The notes beneath the pieces were generated by a model. That model was not told the DNA's origin and did no database searches. It saw nothing but the letters and a program-made list of their open reading frames with translations. From contig JAAOMT010000289.1 in NCBI GenBank assembly GCA_016748015.1, positions 62,001 through 126,000 on the forward strand: a stretch of DNA of 64,000 bases, written 5' to 3'. The DNA comes from Geosiphon pyriformis uo1. Taxonomy: Eukaryota > Fungi > Glomeromycota. Shown one piece after another: positions 1 through 64,000 of the stretch (within the stretch, counting starts at the first letter, position 1; each line of letters opens with the position of its first letter). The translations under genes were made by a program, and so were the position numbers.

Positions 1-3000
1 AAATAAGGATAGCTGTGTGAAATCTGGAATGGGTTGGAGTTTTTCAGAATGTTGAATATCTGGTGAGGTAGAACCAATAAGAGTTCTTTCAGGAATTTTA
101 ATTACATTTTCTGTGGAGTTGTGGATAAGAATTTTGAAGTGTTTATGAGCTTTGGCCAGTAGGTATAAATTAGCAACATCAGCTAGAGAACAGATTTCAG
201 GATTGGCTTCAAATAACAAGGCTTGATCTTGGATCTTTTAATTCACTTTGAGGATATATTGTCAATAAGAGAGGATGGAGATAACTGTATCAGTGTAGAT
301 AAGTTTTATCTGGTCACTATCTTCTTCTATGAAGTTGATTGGTATATTTCCTCTTCTATTTGATCTAAACCCATTGATTCCTTAGGCCATGAGGCCTAAT
401 TCTTCTTGAATTGTTACTGGAGTTAATTAGAATATTTTGACTAGAGGTAGAAAGATAGCTTGGACAATTTTTTCTTGTGATTCTATTTTGTAGGGTTTGT
501 TTGAATTGTTCTATAGCATTATGATGATGTTTTCTGTATAATTAGCATCAATGATTCTTTCTTTTATGTCGATTCTTTTTTTGGTTAAACTAGATTGAAA
601 GACAATTTGTATCATTGTACTAACAGGAATTTCTAATATTATCTTAAGATCTATTGTTACAAAAAAATGTGGGACTATAACTATAGTTGATTATCTGGAG
701 TATTATAGATCAAAACCAGCATCAGTGTTATGTGCTCTTTTGGTGCAGATTCTTTTCTTGTTGTCACTATACTATTTTAATTCTAATTTTTTGGATAGAT
801 TGGAATATGCAAGATACTGTTCTGTTTTGGTATCCTCAGTTGGATCTTGAAACAATATGTCCTCAGTGATTAATTCTTTTTCTACCTTAGATTCTAGTAG
901 TTTGGTGATTAAGTATAATTTTCTTGGAGGCAGGTTGAACATGATATCACATTCGTTACAGTACTGAAAATGGCAAGAGATTAAACAATAATTGCACAGT
1001 TTTATGTTTAGGTCAGCTAGTCTTTGTTCTTGTTCTTCCCTAGTTAATACCAGATTCTGCTTATAGAAGTATTATAGATTGTCCTCAATATTGCCAAAGA
1101 TGTTAAAAGTCATAATATATTCGGGTTTTGGAAGAGATAAGGAGTTGTTTTTAATTTTCAGTAATTTTTTGGTTGTAATACTCTCTGCTTTTACATTCGC
1201 TATTCTCCAAATCTCATGTTCATTGTGAGGATACTCATCCAATTATTGTAATACTCATTTCCAGACATCGTCGATTGGAGTTTCTTTTTGTACCCAATCA
1301 TTAATCAAGATAGTATATTGACATGCTTTGTTACATGTTTTTCTTCTACTGGGAATATTGTTCTATAGTTTTTTATCTGGCAGAATTTCACTACAGACAA
1401 GGCATGATGTATTGTCCCATTTGCTTTATTGTTTTGGTCTGCCAAATTTTTCCAACACACAAGATCTGCAGTAATGTTTAGTAATAGTTGGCCATTTCTT
1501 GTTATCTCTGATACATGTGCTCATAGAAGATAACTTTTTCCCACAGTCAACACAAATTAATTTTGGAGTTTAATATCATTGACTTCCTTGACTTGGGACA
1601 GAATAGCCTGCAGGTGCCGATTGTAGTTCTTTTTTTGTTTTTCTCTTTCTTTTTTCTTTCCAAGTTGGTGGTGGAGATAACTCTGTTTGAAAATTGTCTG
1701 TCTATGAAACTTGATAAGTTTCTATGATTGGTGGTAATGTTGTGTCTTTGAATTCAATTAGCAGTTCCTCAAAGCTTTGGACTTTAAAGTGTCTGCATAT
1801 AGCCAGGACTTGGGCATGTTGTTTATTAAAGATAATCTGTAATTCCTGTGTGTTTCAGTCAAGAGTGATATAGGCTTTAGCCAACCAGTTGTTTCTGATG
1901 AGAGCTTGATATTGCATGGCTTCCATGACCAGGACTTTCATAGAAATTTAGATTTCATTGATTTTGAAGGAGAAGTTATTAATTTCTCTGATTGGAGTTT
2001 TGGTATTGCCATCTGCAGTAATAATTCAGACAGTTGCAGCATAATCTACTTGGTGACTTAATTGATCCATGAGTTGTTTTATTATTATACTGCCTACTAA
2101 TCCACTATCAAGAATTAATTTAATGTCTATGTTTCTGATTCTAGCATCAGTGTACAGAGCCATGATTGGTTTGTCTTGATTTATGGTGGCTTTACTGAAA
2201 AGGCTATTTGTGTTCAGATTATCAATGTTAAAGAGAAAGATAGCAACAAGGGTAGTATCTTCAGTAATAGTAGTGGGTGGAATAGTATTGTTGGTTTGAT
2301 TTTACCTTAAAAAGTTGAGAGTTTCTCCTATATTCTTCACTTTTAAAGATGTAGAGCTATAAAAATTCTGGTTTTCAATGAAACCAAAATATGAGGCTTG
2401 GTTAGGGTATCCAGTTGGTGCTAATTAAAATGAAGCATTACTAATTTAGGAATTGTAATAATACACTGTTAGTTAGCATCTAATTGTTGCTGGAGTTTTT
2501 CTATTCTTGGTTGTAATTAATTACACAATGTCTAGGTTGGTTATTAATAGGGTTTTAGTACTGAAGTACTGCTTAAACCATTGGCTGCAATAACTGATAG
2601 TAGTTCTGAAGTGGTTGTTAGATATACTAAATTTGTTGTGAGTATTGAGGTGGTTAATATTGAGATATAGAGTATTGGAATACTATGTTTTGACTGTATC
2701 TTGGTTGCTAATATTGATTTTCTTGATTTTGGTCCATTACTTTCTTATGGCAATTTCAGACAATGTGTCTAGATTTCTGGCAATAGTAACAATTATGGGA
2801 ATCAGATCTCCAAGATTGTTGTTGTTGGTATCTGTTGTTATTACTATCCTTTTATTGTGATGGCTGGTAAGGTCTTATAGTACCAGCTAAAAATTCTTCA
2901 ATTTTCTGAGTTAATTTTTTACTTAATTGAGTTATTTTTGTGTCAATATTGAATGTTCTATTGATAGCCAAATTAATGGCTTGAGTATGGATAACTTTTT

Positions 3001-4340
3001 GTTCTGTTGACTCAAAGTTACAAGCAAGAGTAACTGCCTCTTGTAGGTTTGTCAGATGGTGGGATCTTATAGATTGGAGGAGGCTGCTTTTTAATCTTTT
3101 AACAAATTGATTAAAGATTTGCACCATAATATAGTAGTTTCTTTCAATGACCTGAATTTAACAAAAGATTTGGTTGAATCATTTAAGATAAGTGGTCACT
3201 GCTTTATGATTTTTTTGTTTTATAATACTGAACTGATTTTGTAATCTGATGAGAGTGTTGGAGTCACAAAAGTATTGCAGAAAAGCAAGTTTAAAGATAG
3301 CAAAGTCGGTTGGTTTTTCTGTAAGACTTTAATATCATAAGTTTGCAGTTCTGGTCAGAAAGAATAGCAACACTTGAATGGCTCTATTATTATCTCAATT
3401 GTTGGTGGTGATGACTTTCTTGGCTTTCACAATCTATGTATATGTGTTATTTTCTTTACTAGAGAATTTCTCTAATTTAGCAATATCTTGGTAAGCCATG
3501 ATCTGGTGGGTAGGTAGAGTCTTACTGGTTAATGCTGAGGGGTTTGGTGTTTGTGTACTAGGGTGTTTTTTTGGTGCTAATTTTGGTTGTTTCCCTTTGT
3601 TAATTTTCCCAATAGGCTGAAAGATAGCTGTTTTTTTAGAGAAAATAGTTGATGATTTGGTCAAGAGTTGAGTTGGTAGTAGTTCTCACATTGATGTATT
3701 TCCATCTGTTTTATTAATTGTTGGAGTGAGATTTCCAAACAATAATCCATATTCTCCTAATGATTTGGTCCAACTGTGTTAACTCCAGAGGTGTGGATTT
3801 CCAGAAGTTTGTGGTGTTTCCAACTGAATTTCCAGGGGTGCATTAAATACAATTCTACTTTGGAGTATCTGATGGTATAATAGAGTTGTTGGGAAGAGGA
3901 ACCTTGGTTTTTTGTTGATTGTGGACTTGGCTTGAGCAGTTGTGGGGTTGTTGGATTTGTCTTCATATTTCTCAAAGTCAGATTCTACTGGTTGTTGTAC
4001 TTGAAGGAATTATTTTGCCATGTAATATTTAATGTCTGTATCGATTATGTGCAAAGTTTTAGTGATTGCTTGGGTAGTTGTGGCTGTTAAATACCCTAAT
4101 AAGCTTTGATGGATTTGTTCTCCCAGTTTTTCTGTGTTGGTTGTGTGGTCTAATAAGCAGTCAATTTTTGCATTAATATAGTTACAAAAATTACTTTCTG
4201 TATAAGTAGTTTCTATTGGTATTCCTAAGTCTTTTCAAAAGTATTAAAATAATACTCTTCCATATAAGAAGTGGTCTTTTTCTACTGTTTCAATAGTTGC
4301 CACTTTTGTAAATTTCTGAAGTGCTCTGTTTCTATGGATT
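1..4340 (-). pseudogene. Decayed gag-protease-Cys-rich-dUTPase polyprotein of A0
   Basis: Minus-strand remnants of protease IKLILDSGL (~2040-2070), dUTPase DAGFDL (~710-730) and GINGF (~365-380); many stop codons. Confidence 0.85.
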
Positions 4341-4345
4341 TATAA

Positions 4346-4362
4346 TCTTACAAAGAGCACCA
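4346..4362 (-). promoter_or_regulatory. Primer-binding site; TGGTGCTC complements a tRNA ending GAGCACCA, tRNA-Ile(UAU)-like
   Basis: TGG starts 2 nt after the LTR end; same motif at 10767-10783, 57561-57577 and 62645-62661. The tRNA identity is inferred from recalled eukaryotic Ile-UAU 3' ends. Confidence 0.75.
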
Positions 4363-4364
4363 AA

Positions 4365-5357
4365 TATTATGGGTAAACTTGATGAGGTAGAGAAATAATA
4401 ATGTTTGGTGTTCTTAAGTATTGGTAATATATGTTTCACATAATTTTAGTGGCTTACTCTTTAATTATCAGTCTCTAAAAGTCTTATTTTACTGGTTGTA
4501 AATTTATCCATTGAGTTTTTTGGTTATAAGGCACAGAGTTTTGGTTCTCACTGATTACAACTTCTTATAAAGATAAACTTTTTTTTCTGAACTAACGAGC
4601 ACAATTATTAGGATTTGGTGTTGTCTTTTTACCTTTTTGGTAAGCTATCAAGATAACATTAATATTTAAACACCTAGGAGGAGCTTTTTTCTTTTACTAG
4701 GCTATCACAAAGTTTATTCCCAGACAGTCAATTTTACTATGTTGCCATTTCATAAAAGAAAAATAAAAAAATAAAAATAAAAAAAAATAAAAAATAAAAA
4801 ATAAAAAATAGATAAATTAGTATTGTCAATTGTCATAATCAAAAGCAATTGGTTCTGAAATAAAGATACAAAACAATAGTTAATTTATGTAAATTCCACA
4901 AAGTTTGAGAACATGAATTTATAATTCTGATTTCTTAATAATTGATTTATTTCAGAAGATAAATATGGGATATAATAAATAATAAAGAAGTATGGATATT
5001 TGATTTTTGTTTAGTGGTTCATATTTAAATGTCTTTTTACTTTCCTTAACTACTCATTTTTATACATTCTTTTGGTTTTACAGAATTGCTTTCTGATTGT
5101 TCTATTATTGCTAACTATTGCTTTGCTATTTCTGTAATTGCTTTGTTCTTCTACATTAGTATTAGTTATCCTATATTATAATATGTTATCTGGTATTATT
5201 ACATATTATTCTGTATTATTCTATATTATAACACGTTATTCTGCATTATCCTCCATTATAATGTATTATCCAATGTTATTGTATACTATTCTGTGTTATG
5301 TCACATTTTGGTCATGTTTCTTTATAACTTTGGATCAGTTTTTCTACTTGAGTAATA
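4365..5357 (-). repeat. 5' LTR of A0
   Basis: Decayed TGTTA...TAACA termini (TATTAT...GTAATA); homologous to 48482-49544 and 57580-58642. Confidence 0.9.
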
Positions 5358-5859
5358 CTGTGATTAAAAGCTATTGTTTTCATGTGGTTAAGTATCAGCA
5401 ACTATCAACATGAAGTATTAATAGTCAGAGTTTAATGAATATTTTTTAATCAAATGATAACAACATAAATTAGATGTGGATAAGTATTTTATTAATATTT
5501 TAATGATTTCACTTTAGTAAATATGAACTATTTGTGAAGTGATTAGTAAATAAAGAGAAAGAAAAATTCCAAACTAATAAGTCTTTTATAATTATTCTTT
5601 TTTCTGCTTTTAATGTTCTTGCTATATATACATAATTTAGGTTCTATAAGATTGCTCACATTCTCGAGCAATGTGCTATAATTTCTTGAACAATGTGCCC
5701 TAATTTTCTAATATTGCTCTACATTGCTGAGCAATATGCTGGAATTTCTAATATTGCTCTACATTGCTGAACAATATGTTTACATGCTAACTACTACTCT
5801 CCTATTGGTCTATCTGTTTTCCTACTATTTTTTTTTATACGTTTTTTTTATAAGTAACA
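5358..5859 (-). repeat. Partial 3' LTR of C
   Basis: Ends TAAGTAACA next to the PPT complement TTATTTCCTTCTTTT; matches 12311-12678. Confidence 0.85.
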
Positions 5860-5871
5860 TTATTTCCTTCT

Positions 5872-6502
5872 TTTAATATTGAGCTCTGTCAAAATCTTTA
5901 CTTTAAATTAAGTCTAATACTTTTTTTTCTAATACTGTTTGTTCAACTTTGTTTTTTATATCTTTGATTTGTGCATTGTTTATTCTTTTCTATTGGTTAA
6001 TAGTGATTGTCTCTATGTTGGGATGTAACAATATTTTTGGGTAATTTTGAAATATCATATGTAGTTAATAGATTGTTTTAATGTGCAGTGATAGATTTGT
6101 CTTCTTTCCAATAATATTTTTAATATTCTGTATTATTTCTTGATTAAATATTCTTTTGGTTTTATCAAGATATAATTTCTGAATGTTCGACTTTTGTCCC
6201 AATTGATAGTAACAGTATGATATTAGAAGTTGTTCTGTCCATTATTTTTAATTATCTTTCAAAAATTCTTCTGTTGAAACCATAATGAGTATTTTTCCAA
6301 AAGTGTTCTTTACTTTCTCTACTATTTTATCTGACCAGTTTCTTGATTGTTTTTGTGATCACTAATATGATGTACTTTTTCCTTTTTGTTTAGTGTTTTG
6401 ATAACAGATTGTTTGGTAGTTGATGACAATTTCCATGTTTAATTGCTGTTGACTTAAGGCCTGAAACAATTGTTAAGCTAAGATGTGAATATAATCTGGT
6501 AT
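5872..6502 (-). pseudogene. Accessory ORF3 of C (unknown function), decayed
   Basis: Manual translation PDYIHILA*QLFQALSQQQLNMEIVIN ... YYQLGQK ... IFQNYPKILL aligns with ORF3 of A1, A2, B and D. Confidence 0.7.
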
Positions 6503-6539
6503 TTCTATTTTCTTTGTTGTTTTTGTCGTGTATACTATG

Positions 6540-6550
6540 CTTTTATATAC
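6540..6550 (-). promoter_or_regulatory. TATA box (GTATATAAAAG) upstream of ORF3 of C
   Basis: Canonical TATA between the integrase end and ORF3 start; equivalent motifs at the same spacing in A1, A2 and D. Confidence 0.5.
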
Positions 6551-6559
6551 TCTTTTGGT

Positions 6560-7945
6560 TATTCAATTTGACATGTTTGGTTCAATAATTACAATTGATT
6601 CCAGATTTCATAGAATCTCATCTGGTTAAACTAATATTCATTGTACTACCAGTTGTGAAATATTATTGGTGAATGACAATACTATATGGTGATATGATTT
6701 TAGTCAATTACCATATGCTGCTTTGGCTAAAATTTTATTGTTTTATCTTAATTTATAAGCTCTATTTCCTAGAATCTTTTCTATGTAAAATGGTTCATTT
6801 TATTTAAAGTCAAATTTTCTATTTCATTGTTTTTCTACTTTGGTATGATGTAAAAGTACTTTGTCTCCAATCTTGAATTCAACTGGTTTATCTAATAGTT
6901 GGTTATCATGTCTTTCTTTCTGTTTTTCTTGTGACTTTTGAATATTATCAGCTGCTCTTTACCATTTGTTTTCTAATGTTTCCATTAAGTTATATGTTTT
7001 TTTCAACAATGTTTCTTGGAAATTATCTTTTGTTATTGGTTTAGTTAGATATATGTTGACTTCTGTCTCCACTAATAATGTTGCTGTTCTACTATATACT
7101 AATTCAAATAGTGTTGCTTGTGTGATGTCTTGCTTTATTTTCTAATAAGCAAATAATACTGATGGTATAAACAAATCTCATTTGTCTTAATTTTCTTGGC
7201 TGATTTTGGCAATTGCTTCACACAATGTTCTATTGAATCTTTTGACTAATCCATTGGTTTGTAGATGATATAGTGATGATAATAGTTTTTTGATTCTAAA
7301 TTTTTGACTTAATTCTGCTAATGTTCTATTCACAAAGTGGGTTTCTTAGTCAAATAGTAAATTTTTTGTGCATCTATGTCAACAAATCAAATCTTGATAA
7401 GTGAATTCGGCAATGGATTCTGCATTTGCTCTTTGAATGGCTTTTGCTTCTGGCCATTTAGTAAGATAATCCATGGCTATTGCTATATATCTGTTTTTTC
7501 TGCTGGTTATTGTTAATAATCTGACTAAGTTGATTCCAATGTAATCAAATATTTGTCCTACTTTGATTGGTCTCAATGGCTTATTGAATTTTGTTCCTCT
7601 TTTTCTCTGACAAACATCCCAATTTTGAATATATTGAATAATGTTTGGATACATAGATGGCTAATAGTATCTTTTTCTGATTTTTTCTATGGTTGCTTTT
7701 TTATGGAAATGTCCTGCTGTTGGATCTAAATACATATTGAATAGTATTGTTTCTTTCTCTGATTCTGTGATTACTTTAAGTGATTGGTCTGGATCCTTTC
7801 TGTTTTTTCAATATAATATATTTTAGTAAGTGATAAAGTATTTGGATTGTTGTTTTATGTTGTTCCATTTCTTTAGAGATAATTTCTCCTTAAACTATTG
7901 GGTATTAATATAGTGTTGAAGTTGTTGATATTTTTGTGTATTTAT
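6560..7945 (-). pseudogene. Integrase of C
   Basis: IGINLV...AMDYLTKWPEAKAI core (7379-7654); GPF/Y-type C-terminus near 6760-6880. Confidence 0.88.
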
Positions 7946-9150
7946 TTTTTGTTATATTTTTGGATTGAAATGTTTTTAGATTTGTCTTATCTGCGACAAA
8001 CTGTCAGTATTTCTGTTTTCTTTTCCCTTTTTGTAATGTACTGTATAATTAAATAATGAAAGTTTTATTTTCTATTTAGCATGTCAATCATTTCCAAATT
8101 CTTGCTTTTGAATTGAAATTAATCTTTTATGGTCAATATATATGTCAAATTTTTGGCTTAAGTATTTCTTCTATTTTATGACTGTTCAATAGATTGCTAA
8201 GTGTTTTAGTGCTAAAGTTCCATAGTTTTTTTCAGTTGAACTTAAGCTGCAATTAGCATATGCTATTGGGTGTTTTCTTCCATCTGGTCTTTTTTAAAAT
8301 AGTACAGCTTCTAATGCTTAATCTGATGCATTAGTTGTGATTATGAATGACTTGCTATGATCTGAATAGATCAGTACTAGAGCTTGAATAAGCTTTCTTT
8401 TTAATGTTATTACAGATAAACCTGGTAGGGTATGGTGATAACATTTGGTGCTTTAATTTAGTATTCTAAAGTTGTATGTTTTTCATAGAGTTGATATTTA
8501 TCAGTCTCTGAAGGTTTTTTCTGGATGAGAATTTACCTATTGAGTTCTTTGGTTATAAGACACAGAGTTTTGGTTTTTGCTGATTGCAACTTCTTATAAT
8601 GGTGAGCTTTCTTCTCCAAGCTAACAAGCACAATTGTTAAGGTCTAGTATTGTTTTTTTGCCTTTCTGGTAAGCTATCAAGATAACGTTAATATCCAAAA
8701 ACCTAAGGGAAGCTTTCCTCTTTTACTAGGCTATCACAAAGTCTATTTCCAGACAGTCAATTTTTCTATGTTGTCATTCCACAAGAGAAAAATAAAGAAA
8801 ATAAAAGAAAATAAAAGAAAATAAAAAAATAAAGAAAAGAAAATAAAAAATAAGTGTCTTGTTAATAGCCATAATCAAGAGCTATTGTGCCAACAGGTTA
8901 AATAGTGGATAATAACATGAATTTGAAGAATTGAAGAGATATTTTATTAATATAATTATATTTCAGTTAATAGCAACTATTCTTGAAAAGAGAAGTATTT
9001 AATAATTATGGCTTGTGAGTCTAATTGACTTCTGAAAGTTTAATTTTCTCCCTAGATGTCTTTTTAATTTCTATAGCTACTCATTTTTATACATTTTTTT
9101 TGTTCTACAGAATTGTTTTCAATTGCTTCACTATTGCTAACTATTGTTTT

Positions 9151-9430
9151 ATTATTGCTAGCTATTGCTTGTTATTGCTAATTATTGCTCATTATTGTTA
9201 GCTATTGCTCGTTATTGCTAACTATTGCTTATTATTGCTAGTTATTGCTCATTATTGCTAGTTATTGCTCATTATTGCTAGCTATTGTTTATTATTGCTA
9301 GCTATTGCTCATTATTGCTAACTATTGCTTATTATTGCTAGCTATTGTTTATTATTGCTAGCTATTGTTTATTATTGTTAGCTATTGCTCATTATTGCTA
9401 GCTATTGCTTGTTATTACTAGTTATTGCTT
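9151..9430. repeat. U3 minisatellite, 14 x 20 bp (RTTATTGCTAGCTATTGCTY), in the 3' LTR of N
   Basis: Direct count; 7 units in the partner LTR (11518-11657); related array at ~36212-36375. Confidence 0.95.
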
Positions 9431-10179
9431 GTGTTTGTTCTATGTTACTTCAAGTTGTAATGTGTTTTTCTTGTCACATTTCTTTGTTATGTTTTCCTAT
9501 AGCTTTTTTTGGTTTTTTTTCTACTCAGATAATATTATCTCTCTCTTTTAGAATTGAGCTTTTGTGAAATCTTCTAAATTTCTCTTTTGTTTCAATGTTG
9601 TTGCCATAATTTCTATTGCTATTTTTAAATCTATTTTGGTATGTAAATGGTGTTTTTAAACTATAAGAGTTTGTCCAAAATATCTAATTTCAAATTCTGC
9701 ATTTATATTATGTGCACATTCAGCCATAATGCCCTTATTATTATCATTGAATTGAGTTAATTCCTGCTCTATTGTAAGATCTAGAAGCATGATATATTGT
9801 TTGGTGTTTGAAACAGAGTTTGAATTATTGTTGTTATTGTTGGTGGAGTTTGAATTATTGTTATTGTCATCAACAAAGTTTGAATTGGAATTAAGTTCCG
9901 ATTTTGATTTTTGCTAATTGGCTTGTCTTTCTTGGAGTTTGAATATATGACATGTGGAAGTGAATTGTAATTCAGGGCCATCAAGTGAGTTTTGATAATT
10001 TGTTGATCAATTTTGGTATTGTTGATTCTCAAATTTTTTTTTCTTCTCTAAGTCTTTTTCGTATTGACACTTTCTCAGCACTGACTTTTGGCACTAAAGA
10101 AGGCAGTCTTCACACAGATAAGTATGAATCTGAGTAGTTTTTTTTCTGGAATTCTTCCAATGAGTTTTTAAATAATTGA

Positions 10180-10660
10180 AGTTTTGAATTTTTAGAGGTT
10201 TGATGGGTTTTATCTAAGATAAGTTTTCTTGTACAATAGCAGAATTAGACTTATCAGGTTTTGAATGTTCGGGTTTTGAATAATTGAGTCTTGAATAATT
10301 GGAATTTTAACTTTAATGAGTTTTACCAAAGATAAGTTTCTTTTTACACTAGCAGAGTTAGAATTTATTAAGTTTTGAATGTTTCGGTTTTAAACTATTG
10401 GGTCTTAAAGAATTGGAGTTTTAACAAATTTTATCAAAGGTAAGTTTCTTTATATAATAATGGGATTGGAATTATTGGGTTTCAAATAATTTTTGGAGTT
10501 TTTAATTTTAATGAGTTTTTAAACAATCAGATCTTAAATAATTGGAGTTTTAATTTAATGAGTTTTACAAGTTTTATCAAAAATAAGTTTCGAATGTTTG
10601 GGGTTTTAATGATTGGATTTTGAATAATCGAAGTTTTAATTTAACAAGTTTTTCGAAAGA
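10180..10660. repeat. Degenerate ~110-bp tandem repeat in the leader of N
   Basis: TTTTAYCAAAGATAAGTTT-like block recurs at ~10209, 10321, 10429 and 10572. Confidence 0.75.
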
Positions 10661-11179
10661 AATACTAAAATAAGGATTTTGCAAATTCTAAATAATTTTT
10701 TCCTTGTTTTCTCTTGGTCTTTCACTTTTGTGAATTTTTGGGGATTTGGTCTCTGTAAATTTATAACCTTACAGGGAGCACCAAATGTTATGGGTAAACT
10801 TGGTGAAGTATGGTGATAACATTTGGTGCTCTAATTTAATATTCTAGAGTTGTATGTTTTTTACAGAGTTAATGTTTATTAGTCTCTGAAGATCTTTTCT
10901 GAATGAGAATTTATCTGTTGAGTTCTTTGGTTATAAGGCACAGAGTTTTGGTTTTTGCTGATTGCAACTTCTTATAATGGTGAGCTTTTTTCTCTAAGTT
11001 AATAAGTACAATCATTAGGGTCCAGCATTGTCTTTTTGCTCTTTTGGTAAGCTATCAAGATAATGTTAATATTTAAAAACCTAAGGGAAGCTTCTCTTTT
11101 TTACCAAGCTATTACAAAATCTATTTCCAAACAGTCGATTTTTCTATGTTGTTACTCCACAAGAAAAAAAAAAATAAAA

Positions 11180-11219
<40 letters not shown>

Positions 11220-12682
11220 AGTGTTCTGTCAATAGCCATAATTAAAAGCTATTGTGCCAGCAAGTTAAATAGTAGATAATAACATGGATTTGAAGAATTG
11301 AAGAGATATTTTATTAATATAATTTCATTTTGGTTGATAGCAACTATTTTTGAAAGGAGAAGTATTTAATAATTATGGCCTGTAAGTTTAATTAACTTCT
11401 GAAAGTCTAATTTTTTCCCTGGATGTTTTTTTAACTTCTACAGCTACTCGTTTTTATACATTTTTTTTGTTTTACAGAATTGTTTTTGATTGCTTCACTA
11501 TTGCTAGCTATTGTTTTGTTATTGCTAGCTATTGCTCATTATTGCTAGCTATTGCTCATTATTGCTAGCTATTGCTTGTTATTGCTAGCTATTGCTTGTT
11601 ATTGCTAGCTATTGCTTATTATTGCTAGCTATTGCTTGTTATTGCTAGCTATTGCTTGCATTTGTCCTATGTTACTTTGAGTTGTAATACATTTTTCTTG
11701 TCACATTTCTTTGTCACGTTTTCCCATGACTTTTTTTGGTTTTTTTTCTACTCGGATAACAATGTATCAAAAGTTTTTTGCTGGTTTTCTGTCCATTCAT
11801 ATTTGGTGTTCTTTGTTTAGAGCTGGTGTAATGGCTGAGCCAGTTTGGAAAAGTCTTTGATGAAATGGCAGTAGTAACTCACAAATCCCAAGAATGCTCA
11901 TAGTTTGGTTAAGTTGGTAGGTACTGGAAAGTTTTTAACTATCTCAATTTTGTCTGAATCTGTCTTGATTCTGTCTTTGCTTACAATATATTCCAAAAAT
12001 TTTAATTCTGTCTTGCCAAAAAAGCATTTGGTGGTATTTAACTTTAATTTGGCTCTTTTTAGTCTTTCAAATACTTGTTGAAGATAGTGTAAATGATTAT
12101 TAAATGTCTTGAAGAACACATTGATATTATTTAAGTAAACAACTACTAATTTCTACAGTAGTCTAGTATAGACAATTTTCATGTGTTGTTAAAATATGGC
12201 TGGAGTATTTATTAAGCCAAAAGGCATAACTTTAAATACAAAATTTTTTTCTCTGGTTGTAAAAGCCATTTTTTCCTTATCTTTTGGTTTTATGGCTACT
12301 TGCCAGTAACCACTTTAGTAAATATGAATTATTTGTAAAGTAATTAGTAAATGGAGAGGAAAAAAAATTCCAAACTAATAAGTCTTTCGTAATTATTCTT
12401 TTTCTGATTCTAATACTCTTACTATATATATATAATTTAGGTTCTATAAGATTGCTTACATTCCTGAGCAATGTGCTATTATTTCTTGAGCAATATAAGC
12501 ATTGCTAAGCAATGTGCCCTAATTTTTTAACATTGCTCCATATTGCTGAGCAATATGCCAGAATTTCTAATATTGCTCCATATTGTTAAACAATATGCTT
12601 ATGTGCTAACTACTACTTTCCTATTAGTCTATCTGTTTTTCTACTATTTTTCTTTATATATTTTCTTTATGAGTAACAGCAT

Positions 12683-14773
12683 ACAGTTTAGTTTTGTTTC
12701 TTTGAATGTGTGTCATAAGTGAGATATAATAATTAGAAAAGATCTTAGAGCCAAGGCTGGTTTACTATGTGATTTTTCCAAGAAGGTTTTATACTATTTA
12801 TTTCTATATGGTTTGAAACTTTTTGAGCAAGTGCAGTCTAAAGGAAAACTGGCTTTACTAATTTTATTCTCCAATGGCCATGATATTTTTGGACATTTAT
12901 TTGATCATATAATTTTGAATTTGCAAGTTCTGAGATGGTTCCCTCTAAATTCTTTACAATTTTTTGTCAGGTTGCATATTAGTCTTGTGAACAATTTCTT
13001 GGCTGAGGTGGTAAAAATTTTGATGAATAATAAATTGTCTTTGGTGAACAATCTGTCTAATGCTTTTTGTAGGCCTGGCAATTTTCTGATGTTTGTTATC
13101 TTGGGTCAGTCCTTGTATTATAAATCTGTTTTATTATTGAAATGGTTTAGCATCACATTTGGTAACAGGCTTATAGACAAAAAAGGGAATATGGTAGATT
13201 GAAAAATGTTTTAGCATTGGAAATAGTTGGATCCAAAGAGCTCTGTGCCTCACTGGTTCATGTTGGTGTCTAAGTTTATGCACAATTCTGTTTCATTGGA
13301 GATTGGAACTGCTGCTGTTCTTGCTTAATGTTTTGAATTCTGGGAAGTTCTCTAATGTTTATAATAGTTTACTGGAGATATGGTTTGATTATATTAAGAT
13401 CTATACAGATAGGTCCTTAAAAAGTGCTGGCTCCAAAGAAGTGGCAGATGGAGCAGCTGCTTACTTTCCAGCTGTGGATACAGATATTGGGATTAGGGTA
13501 GCTGGACTTATGTCTTCTACTTTGACTGAATTGCAGATTGTTGCTTTGGCTTTGGAATGCATTCTGTTTTCATGCTTTGTAGTTTTGTACTTGGATAGTC
13601 AATCTGTGATCAATGCCTATATATTTGAGGCTTTTTTTACTGTGTCCAATTTTTGCAACCAATGTTAGATTGAAAGATTGCAGATAGTTAATCTTCTTAG
13701 GAATAAAGACATTTCTATTAAGTGAATAAAGATTAAGAAACATTCTGATATACCTGGCAATGTTAAAACTAATGTATTGGTTAGTAAAGCCATGTTTTTA
13801 CTTTTCTTTCTGCTGGTTAGGATTCAAAAGAGGTATTTGGTTGCTGAGAAAACTGTTATGTTTGGCAATGCTCGTTACTTTGTTCATGATCTATACCAAT
13901 CAATTTGCTATGTCTATTGGGAAGCTGGTCTTGGTTTTGATATAATTTCTGGTATTTTGGTTAATAAAATTGAGTAGAAAACTACCACAGAGATTTGACA
14001 CCCTAATTTACACATGTTTTCTGAGTTTAGTAGCAGAAAGTTGGCCAAAAAAAAATTGTATAACAGGAGTTATTCTGGAGTGTTGTGCTTGTTATGTGAT
14101 GAAATAGAATTATTTAACCATGTTTTTATTTGTTCTGGTAACTCTGGTTTTCGTGAAAACATTCTGGTTAAAGCTATTAGTAAATAGATATTGTTATTTG
14201 GTATTTCATGCTTGTTTGCTTCTGCTATTTTGCAGTCACTTTCTATGTGTTTTTCAAATGTGAGTTTGTATACAGCTATTTACAAGGACTTTGTGTTAAG
14301 AAATTGGTATGCTAAGACTGTTTTGGTTTTAAGAAGAAGAGAAAAGCTGCTCTTGCTCTTGTGGAGTTCAGTAGATTTGTGATAGAGTTGTACTATGTCA
14401 AAATATGAGCTGTCAGAACCAAACATAGAATGGATATAAAAAAGGCTGGCTTAGTTGGAGATAATGATATGGTTTCAGGTTTGTCTTATTGTTTAGTTTC
14501 TATGTTGTTGGTTGGAGTTGTCTGTATGCTTGGAATTATGAAATCTTTTGCTATTAAATTTAGTAGGTACAAATTGTGTTATTTTTTCTCTGGTTTAAGT
14601 GGTGATACATTTGTTAACATAGACATATAGTGTTGTCTTGTCTGATCTGAGTGGCTGGTCATATGTAATAAGTGCATAGGTTGTATTTAGTTAGTTTCTC
14701 TTAATTTGGTCCTATGTACTAGATAGTAATTGGGCTTTACTTGTTAAACTTGTAATAAAAAAATAAAAAAAAT
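12683..14773 (+). mobile_element. Non-LTR retrotransposon (LINE), 3' half: post-RT region, RNase H, CCHC finger, 3' UTR, A-rich tail; decayed
   Basis: RNase H motifs IYTDRSL, SSTLTELQ, LYLDSQS and KIKKHSDIPGN; CLLCDEIELFNHVFIC at ~14085-14135; A-rich tail 14753-14773. Confidence 0.88.
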
Positions 14774-15677
14774 ACAAATGTAATTTGTTTTTAAAAATAT
14801 GTATAATAAATAAAATTATATAAAACTGTTTTATTTAAAAATTTTTAAGTGTTATTTTTTAAAATTGTTTAAGAAAATACAAATTAAAAGCAAAATTACA
14901 ACAGTTTTAAAGTTTTTAAATATTAATCATATGTTTGCAATTTGCTAAGAAATATTTAAAATATCAATTGTAAAGAAAATACTTTAAAATCAGAAATTAA
15001 GTAGTATGTTTATATTATTAACAATATTTTTAATCTTATTCTTCTGGTCAAACAACTTGACATGTTAATTCAAAAATTAACTTTTTGTCTATTCTTTCAA
15101 TTATTTTTCTTTGAAAGTCCAAAACTTGACCACTCTGTAATACAAAGTAAGCATTATAACTTTTTTAACGACTTAAAAAAATGATTCTTAATAGATTTAC
15201 CATCATTGAAGCAAATAATGTGTTACATGTTTTTCTTTTTAGACCAAGACTTTAAATATGTTTAACAGATCTTTGAAACACAAAAATGTGTTAATAACAT
15301 ATCGTGTTGACATTTTTTATAATAGAAATCCTTGGAAAGAAATAGTGCTGATTTGCAGTGTTTTTAACAACGGTTGGTTGCCCATATATTATACCCAAAT
15401 CTTGCGGTGGTATACCCAAAATAAAAAAAATTCAATTCTTTAGAACAGCAAGGTAAAACGATACGATACGATAGAATATGGAAAAACAAGATTTTTTTAT
15501 GAGTTGACTTTTTTTGGCAGCTTGCTATTCCCATTATTGAGAAATTGAACTGTTGTCGGACAAAAAAAAACTACAATCTACAAACTTAAATAGATAATGT
15601 AATTTTAAGAATTCCAAAAGCCTTCCTAAAACCTTTACGCGTCTTTCCAAGTTTAAACTTTTTTTTAAACTCGGACT

Positions 15678-16492
15678 CTAGGTTCGAGTAAATTCTAGAA
15701 TTAAATGAACTTCACCATGGCTGCTTAACCCGAAAAGAGCAGGTAATTTGAACCAACGATCTACACGTCCTTTCTCAAACACTTCTTCTAGGTCAACTTT
15801 GGCGGAGCCAATCTATGATCAAAAATTCCAAAGCAAAAGTTAAAATTTTAAACTGTCATATAAATTTTCAATTTTCATAAGTGAAACAAAATTTCCAACA
15901 TACTGTATCATCAGGTGTCGCAACATCTTCATCGAGAACTCTGATATGAAGTGTTCTTTTGCGTTGATTATGAATATTGCTATAATTTCCAAAGGGGCCA
16001 AAAATTTTTATGAATAAATCAGACAAGAAACTTAAACATGTGAAATTCGCAGGAATTACTTACAATTTTAGATTCTCATTCCAAACGGGATTGAGCGAAT
16101 TATCTATGGTCTTGGTTCGATTTTTGTATTTCTCGTCGATCCAAAGTTCTACATATGGGTCACTTTTGCCTAGGTTCAAGAAAAAAGATATGGTGCATAA
16201 ATCAAACTTTTGTTTTTTTTTTAAATTGTGTAAGATGAAGTGAATTACTTACTTAGGACATCTTTGTTTGATAAACTTCTTGCTTCAACTATAAATTGGA
16301 AAAGGAAAAGGAAAAGGAAAAGGAAAAGGAAAAGGAAAAAGGAAATCAAATATTATAGTTATCAGAAATCGAATTAAATTAGTCGAGATTATGATAATAA
16401 TTTAAAATGATTAATTACTTACCAACATTAACACTCAATTCTCCACCACTACCTTTTGATCCTCCTAAAAGAGTTGATACTTTGGAAAACAT
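15678..16492 (-). CDS. Small single-C2-domain protein (~140 aa, 5 exons), probably Ca2+/phospholipid binding
   Basis: GT-AG spliced translation MFSKV...VNVVEARSLSNKDVLSKSDPYVEL...NSLNPVWNE...VLDEDVATPDDTIGSAKVDL...HGEVHLILEFTRT*. Confidence 0.9.
16298..16345. repeat. (GGAAAA)n microsatellite forming the polypyrimidine tract of C2 gene intron 1
   Basis: About 7 tandem copies next to the AG acceptor at 16289-16290. Confidence 0.9.
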
Positions 16493-17528
16493 TGTTCAAA
16501 AAATCTAATTATTGTTTGTCAAGTATTAATTTATTGTGTGTCAAGTATTGATTATATGTCAAAGTAGTAATTGTGCGTATATATATATATATGCGAAATG
16601 AATTTATTTTGCATTTTGCGAATATATGGCCATATATATCATAAATTTTTAAGTTCACCAAATGATATATTACAAGAAACATCATGTTAACGTCAAAATT
16701 ACACATATTACATTATCAAAATATGTCATCAAAGATCCGAATTATATTTTAGTCCTATTAGAAATTTGATCTTTTCCCAAAGAATCTAATGACGTTTTTT
16801 TAGCTTCAGAGTTTGAATGAGAATGCTATATATTTACTTTTGGTTATAAAAATGAAATGTGAAATTTATAAAATGATAAATATTTTTCAATTTAGCAGGA
16901 AAATATTAAATATAAATAATGATTTTAATAATTAACTGTATTCAAAAATTATAAAAATTTATTATACAATATATTATATATTAATGTTAATATCAAATAT
17001 CAAATATCAATATCAATATCAATATCAATATTAATATCAATATCGATTTCGATATTGATTTTCCAAGAAAATTATTAAATGAATAAAATGTTATATTACA
17101 TTAAATAAAAAAATTAATTTTTTTTAAAAAAAACTATAATTAAATATATTTAGTTCATTTTATTTATAAGATAAAATTATTGAATAAAAATCTAAAATAT
17201 TTTTGAATTTATTTTAAAATTTTGTGTACCCAACATTTTATCAATTATTTTATAATATAATACAGTACAGAACATTAAAGTATATCAAATATATATTTTG
17301 TTAATTACAACAACAAAAAATGTTTTTTTTTTGAATTTTTAAATGTAATTATATATAATTAATAATTTTTATTAAATACTATTATGATTAATTAATTAAT
17401 ATTAACACTTTTTTTTAATTAGCTTTAAATGTATAAATTTATTAATTATAAATTAATTTTTTATTGTTTATATAAAATATTATATTATTTAAAAATGAAA
17501 ATTAAATATAATGCATTTAAATATTTAG

Positions 17529-17533
<5 letters not shown>

Positions 17534-17560
<27 letters not shown>

Positions 17561-17585
17561 TATTATTATTATTATTATTATTATT
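17534..17585. repeat. (AAT)n/(ATT)n perfect palindrome, 52 bp
   Basis: 26-bp arms centred at 17559/17560. Confidence 0.9.
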
Positions 17586-17711
17586 TATTGTATAATTACA
17601 ATTTAAAAATATAGTTGCAAACTAGTATAATATTAAAAGTAATTACTAATTTAATGAAATCATTTGGAAATTAAAGAGCATCCATTTTTGGGTAAAATCA
17701 AACCCACAAGT

Positions 17712-18299
17712 TTAATGATGCTTTTCCATAATATTTTTTTCAATAGCGTCCAAGATAGTATTCACAGCCTTTTCAATATTCTGATCAATTGGAAAATCAT
17801 CATCGTTTTCAAGTACCACCAAATCATCAAGAACAATGCCACGTTCCCGACGGCCAGAATATAAATGATCGTGAAATTTGAGATAATTTGGCCATACGAT
17901 ATTATCAAAATAGTTTGGTGGATCGACCCAATAGCCTGGTACTCATCATCACCAAACAAACAAACAAACAAACAAACAGACAGACAAATAAACAAATAAA
18001 CAAAAAAAATTATATGAGTATAAGGAAATATAAGAATATTGGAATTCTTAAAAAAAGTTTATTATCCATTTACCTTCTAGAGTGACATAACCCTCACGAA
18101 TCTCCCTACGTCGTTTCAAAGTATCATAATTTGTTTGAACCAAAAATTTTATATCTAGCTCCTTCATAATTTGTTCATCCCAATATAACAAAAATCCATC
18201 AACAATCACAAAGACCCACTCGTCATTCATGTCATTTACAAAATTTTTGGTCGATTGATTACGCGAAACGAATTCATCATCATCATTATCATCATCATT

Positions 18300-18351
<52 letters not shown>

Positions 18352-19007
18352 GTCCCATTATTAACAACCTCCACATGACTTTGTTTCGATAAACCTTCGG
18401 AAATTCGTTTTTCTAATTCATGAAGAATAGGGCGATGTAATGCCACAGGTTTAAAGATATTCTGATCTTCTTTTGGGAAAAATATATCGGGTATTGATCC
18501 GGTCTGATGAATAATACGTAAAGTTTTAGTAAACTGGGGAAAATCTATAGCGTCTGGGCAATCCCAGTTTGCTAGTTTTGTTGTGGGATCAATTGGAATT
18601 TCCATTTCTGGCTAGATGTAAATATAAAATGAAGGGAAGAAATATGTTTTAATGTAAAAAGTATAAAAATATATTTAAAAATTAAAAACAATTAATATTA
18701 TTACCTTAAAGAAATCATCTTGAAATAATATTGAACAATTTGGTAATATTTTCTTCAAAAATCTCGCTATTGTCTAGCAAAGAGAAATTATTGTGGACAT
18801 GTTAAACCTGGCCACATATTTTTAATCTTTATTTTAGTATAATACTAACCGTCTTTCCAGAACAAGAAGCTCCACTGCCAAGTGAATCTTTAATATTAGT
18901 TATACTAGGTGTATATATATCTTTAACTTACAATAAAGCCAAAGAGGAAAAATTAGTATTATTAAAAATTACCTAATTCCTATAGTGATAATTTTCTTTT
19001 TCGGCAT
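17712..19007 (-). CDS. NRK1: Nicotinamide riboside kinase (5 exons) with a poly-Asp insertion
   Basis: P-loop IGISGASCSGKTT; QDDFFK; NWDCPDAIDF; IVDGFLLY; RREIREGYVTLEGYWVDPPNYFDNIVWPNY. Confidence 0.9.
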
Positions 19008-19961
19008 CTTTTCGAGTGTATGTACCGATCTATATTGCTACAGTTGTGTTGATTTTTATACAGTTGATTACGCCATTAGTATTAATCACACAGAATCTTT
19101 CATTTGATGTCAACAGTGGGTTAATCATCGTAGGTCATGAAGTCAAAGACGAAAGATTATCAATAATAATCAATCTTTATCATTACGGATTCCAAAATAG
19201 GGTGGTGCTTATTTCCGGAAGAATATAGTAAATGTCACTAAAAGTTTTTAGGGTCAAAATTGCGAAATTAGTTCTTTATATAAAGTATTTTTTTTATTAA
19301 TTTTAATTAAACTTATAAAAATAATTTTATTTTGTCAAATTTTTAAATATTTCTAATCATATTAAATTAAATTATAAAATTATAAAAAAATATTAGTTAC
19401 AAAAATTATTTACATTAGGTATAAAATTAAAAATTCATATTTTAATAATCGCATTCGCTAAAGGAAATGAAATTTCATTCACTTAAATTATAAAGCTAAT
19501 AAAAACTACCCAAATTCTTTCAGAATATAAAAACGAGAAACTAAATTTGGATACTCAAAAAAAATCCCAAAGAATTTTACGGAATCTTTAGAACAACCAT
19601 TACAGTTTCATCACCACCTAGAAAGAAAATATAAGAAAAGGAAATTCTTCCAATAGATTCCTTGCAAGCAAGTGGAAAAAAGCCATTAGAGAAAAAAACA
19701 AGTCCTGATTGAATTTATACTCTTAGATTGATTACTCCCGATTAATCTCTATGGAGGATGTTTGACAGTTAAAAAATGATAGAAATAAAATGCCCCCAAG
19801 ATTTTAAAATCTTTAAATTTCCAGACATCGCGTTTAACAATTTGATTCCTGCGATTTCCCAACTATCAAATGATTTAGAAATTTTCCACGATTTCAGATA
19901 TAATTTCTTGAAGACCTTTCCCCTTGATTGATAAAAGGTCGATTTAACCATATCCAAAGTC

Positions 19962-22484
19962 ATGGAACCTCTTAACCCAAATATTCCTGCTACCAACAAC
20001 CAAATTCCTGTTCCCCCAAGCTCAGCGCCTCCAAGTTTATCTTACTTTTGTGTATACAATCCTTCTTTTGGGCCTACCGAAGAAACTCAAAAAGACCAAC
20101 TACTTTATTATGTCGCAAATAAAAAAACTGTACCAATGGACGTGAAAATGCGACAAATAGGTTTAGCCCAAGGCTTGGTGAACTTCACTAGGTTTGTTGG
20201 TTAAAAGAAGACAAGACAGACAAGTAAGATGGTCCATTTGGGATTCTTTGACTAGGAAGCATTAATTAACTTTTCTTACTCAAACCCTTGTTTCTATACT
20301 CGTTCTTGGTTGGTCTTAGAGTTTTTTCTCCGGAAAAGCCTTGTGAAAATGTGCATACACAGAAAAACAGATTAGCCTTTTATGAACCTGAGCCCGATTA
20401 TTGGATACATGTGGTAAGGTTTCCTTGAAATTTCCACTTTTTAGAAAAGTAATTATCATATCACTAATAAAAGAGCTTTAAAATTCTCCAGTCCATCGAA
20501 TTGGGATATGCTAAAAAAACTATCAAAGACAAAGACGGAAAACAAAAATCAGTGATTGAATTCTTGGATACAAATTTACATGAAGCGAGCGTGCGGCGAA
20601 TGTTGAAAAAGGGATATGAGATGTATAGGGTATGAAATTTCAAATCTGGAACATTCATAAATTTTCAAGCTTTGAGATATAAATTCATGAAAATCTAATT
20701 TATTTAGCTATTCAATGGCCCTTTTGATTTGACTGTTCGAACCTCGGGTGTAAAAACTTTAAAAAACAAACTAGAAGAGTTTTTTGGAAATTGGGTGTTT
20801 GAGTGGAACTTTGAAAAAGCCGAATTAACCAAAACTATTGACGGTAATCTTTTGATCATTTTTTATATCCTGATCTATTTTATATTTTTATTATCTTAAT
20901 AAAAGCCTTTCTTCATCTGTTTATTAGGTGTCATTTATTTGCCATTGTCAAACGCCGGAGAATCTGCGGTGGTTTCCTTTGTGACAAAAGTTCAGGCTGA
21001 CTATAGTTTTATTTCACAAACCTTTGTCTTATGGCAAGATAAACTATTATATGGGGGAGACGGAAACATAACAGATGCCGATATAAGAGAGATATGGCGA
21101 CATTTAGTGTCTTTATCTGAAGTAAGAGAAAATAAAAATAAAGAGGAGGCAGCAGAAAAACTTCAAAAAAACAAGGAATCTGATAAGGTTCGTCTCACTT
21201 TATATTTGCAAATATTCCTAAGCTTTTCCTTATTTTGATAATAAAATTGATTTTTTAAATCTCCAGTATTTATTGCCTTCTCTGAAAGGTTTCTCACGGG
21301 CAGTTACCGGGACCAATTTTCTTTCATATTTTTCCAATACCTCATCAACGAGCCTTGATGCTCCCGTGGATACCTTGAAAGGCTCCGAAAATTCTACTTC
21401 CCCCATCTCGCCTCTTCCCGTAGCATCGATTCCCTCAAATTTTCTAACAGGGCCTACAAAGAATTTGGATGGGTGTGATAAGAAGATAACCCCATTGATT
21501 ATTTACTTAAAAAAACCGAGCAATCCAAATTCTACCATTTTCAATAAGCAAAACGGACATGAGATTGACGAGGATGAAGAGGATGAGGAAGTAGAGGAGT
21601 ATTATCTTGTTGTTTATAAGGTAAATCCAAGAAACCAATTTTTTAATTGGGGGAAATTGTTTCCGATATTTGTGCTTGAAGAGTTTGATGATTTTCATAT
21701 TACCCATATATAGGAAAACTTTATAACTCTGGCCTTCCTTATATTGGTCAATTCACCCGAGTCGAGTTCCTGCATTACTGATATTGTATTTTATCGCTCT
21801 TTGCAAGAATATTTGTCATCACGAATAGATCAAGTTACAAATTTGGTAAACGAAGATAATGAACGAATGAAAAAAATTGGGTATGTTTGGAAATCTGGCT
21901 TTATTATTCGCCGCCTTATATTGAAGTATAGAACATTGTTACCTAGGAAACCTGATGCTCATAAAGAATATCGCTACCTCTTCTACAATAAGTTGACAAT
22001 GGCCATTAAGTCCTCTATCAATTCTACATCAACCAACTCTTTTTCATGGCCGTCAACACCTCCCAGAGTTTTAACAATATCAAATGAGATGGCCAATGTC
22101 CTATGTGAAGTATACGAAGATTTTGAAAGGTATGTGTTACTCATGTAGTCGTTTTTAAATCACGGTCTTTTCAATGATCTAGGCATGTGAAATATTGCAT
22201 TGCCCTTCTTTAGATGTCCACAACTCACGGAAATATACACGAAAGCATCTTCCAACTTTTGGGTTATTGGTAAAAGATTTGAAGAACGATATTTATATGT
22301 GATTGTGTCCAAAAAAGAGGCTACTCTACTGGAAGTTGAAGGTTAGTAGTCTTTTTAACCATTATACTAAACTCGATCTTCACTTTAACTCTGCTTTAAT
22401 TCACCGCGTCTTATTTGGGCTTACACCACAGAGGATGTAAGGCGACTGACTGCGCTGTACTTCTCCGGGTTGTTTATGGAGTAA
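19962..22484 (+). CDS. CCZ1: Vacuolar fusion protein Ccz1 (Mon1-Ccz1 Rab7/Ypt7 GEF subunit), multi-exon
   Basis: Longin N-terminus FCVYNPSFGPTEETQKDQLLYY...RQIGLAQGLVNFTR; YRYLFYNKL; C-terminal WVIGKRFEERYLYVIVSKKEATLLEVEEDV; GT-AG introns. Confidence 0.9.
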
Positions 22485-23280
22485 GATAAGTTCTCTCTAA
22501 ATGACAATTAGCGATCTAGACCGTCAAGAATTGAAAATTTCCATGGTTTAGTTACTGGAACAATGAGGCTGGACTTTGAAGATATTCATTTAATTCATAA
22601 CAGGCAGACTAAATATCTTCCAGAGCCTCCGATTTTAGCAATTAACAATCAGCCCTGATAAAATTTACACAATTCAAGCAATTTCCTTTGGGATAATTGT
22701 TTTGCAATATTGTGGTTGATCCCTAATAATTTCACCGATTAAACTTAATGGGATAGTCTGATAGCGCAATTTGTAAACCCGATATAAATGATCAGACACG
22801 TTAACGTGGTACTATTAGATTCTTGCAAAATAGATTTTTAAAACATGTTTTACTTAAAAAAGGAAATTATCATTTGTCAAAATTTTAATATTTTTACTCG
22901 AACGCAATTTTTATTTATTAGAAATTGGTTGTGAACAAATGAAATGTGTATTCCTCAATAAAACTTCATATCAACCATACCATATAAGGGTTCACGAAGT
23001 TAAGCATTTGTTTGCTTAATCAAAATTTCTCTAAGCAGTAAGAATTTGTGGAATAATTCCTCTTAAAGTCATATGATCGCCCATGAATTAATAAAAAGAT
23101 GTCAGGGAAATTAAACGCGTCAGAGTAAAAGCTTAATTATCCCTCGCATCTTGTTCTTTCTACCCTTCTGGTGTAGGATTCTATGATTTCTGATCCGAGA
23201 TCTAGATGGTACAAATTCACTGCGAACGCGCCCTTCCCATTTACAATTAAAGAATGATCTATATCATTTATTTCTATGAC

Positions 23281-25371
23281 CTAATCAATCCGATCCATAA
23301 ATCCAACATAAAAATCGTTCATGATCCTTTTGCTTGGGGGCAAATAGTTTGTACTTAAACGCAACACGAGTAATATCTCGAGACATACTTCTTCGGGATA
23401 TAGAAAACGCTCTACTGTCTTGTCTGCTTGCCACTGTGTAAGCAATCTATTAAATAAATGATAATTATTTAAGAACTATAATAATGAATAATTTTAGGGA
23501 TGTGAAAGATTACCTTTGAGCCGATTCACTCCCATTTTCTGCACAATCGATATATAATAACTTGAGAACTGTGCGAAATGAAAATTTTAAGATTATGAAA
23601 TGTATACAACCCGAAACAATTTGGAAACGATATTGATTCGACTAAGTAATTATTCCAAAAATCTTTTGGACATTCATGGAATTCAAACAACCATGGGGTT
23701 GGAGCAACGATATTTGCTTCAAAGCGCTATATCAAGATGCCTAAAAAACCAAAAAGTTATCTTTCTGAAGGCAAAGTGACAAAAAATATCCTCTTCCGTC
23801 TGCTCGACTTTGAATAAAAGCCTGAAATTTTGTTTCAATTGTAAAACCTCTTACCTTCTTTTGATGTCATTTTAGTAGGAATTATTTGATTATAATTAGC
23901 AACATGATTGGAAAACTTCTCCCATGCAGACAGTCCATCCAGAGCATTTGTCATTATCTTTGTTTCCCAAGAGAATAACCCAACCTATGATGTTTTAGAG
24001 ACGTTTGATTAATTATGAAGGTTATTCAGGGTATTTGTGACCATGTATACTTACCAGGAGGTAGGGCTTCCTTGATCTTCGCTCCTCAATAATAAATCGA
24101 TATGTAGCATGTGCTTTAGCAGCCTCCAAAAATTCCGTAGCTACAAAGGGGGCAAACCCATGTGTCTCTATTTTGGAACTGGTATTTAATTAGCGCAACA
24201 GAAGGATATGCGATAATATGCTACTAAAAAATACTTACCGAAATCCGAGTATCCCAAGTTCCATAGCAGTCATATATTTACTAAACTTGACCACAAGTAG
24301 CACTGGTACCGTGTTTGAAAATATTTATTGATAAACCAAGACTTTTATCCATAAAAGGGATTCTTATCCACGAACCTGGATCACAAGATGAAGTTGTTTC
24401 CTTTTCATTGCCTTCTAATGCATATAGTCCTTCACCTACGGGCCCAAGACATCTAGAGCAACTCAATGGTCGCCATTTCCTTGACAGTCCCTTTTCCCAC
24501 TATAGAAATGTTTGCAATGGGTGAATACCGATTTGAAAGGAATCAAGCCGGAATGCACCAACACCTATTTAATGATATTTAGACCGCAGTAATAGCACGC
24601 GCAAACCACTATATTGCGTATGATGATTTGGGTCACGGTCCCTTTATTTTAGGACAAGTAGTATCGACAGGGTATTAAATTCTCCAAATATCAGCCTTCT
24701 TACAAGTCCATATCAAATGATATTGCTCAATTCGCTCTCAATCAGTTTCCCAACAAATATCAAGACTCACTCACGTCAATATCAGGGGATCCGTCTTCAA
24801 GAACCAACGAATCGTTCAAAACATCTTTAGGGTGAACAAATATATATGTATTTCCAACCATTCCAACATTTTCTTTCGTGATAAACTCCCCAAGTTGAAC
24901 TTGCTGATAATCTTCTTGATGACACATCCAACAATCAATAAGTTCTAGCCAATGTTCCGAGGGCAAATCCATCATTTTAAGAAATGCGTTCGGTTTCACC
25001 AGTGATGCCTTACAAAATGAACATAAAATGTTCCTAAGTGTGGAAATTTCTGTTGCAGAAAGTGGGGGGAGAATATCCCCACCAATTGTTTGTCTGGTTG
25101 GCTTTTTACGAACATAGCTTCGAAGCTTTAGTTTTACGTCCAAACCATCAGCAGAGGAGATTATAGAAGGCTGTTGCGTTGCTTCTACTGTGTGAAAAAG
25201 GTTAAGCGTATAGGAAACATTGGTGTTCGGTTGTGCCACTTGTTCTTCCAGCGAAAGACACAAAGGGTAAATTCCAAGTTTGAGGGATGATATTTCCTTG
25301 GGTAGCCCAAGGGTAAGGTTTATGGACTGTATATTGATTAGAATCTCGGCAAAAACAGCTGGTTGCCCCAT
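23281..25371 (-). CDS. IPA1: HECT-like E2-binding (HECT_2) protein, yeast Ipa1 / human UBE3D family, multi-exon
   Basis: CSFC...DLPSEHWLELIDCWMCH signature; CSRC pair; C-terminal LRLSTNYLPPSKRIMNDFYVGFM. Confidence 0.85.
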
Positions 25372-25512
25372 TTGAAGCAAAGAAAAAAGGTCAGCTCAAA
25401 ATAAGCTATTAAATTCAACTATATGACTCATAACTCAATTAGGCTAGGCTTAATTTTGGAAATTTTTGCTCTTATGACCTTTTGTGCTTTAGAAATTTTA
25501 ATTATCAAAAGA
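25372..25512. promoter_or_regulatory. Probable compact bidirectional promoter (IPA1/MSF1)
   Basis: Only 141 bp between the divergent predicted start codons. Confidence 0.55.
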
Positions 25513-27318
25513 ATGATGCCTTTTGAAATTGAAAAATTTAGTAGTCTAGGAAGGTGCGTTTTCTTGAAAATTTATGCCCGACCTACGTTTCTTTCAATGA
25601 ATGCGAATATATCGCTTTCATTGAAAAATCATAAAAAACGCGTTCATTTCATTAATGAAGATCGACAAAGGTACTATTCTAGTGTGGCCGCCACTGACAA
25701 AGGTATATATAGAAATAATCTTGGTGCAATAATTATAATGATAATTTATCACCCACAATTCCCAAATATCGGATCAAACCGACAGACCTTCAATGACTGC
25801 TCTTACGTGCTCTCGCTTCAGCAGAGCCATTAATCACAAATGATACAGTGCATATCGAAGGTCGTTCATATCCGGTTGATGAACTTACCAACGTTACTCC
25901 TAGCATTTTGTTAAAGACGACACGACGCTTGCACTTGCACGTATCACATCCGATCTCGATATTGCGTAATCTTATTGAACAACATTATCCCAACTTTCAG
26001 CATTTGAATACGCTTAGTCCAATTGTAAGCACCGCTCAAAACTTTGATGATCTAGGATTTCCAGAAGATCACCCTGGACGAAAAACCACTGATAGTTATT
26101 ATATAAATAAAGATACTATGTTACGAACTCATACTTCAGCACATCAGCTTCAAGTTCTTCGATCAGGAGCCGATAAATTCTTAATTAGTGCTGATGTCTA
26201 TAGAAGAGATGAGATTGATTCAAGTCATTATCCGGTTTTTCATCAGATGGAAGGTGTTCAAGTGTTTGATATTGAAGAAGCCGAGGCTCAGGTTGCTCAA
26301 GACATTGCCAAAAATCAAGGACAAGTTTCATCGATGTCTCAAGTACAGACTGCAGATCCTACAGTTATTACCGAAAAGAATCCGATTCAATCATGTCATC
26401 CTATAGACGCGGGAAATGCTGTAGGTCAACATCTGAAACATTCACTAAATGGAATTGTGCGAACCCTTTTTAAGGAGGAAAAAGAATTACGGGTCCGTTG
26501 GACCGACAGCTACTTTCCTTTTACGAGTCCCAGTTGGGAGATGGAGGTCTTTTATGAGGGAAAATGGCTTGAAATTTGTGGATGTGGTGTTATTCTACAA
26601 GAAATAATGAATAATGCTGGTAATATAGTAGTCAAGTAATATGGTTCTTTCAAAAACGAAAACCCTGGTTTTATTAATTATTAAATCATTTTCACAGGAC
26701 GACCAAATCAAATTGGCTGGGCTTTCGGTCTAGGTCTAGAACGCATCGCAATGGTATTATTTGGGATTCCGGATATAAGACTTTTCTGGTCGCAAGATTC
26801 AAGATTTTTGAGTCAGTTCACCAACAATAAGATCATAAAGTTTCATCCATTTTCCAAGTATCCCTCCTGTATCAAGGATATCAGTTTCTGGCTCGGCTCT
26901 GGCGAGTTTCACGAGAATAATTTTTGCGATCTAGTGAGAGATATCGCTGGTGATTTAATAGAAGATGTGAAATTGGTAAGTAACTTAATTTTTTCTCCAA
27001 TGAAATTATTTCTATTCCTTCAACTAGAATAGTCTAATTTGATCATTAAATATATTGGTTTGTAGGTTGATGAATTTACGCATCCAAAAAACAAAAGACG
27101 TAGTTTATCTTATCGCATGAATTATCGATCAATGGATAGGTTCGTATTTTCTTGGTCTATTTTAAACTTTGATTCCTATTATACAAATATTTTACTAATT
27201 AATAAAGCCTTCCTTTTTCATGCTTTATCATAGAAATATTACGCACGAAGAAATTAATGAGATCCATGGACGGATTGGTGAAGAAGTCCAAAAGAAACAA
27301 GGCGTTATTCTTCGGTGA
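25513..27318 (+). CDS. MSF1: Mitochondrial phenylalanyl-tRNA synthetase (FARS2 type), 5 exons
   Basis: [15 protein letters not shown]; LRTHTSAHQ; [20 protein letters not shown]; [10 protein letters not shown]; [28 protein letters not shown]; anticodon-binding domain ...YRSMDR. The start codon and first exon (presequence) are inferred. Confidence 0.95.
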
Positions 27319-29759
27319 AGGCGTAATGCCAAGAATTGGTTGAAGATAGGTTATGACCTGGTAAACATGATTATTATTATTTTCATTTTCATTTCATCAG
27401 CATTCGAAGTATTTTTTCTGCTGCAAAAATATCCTTCCCACAAATCGAAATGGGATCATGAACCTACTATTATAACTTTGCAAATTAACAGAGTTGACGT
27501 TCTATGAACATATAACGTCATTTTCAACAATAGGCATTGGAAATTGGCTTCATTAAATTCATTTTGAGAGATAGGCAAATATCTTTGTAAAAATATTCTT
27601 AACAACTCAATTTTAAAGGAGCTTTATTTCATTAAATTCTTAAATTCTTAAAAAAACTGTCAATTTTTTTACTTTTACAATAACTGATTTAAAATATGAA
27701 AGATTTACATTTTATTTAATTTTTTGAAATTTATTTATATGATTTAAATATTAATTTTAAAAAAACAAGTCATTTTATTTTATATATTTATAGTTAATTA
27801 CAATATTATTTTTTAATTATAAGTTTTTTTAAATTTTTAAATTTCAATATTTATTTTATTTTTTAATAATGTAAAATAATATTAAATTTGTTAAAATATT
27901 TAATTTTAAAGTTTTAAAATTACATATGTTATTATATATGTACTTTATTATAATTATTATTAAATGTAAAAAACATATAAGTTATATTTAAAAAATAATA
28001 AAATACTTTTTTCTTATTAATTTTCAAATTACAAAAAAGTAAAAAGTTGTTAAAAAATTATCTTAAGAAAACAAACATATATTATGTTATTATTAATTAC
28101 TATAAGATTATCTTTTTTTTCTCTAATGAGATATACAATTAGATATTTTATATTATAATAATATGTTATTTATAATACATAATTATGGTATAATATAATT
28201 ATCTTAACTTATTATATTGTTTTATTTATATAAAAATAACTATGAATTTGTGTCTAATCTAATATGTCTTTTATTTTCTAATTTAGCACATCTTTTATTT
28301 CTTAATCTATTATATCTTTAATATTGTATTTTTGATTTTATTTATAATTAAACTTTTCTAATATGTAAACTTTCTTAATTATATCATAATACAACAAGTT
28401 TTATATTTATAAAACTTCCACAAATTAACACCAGAAATTTTGCAATATATTTGAATGTTTTTTTCTGTCTTTAATAGTCATACTATAATTAATTTCTATG
28501 ACTTTTTAGATCAAATAATAATATAATAAATTATTTAATTTTAATGCAAGAATAAGTATATTAGTTTTGATTAGTGTTGTTTTTAATTTATGCTGGATTT
28601 TTATTTAATATATTACTACTATTCTCTTATTTAATAATCTAAAAGTTAGTTCAGTAAGTTTTTTCTAACTTTTTAGCAAATATTGGATAATTTTTTTTGG
28701 TGAATATCTTTGTTATTGAATTTAGTATATAGTATAATATTTTTATCAAAATTGCTGTTAGTAACCACTGCTATGCTAGTTCTCCAAGGAAAATTTTTGT
28801 TGTATTCCTATACTTTTGATTGTGTTTTTCCTTAAGACTCCTGTGGAAATACTTTTTTTATCTTATATTAATATTAGACATCTGTGTTTTTTTGCTTATA
28901 GTAAAACAATATTTTATTTTTAGTAAATTCAAAGAAGATTAAAATAAAAAATAGAATTTAACAAAATTAGTATTTATAAAATAATCTTAATCAGAGATTA
29001 TTTTTCCAAAAATATAAAAAGCTTGTTCTGAATTTTTAAGTTATTGTTAATTTTGGCCAAGATATTACAAGTATTTTTTAAGTATTCTTATGTATTTAAT
29101 ATTTTTTTAATGTGTTTTTAATTTTGTTAAGCTTGGGCCTTATTTGTGCTTTTGTTAATATATTGAATGTTTCTACAATTATTTTTTCTCAATAAAAAGA
29201 TAATAATAAGAAAAAAAATAGTGGCTCTTTGAATTATTTACAAAAAACTAGATTATAAAGAAGAATGGTTTTTAATTCCATTAATCTTAGTATCAATGAA
29301 TAATACAAAGCTTGAAAGACATATTGTTCAGCTTTTTTTAAGATTATAATTCAATTTTGTTACTTTTTCTTTATTTTTGTCTAATTAATTTATTGTTTTT
29401 TATTATTCTTTCTTCTTGTTTGTTTTTTTTCTAATTAAAAAGCTATTATATATATACATATTTCGAGTTATACATAATTGTATCTATTTTAACTAATTAG
29501 TAAGTAATTATTAAGCTATTGGGTCTTCTATTTAATTGTGATTGCTTCTTGGTTTACTTGTTTGTAATTATATTAAATTGGATACATTTGTGTATGTTTG
29601 TGTATGTTTTGTACACTATTATGTATATGTCACATTTTCTAATTTTATTTATTAATCTGTGCTATTTATACTATTATTTAATGATTGGTTAATATATTAT
29701 AATATTATTATTTTTGATTTTTGTTAATTTTTATTGAGTAATATTATTTCTTCTTAAAA

Positions 29760-30378
29760 TTAAGCTCCATCAAAATTGATGTGTATTTTTCTAATACCAA
29801 TATCTAACATAAAGGTCTGTATACTTGTTTAAACTATTTGTTTTTGCAAGTTTTGAAATTTATTGTTAATAAGTCTTTCAATTCTATTAAAAATAAATAT
29901 GTTCATTTTATTTATTAACAATACTTTTGAACAATATTAAAACAGCATATAGAATCAATGTGCTGCCTTAAAATAGTGCTTAAAGTTGTTTTTTCTAGTT
30001 AGTTATTTAAACTTCTAAAGTTTTATTTTGTTGATTTTTTTGATATTTTTCTTGATATAAATTGTTTAAAGATCTAATTATATAGTTATTATGAAGTATA
30101 TATAGCAAAAAAAAGCAATTAAGTTTTTTTTTTTGAATATTGTATTTCTTAAGAATTGGAATTTTTCTATAATTTTATTAATTAATATATTAGTGTTTTT
30201 TTGTTTTTTATAATAAGAGTTAAAATAATTTGTGTTTGGTTTATTTTTTTGTGTGGCTAGATTTTTTTTTATATGATATTTTAAAATTATTAAGGATAAT
30301 TTCTAATAAGAAATTATTTTTTTGTAGTAGTTGAAATAAAAATTGGAAAGTATTTATAATATTTTTAGATATATTCAT
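29760..30378 (-). pseudogene. Accessory ORF3 of D
   Basis: MNISKNIINTFQFLFQLLQKNNFLLEIILN ... RKNNFKHYFKAAH*FYMLF*YCSKVLL...NRIERLINNKFQNLQKQI. Confidence 0.75.
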
Positions 30379-31106
30379 AATAAAAATAAATATTAAATAA
30401 ATATTAAAATGAATTATTTTTATGTATCAAAATTTTAAAAAGATTTTTTTAATAGTTTAATGTTTCTAATTTTTCTAACTATTTTTAAGATTGGTTTAAT
30501 TTTTTTTAAATGTTAATAGTAATAATTCAAATGTAATTAATTAAATTAATTGTTTTTTAGATAATGTTTAATAATTATTATTGGCTCCAAGTGTTATAGA
30601 ATTTGGTTAAGAGACACAATTGATATATGTATTTCTAATTTGGGCATTAACAAATTAGATAATTGTTGTTAATAGTAGATTTTTAATCAGTTATTATAAG
30701 CAACTTTTTTCAAAATTTTATTGCCTAAATATAACTTATATGCTCTATTACCTAAAATATTATGGACATAAAAAAGTTTATTTTATTTGTTGTTAAATTT
30801 TTTACTTAATTTTTTATTGTTGAGACTACTCTTTAACAATGTGATATTTTATTACTTATTTTAATATTTAACAAATTGTTCAGTAAAACAAAACTTAATG
30901 TAAAATAGTAATAACACATAATTTGAAAACCAGAAGTAATAAAAAAACTTAAAATAGTACTAACAAATAAGTAAAAAGTTATAAACAACATAATTCCAAA
31001 TAGTAATAAAAAATATGAAAAGACATACTTGAAATTTTGATAACAAGTATTTGGAGCATAGAAAAAAGAAAAAAAAGGAAGAAATGTAAAGAAAAAAACT
31101 AACTAC

Positions 31107-31805
31107 TGTTATAGGTAATTATTTAAAATGTTGGAACAAATAACAAACCTGTAACTTAGTGCTTAATAGCTAGTAATATTGATAATTTCTGAAGGTTTTG
31201 GAGTCTGAAAGTTTTGGTTAAGTCTTTTGTATAATGAACAGAGATTTAATTAATAATTTTTTCTATGATTTTTTTTTTAACATAATGGTCAGCTATGTCT
31301 TTCTGATAAGCTATCTTTAAATTTCTACTCTTATTCTCAGGTTTTTTACCAAGCTATTTTTAACATCAAATACTCAGTGCTTAATCTTTTTAATTAATTA
31401 GTAAACAGCAAATAAATAAATAAAAAAATAAAAAAAAACAAAAATAAAAAAAAAACAAGATATTAGTATTCTGTTAATAGCCATAATTAAAAGTTATTAT
31501 TTTAAATTAATATAAACTCTATTGAATTTTCTTGAAATTATTTTTTTTGTTTTTAATACTTTTACTATATATATATAATTTATGTTATATAAGATCTCAT
31601 ATTTTTTTAAGCAATATGCCTTATTTTTTTTAACAATGTGTTCATTGTTAAACAGTATACTATAATTTATTAACAATATGCTCATTATTAAGCAATATGT
31701 CATAATTTTCTAATATTGTGCTTACTTGCTAAGTTTTATTCTCCTATTGGTCTATTTTTTTATTTGTTTTTTTTATTTTTTATTTGTACTTTTTTATAAA
31801 TAATA
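31107..31805 (-). mobile_element. Solo LTR (C-like), TSD CTAC/CTGC
   Basis: TGTTA...TAATA termini; shares CTCCTATTGGTCTAT and AGCAATATG repeats with C LTRs; near-identical 4-bp flanks; no adjacent PBS or PPT. Confidence 0.7.
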
Positions 31806-34800
31806 CTGCTCACTATAAATTTATTATGAAAAATTGGCTTAGTATTTAACTAATATTTTTTTGAGCTGAAAAAAAGACTGTATATATAATTAAATTATAT
31901 TAGATTTATATACTATATTAAGACTATTTAAGATACATTAATTATTTATATATTTTAATTTAATCAATTTATAATAAACTTATTTGGTATATTATTTTTT
32001 CAAGAACTAGTAATTTTTAGATAATCAGATTTAGATGGCTGGATTTAGAACATTAATTGTAAATCAATAATATCAATTGTAATTATAATCAACATAATCA
32101 AAAATAGATCAATTAATTATATTTCTTGGTAATCATTTTTTAATTATTAATTGCAGATCTAAAATGTTAGATTGTTTTAATAAGAATATATAAGAATCTT
32201 GGAGCATAACAAAATCTATTGTTATTAGATTACATATGTTAATTGTTTATTTTTATTGGTTTTTTTAGTTTGCTAAGATTTTTTTGTATTTAACTTGGTT
32301 AAATTATTAGATTATGCTATATTTTATTGTTGTAATTGAATTAATTACTGATTATTTATTTTTAGATTGTTAACTGATTTTGTTAATTAAGTGCAATTAT
32401 ATAAACCTTTTTTACATAATTTTAATACTAATTTCTATTATATATGTTGTAATTTTTACATTTTTTAATGTAAAAATCTTCTAATAATAATAATAACTGC
32501 AATATATTAGTTCTTTTTAGTAGTAATAGTTAATGGTCTTATTAAATTAATTTCTACTTTGTCAAATAGTCCTCTTATTTTAATAGATTATAATAATTTG
32601 GTTGCATTTAAATTTTTTTTTTTGACATATATTACAATTGCAAACATATTAAATAATATTAATATGTATTTTTGGCTAGTAGTATTAATTAGTTGTTTAC
32701 TAAATTGTGGCTTTTTTTGCAAAGTGTTCTGTATTTGGATCTGAGTATATATTGTAGAAAATAATTTTTTTTTAGTTTTAGTAATTACTTGGAATAAATT
32801 ATGTTGGTGGTATTAGTATAGTCTATTGTTTTCAATTAAGTAATATTTAACTTGTTTTTGAATTTTTGTTTGTTTTTTTAATAATAATTTTGTTGGTAAT
32901 TGGAGAATTATAAGATAATATATCAGGTATTAATGTGTTTTGGTGTTTATTTTGATCATGTAGCAAGTAATTTTTGATGGTTATATATGTTTTATTTAAG
33001 ATAAACAGTTTGTATTTGTGTTCTTGGTTCTTTTTTTGTAAATAATGTTATATATATAAAATTGTAAAATAGTAACTCATTTGGCATAATATCTTTTTAA
33101 AAGATTTTTGTTTATCAATCAAATAAGTCTTTTGTAATCTGTAATAATATTGAATAAGTTATGTAGCAAATATTGTTTGAAATATTTTATGGTCTATACA
33201 ATTACAAAACATTCTATTTTATAAGCTACATAATTTTTTTTGACTTTTGCTAACATATATAACTATGTATTTTTTTTATCTTATTGTGATAATACAGCAC
33301 TTAGATTTGTTTTAAAGACATTAATTGTAAATACAAATTTTTTAGTAAAGTTAAATATACTAAGATAAAAGTTTTAGTAAGTCTTTGCTTTAGGTAGTTA
33401 ATACTTATTCTTGTTTTTTACTTCATTTTTGTGTTATATTTTTGGCTAATAATTAATTTAGCAATTAAGCCACTGTTAAGAAGTCTTTAATAAATCTTTG
33501 ATAATATAAAGTGAATTTTAAAAATTCATGAAATTCAGTTAGATTCTGAAAGCAAAGAAAATTTTTGACTTTCTCAATTTTTATAGAGTTGGGTTTTATT
33601 CTTTTTTTTTTAATAATATGCTTTAAAAAGACAAGTTGTAATTTTCTAAAGAAGTATTTTTTGGGATTAAGTTTTAGTTTAATAGTCTGAAGTTTTTCAA
33701 AAACTTGTTGTAAATATTTAAGATGCTTCTCAAATATTGGCAAAAACACATTTGTGTTGTTTAAATAGACTACTACAGATTTTCACAAAATTTTAATATA
33801 GACAATATTCATTAGCCATTAAAATATCACAGAAATATTGGTTAATCTAAATAGCATTATATTAAATTTATAATTATTATTTTGAATTGTAAACATAGTT
33901 TTTTCTTAGTTGTTAGAGTTTATAATTACTTGTTAATATTTACTAGCAAAATCTAAGGTTGAAAACCATTTGAATTTTTCTAGAATATTCAAAATTTTAT
34001 TAATTCATAATAAAAGATAAACATTTTTTTTAGTAACATTATTGAGTTCTTTATAGTCAATACAAAATTGGATTGTTCTATTTTTTTTTTGTACTAAGAT
34101 GACAAATAAAGACCAAAAACTTATAAAAGATTATATAAGCCCATTTTTTAACATTCAATTGACTTTTTTTTTTGTAAAATTATGTTCAGATGATAGTACT
34201 TAATAAATATATTGCTTAATAGATAATATATTTTTTGTATAAATCTGATAATAAACCAAATTGGTTTGTCCAAACTTATTTTTTTTGGCAAAAATGTTTA
34301 AATATTTTAAGATAAATACTTTTAATTGTCTTTGTTGTAAAGAGTTTAATGATCTAAAATTAAGCTTAATTAATTCTTTACTAATCATTTAATAGCATTT
34401 AGTATTTGGTCTTAATAGGTTTAGTTTAGTTTTATAATATAATACCAACTGGAGAAAATCAAAAATTTCCTAAAATTCATGTTAATTAATAATGTTTATG
34501 TTCAGATATCTTAAAATTATATTTTTAGATAAGTATATAGTTTTTTTAAATAAGTTATAAATAGATATTTTTATTTGCAAATAGCTATAATATAATATAT
34601 ACAGATTAATAAAACCAATTAGAAATTGTTTACAAAAAAAAATATGCAGTTTGAATAAAAAATTTGTTGTCTTTTTATATGTATTAAATAAGTATATTCT
34701 AAATGATAAGATTGTAATTATTTTATTGATTCAAATTATGTCTAAGTTTTTCTGTATTGTTTATATGTAGTCAACAAATAGTGTAATTGTTTTCATAAAA

Positions 34801-35473
34801 CCAAAATCTTGGGTTTTATGTTTAGTCTCTTTTAGTTTTTTTAGATCTTAGTGATAATTAATCTGGTAATTCAAAGTAAAGATAAAAAAATTACTTGTGT
34901 AATTCTTTTTTTTAATTTAATTACATATAATTGATTTAATTTGTTGTGTAATAAAACTATAAAATTTTTTGTGTATTTGAAGTTTATAATTTCTCCTTTA
35001 ATATTAATTTTTTTCTAACTAAATTAGATTGAGAGACTATTTGTATTATGGTTTCAATTGGTATTTTAAACATTATTTTTAGGTCAATTCTGGTAACAAC
35101 AAATGGTTTCAACATTAGTGTTTGATTTTTGGAATATTAGAAATCAAATTCAATATTAGTTAAATGTGTCTATTCTGAAAAAATTCTTTAATTGCTGTTA
35201 ATAAAGCATTTAATGTTTAATTTTTGTTAAAAATTAATAAAAATATGCAAGTTATTTAATAGCATGTCTAGTGTTTGTAAGATTATATCTTTTGCTTTAT
35301 GGTTTGAATAATTTTCAAATTAAGCTGTTTTTTTAAATAATTTAAACTGGAGTTAATAATTAAAATATCATTGTAATTAACAAAAGATTAAGCAGTTCTT
35401 ATACAAATAAGTATTTATCTGTACAAGATATTGTTTCTGTTCTTTTTGTATTGGACAAAGTTCTTAATAATAA

Positions 35474-36478
35474 TATTACAAATTAACTTAATGGGGTATG
35501 GTAGTAACATTTGGTGCTCTAATTTAGTATTCTAAGATTATATGTTTTCCACAGGATTAATGTTTATTAGTCTCTGAAGGTTTTTTCTGGATAAGAATTT
35601 ACCTGTTGAGTTCTTTGGTTATAAGGCACAAAGTTTGTCTTTCATCAATTATAATGTTTTCCATAAATATGAGCTTTCTTTTTCACGTTAATGAGTGCAG
35701 TCATTAGGGTTCAGTGTTGTCTTGTCATCCTTTTGGTAAGCTACCAAGATAACATTAATATTCAAAACTTAGGGGGAGCTTCTTTTTTTTACCAGGTTAT
35801 TACAAAGTCTATTTCAAGACAGTCAATTTTTCTATGTTGCTGCTCCAAACAAAAAAAAAAAAAAAAAAAAAAAAAGAATTAGTTTCTATCAATTGCTGTG
35901 ATCAAGAGTGATTGGTCCAAATCATTAAAAATTCAAGGCATTTATGCTAATGGCATCTGTCTTGGAACAAAGATAGGAAATACTGATTTTAATTTCAATT
36001 AAAATCCATAAGGTTGGAAAACATGAATTGGTAAATTGGATTTTGTGTTTTTGATAATTATTGTATTTCGAACTATGAATATATAATAAGTAGAATACAA
36101 AGTAAAATTAATTTCTAATTAACTGTCTAACTAACTGTCTTTTCAACTTCTATAACTATTTGCTTTTATATATTCTTTTGGTTTTACAGGATTGTTTTCA
36201 ATTGCTTTACTATTGCTAGCTATTGTTTTGTTATTGTTAGCTATTGCTCGTTATTGCTAGCTATTGCTTGTTATTGCTATTTATTGCTTATTATTGGTGA
36301 CTATTGCTCGTTATTGCTATCTATTGCTTGTTATTGCTAGCTATTGCTCATTATTATTAGCTACTGTTTGTTATTATTTGCATTTGTTTTATGTTATTTC
36401 GAGTTGTACTGCATTTTTTTTGTCACATTTTTTTGTCACATTTTTTCATAGCTTTTTGGTTTTTCTACTTAAGTAACA
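35474..36478 (-). repeat. 3' LTR of A1
   Basis: TATTAC...AGTAACA termini; homologous to the N and A2 LTRs. Confidence 0.9.
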
Positions 36479-36489
36479 TTATTTTTTTC

Positions 36490-37228
36490 TTTTAGAATTG
36501 AGCTTCTGCAAAATCGTATGTATCTGTTCCTATGTCTTTATTTGTGTAATGTTTGATGGTTGCATTGAGTATTGTTTTTTGTAGGTCTTTGAACTGTCGA
36601 TTGGTAATTCATCCTATGTTGTTAACTGTTATTGTCTTTATAGATCTATACAACAGTATGTTTGGACAGTGTTGGAAAGTGGTGTATAGTTGGTATGCTG
36701 CTTTGTAATATAGGTTTAGGTTCTTCTTCCTATGAATTTTTCTACTTGTTGTATTGCTTCTTTGTTGAAAGTTTTCTGGCTGAAGTCTCTATATAGTGTT
36801 TTTAAGTTTAATTGTTCACTTACTTTGTAGAACCAATAAGTTGGAGGAAGTTTTTCTTTTTATTCCTTTGTATTGTCTGGTGTCCATTCTCCTGTTTTAG
36901 AGAGATTGATCTCATAAGCTAAAGCTTCTTTGATTTCTTCCAGCTCAGGAACCAAGTATCTTCTTTTATAAACTTTTTCTTGTTCCTTCATGCTTTCTTT
37001 AAGCCCTGTTCAAGACAATTTAATTCTTTTTTGTAAAATTCTTTTCTCAGGTAGGGTGTAGGAATAGGAACAATTAGTTTTAATTAAACTCACACCTATT
37101 CCTTTCTTGTTCCTATCTTTATAGCATATTTTTTTTCTATTAATTGTCACTTCTATTTGAGCAGAAAATTGTTGAATTGCATCAAATAATTGTTTTGAGA
37201 GTTGTAAAATTTGATCTGACAAGTCTAT
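36490..37228 (-). pseudogene. Accessory ORF3 of A1
   Basis: SDQILQLSKQLFDAIQQFSAQIEVTIN (ORF 37010-37222); nucleotide colinearity with 49559-50293. Confidence 0.8.
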
Positions 37229-37306
37229 GTTGAAAGTTTTATTGTTTCTTGCTGTTTTTCAGATGCTATATATATTTGAATTCCCTAATTTAATTTGCTA
37301 CATGTT

Positions 37307-38675
37307 GTCTATGTTTCAATGATAATAATTGGTTCCAGATTTCATGGTATATCTTCTAGTCTGATTAATGAAATTTGTGTTCCTAGCTAAGGTACTGATA
37401 ATAATAATTCCTGTTTTGCATGATAAATTTTTAACCAATTTCTATGTGCTACTTTCTTTAAAATTCTGTTTTCCAATTATAATTTGTAAGCTCTATTTTC
37501 TAAAGCTTTGTGTATGTAGAATAAATTGTCCTACTTTGGGTCAAACTTTCCACTCTATTGTTTTTCTACTTTTGTACAATGTAATAGTACTTGGTCTCCA
37601 ATCTTAAATTCCATTGGTTGTTTGAATAGACAATTGTTATGTTTTTCTTTTTGTTGTTCTTGAGCATTACTAATATTGTCAGCTGCTATTCTACGATTGT
37701 TTTCTAATGTTTCCATTAGCTGGTATGTTCTTTGGTATAAGGTATCTTCAAAATTTTCTTTGTTGATAGTTTTTGTTGGGTAAGACACTATTTTTTATTC
37801 AATAAGTAACATTGCTTTTCTTCTATAGACTAATTCGAATGGTGTAAACTGTGTTATATTTTGCTTTAATGTTTGATATGCAAAGAGTACTGAAGGTATG
37901 AATAAGTCCCATTCTTGTTCGTTTTTGTAACTTATTTTTGCTAATGCTTTACATAATGTCCTGTTAAACTATTTCACCAGTCTATTTGTTTATAGGTAAT
38001 ATGGTGATAATAGAGGTCATTTTATACCAAAACATTGACTCAATTTAGTTAATATAGTATTGACAAAATGTGTTTCTTGGTCTGATAACAGTTCTTTCAG
38101 GCATCTATGTCTACATATGAGATTTTGGTGTACAAATTCAGCTACTGTTTTGGTGTCAGTTACTTGGATTGCTCTGGCTTCTGGTTATTTTGTCAAATAG
38201 TCTATGGCTACAGCAATATAATAATTTCTTTTGAATGTTATGAAAAGAAGACCAACCAAATTGATTCTGATTCTATCAAATGGATTTCCAACTAGAATGG
38301 ATTAAAGTGGTTCTGTTATTCTGGCTCCTTCTCTTTATTGACATGAGTCATAATTGAGAACATATTCAAAAATATTCTTATATATTATAGGCCAATAGTA
38401 TAAATTTGTTGTTTTTTCAGAGTTATGTCTTTGTTGAAATGTCCTGTAGTTGGGTCAAAATACATACTATATAATATAGCTTTTTTTTCACTGTTCTTGA
38501 TCAATTGTTATGGAGTGGTGTGGTTTTGTTGTTCTTAACAATAGAATTGACCATTTTGAATAAAGTAATTTTGCACTTGTTTTTGTATAGTATTTTGTTC
38601 TTGTTGAGATAATATCTCCTTGAAACATAGTGTTAATAGATACTGATGTAATTGCTGATAAATAAGTGTGTTCAT
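37307..38675 (-). pseudogene. Integrase of A1 (separate ORF, ATG at 38675)
   Basis: ORFs 38535-38720 and 37555-37788; colinear with the A2 integrase. Confidence 0.88.
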
Positions 38676-38685
38676 GAGTCCAAGA

Positions 38686-41600
38686 TTAGGTTTGTGGCAT
38701 CTTCGACAAACTGTTGGCATTGGTATTCTTGGATTCTTCTTTGTAATAGACTTTGAGTGAGAATTGTTGTAGATAAGTACTCTATTTTACATATTTTTTT
38801 TCCAGCTGTGGGTTATTGAGTAGCCAGATTAATCTTTTATGATTAGTATATAGGTCAAATGGTTGGCTCAGATAATGTTTCCAGATTTGTACTGCCCAAT
38901 AAATGGCAAGACATTCCAAGTCTGTTGCACTATATATCTTTTATGCTGGACTTGTACTACAGTTAGTATATGCAATTGGATGTTCCTTTTTGTCTGGTCC
39001 AATCTGAGATAAGATGGTTCCTAGTGCATTTTTTGAGACATCTATAGCAACAATAAAATGTTTGGTAAAATCTGAGTAGATCAATACTGGAGAGATAAAT
39101 AACCACTGTTTGAGATAGTCAAATGCTTTTTGTTGTTTCTCCTTCCATCAGTATAGTATATGCTTAGATAGCAAATGATGAAGTGGTTTTGTGATGGTTG
39201 AAAAACCTTTGACAAACTGTTGATAATATCTTACTAATCCCAGAAATTCATGTAGTTCTCAAAAATTGATGGGAGCTGGGAAATTTTTGACTTTTTGGAT
39301 TTTGTCTGGATCGGGTTTGACTTCATCTTTGCTGATTACGTGTCCTAAAAATTTCAGTTCAGTTTTCCCAAAGAAGCATTTGTTAGAGTTAAGTTTTAGT
39401 TCAGCATTTCGAAAACATTCGAAAACTTGTTGAAAGTGTAGCAAATGTTCATCAAACATTTCTGAGAACACATTTGTGTTGTTTAAATAAACTATGACTG
39501 ATTTTCATAGGATTTCCTTATATATGACATCCATAAGACACTAGAAGGTGGCAGGAGCATTGCAGAGTTCAAAAGGCATTACATTGAATTCAAAATTTCC
39601 ATTTCGGGTGGTGAATGCTATTTTCTCTTTTTCTTTCAGATCTATTTTGACTTGCCAATATTTACTGGCTAGATCTAGTGACAAAAACTATTTTTTTTTT
39701 CCTAAGTTGTTTAGGATTTCTTAAATAAGAAGAGTGGAATAGCTATCTTCTTGGATAATACTATTTAATTTTTGGTAATCCACACAGAATTATATCTTTC
39801 CATTTTTCTTGGTAACTAAGACCACTGAAGAGGACCAAAGGCTTAATAATTCTTTAATCAGTCCATTGTCAAGCATTCATTGTACTTTCTGTTTAATCAG
39901 ATTATCGCCAGATGGGGGTACTTGGTAAGCTTGCTGCTTAATAGGTTGAGCATCTTCAGTATCAATCTGGTGTTTTACAATGTTGGTGCATCTAAACTTG
40001 TTTTTGCTGGCAAAAACATTGGCATATTGGTTCAATAGAATTTTAAGTTGCATTTGCTATAAAGTGCTCAGATTTCTTAAATTGAGTTTATTGATTTCTT
40101 CTGGTGTGAACAAGTAATTTTCCTTTGACAGGTTCTATATTTGTGAGGTAATGTTACAAAACAAGAACAATTGAGTGAAATCTGAAATGGGCTGGGATTT
40201 TTCTGGATTTTAAATATCTGAAAATATAAAACCAATAAGAGTTCCCTCAGGAATTTTGATAATGTTTTTGATTGGATTGTGGATAGAAATTTTAAAGTGT
40301 TTATGAGCTTTGGCTGGTAAGTACAGGTTAGTGATATTGGTTAATAAGCAGATCTTGGAATTAGCCTTAAAGACTAATAATTGGTTTTGAATCTTTCGGT
40401 CAACTTTGAGAATATACTGCTGATAAAAAAAGATGGAAATGATGGTGTTGGTGTAGATAAGTTCTACCTGGTTACTATTCTCCTCTATAAAATTGACCAT
40501 TACATTCCCTCTTCCACTTGAGCCAAACCGCTTGATTCTTTGGGCAGTAAAGCCTAATTTTTTTTAAGTGGTAACTGGGGCTAATTGGGATATTTTGATT
40601 AAAGGTAGGAAGATGGCTTGGGCAATTTTTTTGTGAGATTTAATCTTGTAGGGTTTGTTTGAATTGTTCTGTAGCATCACAATGATGTTTTCTGTATATT
40701 TGGCATCAATAATTTCTCCTTTTACATTGATTCTTTTCTTTGCAAGATTTGATCTAGACACTATTTGTACCATGGTGCTAACAGAAATTTCTAATGCTAT
40801 CTTGAGATCTATTCTTATTAGGGAATGTAGAGCTATAACTATAAATGACTGTTCAGAGTATCTTAAGTCAAAACTCGCATCAGTCTTATGTGCTTTTTCT
40901 GGGCATATTCCTTTGTCATCGTCACTGTACCACTTTAATTCTAATTTTTTGGAAAAATTGGGATATGCAAGATATTGTTCTATTTTAGTAGTCTGATTCA
41001 GCTCTTGAAATAATATGTTCTTGGCGAGTAATTCCTCTTTTTCCTCAGGCTCAAGTAATTTAGTGATTGGATATAAGATTCTGAAAGGCAGGTTGAATAT
41101 GAGATTATACTTATCGCAGTATTGAAAGTGGCAAGAAATTAAGCAGTAATCACATAGTTTGGTATTTAGATTAGCTAGCCACTGTTCTTACTCTTCTTGG
41201 GTCAAGGCCAATTCTTGATATCAGTTCTGAAATACATTGGGGTCATCTGTGACAAAATCATCTGCAGGATAGTTGGGTCCATTATATTCGGGCATCCAAG
41301 GATTGTTTTTAATTTCTTATATTTCTTTGGACATGGTGCCTTCAGCTTTGGTGCTTGTCATTTTCCAAATTTCGTAATTATTGTGTGAATAATTGTCTAG
41401 TCTATTGAGTGCTTATTTCCAAGCATTCTCAATGGGAGTTTCCTTTCATACCCAATTGTTGATTAATATGGTGTATTGACAAGCCTTGTTGTATGTTTTT
41501 CCTCTGCTAGGCACATCATTTCAGAGTTTTTCATTGGGCAGGATCTTATCACATGTGAAACACAGTGTGTTATTCTACTTGTTTTGTTGTTTTGGTTGTT

Positions 41601-43561
41601 TAAATCTTTTCAGTAAACAAGATCTGCAGTAGTATTTGGTGGCAATAGGCCATTCTTCATTGTTTCCAATACATGCATCCATAATGGATAGCTTCTTTCC
41701 ACAATTGACACATATTAGTCTTGGAGGTTGGTAAAATAAATTTCTTTGGTCTGAAGTTACATATCCTAGTAATAACAATTGGGATTCTTCTTTGGCTCTG
41801 CTTTTTCCTTTTTCTTCTCAGGTTGGTGGTAAGAATAGTTTAATTTAATAATTGTCCACCCATGAAACCTGATAGATCTTGATGGTTGGCAGTAGTAGTG
41901 TATCTTCAAATTCAATAAGGAGTTCCTTAGAATGTTGGGTTTTAAAGTGTCTGCACATAGCTGAGACTTGGACATGCTGTCTGTTGAACATGAATTGAAG
42001 TTCTTAGGTGTTTCAGTTGAGAGTAGCATTGGGTTTTGACAACCAATCATTTTCTACCAGAGCTTAATATTGAGTAGCTTCTATGATGAGTACTTTAGTA
42101 GGGATCTAGATTCCATTAATCTCGAAGAGGAAATTGTCAATTTCTTCTATTGGGGTTTTTGTGTTTCTATTCGCTGTAATGATCTGAGTGGTAGTAGCAT
42201 AGTCTATTCAGTAATCTAGTTGGTCTATGAACTGTTTCGTGATTATGTTACCAGTTGATCTACTATCCAGGATTAATTTAATGTCTATTCCTCTGACTCT
42301 AATGTCAGTGTATATGGCTGTTATTGGTTTATTTTGATTGATGACTGCTTTACTAAAAAGGCTATGGGTGTTCAAATTATTGATGTCAAAAGAAAATATG
42401 GCAGCTAGAGTGGTGTTCTTGGTAATAGTGGCTGGTGGAATATTACTTTTTGTTGGCTTAGAAGATTGGGAGATTTGTTCTATATTCCTCCCTTCCACAA
42501 ATGTAGATTTATCAAAACCCTGGTTTTCCATGAGACCAAAATAGAAAGCTTGATTCGGGTATTCAGTTGGTGCTGGTCAAAATTGGGCAGGGCTGTGAGA
42601 GATTGGTCAAGACGGTCCGCTGTTGGTTTGCATCTAATTGTTGTTGGAATTCCTTCATCCCTAATTATAGTCTATGGCTCGAGGTCTAAGTTGGCTGTAA
42701 GAGGAAGTTTGATAGTGAAGGATTGCTTGTGTTATTGGTGATAGTTGATAATAATTCTAGGGTAGTAGTTAAATGTACAGGACTTGTTGTGCATACTGGG
42801 ATGGTTAATTTTAAGGTATAAAATATTGGAATATTATGTTTTGCTAATGTCTTGGTTGCTGGTATTGGTTTCCTTAATTTTGGTTCATTATCTTCTTTCT
42901 GCAGTCACAGACAATGTGTTCAGGTTTTTGGCAGTAGTAACAGTTGTGGGGATCAGATCTCCAAGGTTGTTGCTGTTGCTGATGGTTCTGTTGCTGTGAG
43001 TATCTGCTGTTGTTATTATTTTCTTTTTATTGTGGTGGTTGGTAAGTTTCTATGGTTCCGGCTAAGAATTTCTCAATTTTCTGAGTTAATTTCTCACTTA
43101 ATTGGGTTATTTTTGCGTTGATGTCAGAAGTTCTATTAATGGCTAAATTTACAGCTTGGGTATAGTTCACTTCTTGTTCTGTGGATTCAAAATTGCGAGC
43201 AAGAGCAACTGTTTCTTGTAGGTTTGTCAGATGGTGAGATCATATGGATCTTAAGAGACTGCTTCTTAGTCTTTTAATGAATTGATTGAGGACTTGCATA
43301 GTAGTATAATAATTCTGCTTGATGGCTAGGATTTGTCGAAGGACTTAATTGAATCTTTCAAGATAAGTAGTTACTGCTTTATGGTTGTTTTGTTTTATTA
43401 TACTAAATTGATTTTGCAATTAGATGAGTGTATTAAGGTCACAGAAGTATTGCAGAAATGTGCGTTTAAACCCAGTAAAGGAGATAGGTTTCTTTGCAAA
43501 GCTCTAATACTATGAATTAGTAGTTCTGGTCAGAAAGAACAGCAAGATCTAAATTGTGTGA
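38686..43561 (-). pseudogene. gag(3' part)-protease-Cys-rich-dUTPase-RT-RNase H of A1
   Basis: ORFs at 42208 (LILDSRSTG), 41575 (CVNC...YCRSC), 40564 (SRSNLA, IIDAKY, KIAQ), 40210 and 39259 (RT) all share one frame. Confidence 0.9.
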
Positions 43562-44550
43562 TGTTACCAGAGGTTTTTGGTCTCTTTTTTTGAATGTTGT
43601 AACTGTTTGTTGGTTGCAAATTCACATTTTCTAGAAGTAGTTGAACCTTCAATAACTGAATTTATCTTCAAATTATCTCCTATAATTTAACTGCTGGGCT
43701 TATAAGCAGAATGGCCAATTCCTTGCCAGTTATTTTATGTAGTTACGTTGTAGTAAATGTCAACTCTTTCCCAGAAATTGCTCATCTGGAAGCTCACTAA
43801 AAATGTGTAGTTACTTTGCTGTAAAAGTCAACTCTTCTACAGAAATCTTGTCTGTAGGCTACTCTAATGATTGTAATAAGAAAAGAAAAGAAAAATAAAA
43901 GAAATGTAAAAGAAATAGAATTTTATCAAGGAAAACATTTTCTATCCAGGCCTGGAGTCATTAACAGTTTACTGAAATTGGTAGCTAATCAATTTCAAAA
44001 CGTTAGTTGGGTTTTGGGAATTTTCCAAGTGCAATAATTAAAGAATTTGGTTTTTCAAATTATTTGATATTTATTTCTTTTTGTGTGTATAGGAATGGTT
44101 CTAAGTGATAAATCTAAAGTAAGATACATTTTCTTGAAGAAAAAAGCTCTTTTTTTATACAACTTGTTGTAGTACTAGTCTATGAACTTGCACTTTTTCT
44201 CTTTGCTCAAATTTTGGTGAATTAAAGATACATTTTGATGGACTACAAGTTATTTTGCTGAACTATTGATTAATTTGAATAAACTATTCATAATTTCGGC
44301 AAATTTCTATAAATTTCGGCGAATTTCTGTAAATTTCGGCGAATTTTTGAATGTTACAAAGTTCAAAGTATTGTGTAATTTGATCATCCTACTTTTTGTT
44401 ATACTAATTGGATTATTTAATTGAATCGTGATATGTAATAATTGATTAAATAATAAATGATAATTTGAAATGATATTAATATACTAATTAATTATAGGAA
44501 TTATAAGAGTAATTTCATGCTAATTAATAGCTAAAATTCTACTGGTAACA
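43562..44550 (-). repeat. 3' LTR of B
   Basis: Direct repeat of 62664-63653. Confidence 0.96.
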
Positions 44551-44561
44551 TAATCTCCTCT

Positions 44562-45238
44562 TCAAGACTAAGCTCCATTAAAATCCAAGCACTATCTGTG
44601 ATATTAAGATAGTGATCCAAAATAATTGAAGTAATCTGGTCTGAAAATTGTTGAAATTTCAGTTCTGTAAGTTTGCCAATGTATTGGACTTTCATTGGTT
44701 GCAGTATTGGATTTTATAGAACATTTTCACAAGTATTAAACAAATCATAAAGTCTAAAAGCTGCTCTAAGTTTGTAGCAAGTGTTTGTTGGTCCAGCTGC
44801 TGTTTTGAATTCATTATGAATTTGTTTTTGTATAGCTTCAGGAATGAGATTTGTTGTTTTAAGTTCCAGTTTTCGTTTATAAAGTGTCTTTCCAATGTGA
44901 AAATATTTATAGATAAAAGTGTGTTCATTGTTCTGTTCATTGAGAAGTAGTAGAAGTTTTTGTTGCATTGTAGCATTTAGTGGAATGTTAATAAGGGCAA
45001 TTAAAAAATTTTCTTCCAGTACTTGTTTCAAAAGTCTTGGTAACTTATTTTCAGAGTAACTTCTTGTTTTTCTTCTATAGGGGTGATAGTTCTGTAAATG
45101 ATTTACTACTGGGGCTGTGGTTTCTTTCTGAATGTAATTAATTTGACTTTTATTAATTGTTATGGATAAGTCAGGAAGTGTTTTTAAGACTAACATTAAC
45201 TTTTGGGATATTTGTTGAATATTTCGGAGAATAATCAT
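44562..45238 (-). pseudogene. Accessory ORF3 of B (174-aa ORF, homology continues past an internal stop)
   Basis: MIILRNIQQISQKLM...LSITIN...YKYFHIGK...LRAAFRLYDLFNTCENVL*NP...IGKLTELKFQQF. Confidence 0.8.
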
Positions 45239-45389
45239 GATAAAATTGACTAATTATGCAAAGGAAGAATAAAGAAAATTATTTTTGGATATGGGGTTTT
45301 TATTTGTTTTTGGGTTTGGGTGTTTTTTGTAATTATTTACTATTTTTTGTCTTTGTGTTTTTATTAAAATTATTGTAAAATTTAAGTGT

Positions 45390-46764
45390 TCAAGTTTGGT
45401 TGTTGTTCTATTATAATTATTGGTTCTAAATTTCGGGAAATATCTTCAGGATTAATTAAAGAGGAATGTGTACCAATTTGTGAAATTAGTGGTTCAGGAT
45501 TGTTTCTGAATTGATAGTGTTTCAATCTGTCTCCATGTGCAACTTTTGCTAGTATTTTGTCATCAAGTCTTAACTTGTATAATTTATTGCCTAGAATTTT
45601 GTAAATATAAAATGGTCCATCCCATTTATGTTCAAATTTTCCACTTCATTGTTTTTCAGCCTTAGTTCTGTGTAAGAGAACTTTATTTCCAACTTTAAAT
45701 TCGTTGGTTATGAGTGGTAATTTGTTGTCATGTCTTTCTTTTTGTTGAGCTTAGGAATGTTCAATATGAGTTGCTGCTATTCTTTTTTTTCCTTCCAGTG
45801 TACTAAGAAGAGTGTAGGCCCTTTTTTGGAGTGTTTCTTGAAAGTTTTCTTTATTAATTGGTTGTACAGGGTATGTTTCTACTGTGAAATTAATTGGTAA
45901 TATTGCTGTCCTTCCATAAGTAAAGTCAAATGGTATGTGTTTCATAGTATCTTGTTTTAGTGTTCTGTATGCTAGTAACACTGATGGAATAAAGATATCC
46001 CATTCCTGTTTAAAGTCTGTTAAGACTTTGGCTAGAGATTCACACAATGTTCTGTTGAAACATTCTACAAGTTCATTTGTTTGAGGGTGATAAGATGATG
46101 ATAGAGGTCTTTTGACATTGAATCGTTCACAAATTTTTTGTATCAAGTTGTTCACAAAATGTGTTTCTTGATCAGATAAAAGTTCAATTGGACATCTATG
46201 TCTACAGATAATGTCTTCATAGATGAAATTTGCTACTGATTTTGTATCTGCTCTTTGGATGACTCTAGCTTCAGACCATTTGGTAAAATAATCCACTGCA
46301 ACTACAATATAATAATTTTTTTGGGTTGTGATAGATAATGGTCTGATTAAATTAATTCCAACTCTGTCAAAAAGTTGTCCAACTTTGATTGGATTTAAAA
46401 GTTCTGTGGGGCAAGTTCCTTTTTTTCTTTGACAACTATCACAAGATTCTACATATTGTCAAATGTTTTTTTGCATATGAAACCAAAAATAATGTTCAAG
46501 AATTCTTTAAATTGTTCCATCTCTTCCCAAGTGTGCTGAAGAAGGATCTGTGTGCATGTTGTATAAAATTGTTTCTTTTTCATTTTCCTGTACTAATCTA
46601 AGTGGTTGGTTTGGGTTTTTATGATTTTGGTAATAGATTTTGTTGTGGTGTATAAAATATTGTTTGGATTGGTGTTGTAATCGATGTTTTTCACTTGGAG
46701 ACCAATTTTCTGGCATGGTGAAAGTCTTCAAATAGTTTTTGATGTTGTAGTTTTCTGGATCTAT
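45390..46764 (-). pseudogene. Integrase of B (separate ORF)
   Basis: MHTDPSSAHLG zinc-finger part; DYFTKWSEA...LLSDQETHF...YHPQTNELVECFNRTL; WDGPFY module. Confidence 0.92.
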
Positions 46765-46831
46765 TGTTGTTGATTTTGTTGTTTGTTTTGCTGTTAAGTT
46801 TGTTGGTGTTTTGTTGGTGTTGATATTGGTA

Positions 46832-48240
46832 TTAATATTGTCTCATTCTTGAGAGACTATTAACATTGGTGTGTAGTTTTCTTGGTTTGTGATGTACAAT
46901 GTATCTGTAGTCTGCTAGGAAGTTATTCCATCAAGACTGTTTGGCACTTTGTTCAGTTTTCTTTTTATTAAGCCATTTGAGGCCAATATTGTCAGTTATT
47001 ATGTTAAATTCTTTTCCATTCTTCAGGTATTGTTGAAAGTATTTAAAAGCCCAGATGACTGCAGCAGCTTCCAATTCAGTTGAGCCATATTTGAGTTCTG
47101 TTGGCTTGAGTGTTCTGCTGGCATAGGCAATAACTTGTTCCTGGCCATTTTCATCCAATTGTGATAAGATGGCACCAAATGCTATGTGTGAAGCATTAGT
47201 GGCTAATTGGAATTGTTTGTTGAAGTCTGGGTAAACAAAAACTGGGGCTGTTGTCAATTTTGTTTTGAGAGTTTCAAAAGCTTTTTGTTGTTCTTCAGTT
47301 CATTTGTATGGCACATTTTTGTTGGTAAGATAATTGAGTGGTTTGGCAATTTCTGAGAATCTTCTTATAAATTTTTGATAGTAAAAGGCTAATCCTACAA
47401 ATTCTCGTAGTTCTGTGGTATTTCTGGGAGTTTGAAAGTTTTTGACAGCACTGATTGTTTCAGGATTTGGTTTGACTCCATTTTTGCTAACAATGTGTTT
47501 GAGGAAAATTAAGCTTGTTTTTTCAAAGTGATATTTTTTAATGTTTAACTTCAATCCTGCTTTCCATAATCATTGAAAAACTTCTCACAGGTGGATAAGA
47601 TGAGTCTCAAAGCTTGGTGAGTATACATTAGTGTCAATAAAATAGACAACTACTGATTGCCACAAGAGTCTTTCATATACAACATCCATGAGTTGCTGGA
47701 TGTTGCTGGTGCATTGCAGAGTCAAAAAGGCATAACATTGAACTCATAGTTTCCTCCTTGGGTGGTAAATGCTGTTTTGGGTCGGTCTTTTGGGTCCATT
47801 TCGACTTATCAGTATCCACTTTTCAAGTCTAAAGTTGAGAAAAACTTGGCTTTTCCTAGAGCATCTAGCATGTCATCAATTCTTGAAAGAGAATAGACAT
47901 CTCCAATTGTCACACTGTTCAATTGGCAATAGTCAACACAAAATCTGATTTTTCCATTTTTTTTTTTGACAAAGACTACTGGTGAGGCCCAAGAACTTCT
48001 TGATGATTGAATCAATCCATTATTGAGCATTTTCTGGACTTCTTCTCTGATGAATTGGTGGCTGGCAGGTGGCACTCTGTAAGCTTGCTGACATTTTGGT
48101 AAAACATCTTCTGTATGAATCTGATGTTGAACCATATCCGTTTTTCCAGGTCATTGTTGTCTTTTGCAAATATATCTGCAAATTCAGCTATCAATTATTT
48201 CAATTGTCTTTGTTGTTAAGGTTTTAAGGGACCCATGTTG
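46832..48240 (-). pseudogene. RT and RNase H of B
   Basis: SSWASPVVFVKKKNGKIRFCVDY...LDLKSGY; ATNASHIAFGAILSQ...YGSTELEAAAVIWA. Confidence 0.93.
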
Positions 48241-48481
48241 ATTCAAGAGAGTTTTTTTTCTAAAAAGTGGTAGTTTTCAGTAATGAGAATGATATTTGGA
48301 TTTGAGAGTAAAATGTGTCTTACAATTTCGATGAAATTAGAGACAATTTAAGGGTTTTCATCTTGAAAAATATTGCTGTGTATGATTCCAATCTTTAGTT
48401 TGTTTAATAAAACAATAGAGTAATTATTGGAGTTGTAGAATGTAACTTGAAATTTTTTCATTCCTTTGGGAATATAAACAT

Positions 48482-49544
48482 TGTTATGAGTAAACTTGGT
48501 GAGTATAAGAAATGGTAATGTTTGGTGCTCTCAATTTTAGATGATGCGTTTTCTGCATAATTCTGTTGGCTTAGTCTTGATTATCAGTCTCTGAAGGTCT
48601 ATTTCTGGATGTGAATTTACCCATTGAGTTCTTTGGTTATAAGGCACAGAGTTTGTCTTTTGTTAATTGCAATGTTTTTTGTAAATGTAAGCTTTCTTTT
48701 CCGAGCTAATAAACACAGTTGTTAGGGTCTGGCATTGTCTTTTCACCCTTCTGGTAAGCTAACAAGATAATGTTATTATCCAAAACTTAGGGGGAGCTTC
48801 CCTTTTTTACCAGGCTATCACGAAGTTTATTCTCAGACAGTCGATTTTACTATGTTGTCACTCCACAAAAATAAGACAGAAAAAAAAAGAAAAAGAGAAA
48901 AAAAGATAAATTAATATCATCAATCGCCATTATCAAGAGTAATTGGTCCAAATCGTTAATAGGTTAGAGGCAGTTATGCTAAGAGCATCTGTCCTAGAAT
49001 GGAGGTACAAGACAAGGGTTAATTCACGTAAATTCCACAAAGTTCAAGAACATAAATTCGTGATTCTGATTTCTTTTTAATAATTGGTTTATTTCAGGAG
49101 ATAAAATAAAGAAGATAATAAAGGATGAAGGGGTATGAATATTTAATTCTTGTCTAGAGGTTTGTATCTATCTGTCTATCTTTTCTCACTTTTACAACTA
49201 CTTGCTTTTATACATTCTTTTGGTTTTACAGAATTGCTTTCAATTGTTTCGCTATCACTAGCTATTGCTTTGTTGTTTTTGTTATTGCTTTGTTTTTCTA
49301 TGTTATTGCTAGTTATCCTATGTTATAACATGTTATCTGACGTTATTACATGTTATTCTGTGTTATCCTACATTATAACACATTATTCTACGTTATTGTG
49401 CACTATTTTGTGTTATTCTGCATTATAACATATTATCCTATGTTATAATGTGTTATCCAACGTTATTGCGCATTATTCTGTGTTATGTCATGTTTTGGTC
49501 ACGTTTTTTCTTAACTTTGGATTGGTTTTTCTACTTGGGTAACA
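48482..49544 (-). repeat. 3' LTR of A2
   Basis: Direct repeat of 57580-58642 with TG...CA termini. Confidence 0.96.
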
Positions 49545-49558
49545 TTATCTCTCTCTTT

Positions 49559-50293
49559 TTAAAATTGAGCTTCTGCGAAACTGTATGTATTTGTTATCAT
49601 GGCTTTGTTCGTGTAATGTTTGATTGTTGCCTCGAGTATTGCTTTTTGTAGGTCTTTGAACTGTTGATTGGTTATTCGTTCTATGTTGTTAACCATTATG
49701 GTTTTCATAGATCCATTCAATAGCACATTTGGGCAATGTTGGAAGGTGGCATATAGTTGATATGCTGCTTTGTAATATAGGGTCAGGTTGTTTTTTTCTA
49801 CGAATTTTTCTACTTGTTGTATTGCTTCTTTGTTAAATGTTTTCTGGCTGAGGTCTTCATATGGTGTTTTCAAATTAAGCTGTTCTCCAATTTTGTAGAA
49901 CCAATAAGCTGGGGGAAGTTTTTCTTTCTATTCCTGGATATTGTCAGGTGTCCACTCCCCTGTTTTGGGGAGTTCGATCCCACGAGCTAAAGCTTCTTTT
50001 ATTTCTTCAAGCTCGGAGACCAAGTATCTTCTTTTGTAACCTTTTTCTTGTTCTTTGCCTCCTTTTTTTCTACCTCCTGCCCAAAGACAATTTTTCCTCC
50101 AACATTGTCTTTTGGGTGGTAGGTAGGGGAGAGAACATTTAGTTCTAATTGAACTCTCATCTTCTCCTCTCCTGTTCTTATCTTTGTACTATATCTTTTT
50201 TTTATCAATTGTTATTTCTATTTGAAATGTCAATTTTTAAATTGTTTCAAATAATTGTTTAGATAATTTTAAAATTTGATCTGAAAGGTTCAT
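49559..50293 (-). pseudogene. Accessory ORF3 of A2
   Basis: ATG at 50293 (MNLSDQILKLSKQLFETI); WFYKIGEQL...YYKAAYQLYATFQHCPNVLL...IERITNQQFKDLQ...EAQF*. Confidence 0.82.
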
Positions 50294-50373
50294 GTTGAAA
50301 TTTCTATTGTTTCTTGCTGCTTTTCGGATGCTATATATATTTGAATTCCCCAATTTAATTTGCTGCCCATTGT

Positions 50374-51741
50374 CTACATTTTAATGACAATGATTGGTTT
50401 CAGATCTTGTGGTATATCTTCTGGTCTAATTAATGAAATTTGTGTTCCTAGTTGAGGTACTGATGATGATAATTCCTGTTTTACATGATAAATTTTTAAC
50501 TGATTTCCATGTGCTACTTTTTTTAAAATCCTGTCTTCCAATCGTAATTTGTAAGCTTTATTTCCTAATGCTTTATGTATGTAGAATGAACTGTCGCACT
50601 TTGGGTCAAACTTTCCACTCCACTGTTTCTCAGCTTTTGTACGATGTAACAGTACTTGGTCTCCAATCTTGAATTCCATTGGTTGTTCTGATAGGTGTTT
50701 ATTATGTCTTTCTTTTTGTCATTCTTGAGCGTAACTAATATTGTCAGCTGCTGTTCTTTGATTGTTTTTCAATATTTCCATTAGCTGGTATGTTTTTTGG
50801 TGTAAGATAGCCTCAAAATTTTTTTCATTAATTGTTTCTGTTGGGTATGACAGTATTACTCGTTCAATCGGTAATGTAGCTTTTCTTCCATAGACTAGTT
50901 CGAACAGTGTGAACTGAGTCATATTTTGTTTCAATGTTCGGTATACAAAAAATACAGAAGATATGAATAAGTCCCATTCTTGTCTGTTTTTATGACTTAT
51001 TTTTGCTAGTGCTTTGCATAGTGTTTTGTTAAATTGTTCTACCAGTCTATTTGTTTGTGAGTGGTATGGTGACAATAAGGGTCTCTTTATTCCAAACCAT
51101 TGGCTTAGTTCAGTTAGTGTATTATTAATAAAGTGTGTTTCCTGATCAGATAATAATTCTTTTGGACATCCATGTCAGCAAATTAGGTTTTGATGCACAA
51201 ATTTGGCAACTGTTTTGGCATCAGCCACTTGGATTGCTCTGGCTTCTGGCCATTTTGTAAGATAGTCTATGGCTACAATAATATAGTAATTTCCTTGGGA
51301 TGTAATTGAAAGAGGTCCAACCAAATTGATCCCAATTCTATCAAATAGATTTCCAACTGGAATGGGTCGAAGTGGTTCTGTTGATCTTGCTCCTTCTCTT
51401 TGCTGACATGCGTCACAATTGAGCACATATTCAAAAATGTCTTTGTACATTGTTGGCCAATAGTATAAGTTTAGTGTTCTTTCAAGGATAGCATCTTTGT
51501 TAAAGTGTTCTGCAGTCAGATCTGAGTGCACACTATATAGTATAGTTTCTCTTTCACTGTTCTTGATTAGTCGTTGTGGGTTGGAGTGGTTTTGGTGTTC
51601 TCGTCGATATAGTTGGTTGTTTTGAATAAAATAATTTCGGGCTTGTTTTTATATGGTACTCTGTTCCTGTTGAGATAATATCTTCTTGAAACATAGTGTC
51701 GATAGGTACTGATGTAGTTGTTGATAAGTGAGTGTGTCCAT
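50374..51741 (-). pseudogene. Integrase of A2 (HHCC, DDE core, GPF/Y C-terminus; no chromodomain recognised)
   Basis: ORFs at 51649, 51175, 50719 and 50374 share one frame; MHSDLTAEH...CDAC; IGINLVGPL; YHSQTNRLVEQFN. Confidence 0.93.
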
Positions 51742-51751
51742 GGATTTGGGA

Positions 51752-53130
51752 TTAGGTTTGTGGCATTTTCGACAAACTGTCAGCATTGGTGTTCTTGGAT
51801 CCTTCCTTGTAATGGACTTTGAGTGGGAATTGTTGCAGATAAGTACTTCATCTCGCATATTTTCCTTCTAGTTGTGGATTGTTGAGTAACCAAATAAGTC
51901 TTTTGTGGTCAGTATATAGATTAAATGGTTAACTGAGGTAATGTTTCCAAGTCTGTACAGCCCAATAAATGGTGAAACATTTCAGATCTGTTGTGCTGTA
52001 ATTCTTTTCTACTGGGCTAGTGCTGCGATTAACATAGACAACTGGGTGTTTTCTATTGTCCGGTCCTATCTGTGATAAGACTGCTCCTAGAGCATTTTTC
52101 GAGACATCTGTAGCAACAATAAACTGTTTAGTGAAATCTGGGTAAATCAGGATTGGGGATGTGATCAATCGCTGCTTGAGATAGTCAAATGCTTTCTGTT
52201 GATCTTCCTTCCACAAGTACGGTACGTATTTGGACAACAATTGATGGAGTAGTTTTATGATGTTCGAAAAACCTTTAACAAATCAACGATAATATCCTGC
52301 CAATCCTAGAAATCTTCATAATTCTCTGAGGTTGATTGGAGCTAGAAAATTCTTGACTTTTTGTACTTTATCTGAATTGGGTTTAACTCCATTCTTGCCA
52401 ATTACATGTCTTAGGAATTTTAACTCGGTTTTTCTAAAAAAGCACTTCTCGGGATTGAGTTTCAATCTGGCACTACAAAGACATACAAAAACTTGTTGCA
52501 GGTGGAGCAAATGGTCATCAAATGTTTCGAAGAACACATTTGTGTTATCTAGGTAGACTACTACTGATTTCCAAAGGATTTCTTTGTATACTACATCCAT
52601 TAGGCGTTGAAATGTGGCAGGAGCATTACAAAGTCCAAAAAGCATTACGTTAAACTCGAAGTTTCTGTCTTAAGTGGTAAATGCTGTTTTTTTTTTGTCT
52701 TTGGGATCTATTTCAACTTGCCAGTAACAACTTGCTAAATCTAATGATGAGAACCATTTCTTTTTTCCTAGATTGTCCAGAATTTCCTGGATGAAGGGAG
52801 TGGGATAATTATCTCTTCGCATGATGCTATTTAGTTTTCAATAATCTACGCAGAATCACACTTTTCCATTTTTCTTGGTGACTAAGACTACTGGAGAGAA
52901 CCAAGGGCTTAACAATTCTTTGATTAGGCTGTTATCAAGCATCCGTTGCACTTTTTGCTTAATTAGGTTATTGCCAGATGGGAGTACGTGGTAAGCTCAT
53001 TGCTTAATCAGTCAAGCATCTCTCATATCAATCTGATGTTTCACAATGTTGGTGCGTCCGAACTCATTTTCACTGGCAAAGACATTGGCATACTAATTCA
53101 GAAGGACTTTAAGTTGCATTTGTTGCAGGG
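51752..53130 (-). pseudogene. RT and RNase H of A2
   Basis: FGLCNAPATFQRLMD...VYLDNT (YxDD site); ATDVSKNALGAVLSQ; ends NADSLSKMPQT*. Confidence 0.93.
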
Positions 53131-53574
53131 TACTTAAATTTCTTAAATTCAATTTATTGATTTCTTCTGGTGTGAACAAGTAACTTTCTTTTGGCAAATT
53201 TCATACTTGTAAGATAATGTCACAGAATAAGAATAATTGTGCAAAATCTGGAATGGACTGGGGTTTTTCAGAATTCTGAATATCTGCGAATATGAACTGA
53301 CAAGGGTCCCTTCAGGAATTTCAATGACATCTTCTGTCGGGTTGTGGATGGAGATTTTGAAGTGTTTATGGGCTTTGGCTGGTAGGTATAGATTAGCAAC
53401 ATTGGCTAGGAAACAGATTTTGGGACTGGCTTTGAATAACAGGGCTTGATCTTGGATCTTTTGATTCACCTTGAGGATGTATTGTTGGTATGGGGGAATG
53501 GAGATAACGGTGTTGGTGTTGATAAATTCTACCTGGTTACTGTCTTCCTCCATGAAATTAACTGCTACATTTCC

Positions 53575-53970
53575 TCTTCCACTTGATCCAAACCCATTGA
53601 TTCCTTGGGCAGTGAGGTCTAACTCTTTTTGGATTGTTACCAGAGTTAATTGGGGTATTTTGACTAGGGGTAGAAAGATAGCTTGGGCAATCTTTTCTTG
53701 TGATTCTATTTTGTAGGGTCTGTCCGAATTGTTCTGTAGCATCACAATAATGTTTCCCATATAACCAGCATCGATGATTCCTTCTTTTACGGCAATTTTT
53801 TTCTTGGCTAGACTAGATCAAGAGACAACTTGTACCATTGTACTAACAGGAATTTCTAACACTATTTTAAAATCTATTTTTACAAGGGAATGTGGGGCTA
53901 TAATGATGAGTAATTGTCTGGAGTATTGTAGGTTGAAACCAGCATCGGTGTCATGCGCTTTTTTGGGGCA
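53575..53970 (-). pseudogene. Trimeric-type dUTPase domain in the A2 polyprotein
   Basis: All five motifs in order: DAGFNL, S*SSLA, IIDAGYMGNI, KIAQAI, QGINGFGSSG. Confidence 0.92.
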
Positions 53971-55038
53971 GATTCCTTCCTCATTGTTACTGTACCATTT
54001 TAGCTCTAGTTTTTTGGATAGGTCGGGATATGCGAGATACTGTTCTGTTTTGGTATCCTCAATTGGATCTTGAAATGACATGTCCTCAGTAATCAATACC
54101 TCTTCTTCAGGCTCAGGTAGTTCGGTAATTGGAAACAGTATTCTTGGAGGCAGATTGACCATGAGATCACATTTGTTACAGTACTGGAAATAACAGAGGA
54201 TCAAACAGTGATTGCACAGTTTGGTATTCAAATCGGCCAACCTTTGCTCCTGTTCTTTGTAAGTCAGGGCCAATTCCTGATATCAGTTCTGAAATGCATC
54301 TGGGTCATCTGTGAAGAAATCATCCTTGGGGTAGTCGAGTCCATTATATTCGGGTGTCCAAGAGTTGTCCTTGATTTCTCATATTTCTTCAGACGTGGTG
54401 TCTTCAGCCTTGGTGCTTGCCATTCTCTAGATTTCGTGGTCATTATATGGATAACTGTTCAGCCTGTTGAGGGCTCATTTCCAAGTGTCCTTGATGGGGG
54501 TTCCCTTTCATACCCAATCATTGATTAATATGGTGTATTGACAAGCCTTGTCATATGTTTCCCCTCTGCCAAGCACATCATTCCAGAGTCCTTCATCTGG
54601 CAGGATTTCGCCACATGCGAGGCACGACATATTGTCTCACTTGCCTTGTCATTTTGGTTATCCAAATCTTTCCAGTAAACAAGGTCTGCAATAGTATTTG
54701 GTGGCAGTAGGCCATTCTTCGTTGTCTCTGATATATGTGCCCATAGTGGATAGTTTTTTTCCACAATTGACACATATTAGTCTTGGGAGTTGGTAAAATA
54801 AGTTTCTTTGGTCTGAGGTTATGTATCCTAGTGATGATGATTGGGGTTTTTCTTCGGCTCTGCCTTTTCTTTTTTCTTCCCAAATTGGTGGTGAGGGTAG
54901 TTCAGTTCAATAATCATCTGCCCATAAAACCTGATAGGTCTTGATGGTTAGTGGCATTAATGTGTCTTCGAATTCAATAAGGGGTTTCTTAGTACATTGG
55001 GTTTTAAAGTGTCTGCATGTAGCTGGGACTCGGGCATG

Positions 55039-55380
55039 CTATCTGTTGAACGTGAGTTGAAGTTTTTGGGTGTTCCAGTCAAGAGTAGCATTGGCTTTTG
55101 ACAACCAATCATTTTTTACTAGAGCTTGATATTGAATAGCTTCTATGACAAGTACTTTGGTAAGGATTTGGATTTCATTAATCTTAAAGGGAAAGTTGTC
55201 AATTTTTCCTATTGGGGTTTTTGTGTTTCCATCTGCTGTAATGATCCGGGCAGTAGTGGCATGATCTACTTGGCAACCTAGTTGGTCCATGAGCTGCTTT
55301 GTGATTATGCTACCGGCTGATCCACTATCCAGGATTAATTTAATGTCTATTTCTTCGACTCTGGTATCAGTGTATAAGGC
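55039..55380 (-). pseudogene. Retropepsin aspartic protease of A2
   Basis: IKLILDSGSAGSII...ITADG...ALVKNDWL. Confidence 0.92.
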
Positions 55381-55599
55381 TGTTATTGGTTTATCCTGAT
55401 TAATGACTGCTCCACTAAAAAGACTATGGGTGTTCAAATTATTGATGTCAAAAGGAAATATGGCGGCTAGGGTGGTGTCTTTGGTAATAGTGACTGGTGG
55501 GATATTGCTTTTTGTTTGCTTGGAAGGTTGGGAGATTTGTTCTATATTCCCCTCTTCCACAGGTGTAGATTTATCAAAACCCTAAGCTTGATTTGGGTA

Positions 55600-57540
55600 T
55601 CCAGTTGGTGTTAGTCAAAATTGGGCAGGACCACGAGGGATTGGTCGAAACAGTCTACTGTTGGTTTGCACCTGATTGTTGTTGGGATTCCTCCATCTCT
55701 GATTATAGTCTATAGCTCGAGGTCTGGACAGGCTGTAAGGGAAAGTTTGATAGTGAGAGATTGCTTGTGTCATTGGTGGTAGTTGATAATAATTCTGGGG
55801 TGGTGGTTGAGTGTACAGAATTTGTTGTGCGTATAGAGGCAGTTGATTCTAAGGTATGGAATATTGGGGTACCATGTTTTGCTGATATCTGGATTGCTAA
55901 TATGGGTTTCTTTGATTTTGGTCCATGATCTTCCTTTTGCAGTCACAGGCAATGTGTCTAGGTTTCTGGCAGTAGTAACAGTTGTGGGGATTGGATCTCC
56001 AAGGTTGTTGCTATTGCTGATGGTTTTGTTGCTGTGGATATCTGCTGTTGTTGTTATTTTCTCTCCGTTGGGGTGGTTGGTAAGTTCCTGTAGTTCCAGC
56101 TAAGAATCCCTCAATTTTCTGAGTTAGTTTTTCACTCAATTGGGTTATCTTTGCATCGATGTCAGAGGTTTTATTAATGGCTAAATTAACGGTTTGGGTA
56201 TGGTTTGCTTCTTGTTCTGCAGACTCAAAATCGCAAGTGAGAATGACAGTGTCTTGTAAACTGGTTGGATGGCAGGATCTTATGAATCTTAGAATACCAC
56301 TCCGCAATCCTTTAATGAATTGATTAAGAACTTGTGCTGCAGTGTAGTAGTCCCTTTTGATAGCTAATATTTGATGCAAAATTTGATTGAATTGTCCGAG
56401 ATAAGTAGTTACTGCTTTATAATCTTTTTGTTTAATTATGCTGAATTGATTCTGCAATTGGATTAACATATTGAGATCACAGAAGTATTGCAGAAATGCA
56501 AGTTTAAACTCAGTAAAGAAGGTAGGTTTCTCTGTAAGGCTCTAATACCATGAATTGGCAGTTTTGGTCAGAAAAAATGGCAGTGCCTGAATTGTGCAGT
56601 TGTTGTTTCAACTGTTAGTGGTAATTGCTTTCTCAGCATCCGCAATCCAAGAATATGCATTATCTTTTTCACCAGAGAATTTTTCCAATTTAGCAATATC
56701 CTGGTAAGCCATGATCTGGTTAATAGGTGGGGTGTTACTGGTTATGTTTAAAGGGATTAGTGTCTACATATTCAAGTGTTCTCTGGGTGCTAATGCTGGT
56801 TGTTTTTCTTTGTTGCTTGAACCAATAGGTTGTAAGATAGCTGTTTTTTCCATCAAGGGAGATGCTGATTCTGCTAGGTTTTGTGCTGGTGGCTGTTCTC
56901 AAGTTGACGGGTTTTCTTCTGTTTGACTGGCTGCTGGAGTAAGATTTCCAAACAGTAATCTATATTCTCCTAGTGATTTGGTCCAACTGTGTTGATTCCA
57001 AGGGTGTGGATTTCCAGGAGTTCGTGGTGTTTCTGACTGGGTTTCCAGGGGTGGGTTGAATACAATTCTACTCTGGAGTGTCTGATAGTATAATGGAGTT
57101 GTTGGGAAAAAGACCCTTGGTTTCTTGTTGACTGTGAACTTGGCTTGGGCAGTTACGGGGTTGTTGGATTCATCTTCGTATTCTTCAAGGTCAGATTTCA
57201 CTGGTTGTTGTACTTGAGGGAATTGTTATACCATGTAATATTTAATGTCTGTATCAATTATGCACAGAGTTTTAGTGATTGCTCGGGTAGTCATGGCTGT
57301 TGAGTACCCTAGTAAGCTTTGATGGATTTGTTCTCCAAGTCTTTCTGTATCAGTTGCGTGGCCTAACAAACAGTCAATTTTTGCGTTAATATAGTTACAA
57401 AAAATCACTTTCTGTATAAGTGGTTTCTGTTGGTATTCCTAGGTCTTTTCGAAAGTATTGAAATAGTGCTTTTCCGTACAAGGAGTGGTCCTTTCCTATT
57501 GTTCTAATAGTTGCCACTTTTATGTATTTTTGGGGATGCT
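55600..57540 (-). pseudogene. gag of A2 with CCHC zinc knuckle
   Basis: Retrotrans_gag-like QFSIIKQKDYKAVTTYLGQF...NQFIKGL; CYYCQKPRHIACDC at ~55940-55985. Confidence 0.88.
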
Positions 57541-57579
57541 CTGTCTCTGTGGATTTATAATCTCATAAGGAGCACCAAA

Positions 57580-58642
57580 TGTTATGGGTAAACTTGGTGG
57601 GTATGGGAAATGGTAACATTTGATGCTCTCAATTATGGATAATGCATCTTCTGCGTAATTCTGTTGGCTTAGTCTTGATTATCAGTCTCTGAAGATCTAT
57701 TTCTGAATGTGAATTTATCCGTTGAGTTTTTTGGTTATAAGGCACAGAGTTTGTCTTTTGTTGATTGCAATGTTTTTTGTAAATATGAGCTTTCTTCTCT
57801 GAGCTAACGAGTGCAGTCATTAGGGTCTGGTGTTGTCTTTTTGCCCTTCTGGTAAACTAACAAAATAATGTTAATATCCAAAACTTAGGAAGAGCTTTCC
57901 TCTTTTACCAGGCTATCACGAAGTCTATTCCCAGACAGTCGATTTTACTATGTTGCCACTCCACAAAAATAAGACAGAAAAAAAAAGAAAAAGAGAAAAA
58001 AAGATAAATTAGTATCGTCAATTACCGTGATCAAGAGTGATTGGTCCAAATTGTTAATAGGTTCGAAGTAATTATGCTAAGAGCATCTGTTCTAAAATGG
58101 AGGTACGAGACAAGGGTTAATTCATGTAAATTCTACGAAGTTCGAGAACATAAATTTGTGATTCTGATTTCTTTTTAATAATTGGTTTATTTTAGGAGAT
58201 GAAATAGAGAAGATAATAAAGGATGAAAGGGTATGAATATTTAATTCTTGTCTAAAGGTTCATATCTATCTGTCTGTTTTTTCTTACTTCTACAACTACT
58301 TGCTTTTATATATTCTTTTGGTTTTACAGAATTGTTTTTAATTGTCTCGCTATTACTAGCTATTGCTTTGTTGTTTCTGTTATTGCTTTATTTTTCTACG
58401 TTATCACTAGTTATCCTATGTTATAACATGTTATCTGACATTATTACATGTTATTCTGTGTTATCCTGTGTTATAACATGTTATCCTATGTTATTGCGTG
58501 CTATTCTGTGTTATTCTGCGTTATAACACATTATCCTATGTTATAACGCATTATCTAACGTTATTGTGTGTTATTCTGTGTTATGTCACGTTTTAATCAC
58601 GTTTTTTCATAACTTTGGATCAGTTTTTCTACTTGGGTAACA
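57580..58642 (-). repeat. 5' LTR of A2
   Basis: Adjacent to PBS TGGTGCTCCTTATGAG; direct repeat of 48482-49544. Confidence 0.96.
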
Positions 58643-58677
58643 ATATTTGGAATTGAGATTTCATGCTTCAAACAGAT

Positions 58678-61600
58678 TTATTCATTGGATTCAAAGATTT
58701 GTTGTGTAGTGGTGGGTTTTGAGCAAGTGTAAATTTCGTGATGTTCTCCTAAAGGTGAAATGGTAATTGGCTGGGGAAGTTGAAAAATCTGATGAGATTC
58801 ATTTTGTGTATTAAGAGCTATGTTTACTGGAACTGTAAATCGTCCAATTGAACCAAAACCTTGAGTTCTTTCACTTTTTCCCAATTGTTCTCTGTTGTTT
58901 ACTGATTGTAAATCCGAAATGTTGATTAAGGGTAAGTAAATTAATTGAGCAATTTTTTCAGCATGTTCAATTTTGAATGGTTTGTCTGTCTCATTCTGTA
59001 ACATGATGGTAATATCTCCAGTGTATCCTGCATCTATAACTTCTCCTCTAATATTAATTCCTTTGCTTGCCAATAATAATCTGGAGGCAATTTGCATCAT
59101 TGGTCCTGGTGAAATTTCAAAAGCAATTTTGAAATTGATTTTTGTCAAAGACTTTGGTTGGAGAATCAAAATATCTTTTCCTGGGTATCTTAGGTCATAT
59201 CCAGCATCAATTTCGTGTGCTTTTTCTGATCTGATTCCTTGGCCATGGTTGTCAAAATATTTAAGTTGTAGAGGTGGTTGCTTTTTAAGAAGATAGATGG
59301 GAGTGGTTGGTAGTTTTTCTACTAGTTCAGATATTCCAAATTCGATTTCATTTTCATCATTTTCATCTGGCAGAGGAATGCTAAGAGCATAACATTCTAA
59401 ACACCATTGGTCATCACAAGGCATAACACATTCTTCACACAATTGAATGTTCATTTGCTCTAATCATTGAATTTGAGCTTCTTTGGTCGAATATGTGTGG
59501 CTTGCAATTTGGTGGTAGGTTTCTACTTCATCTTCATAATCAAATCCAGCTAATTCTATGGTATACTCAATGTATTCAGCTTCTTTTATTTGGCAGGCAT
59601 CTTCTTGGGTGGCTCCATTGATCAATGCCATTGTTAGGTTAAAAATCAATTTAGTATTATGAGGGTAGTGGTAAAGTTTATTGAGAACACTGTTGTATGC
59701 TGTATCAAATAGTGTTCCTCTTCTGACTTTTTCCGAAATTGATAGAACATATTGACAGGTTTGATCATATACTCCTCTTCTTATTGCAACATCAATTCAG
59801 TTGCATTCTTCTGGTAACATATCTCCACATGTAAGGCAAGGTGTTTTGTTCCATTTTCCACTTCTCTTTGGGGATCCAAATCATTCTCTATGGCATGCTT
59901 TGTAGAAGTAGCAAGTGCAAGTTTTATATTCCTCTTTTGGGGAAATACAGGCTCCCATAGATGAAAGCTTCTTTTTGCAATCTTTGCATTTTAGTGGAAT
60001 ATATGGTGGTTCTTTTCGTAATTTTGGTGTAGAATATCTAATTTTCTTTCATCTTCTTGATTCTTTGAAAATCTTTTGTTCTGTTTCCTCAGCCCAATTG
60101 GATGGTGATCCAAGAGTCATGTAGGTTTCAGTAAATGGCATTTTCTTCTCTTCTTCAAATTCAAATACTGGAGCTTTTTCTGATTATTTGTTAAAGATAC
60201 CACAAGTTGCAGATACTATGGTATATTGTTCTTGATATGAGATTTTAAGTTCTTGAGTTTCTCAGTTCAGGTTTGCATTGGCCTTAAGAAGCCAATTATT
60301 TCTGACTAGAGCTTGGTATTGTAGTGCATCCATAACAAGAACTTTAACTGGAATGGTGATTCCATCAATTGTAAAGAGGAAATCATCAATTTCTTCTACT
60401 GGAGTCCTCTTCATACCATCAGCTGTAACAATAACTGTTTGAGCTAGTCTGTCTACATTTTGTTTGAGTTGTTACATCAGCTAGTAAATAATGATACTTC
60501 TAGCCAATCCACTACCTAAGATTAAGTGAATGGGTTTTTCTTTTACTGTAGCTTCTGTGTACATAGCAGTAATTGCTTTCTGTTTATTGACTGCTGGATT
60601 ACTAAGCAGAAATGGTGATTCATTTGCTTCAAATTCAAATGAAAATATATCTAACAGATTGGCATTTTGGGCAATTTAAGTTGGTGGAATGGTATGGTTG
60701 GAAGGGTTTGATCTTGGTGCTGCAACTTCATCTTCAGAAAGTGCAGTTTGTTGAAAATCCGATTCCTCTGGTATTGTAAGATAACTGGGTTGAGTGTAAT
60801 AGTGATTGGGTCTTTGCTGACCAGAATTTCGGGGAACCAACTAGTTATTTGGATTGATTCTGTTGTTGTTACTCTGCAATTGATTTTGGAGTGTAAATTG
60901 GTTATGTTGAACCAATCTTCTTGCTGGTACTTGATATTGTTAAGTGGATGGTGTCTGATATGGCTGAATTGGTAAAGGTTGTTAATATTGTTGCTGTATT
61001 GGTTGTGGAGCTAGTGGATAGTAACTGTTTTGATTTTGTGGTCTTGGTGAATAATAGGTTGGTGGTGGAGATTGGTAATAAGATTGTTGTAATGAAGAAT
61101 AATATTGATTACTCTTGTTTTGTTGGTCTCTTTGTAATTTCCTACAATCTTGTTTCCAGTGTTCTGGAATTTCACAATAATAACAATTTTGAGGTTGGTT
61201 GTTGGATGGTGATCCAAAATTGTTTTGGTTGTGTCATTGTGGGAGTTGATATCTTTGTGGTTGTTGTTGCTGTTGTTGTTGGTTTGTAAAATAGCTTTTA
61301 ACCTTTTTTGTGAGTTGGTCTATCTTCTCTTCAGCTGCTGAGCTGGTTTCTCCAATTACAAGGTTTACAAGCTTGGTGTGATTTGCTTCTTCCATTGCCA
61401 TTTCATAGCTCTTTGCATGTCTAATAGCAGTTGCTAAGTCTGTTAGAGCATGTAGACAGACTTTCTTAATCAGTTTGTCTTTTAATTCTGCTATAAACTG
61501 ATCCAGAATTTGAGCATCAGAATAGTAGTTATTGGTTTCCAATTGTCGGATTTGTTTGAGAAGTTTGTTAAATCTTCCAAGATAGGTTATAACAGTTTTA

Positions 61601-62630
61601 GATGTTTCTTGTTTGATATTGTGAAAGTGGTTTCTGAGAGTGATAGAGATATTGTTGTCAGTGAATTGTTGTAAAAAAACATTTTTGAATGCTTGTCAGT
61701 TTTCAAATGGTTCTTCTAAATTTTCAAACCATTTTCTTGCTGTTCCTTGGAAAAAATAGAGAATTGCTTTAAGCATTCTTGTTGCAATCCAACCATTTAC
61801 ATCTCCTGTTTTTTGAACTTTGTTGAGCCATTTTTGAGGACTGGTATTATTATCTTCACCTATGAATTCTGGAATCTTTGCAATGTAAGCAGTTGTCATT
61901 TTCTCTTTATTTTCTGTGGCTTCTCCTTGTTCTGATTCAGTTTCTTCACTTTCCAAATTTTCTGAATGATTACTTTTGTTTTCCTGCAAGTATTCAATAA
62001 TATTGGTGCTTGTTGATATAGGTTTCTGCTGTTGAGTAGAATTTTTAGGTGACTGAAAATCTTCTGGTCTGAAGAAATGGTTAAGTGGTGAATTTGGTGT
62101 TTGTAATCGAGCAAGTGAAATTGGAAATGGTGTGATAGAAAGTGGTAATTTGACACTGGTTCCTTGTTCAGGTGTTTGCAAGTGTTTGGCAGTTGTCTTT
62201 GGTAGTATTGGAGTGTTTAGAACAGTTTTTGAGTGTTGTTTCACTTTTTGTTTGCCTTTGTTGCCTGTTTCTGTTTCTGATTCAAAGTCAAAAGAGTATT
62301 TAGACTGTACTGAGTATTTTTCTTCACAATACTTGATAATGTTGTAATTGAGTTCTTGAAAGTAGGTGGCAAGTGTTTCACTGTTAAGGTCTTTAGTTCC
62401 CAATTGTGAATAGTATACTAGATTATTGTAAAGGTTGCTTCTCACTTCTGAAATATTGTAATTTCCAAAAAGATAATTGTTGATACGGTTTTCAATGTAT
62501 TGGTAGAGTGTTCTTTCAACAATTTCAATTCCGTCTGGAATGTTGAATCTCTGCTTGCAATGGGTGTAAATTGACTGATAATACTCTAGAGTTGTTGTGT
62601 CTGGTATGGTCGCTACTTTGAAGTTTGTTG
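58678..62630 (-). pseudogene. gag-protease-Cys-rich-dUTPase region of B
   Basis: ORFs at 61696, 61234, 59464 and 58678 share one frame; knuckle CYYCEIPEHWKQDC (~61145-61190); dUTPase DAGYDL, ASRLLLA, VIDAGYTGDI, KIAQ, RTQGFGSIG. Confidence 0.9.
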
Positions 62631-62663
62631 TTTACTGTGTTATTTCTGTAAGAGAGCACCAAA

Positions 62664-63653
62664 TGTTACCAGAGGTTTTTGGTCTCTTTTTTTGAATGTT
62701 GTAACTGTCTGTTGGTTGCAAATTCACGTTTTTTAGAAGTAGTTGAACCTTCAATAACTGAATTTATCTTCAAATTATCTCCTATAATTTGACTGCTGGG
62801 CTTATAAATGGAATGACCAATTTCTTGCCAGTTACTTTATGTAATTACATTGTAGTAAACATCAACTCTTTTCCAGAAATTGCTCGTCTGGAAGCTCACT
62901 AAAAATGTGTAGTTATTTTGCTGTAAAAATCAACTCTTCTACAGGAATCTTGTCTGTAGGCTACTCTAATGATTGTAATAAGAAAAGAAAAGAAAAATAA
63001 AAGAAATGTAAAAGAAATAGAATTTTATCAAGGAAAACATTTTCTATTCAGGCCTGAAGTCATTAACAGTTTACTGAAATTGGTAGCTAATCAATTTCAA
63101 AACGTTAGTTGGGTTTTGGGAATTTTCCAAGTGCAATAATTAAAGAATTTGGTTTTTCAAATTATTTGATATTTATTTTTTTTTGTGTGTGTAGGAATGG
63201 TTCTAAGTAATAAATCTAAAGTAAGATACATTTTCTTGAAGAAAAAAACTCTTCTTTTATACAACTTGTTGTAGTACTAGTTTATAAATTTGCATTTTTT
63301 CTCTTTGCTCAAATTTTGGTAAATTAAAGATATATTTTGATGGACTACAAGTTATTTCGCTGAACTATTGATTAATTTGGATAAACTATTCATAATTTCA
63401 GCGAATTTCTATAAATTTCGGCAAATTTTTTATAAATTTCAGCAAATTTTTAAATGTTACAAAGTTCAGGGTATTGTGTAATTTGATCATCTTACTTTTT
63501 GTTATACTAATTGGATTATTTAATTGAATTATGATATGTAATAATTGATTAAATAATAAATGATAATTTGAAATGATATTAATATACTAATTAATTATAG
63601 GAATTATAAGGGTAATTTCATGCTAATTAATAGCTAAAATTCTACTGGTAACA
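62664..63653 (-). repeat. 5' LTR of B
   Basis: Adjacent to PBS TGGTGCTCTC; direct repeat of 43562-44550. Confidence 0.96.
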
Positions 63654-63770
63654 GTGATCATCATTTCAACCATTAGCAGTAATTGTTTTCTTAGCATTCA
63701 CAATCCAAGAATATGTGTTATTTTTTTCACCAGAAAATTTCTCCAATTTAGCAATATCCCAGTAAGCCAT

Positions 63771-64000
63771 TATTACTCATAAAAATATAAGAAATATATA
63801 TTAGCATAGTTATTAACCAATTAGAAGTAGACATAGTAAAATGTGGAATTCTAGGATTCCTCTCAGGAATTGTAGGATTCCAAAAATTACAGGATTCTCA
63901 CAAGAAATTGCAGGATTCCAGAATTCCAGGATTCCTCTCAAAGAAATTGCAGGATTCCTGTTGTGAAGAATTGAGGAATTGAGGAATCTCAATTATGTAT
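63771..64000 (+). mobile_element. Start of another probable LTR (E), in opposite orientation, inserted in A1 gag
   Basis: gag homology stops abruptly at 63770; TATTACTCATAAA resembles the U3 terminus of the C LTR (TGTTACTCATAAAG); tandem AATTGCAGGATTCC-like units at 63845-63960. Confidence 0.6.

Follow-up and report, generated by a model that had tools for sequence, protein, structure and literature searches.

A third gene under purifying selection between the integrase and polypurine tract of Geosiphon pyriformis Gypsy elements, possibly a regulator of its own LTR

Additional open reading frames (ORFs) in sense orientation are common in LTR retrotransposons and, in the account of PMC7264820, mostly unexplained; those that lie between pol and the 3' LTR are termed aORF-3S (PMC7264820; PMC11963269). 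For fungal elements, PMC2864245 describes an 'add. ORF' whose function is unassigned there, and a dUTPase between PR and RT. The gene reported here, ORF3, shares position, orientation and spread over copies and families with the aORF-3S and the fungal 'add. ORF' (PMC7264820; PMC2864245). However, the plant aORF-3S are described as Env-like (PMC7264820), whereas ORF3 has no transmembrane segment; moreover, no sequence link between the aORFs and ORF3 was found, and ORF3 has a candidate promoter of its own and follows a stand-alone integrase ORF. Accessory genes between pol and the 3' LTR are also known as the TRP28 antisense ORFs of Retand and gene23 of maize Grande, whose products are proposed to be nuclear DNA-binding regulators and of which the Grande gene is cited with its own promoter (PMC11963269; PMC7264820). 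By contrast with ORF3, which is in sense orientation and has no match to Transposase_28 (PF04195) in Pfam scans, these genes are antisense, plant-specific and carry that domain (PMC11963269; PMC7264820). We found no published description of ORF3 itself, which the TE libraries in the supplements of published studies may annotate.

Two kinds of element-encoded regulator offer a further comparison. VANC proteins are the anti-silencing proteins of Arabidopsis VANDAL transposons and act on fast-changing tandem targets (PMC5735166; PMC13547354). Like ORF3, VANC is an element-encoded accessory protein accompanied by family-specific tandem repeats in non-coding element DNA (PMC5735166), but it is cargo of a plant DNA transposon, related to MAIN (PMC13547354), with no sequence or fold link to ORF3 found, and its binding and demethylation are shown (PMC5735166), whereas DNA binding by ORF3 is predicted. 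No VANC-type family was among the Pfam matches listed for ORF3. The second kind is the retroviral transactivators, of which PMC7264820 names Tat. By analogy, and without a sequence link, ORF3 may work like VANC or the retroviral transactivators.

The window, the whole stretch of 64,000 nucleotides that was analysed, has a G+C content of 30%, and most of it is filled by nested minus-strand LTR retrotransposons, with a short host-gene island among them. These elements show the organization of Ty3/Gypsy, with gag followed by PR-RT-RH-IN, LTRs bounded by TG..CA, a PBS, a PPT and a target duplication; the domains follow one another as gag, protease, dUTPase, RT, RNase H and integrase. Element A2 occupies 48482-58642 and element B 43561-63653, both on the minus strand. 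Their parts and those of elements A1 and C are as follows.

48482-49544, minus strand: A2 3' LTR, with a 10-bp-period array at ~49250-49500, upstream of the TATA-like box at 49213
49545-49558, minus strand: A2 polypurine tract
50374-51741, minus strand: A2 integrase, encoded by an ORF apart whose own ATG lies 10 nt past the RNase H stop
51752-57579, minus strand: A2 gag-protease-dUTPase-RT-RNase H region, decayed
57580-58642, minus strand: A2 5' LTR, sharing 89% identity with the 3' LTR; PBS-like TTTGGTGCTC comes next; flanks ATAT/ATGT
35461-36478 (far end approximate), minus strand: A1 3' LTR, with a 20-bp array of eight copies, plus-strand unit TATTGCTAGCTATTGCTTGT
43561-44550, minus strand: B 3' LTR, with a 20-bp array at 44292-44346, upstream of the TATA-like box at 44163
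62663-63653, minus strand: B 5' LTR, 95% identical to the 3' LTR; 4-bp target duplication TCAC
5510-5859, minus strand: start of the C 3' LTR, with AGCAAT repeats with dyad, 40-bp period; TATA-like box at 5620-5630

Several features of the surroundings were recorded alongside. Between 35461 and 63653 the elements are triply nested, A2 being inserted in B (between dUTPase and RT) and B in the gag of A1, with target duplications of 4 bp. All four PBS-like sites (57570-57579, 62654-62663, 10776-10785 and 4355-4364) start with TTTGGTGCTC. The 5' half of an A-like element, 74% identical to A2, lies at 1-5355, with its LTR at ~4300-5360 and its 3' end beyond the window, and more LTR copies of the A1 and C types are found at 8395-9600, 10700-11770, 12280-12680 and 31340-31800; the number of 20-bp units per array varies between 8 and 15 in A1-type LTRs. 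The host-gene island (24760-27032) holds a HECT_2-domain gene on the minus strand and a phenylalanyl-tRNA-synthetase-like gene on the plus strand. Plus-strand fragments at 12723-13668, in which RNase H is matched weakly (E 0.002), are probably a non-LTR element.

An earlier note on this DNA had placed a third ORF between integrase and PPT in five divergent copies. The ORF is indeed there at all five loci, always on the minus strand and encoding homologous proteins, and a metagenome element (L001) has its own sense ORF in the same place. The five loci represent four families, since A1 and A2 show 78% identity along 8 kb.

49559-50293, minus strand: A2 ORF3, 244 codons, ATG intact, three premature stops, ending right before the PPT
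36492-37228, minus strand: A1 ORF3, belonging to the A2 family, its start position reading ATA, three stops and one frameshift
44531-45238, minus strand: B ORF3, 235 codons, one premature stop, continuing past the PPT to end 20 nt inside the LTR
5873-6502, minus strand: C ORF3, a single frame with ATA at the start position and eight premature stops
29754-30378, minus strand: D ORF3, heavily decayed, with many stops and at least one frameshift

None of the five window loci holds an intact copy, premature stops being present in all and frameshifts also in A1 and D. Unbroken relatives exist elsewhere: the A2 protein is 80% identical to an unbroken 244-residue protein (P0001), C has an unbroken relative of 211 residues (P0212), and B has many that are annotated. 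ORF3 ends just before the PPT in A, C and D and reads through it into the LTR in B, which is why the end given for B in the earlier note (44562) was too short; the true ORF runs from 45238 to 44531. One metagenome homologue (P0174) reads past the PPT into the LTR as well, as does another (P0168), judged by its C-terminal sequence. Just 5' of the PPT, a GAGCT(C/T)A..(T)T motif occurs at 44531-44570, 49545-49575, 5860-5890 and 29744-29770, and at 3090-3125 of L001. Its DNA is conserved, and the frame in which ORF3 reads it in B and L001 is other than that in A, C and D; it is therefore probably a cis signal, the final ORF3 residues being incidental.

Profile searches support the homology of these proteins across families. 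A profile of ten family-A proteins detected B, C and D in the six-frame translated window (iE 1e-8, 8e-24 and 6e-14), and a profile of seven metagenome homologues, containing no window family, ranked the five loci first to fifth (iE 5e-24 to 1e-6), followed by two N-terminal pieces of ORF3, while the best match outside ORF3 scored negative. A profile-profile comparison of A with B gave a probability of 95% (E 3e-8). The three-part C-terminal motif of the earlier note proved too strict: A2 and B fit in full, A1 and D each fit a single part, and C fits none.

The relatives that were listed or looked up come almost entirely from one species. All 38 matches to the A2 protein are from G. pyriformis, one being 100% identical over half of the query, which assigns the window to this species or to a very close relative, and a profile search returned 258 proteins at E 0.01, of which all of the 120 matches listed are from G. 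pyriformis. Searching 1.84 billion representatives gave 91 matches, 75 of them new; among 20 of the new ones looked up, 17 are from G. pyriformis and three are metagenome clusters. A third search (19 matches) added two metagenome proteins. Of the 222 ORF3 proteins collected, 80 are near full length; at a minimum they represent families A and C, two subtypes of B and another two families from Geosiphon. No relatives were found in viral contigs or phage genomes. The suggestion that the protein contains a motif common in Glomeromycotina hypothetical proteins is unsupported at the thresholds used, which cover links down to E 0.001, because every named match listed is from G. pyriformis and no named Rhizophagus or Gigaspora protein is among them. 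In the metagenome locus L001, from an independent genome, RT-RNase H and integrase are followed by a 316-nt spacer and then by ORF3, PPT and the start of an LTR. In a second metagenome contig (L002, 1.3 kb, with no integrase visible), an unrelated-looking ORF of 137 codons (398-811) lies immediately upstream of the ORF3 homologue and is possibly a fourth gene in some lineages.

ORF3 is inherited vertically with its dUTPase-bearing Gypsy clade. An integrase tree (five rows, without D because of its heavy decay) and an ORF3 tree (21 rows, with a long-branch warning) both separate B and L001 from A and C (96/94 and 96/96). Between families, integrase identity is 51-61% and that of the ORF3 C-domain 15-36%. 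From the congruent trees and the lower identity, we infer that the clade has long carried ORF3 and that this gene changes faster than the enzymes do.

Selection was gauged from transversions between A1 and A2. As uncorrected proportions from this one pair of decayed copies, pN/pS was 0.18 in the C-domain (7/313 vs 6/47, Fisher p 0.003), 0.31 over the whole of ORF3 and 1.12 in the linker, which thus evolves neutrally between the two copies; integrase gave 0.14 and RT 0.13, and three pseudo-frames in the LTR gave 0.55-0.81, one of them reaching p 0.05. The C-domain is under purifying selection, with a ratio well away from 1, as expected of the selected accessory gene that the earlier note had proposed. 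No positive selection on ORF3 was seen in this comparison. Taken together, these results show that the ORF3 loci are a true third gene under selection, homologous across four families and the metagenome element.

The protein appears to consist of two parts joined by a linker. A model of the full protein (P0212, 38 sequences, pLDDT 74.7) is that of a soluble protein, with an N-terminal helix and two strands (pLDDT in the 60s), a basic linker of low confidence that is predicted to be disordered, and a helical domain. The N-terminus is modelled as a helix plus hairpin, and a signal peptide was assessed by hydropathy. The linker, basic and rich in Tyr, Pro and Arg, is found in all families, and strong basicity is lacking in six of the nine full-length proteins (pI 5.4-8.5). 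Modelled alone by AlphaFold (L001, 36 sequences), the C-domain is all-helical, with seven helices (pLDDT 89.5, pTM 0.84). In its conserved core, a helix with Y-[YF]-x-[IL]-G is followed by a second one, and a G-K-[TK]-N turn then leads into a helix that closes with R-L-Y-x-x-F; the helix-G(K)(T/K)N-helix part is predicted to be a helix-turn-helix.

No curated Pfam family matched the window copies or their relatives. The nearest lead was DUF1016_N (PF17761), the N-terminal domain of E. coli YhcG-type PD-(D/E)XK proteins, which we take to be a helix-turn-helix domain. P0089 scored 12.9 bits (E 0.12) against a gathering score of 32.8 bits, placing ORF3 outside PF17761 by the Pfam cut-off, and a second Pfam scan gave a best E of 0.037, in 2 of 36 members. 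In the ESM Atlas, DUF1016_N was matched at 0.89 (rank 14), behind a top three of mostly bacterial clusters (0.91-0.93); the full protein gave no usable match there. Aligned with a 14-sequence DUF1016_N alignment, which was chosen for this test after showing up as a lead, ORF3 scored 28.2 over 61 columns (probability 30%, P 5e-4), exceeding all 40 block-shuffled controls (maximum 19.2). The likeness includes the Y-x-x-I-G helix, the second helix, the G-containing turn and the R-x-Y-x-x-F helix. In VIA comparisons of the C-domain, the DNA-binding domains of Spo0J (Z 4.7, rmsd 5.3, 94 aligned) and KorB (Z 4.0, rmsd 7.9, 92 aligned) span most of the model, and a ParB-parS structure aligned over 59 residues (Z 4.2, rmsd 3.0); these ParB-type entries rank 9, 27 and 37 among the best 50, in a list led by unrelated helical proteins, with Z below 5. 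Domains of this kind have entered eukaryotes before: in chlorophytes and chytrids, ParB-type helix-turn-helix domains occur joined to adenine methylases (PMC4738411).

Other searches returned little. Foldseek found nothing at E 0.001 with the full model (pdb, viral) or the C-domain (viral), the best C-domain match being an uncharacterised phage protein at E 0.094; VIA with the full model gave nothing clear (best Z 4.7; 4.6 in a second VIA run), and a sequence search of the PDB no significant match. Among PHROGs, phrog_23683 was matched by 8 of 14 members (best E 2.5e-4). No PD-(D/E)XK or other nuclease family was matched in Pfam, ORF3 ending at the PPT or the LTR edge. ORF3 differs from the DUF1016_N and ParB proteins in lacking a nuclease or ParB catalytic domain, in its extra N-terminal helix-hairpin and in its eukaryotic retroelement context. 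The helix-turn-helix leads from Atlas, Pfam, profile-profile and VIA comparisons converge weakly, being not fully independent and none over threshold. No described Gypsy accessory domain was recovered, Pfam and fold searches staying below threshold, and the nucleic-acid-binding regulator or anti-silencing protein suggested in the earlier note is plausible, the leads to a helix-turn-helix being sub-threshold.

We then considered the DNA around ORF3, where candidate promoter boxes and one copy of an LTR array core lie upstream of the gene.

50329-50339, minus strand: TATATATAGCA, a TATA-like box that precedes the A2 ORF3 start by 46 nt; the 11-mer recurs as the TATA-like box of the C LTR
37264-37274, minus strand: TATATATAGCA, a TATA-like box that precedes the start position of A1 ORF3 by 46 nt
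6538-6549, minus strand: TATA-like box TATATAAAAGCA, 47 nt upstream of the C ORF3 start position, resembling the box in the A LTRs
45424-45440, minus strand: B array core copy CCGAAATTT, ~200 nt upstream of the B ORF3 start, in the last integrase codons

In L001, TATAAAT stands 126 nt before the ORF3 start. No TATA box was found before ORF3 in B or in D, the latter being unreadable; in B, a TAG that closes a pyrimidine tract 12 nt ahead of the ATG might serve as a splice acceptor. Five matches to the TATA pattern were seen against 0.69 expected, a figure inflated because the pattern was derived from those very sites, and two of the five lie off the promoter position. Arrays with family-specific units and a period of 10, 20 or 40 bp lie above the LTR TATA-like box in A1, A2, B and C, as well as in the A-like element at 1-5355; the array is weak in D, and L001 has four dispersed GCCCT-core copies without a 10-bp period. 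Within 350 nt upstream of ORF3, the U3 motif recurs in B (reached by 2 of 300 shuffles) and L001 (0 of 300), and is not enriched by the same measure in A2, A1, C and D. CCGAAAT occurs five times in the 8-kb interior of B and at most once in each of five other interiors, and the A interiors show no enrichment of the A-type core.

The integrase is likewise set apart. In all six elements the RNase H frame ends a few codons past its last conserved motif and integrase is a separate ORF, with junctions at 51760-51741 (A2), 38694-38675 (A1), ~46840 (B), ~7980 (C), ~33000 (D) and 770-800 of L001. The integrase ATG is intact in A1 and A2 (10 nt past the stop, in another frame) and in L001 (24 nt past, same frame), a layout that suggests stop-restart translation.

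The reading that we favour, at a probability of about 45%, is that ORF3 is expressed separately and acts in the nucleus as a soluble, DNA-binding regulator of its own LTR, the binding being predicted. ORF3 would be made from its own short transcript, enter the nucleus by way of the basic linker and bind the U3 array in phase with the helical turns of the DNA; it would then switch on the LTR promoter of its own family or shield it from methylation, and in B and L001 might act on its own promoter as well. In support are the periodic arrays, the motif recurrence in B and L001 and, in A1, A2 and C, a TATA-like box ahead of ORF3. Against it stand the sub-threshold fold evidence, the modest basicity, the lack of a TATA box ahead of ORF3 in B and D, the dispersed U3 motifs of L001 and the four of six elements with no upstream motif, and also the fact that the A1 and A2 array units differ, sharing an AATAAC core alone, despite a putative recognition helix that differs by one residue. 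U3 tandem arrays can also serve host factors instead. A more ambitious version, in which a three-cistron Gypsy clade (gag-pol, integrase, ORF3) encodes a sequence-specific LTR transactivator or anti-silencer with a ParB/DUF1016-related helix-turn-helix that co-evolves with the U3 arrays and drives the LTR expansion of Geosiphon, is speculative and, as a whole, rather unlikely.

Other roles would account for parts of the same evidence. ORF3 might bind element RNA and aid export, translation or packaging of unspliced genomic RNA in a Rev-like manner, a role that could be of consequence given that integrase forms its own cistron further downstream, behind a stop in 6/6 elements; the basic, Tyr/Pro/Arg-rich linker of all families and a phage translation-repressor cluster (0.86) among the Atlas matches would suit it. 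Yet that linker is neutral between A1 and A2, no RNA-binding fold stood out in the VIA comparisons and the recurrent leads are DNA-binding-type domains, and we regard this role as unlikely. A protein that counters silencing by binding a host factor (a methyltransferase, an RNAi component or a chromatin factor) and not nucleic acid would fit the state of the elements. Their LTR pairs differ nearly exclusively by C/T and G/A changes in every context: the A2 pair (48482-49544 vs 57580-58642) shows 107 transitions and five transversions, with C-to-T changes at CpA (47), CpG (24), CpT (21) and CpC (15). CpG observed/expected is 0.00-0.33 in the elements against 0.84 in host genes, and the changes look like methylation-driven or RIP-like decay that is not CpG-limited. 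TE methylation and small RNAs are reported for Rhizophagus (bioRxiv 10.1101/2021.03.30.436303), and the low identity of ORF3 between families relative to integrase is as in arms-race proteins. Such a silencing antagonist is nonetheless distinctly improbable, as positive selection was not seen and no likeness to a host domain was found by Pfam, Foldseek or VIA.

More doubtful again is a role as targeting or assembly partner of the separate integrase, a chromodomain stand-in steering insertion into other elements. ORF3 directly follows the stand-alone integrase ORF in 6/6 elements, and A2 sits in B and B in A1; however, the TATA-like boxes of ORF3 in A1, A2 and C point to separate expression, and nesting is expected by chance where LTR elements make up 41.2% of the genome (PMC11952901). 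Finally, position alone would make ORF3 an Env-like membrane protein or a neutral passenger. All nine full-length proteins (196-244 aa) lack a 19-residue hydrophobic segment (maximum Kyte-Doolittle mean 0.44-1.29), which bears out the absence of a transmembrane segment claimed in the earlier note, the C-domain is under purifying selection, and the gene is kept across families whose integrases are 51-61% identical. Hydropathy, selection and homology across families largely refute both ideas, which we consider very improbable.

For G. pyriformis, the finding means that well over a hundred annotated 'hypothetical proteins' are copies of ORF3, which is relevant to annotation. Unbroken copies are available for no fewer than five diverged families, together with a confident domain model and family-specific candidate targets, so that the predicted regulation by ORF3 of its own promoter becomes directly testable.
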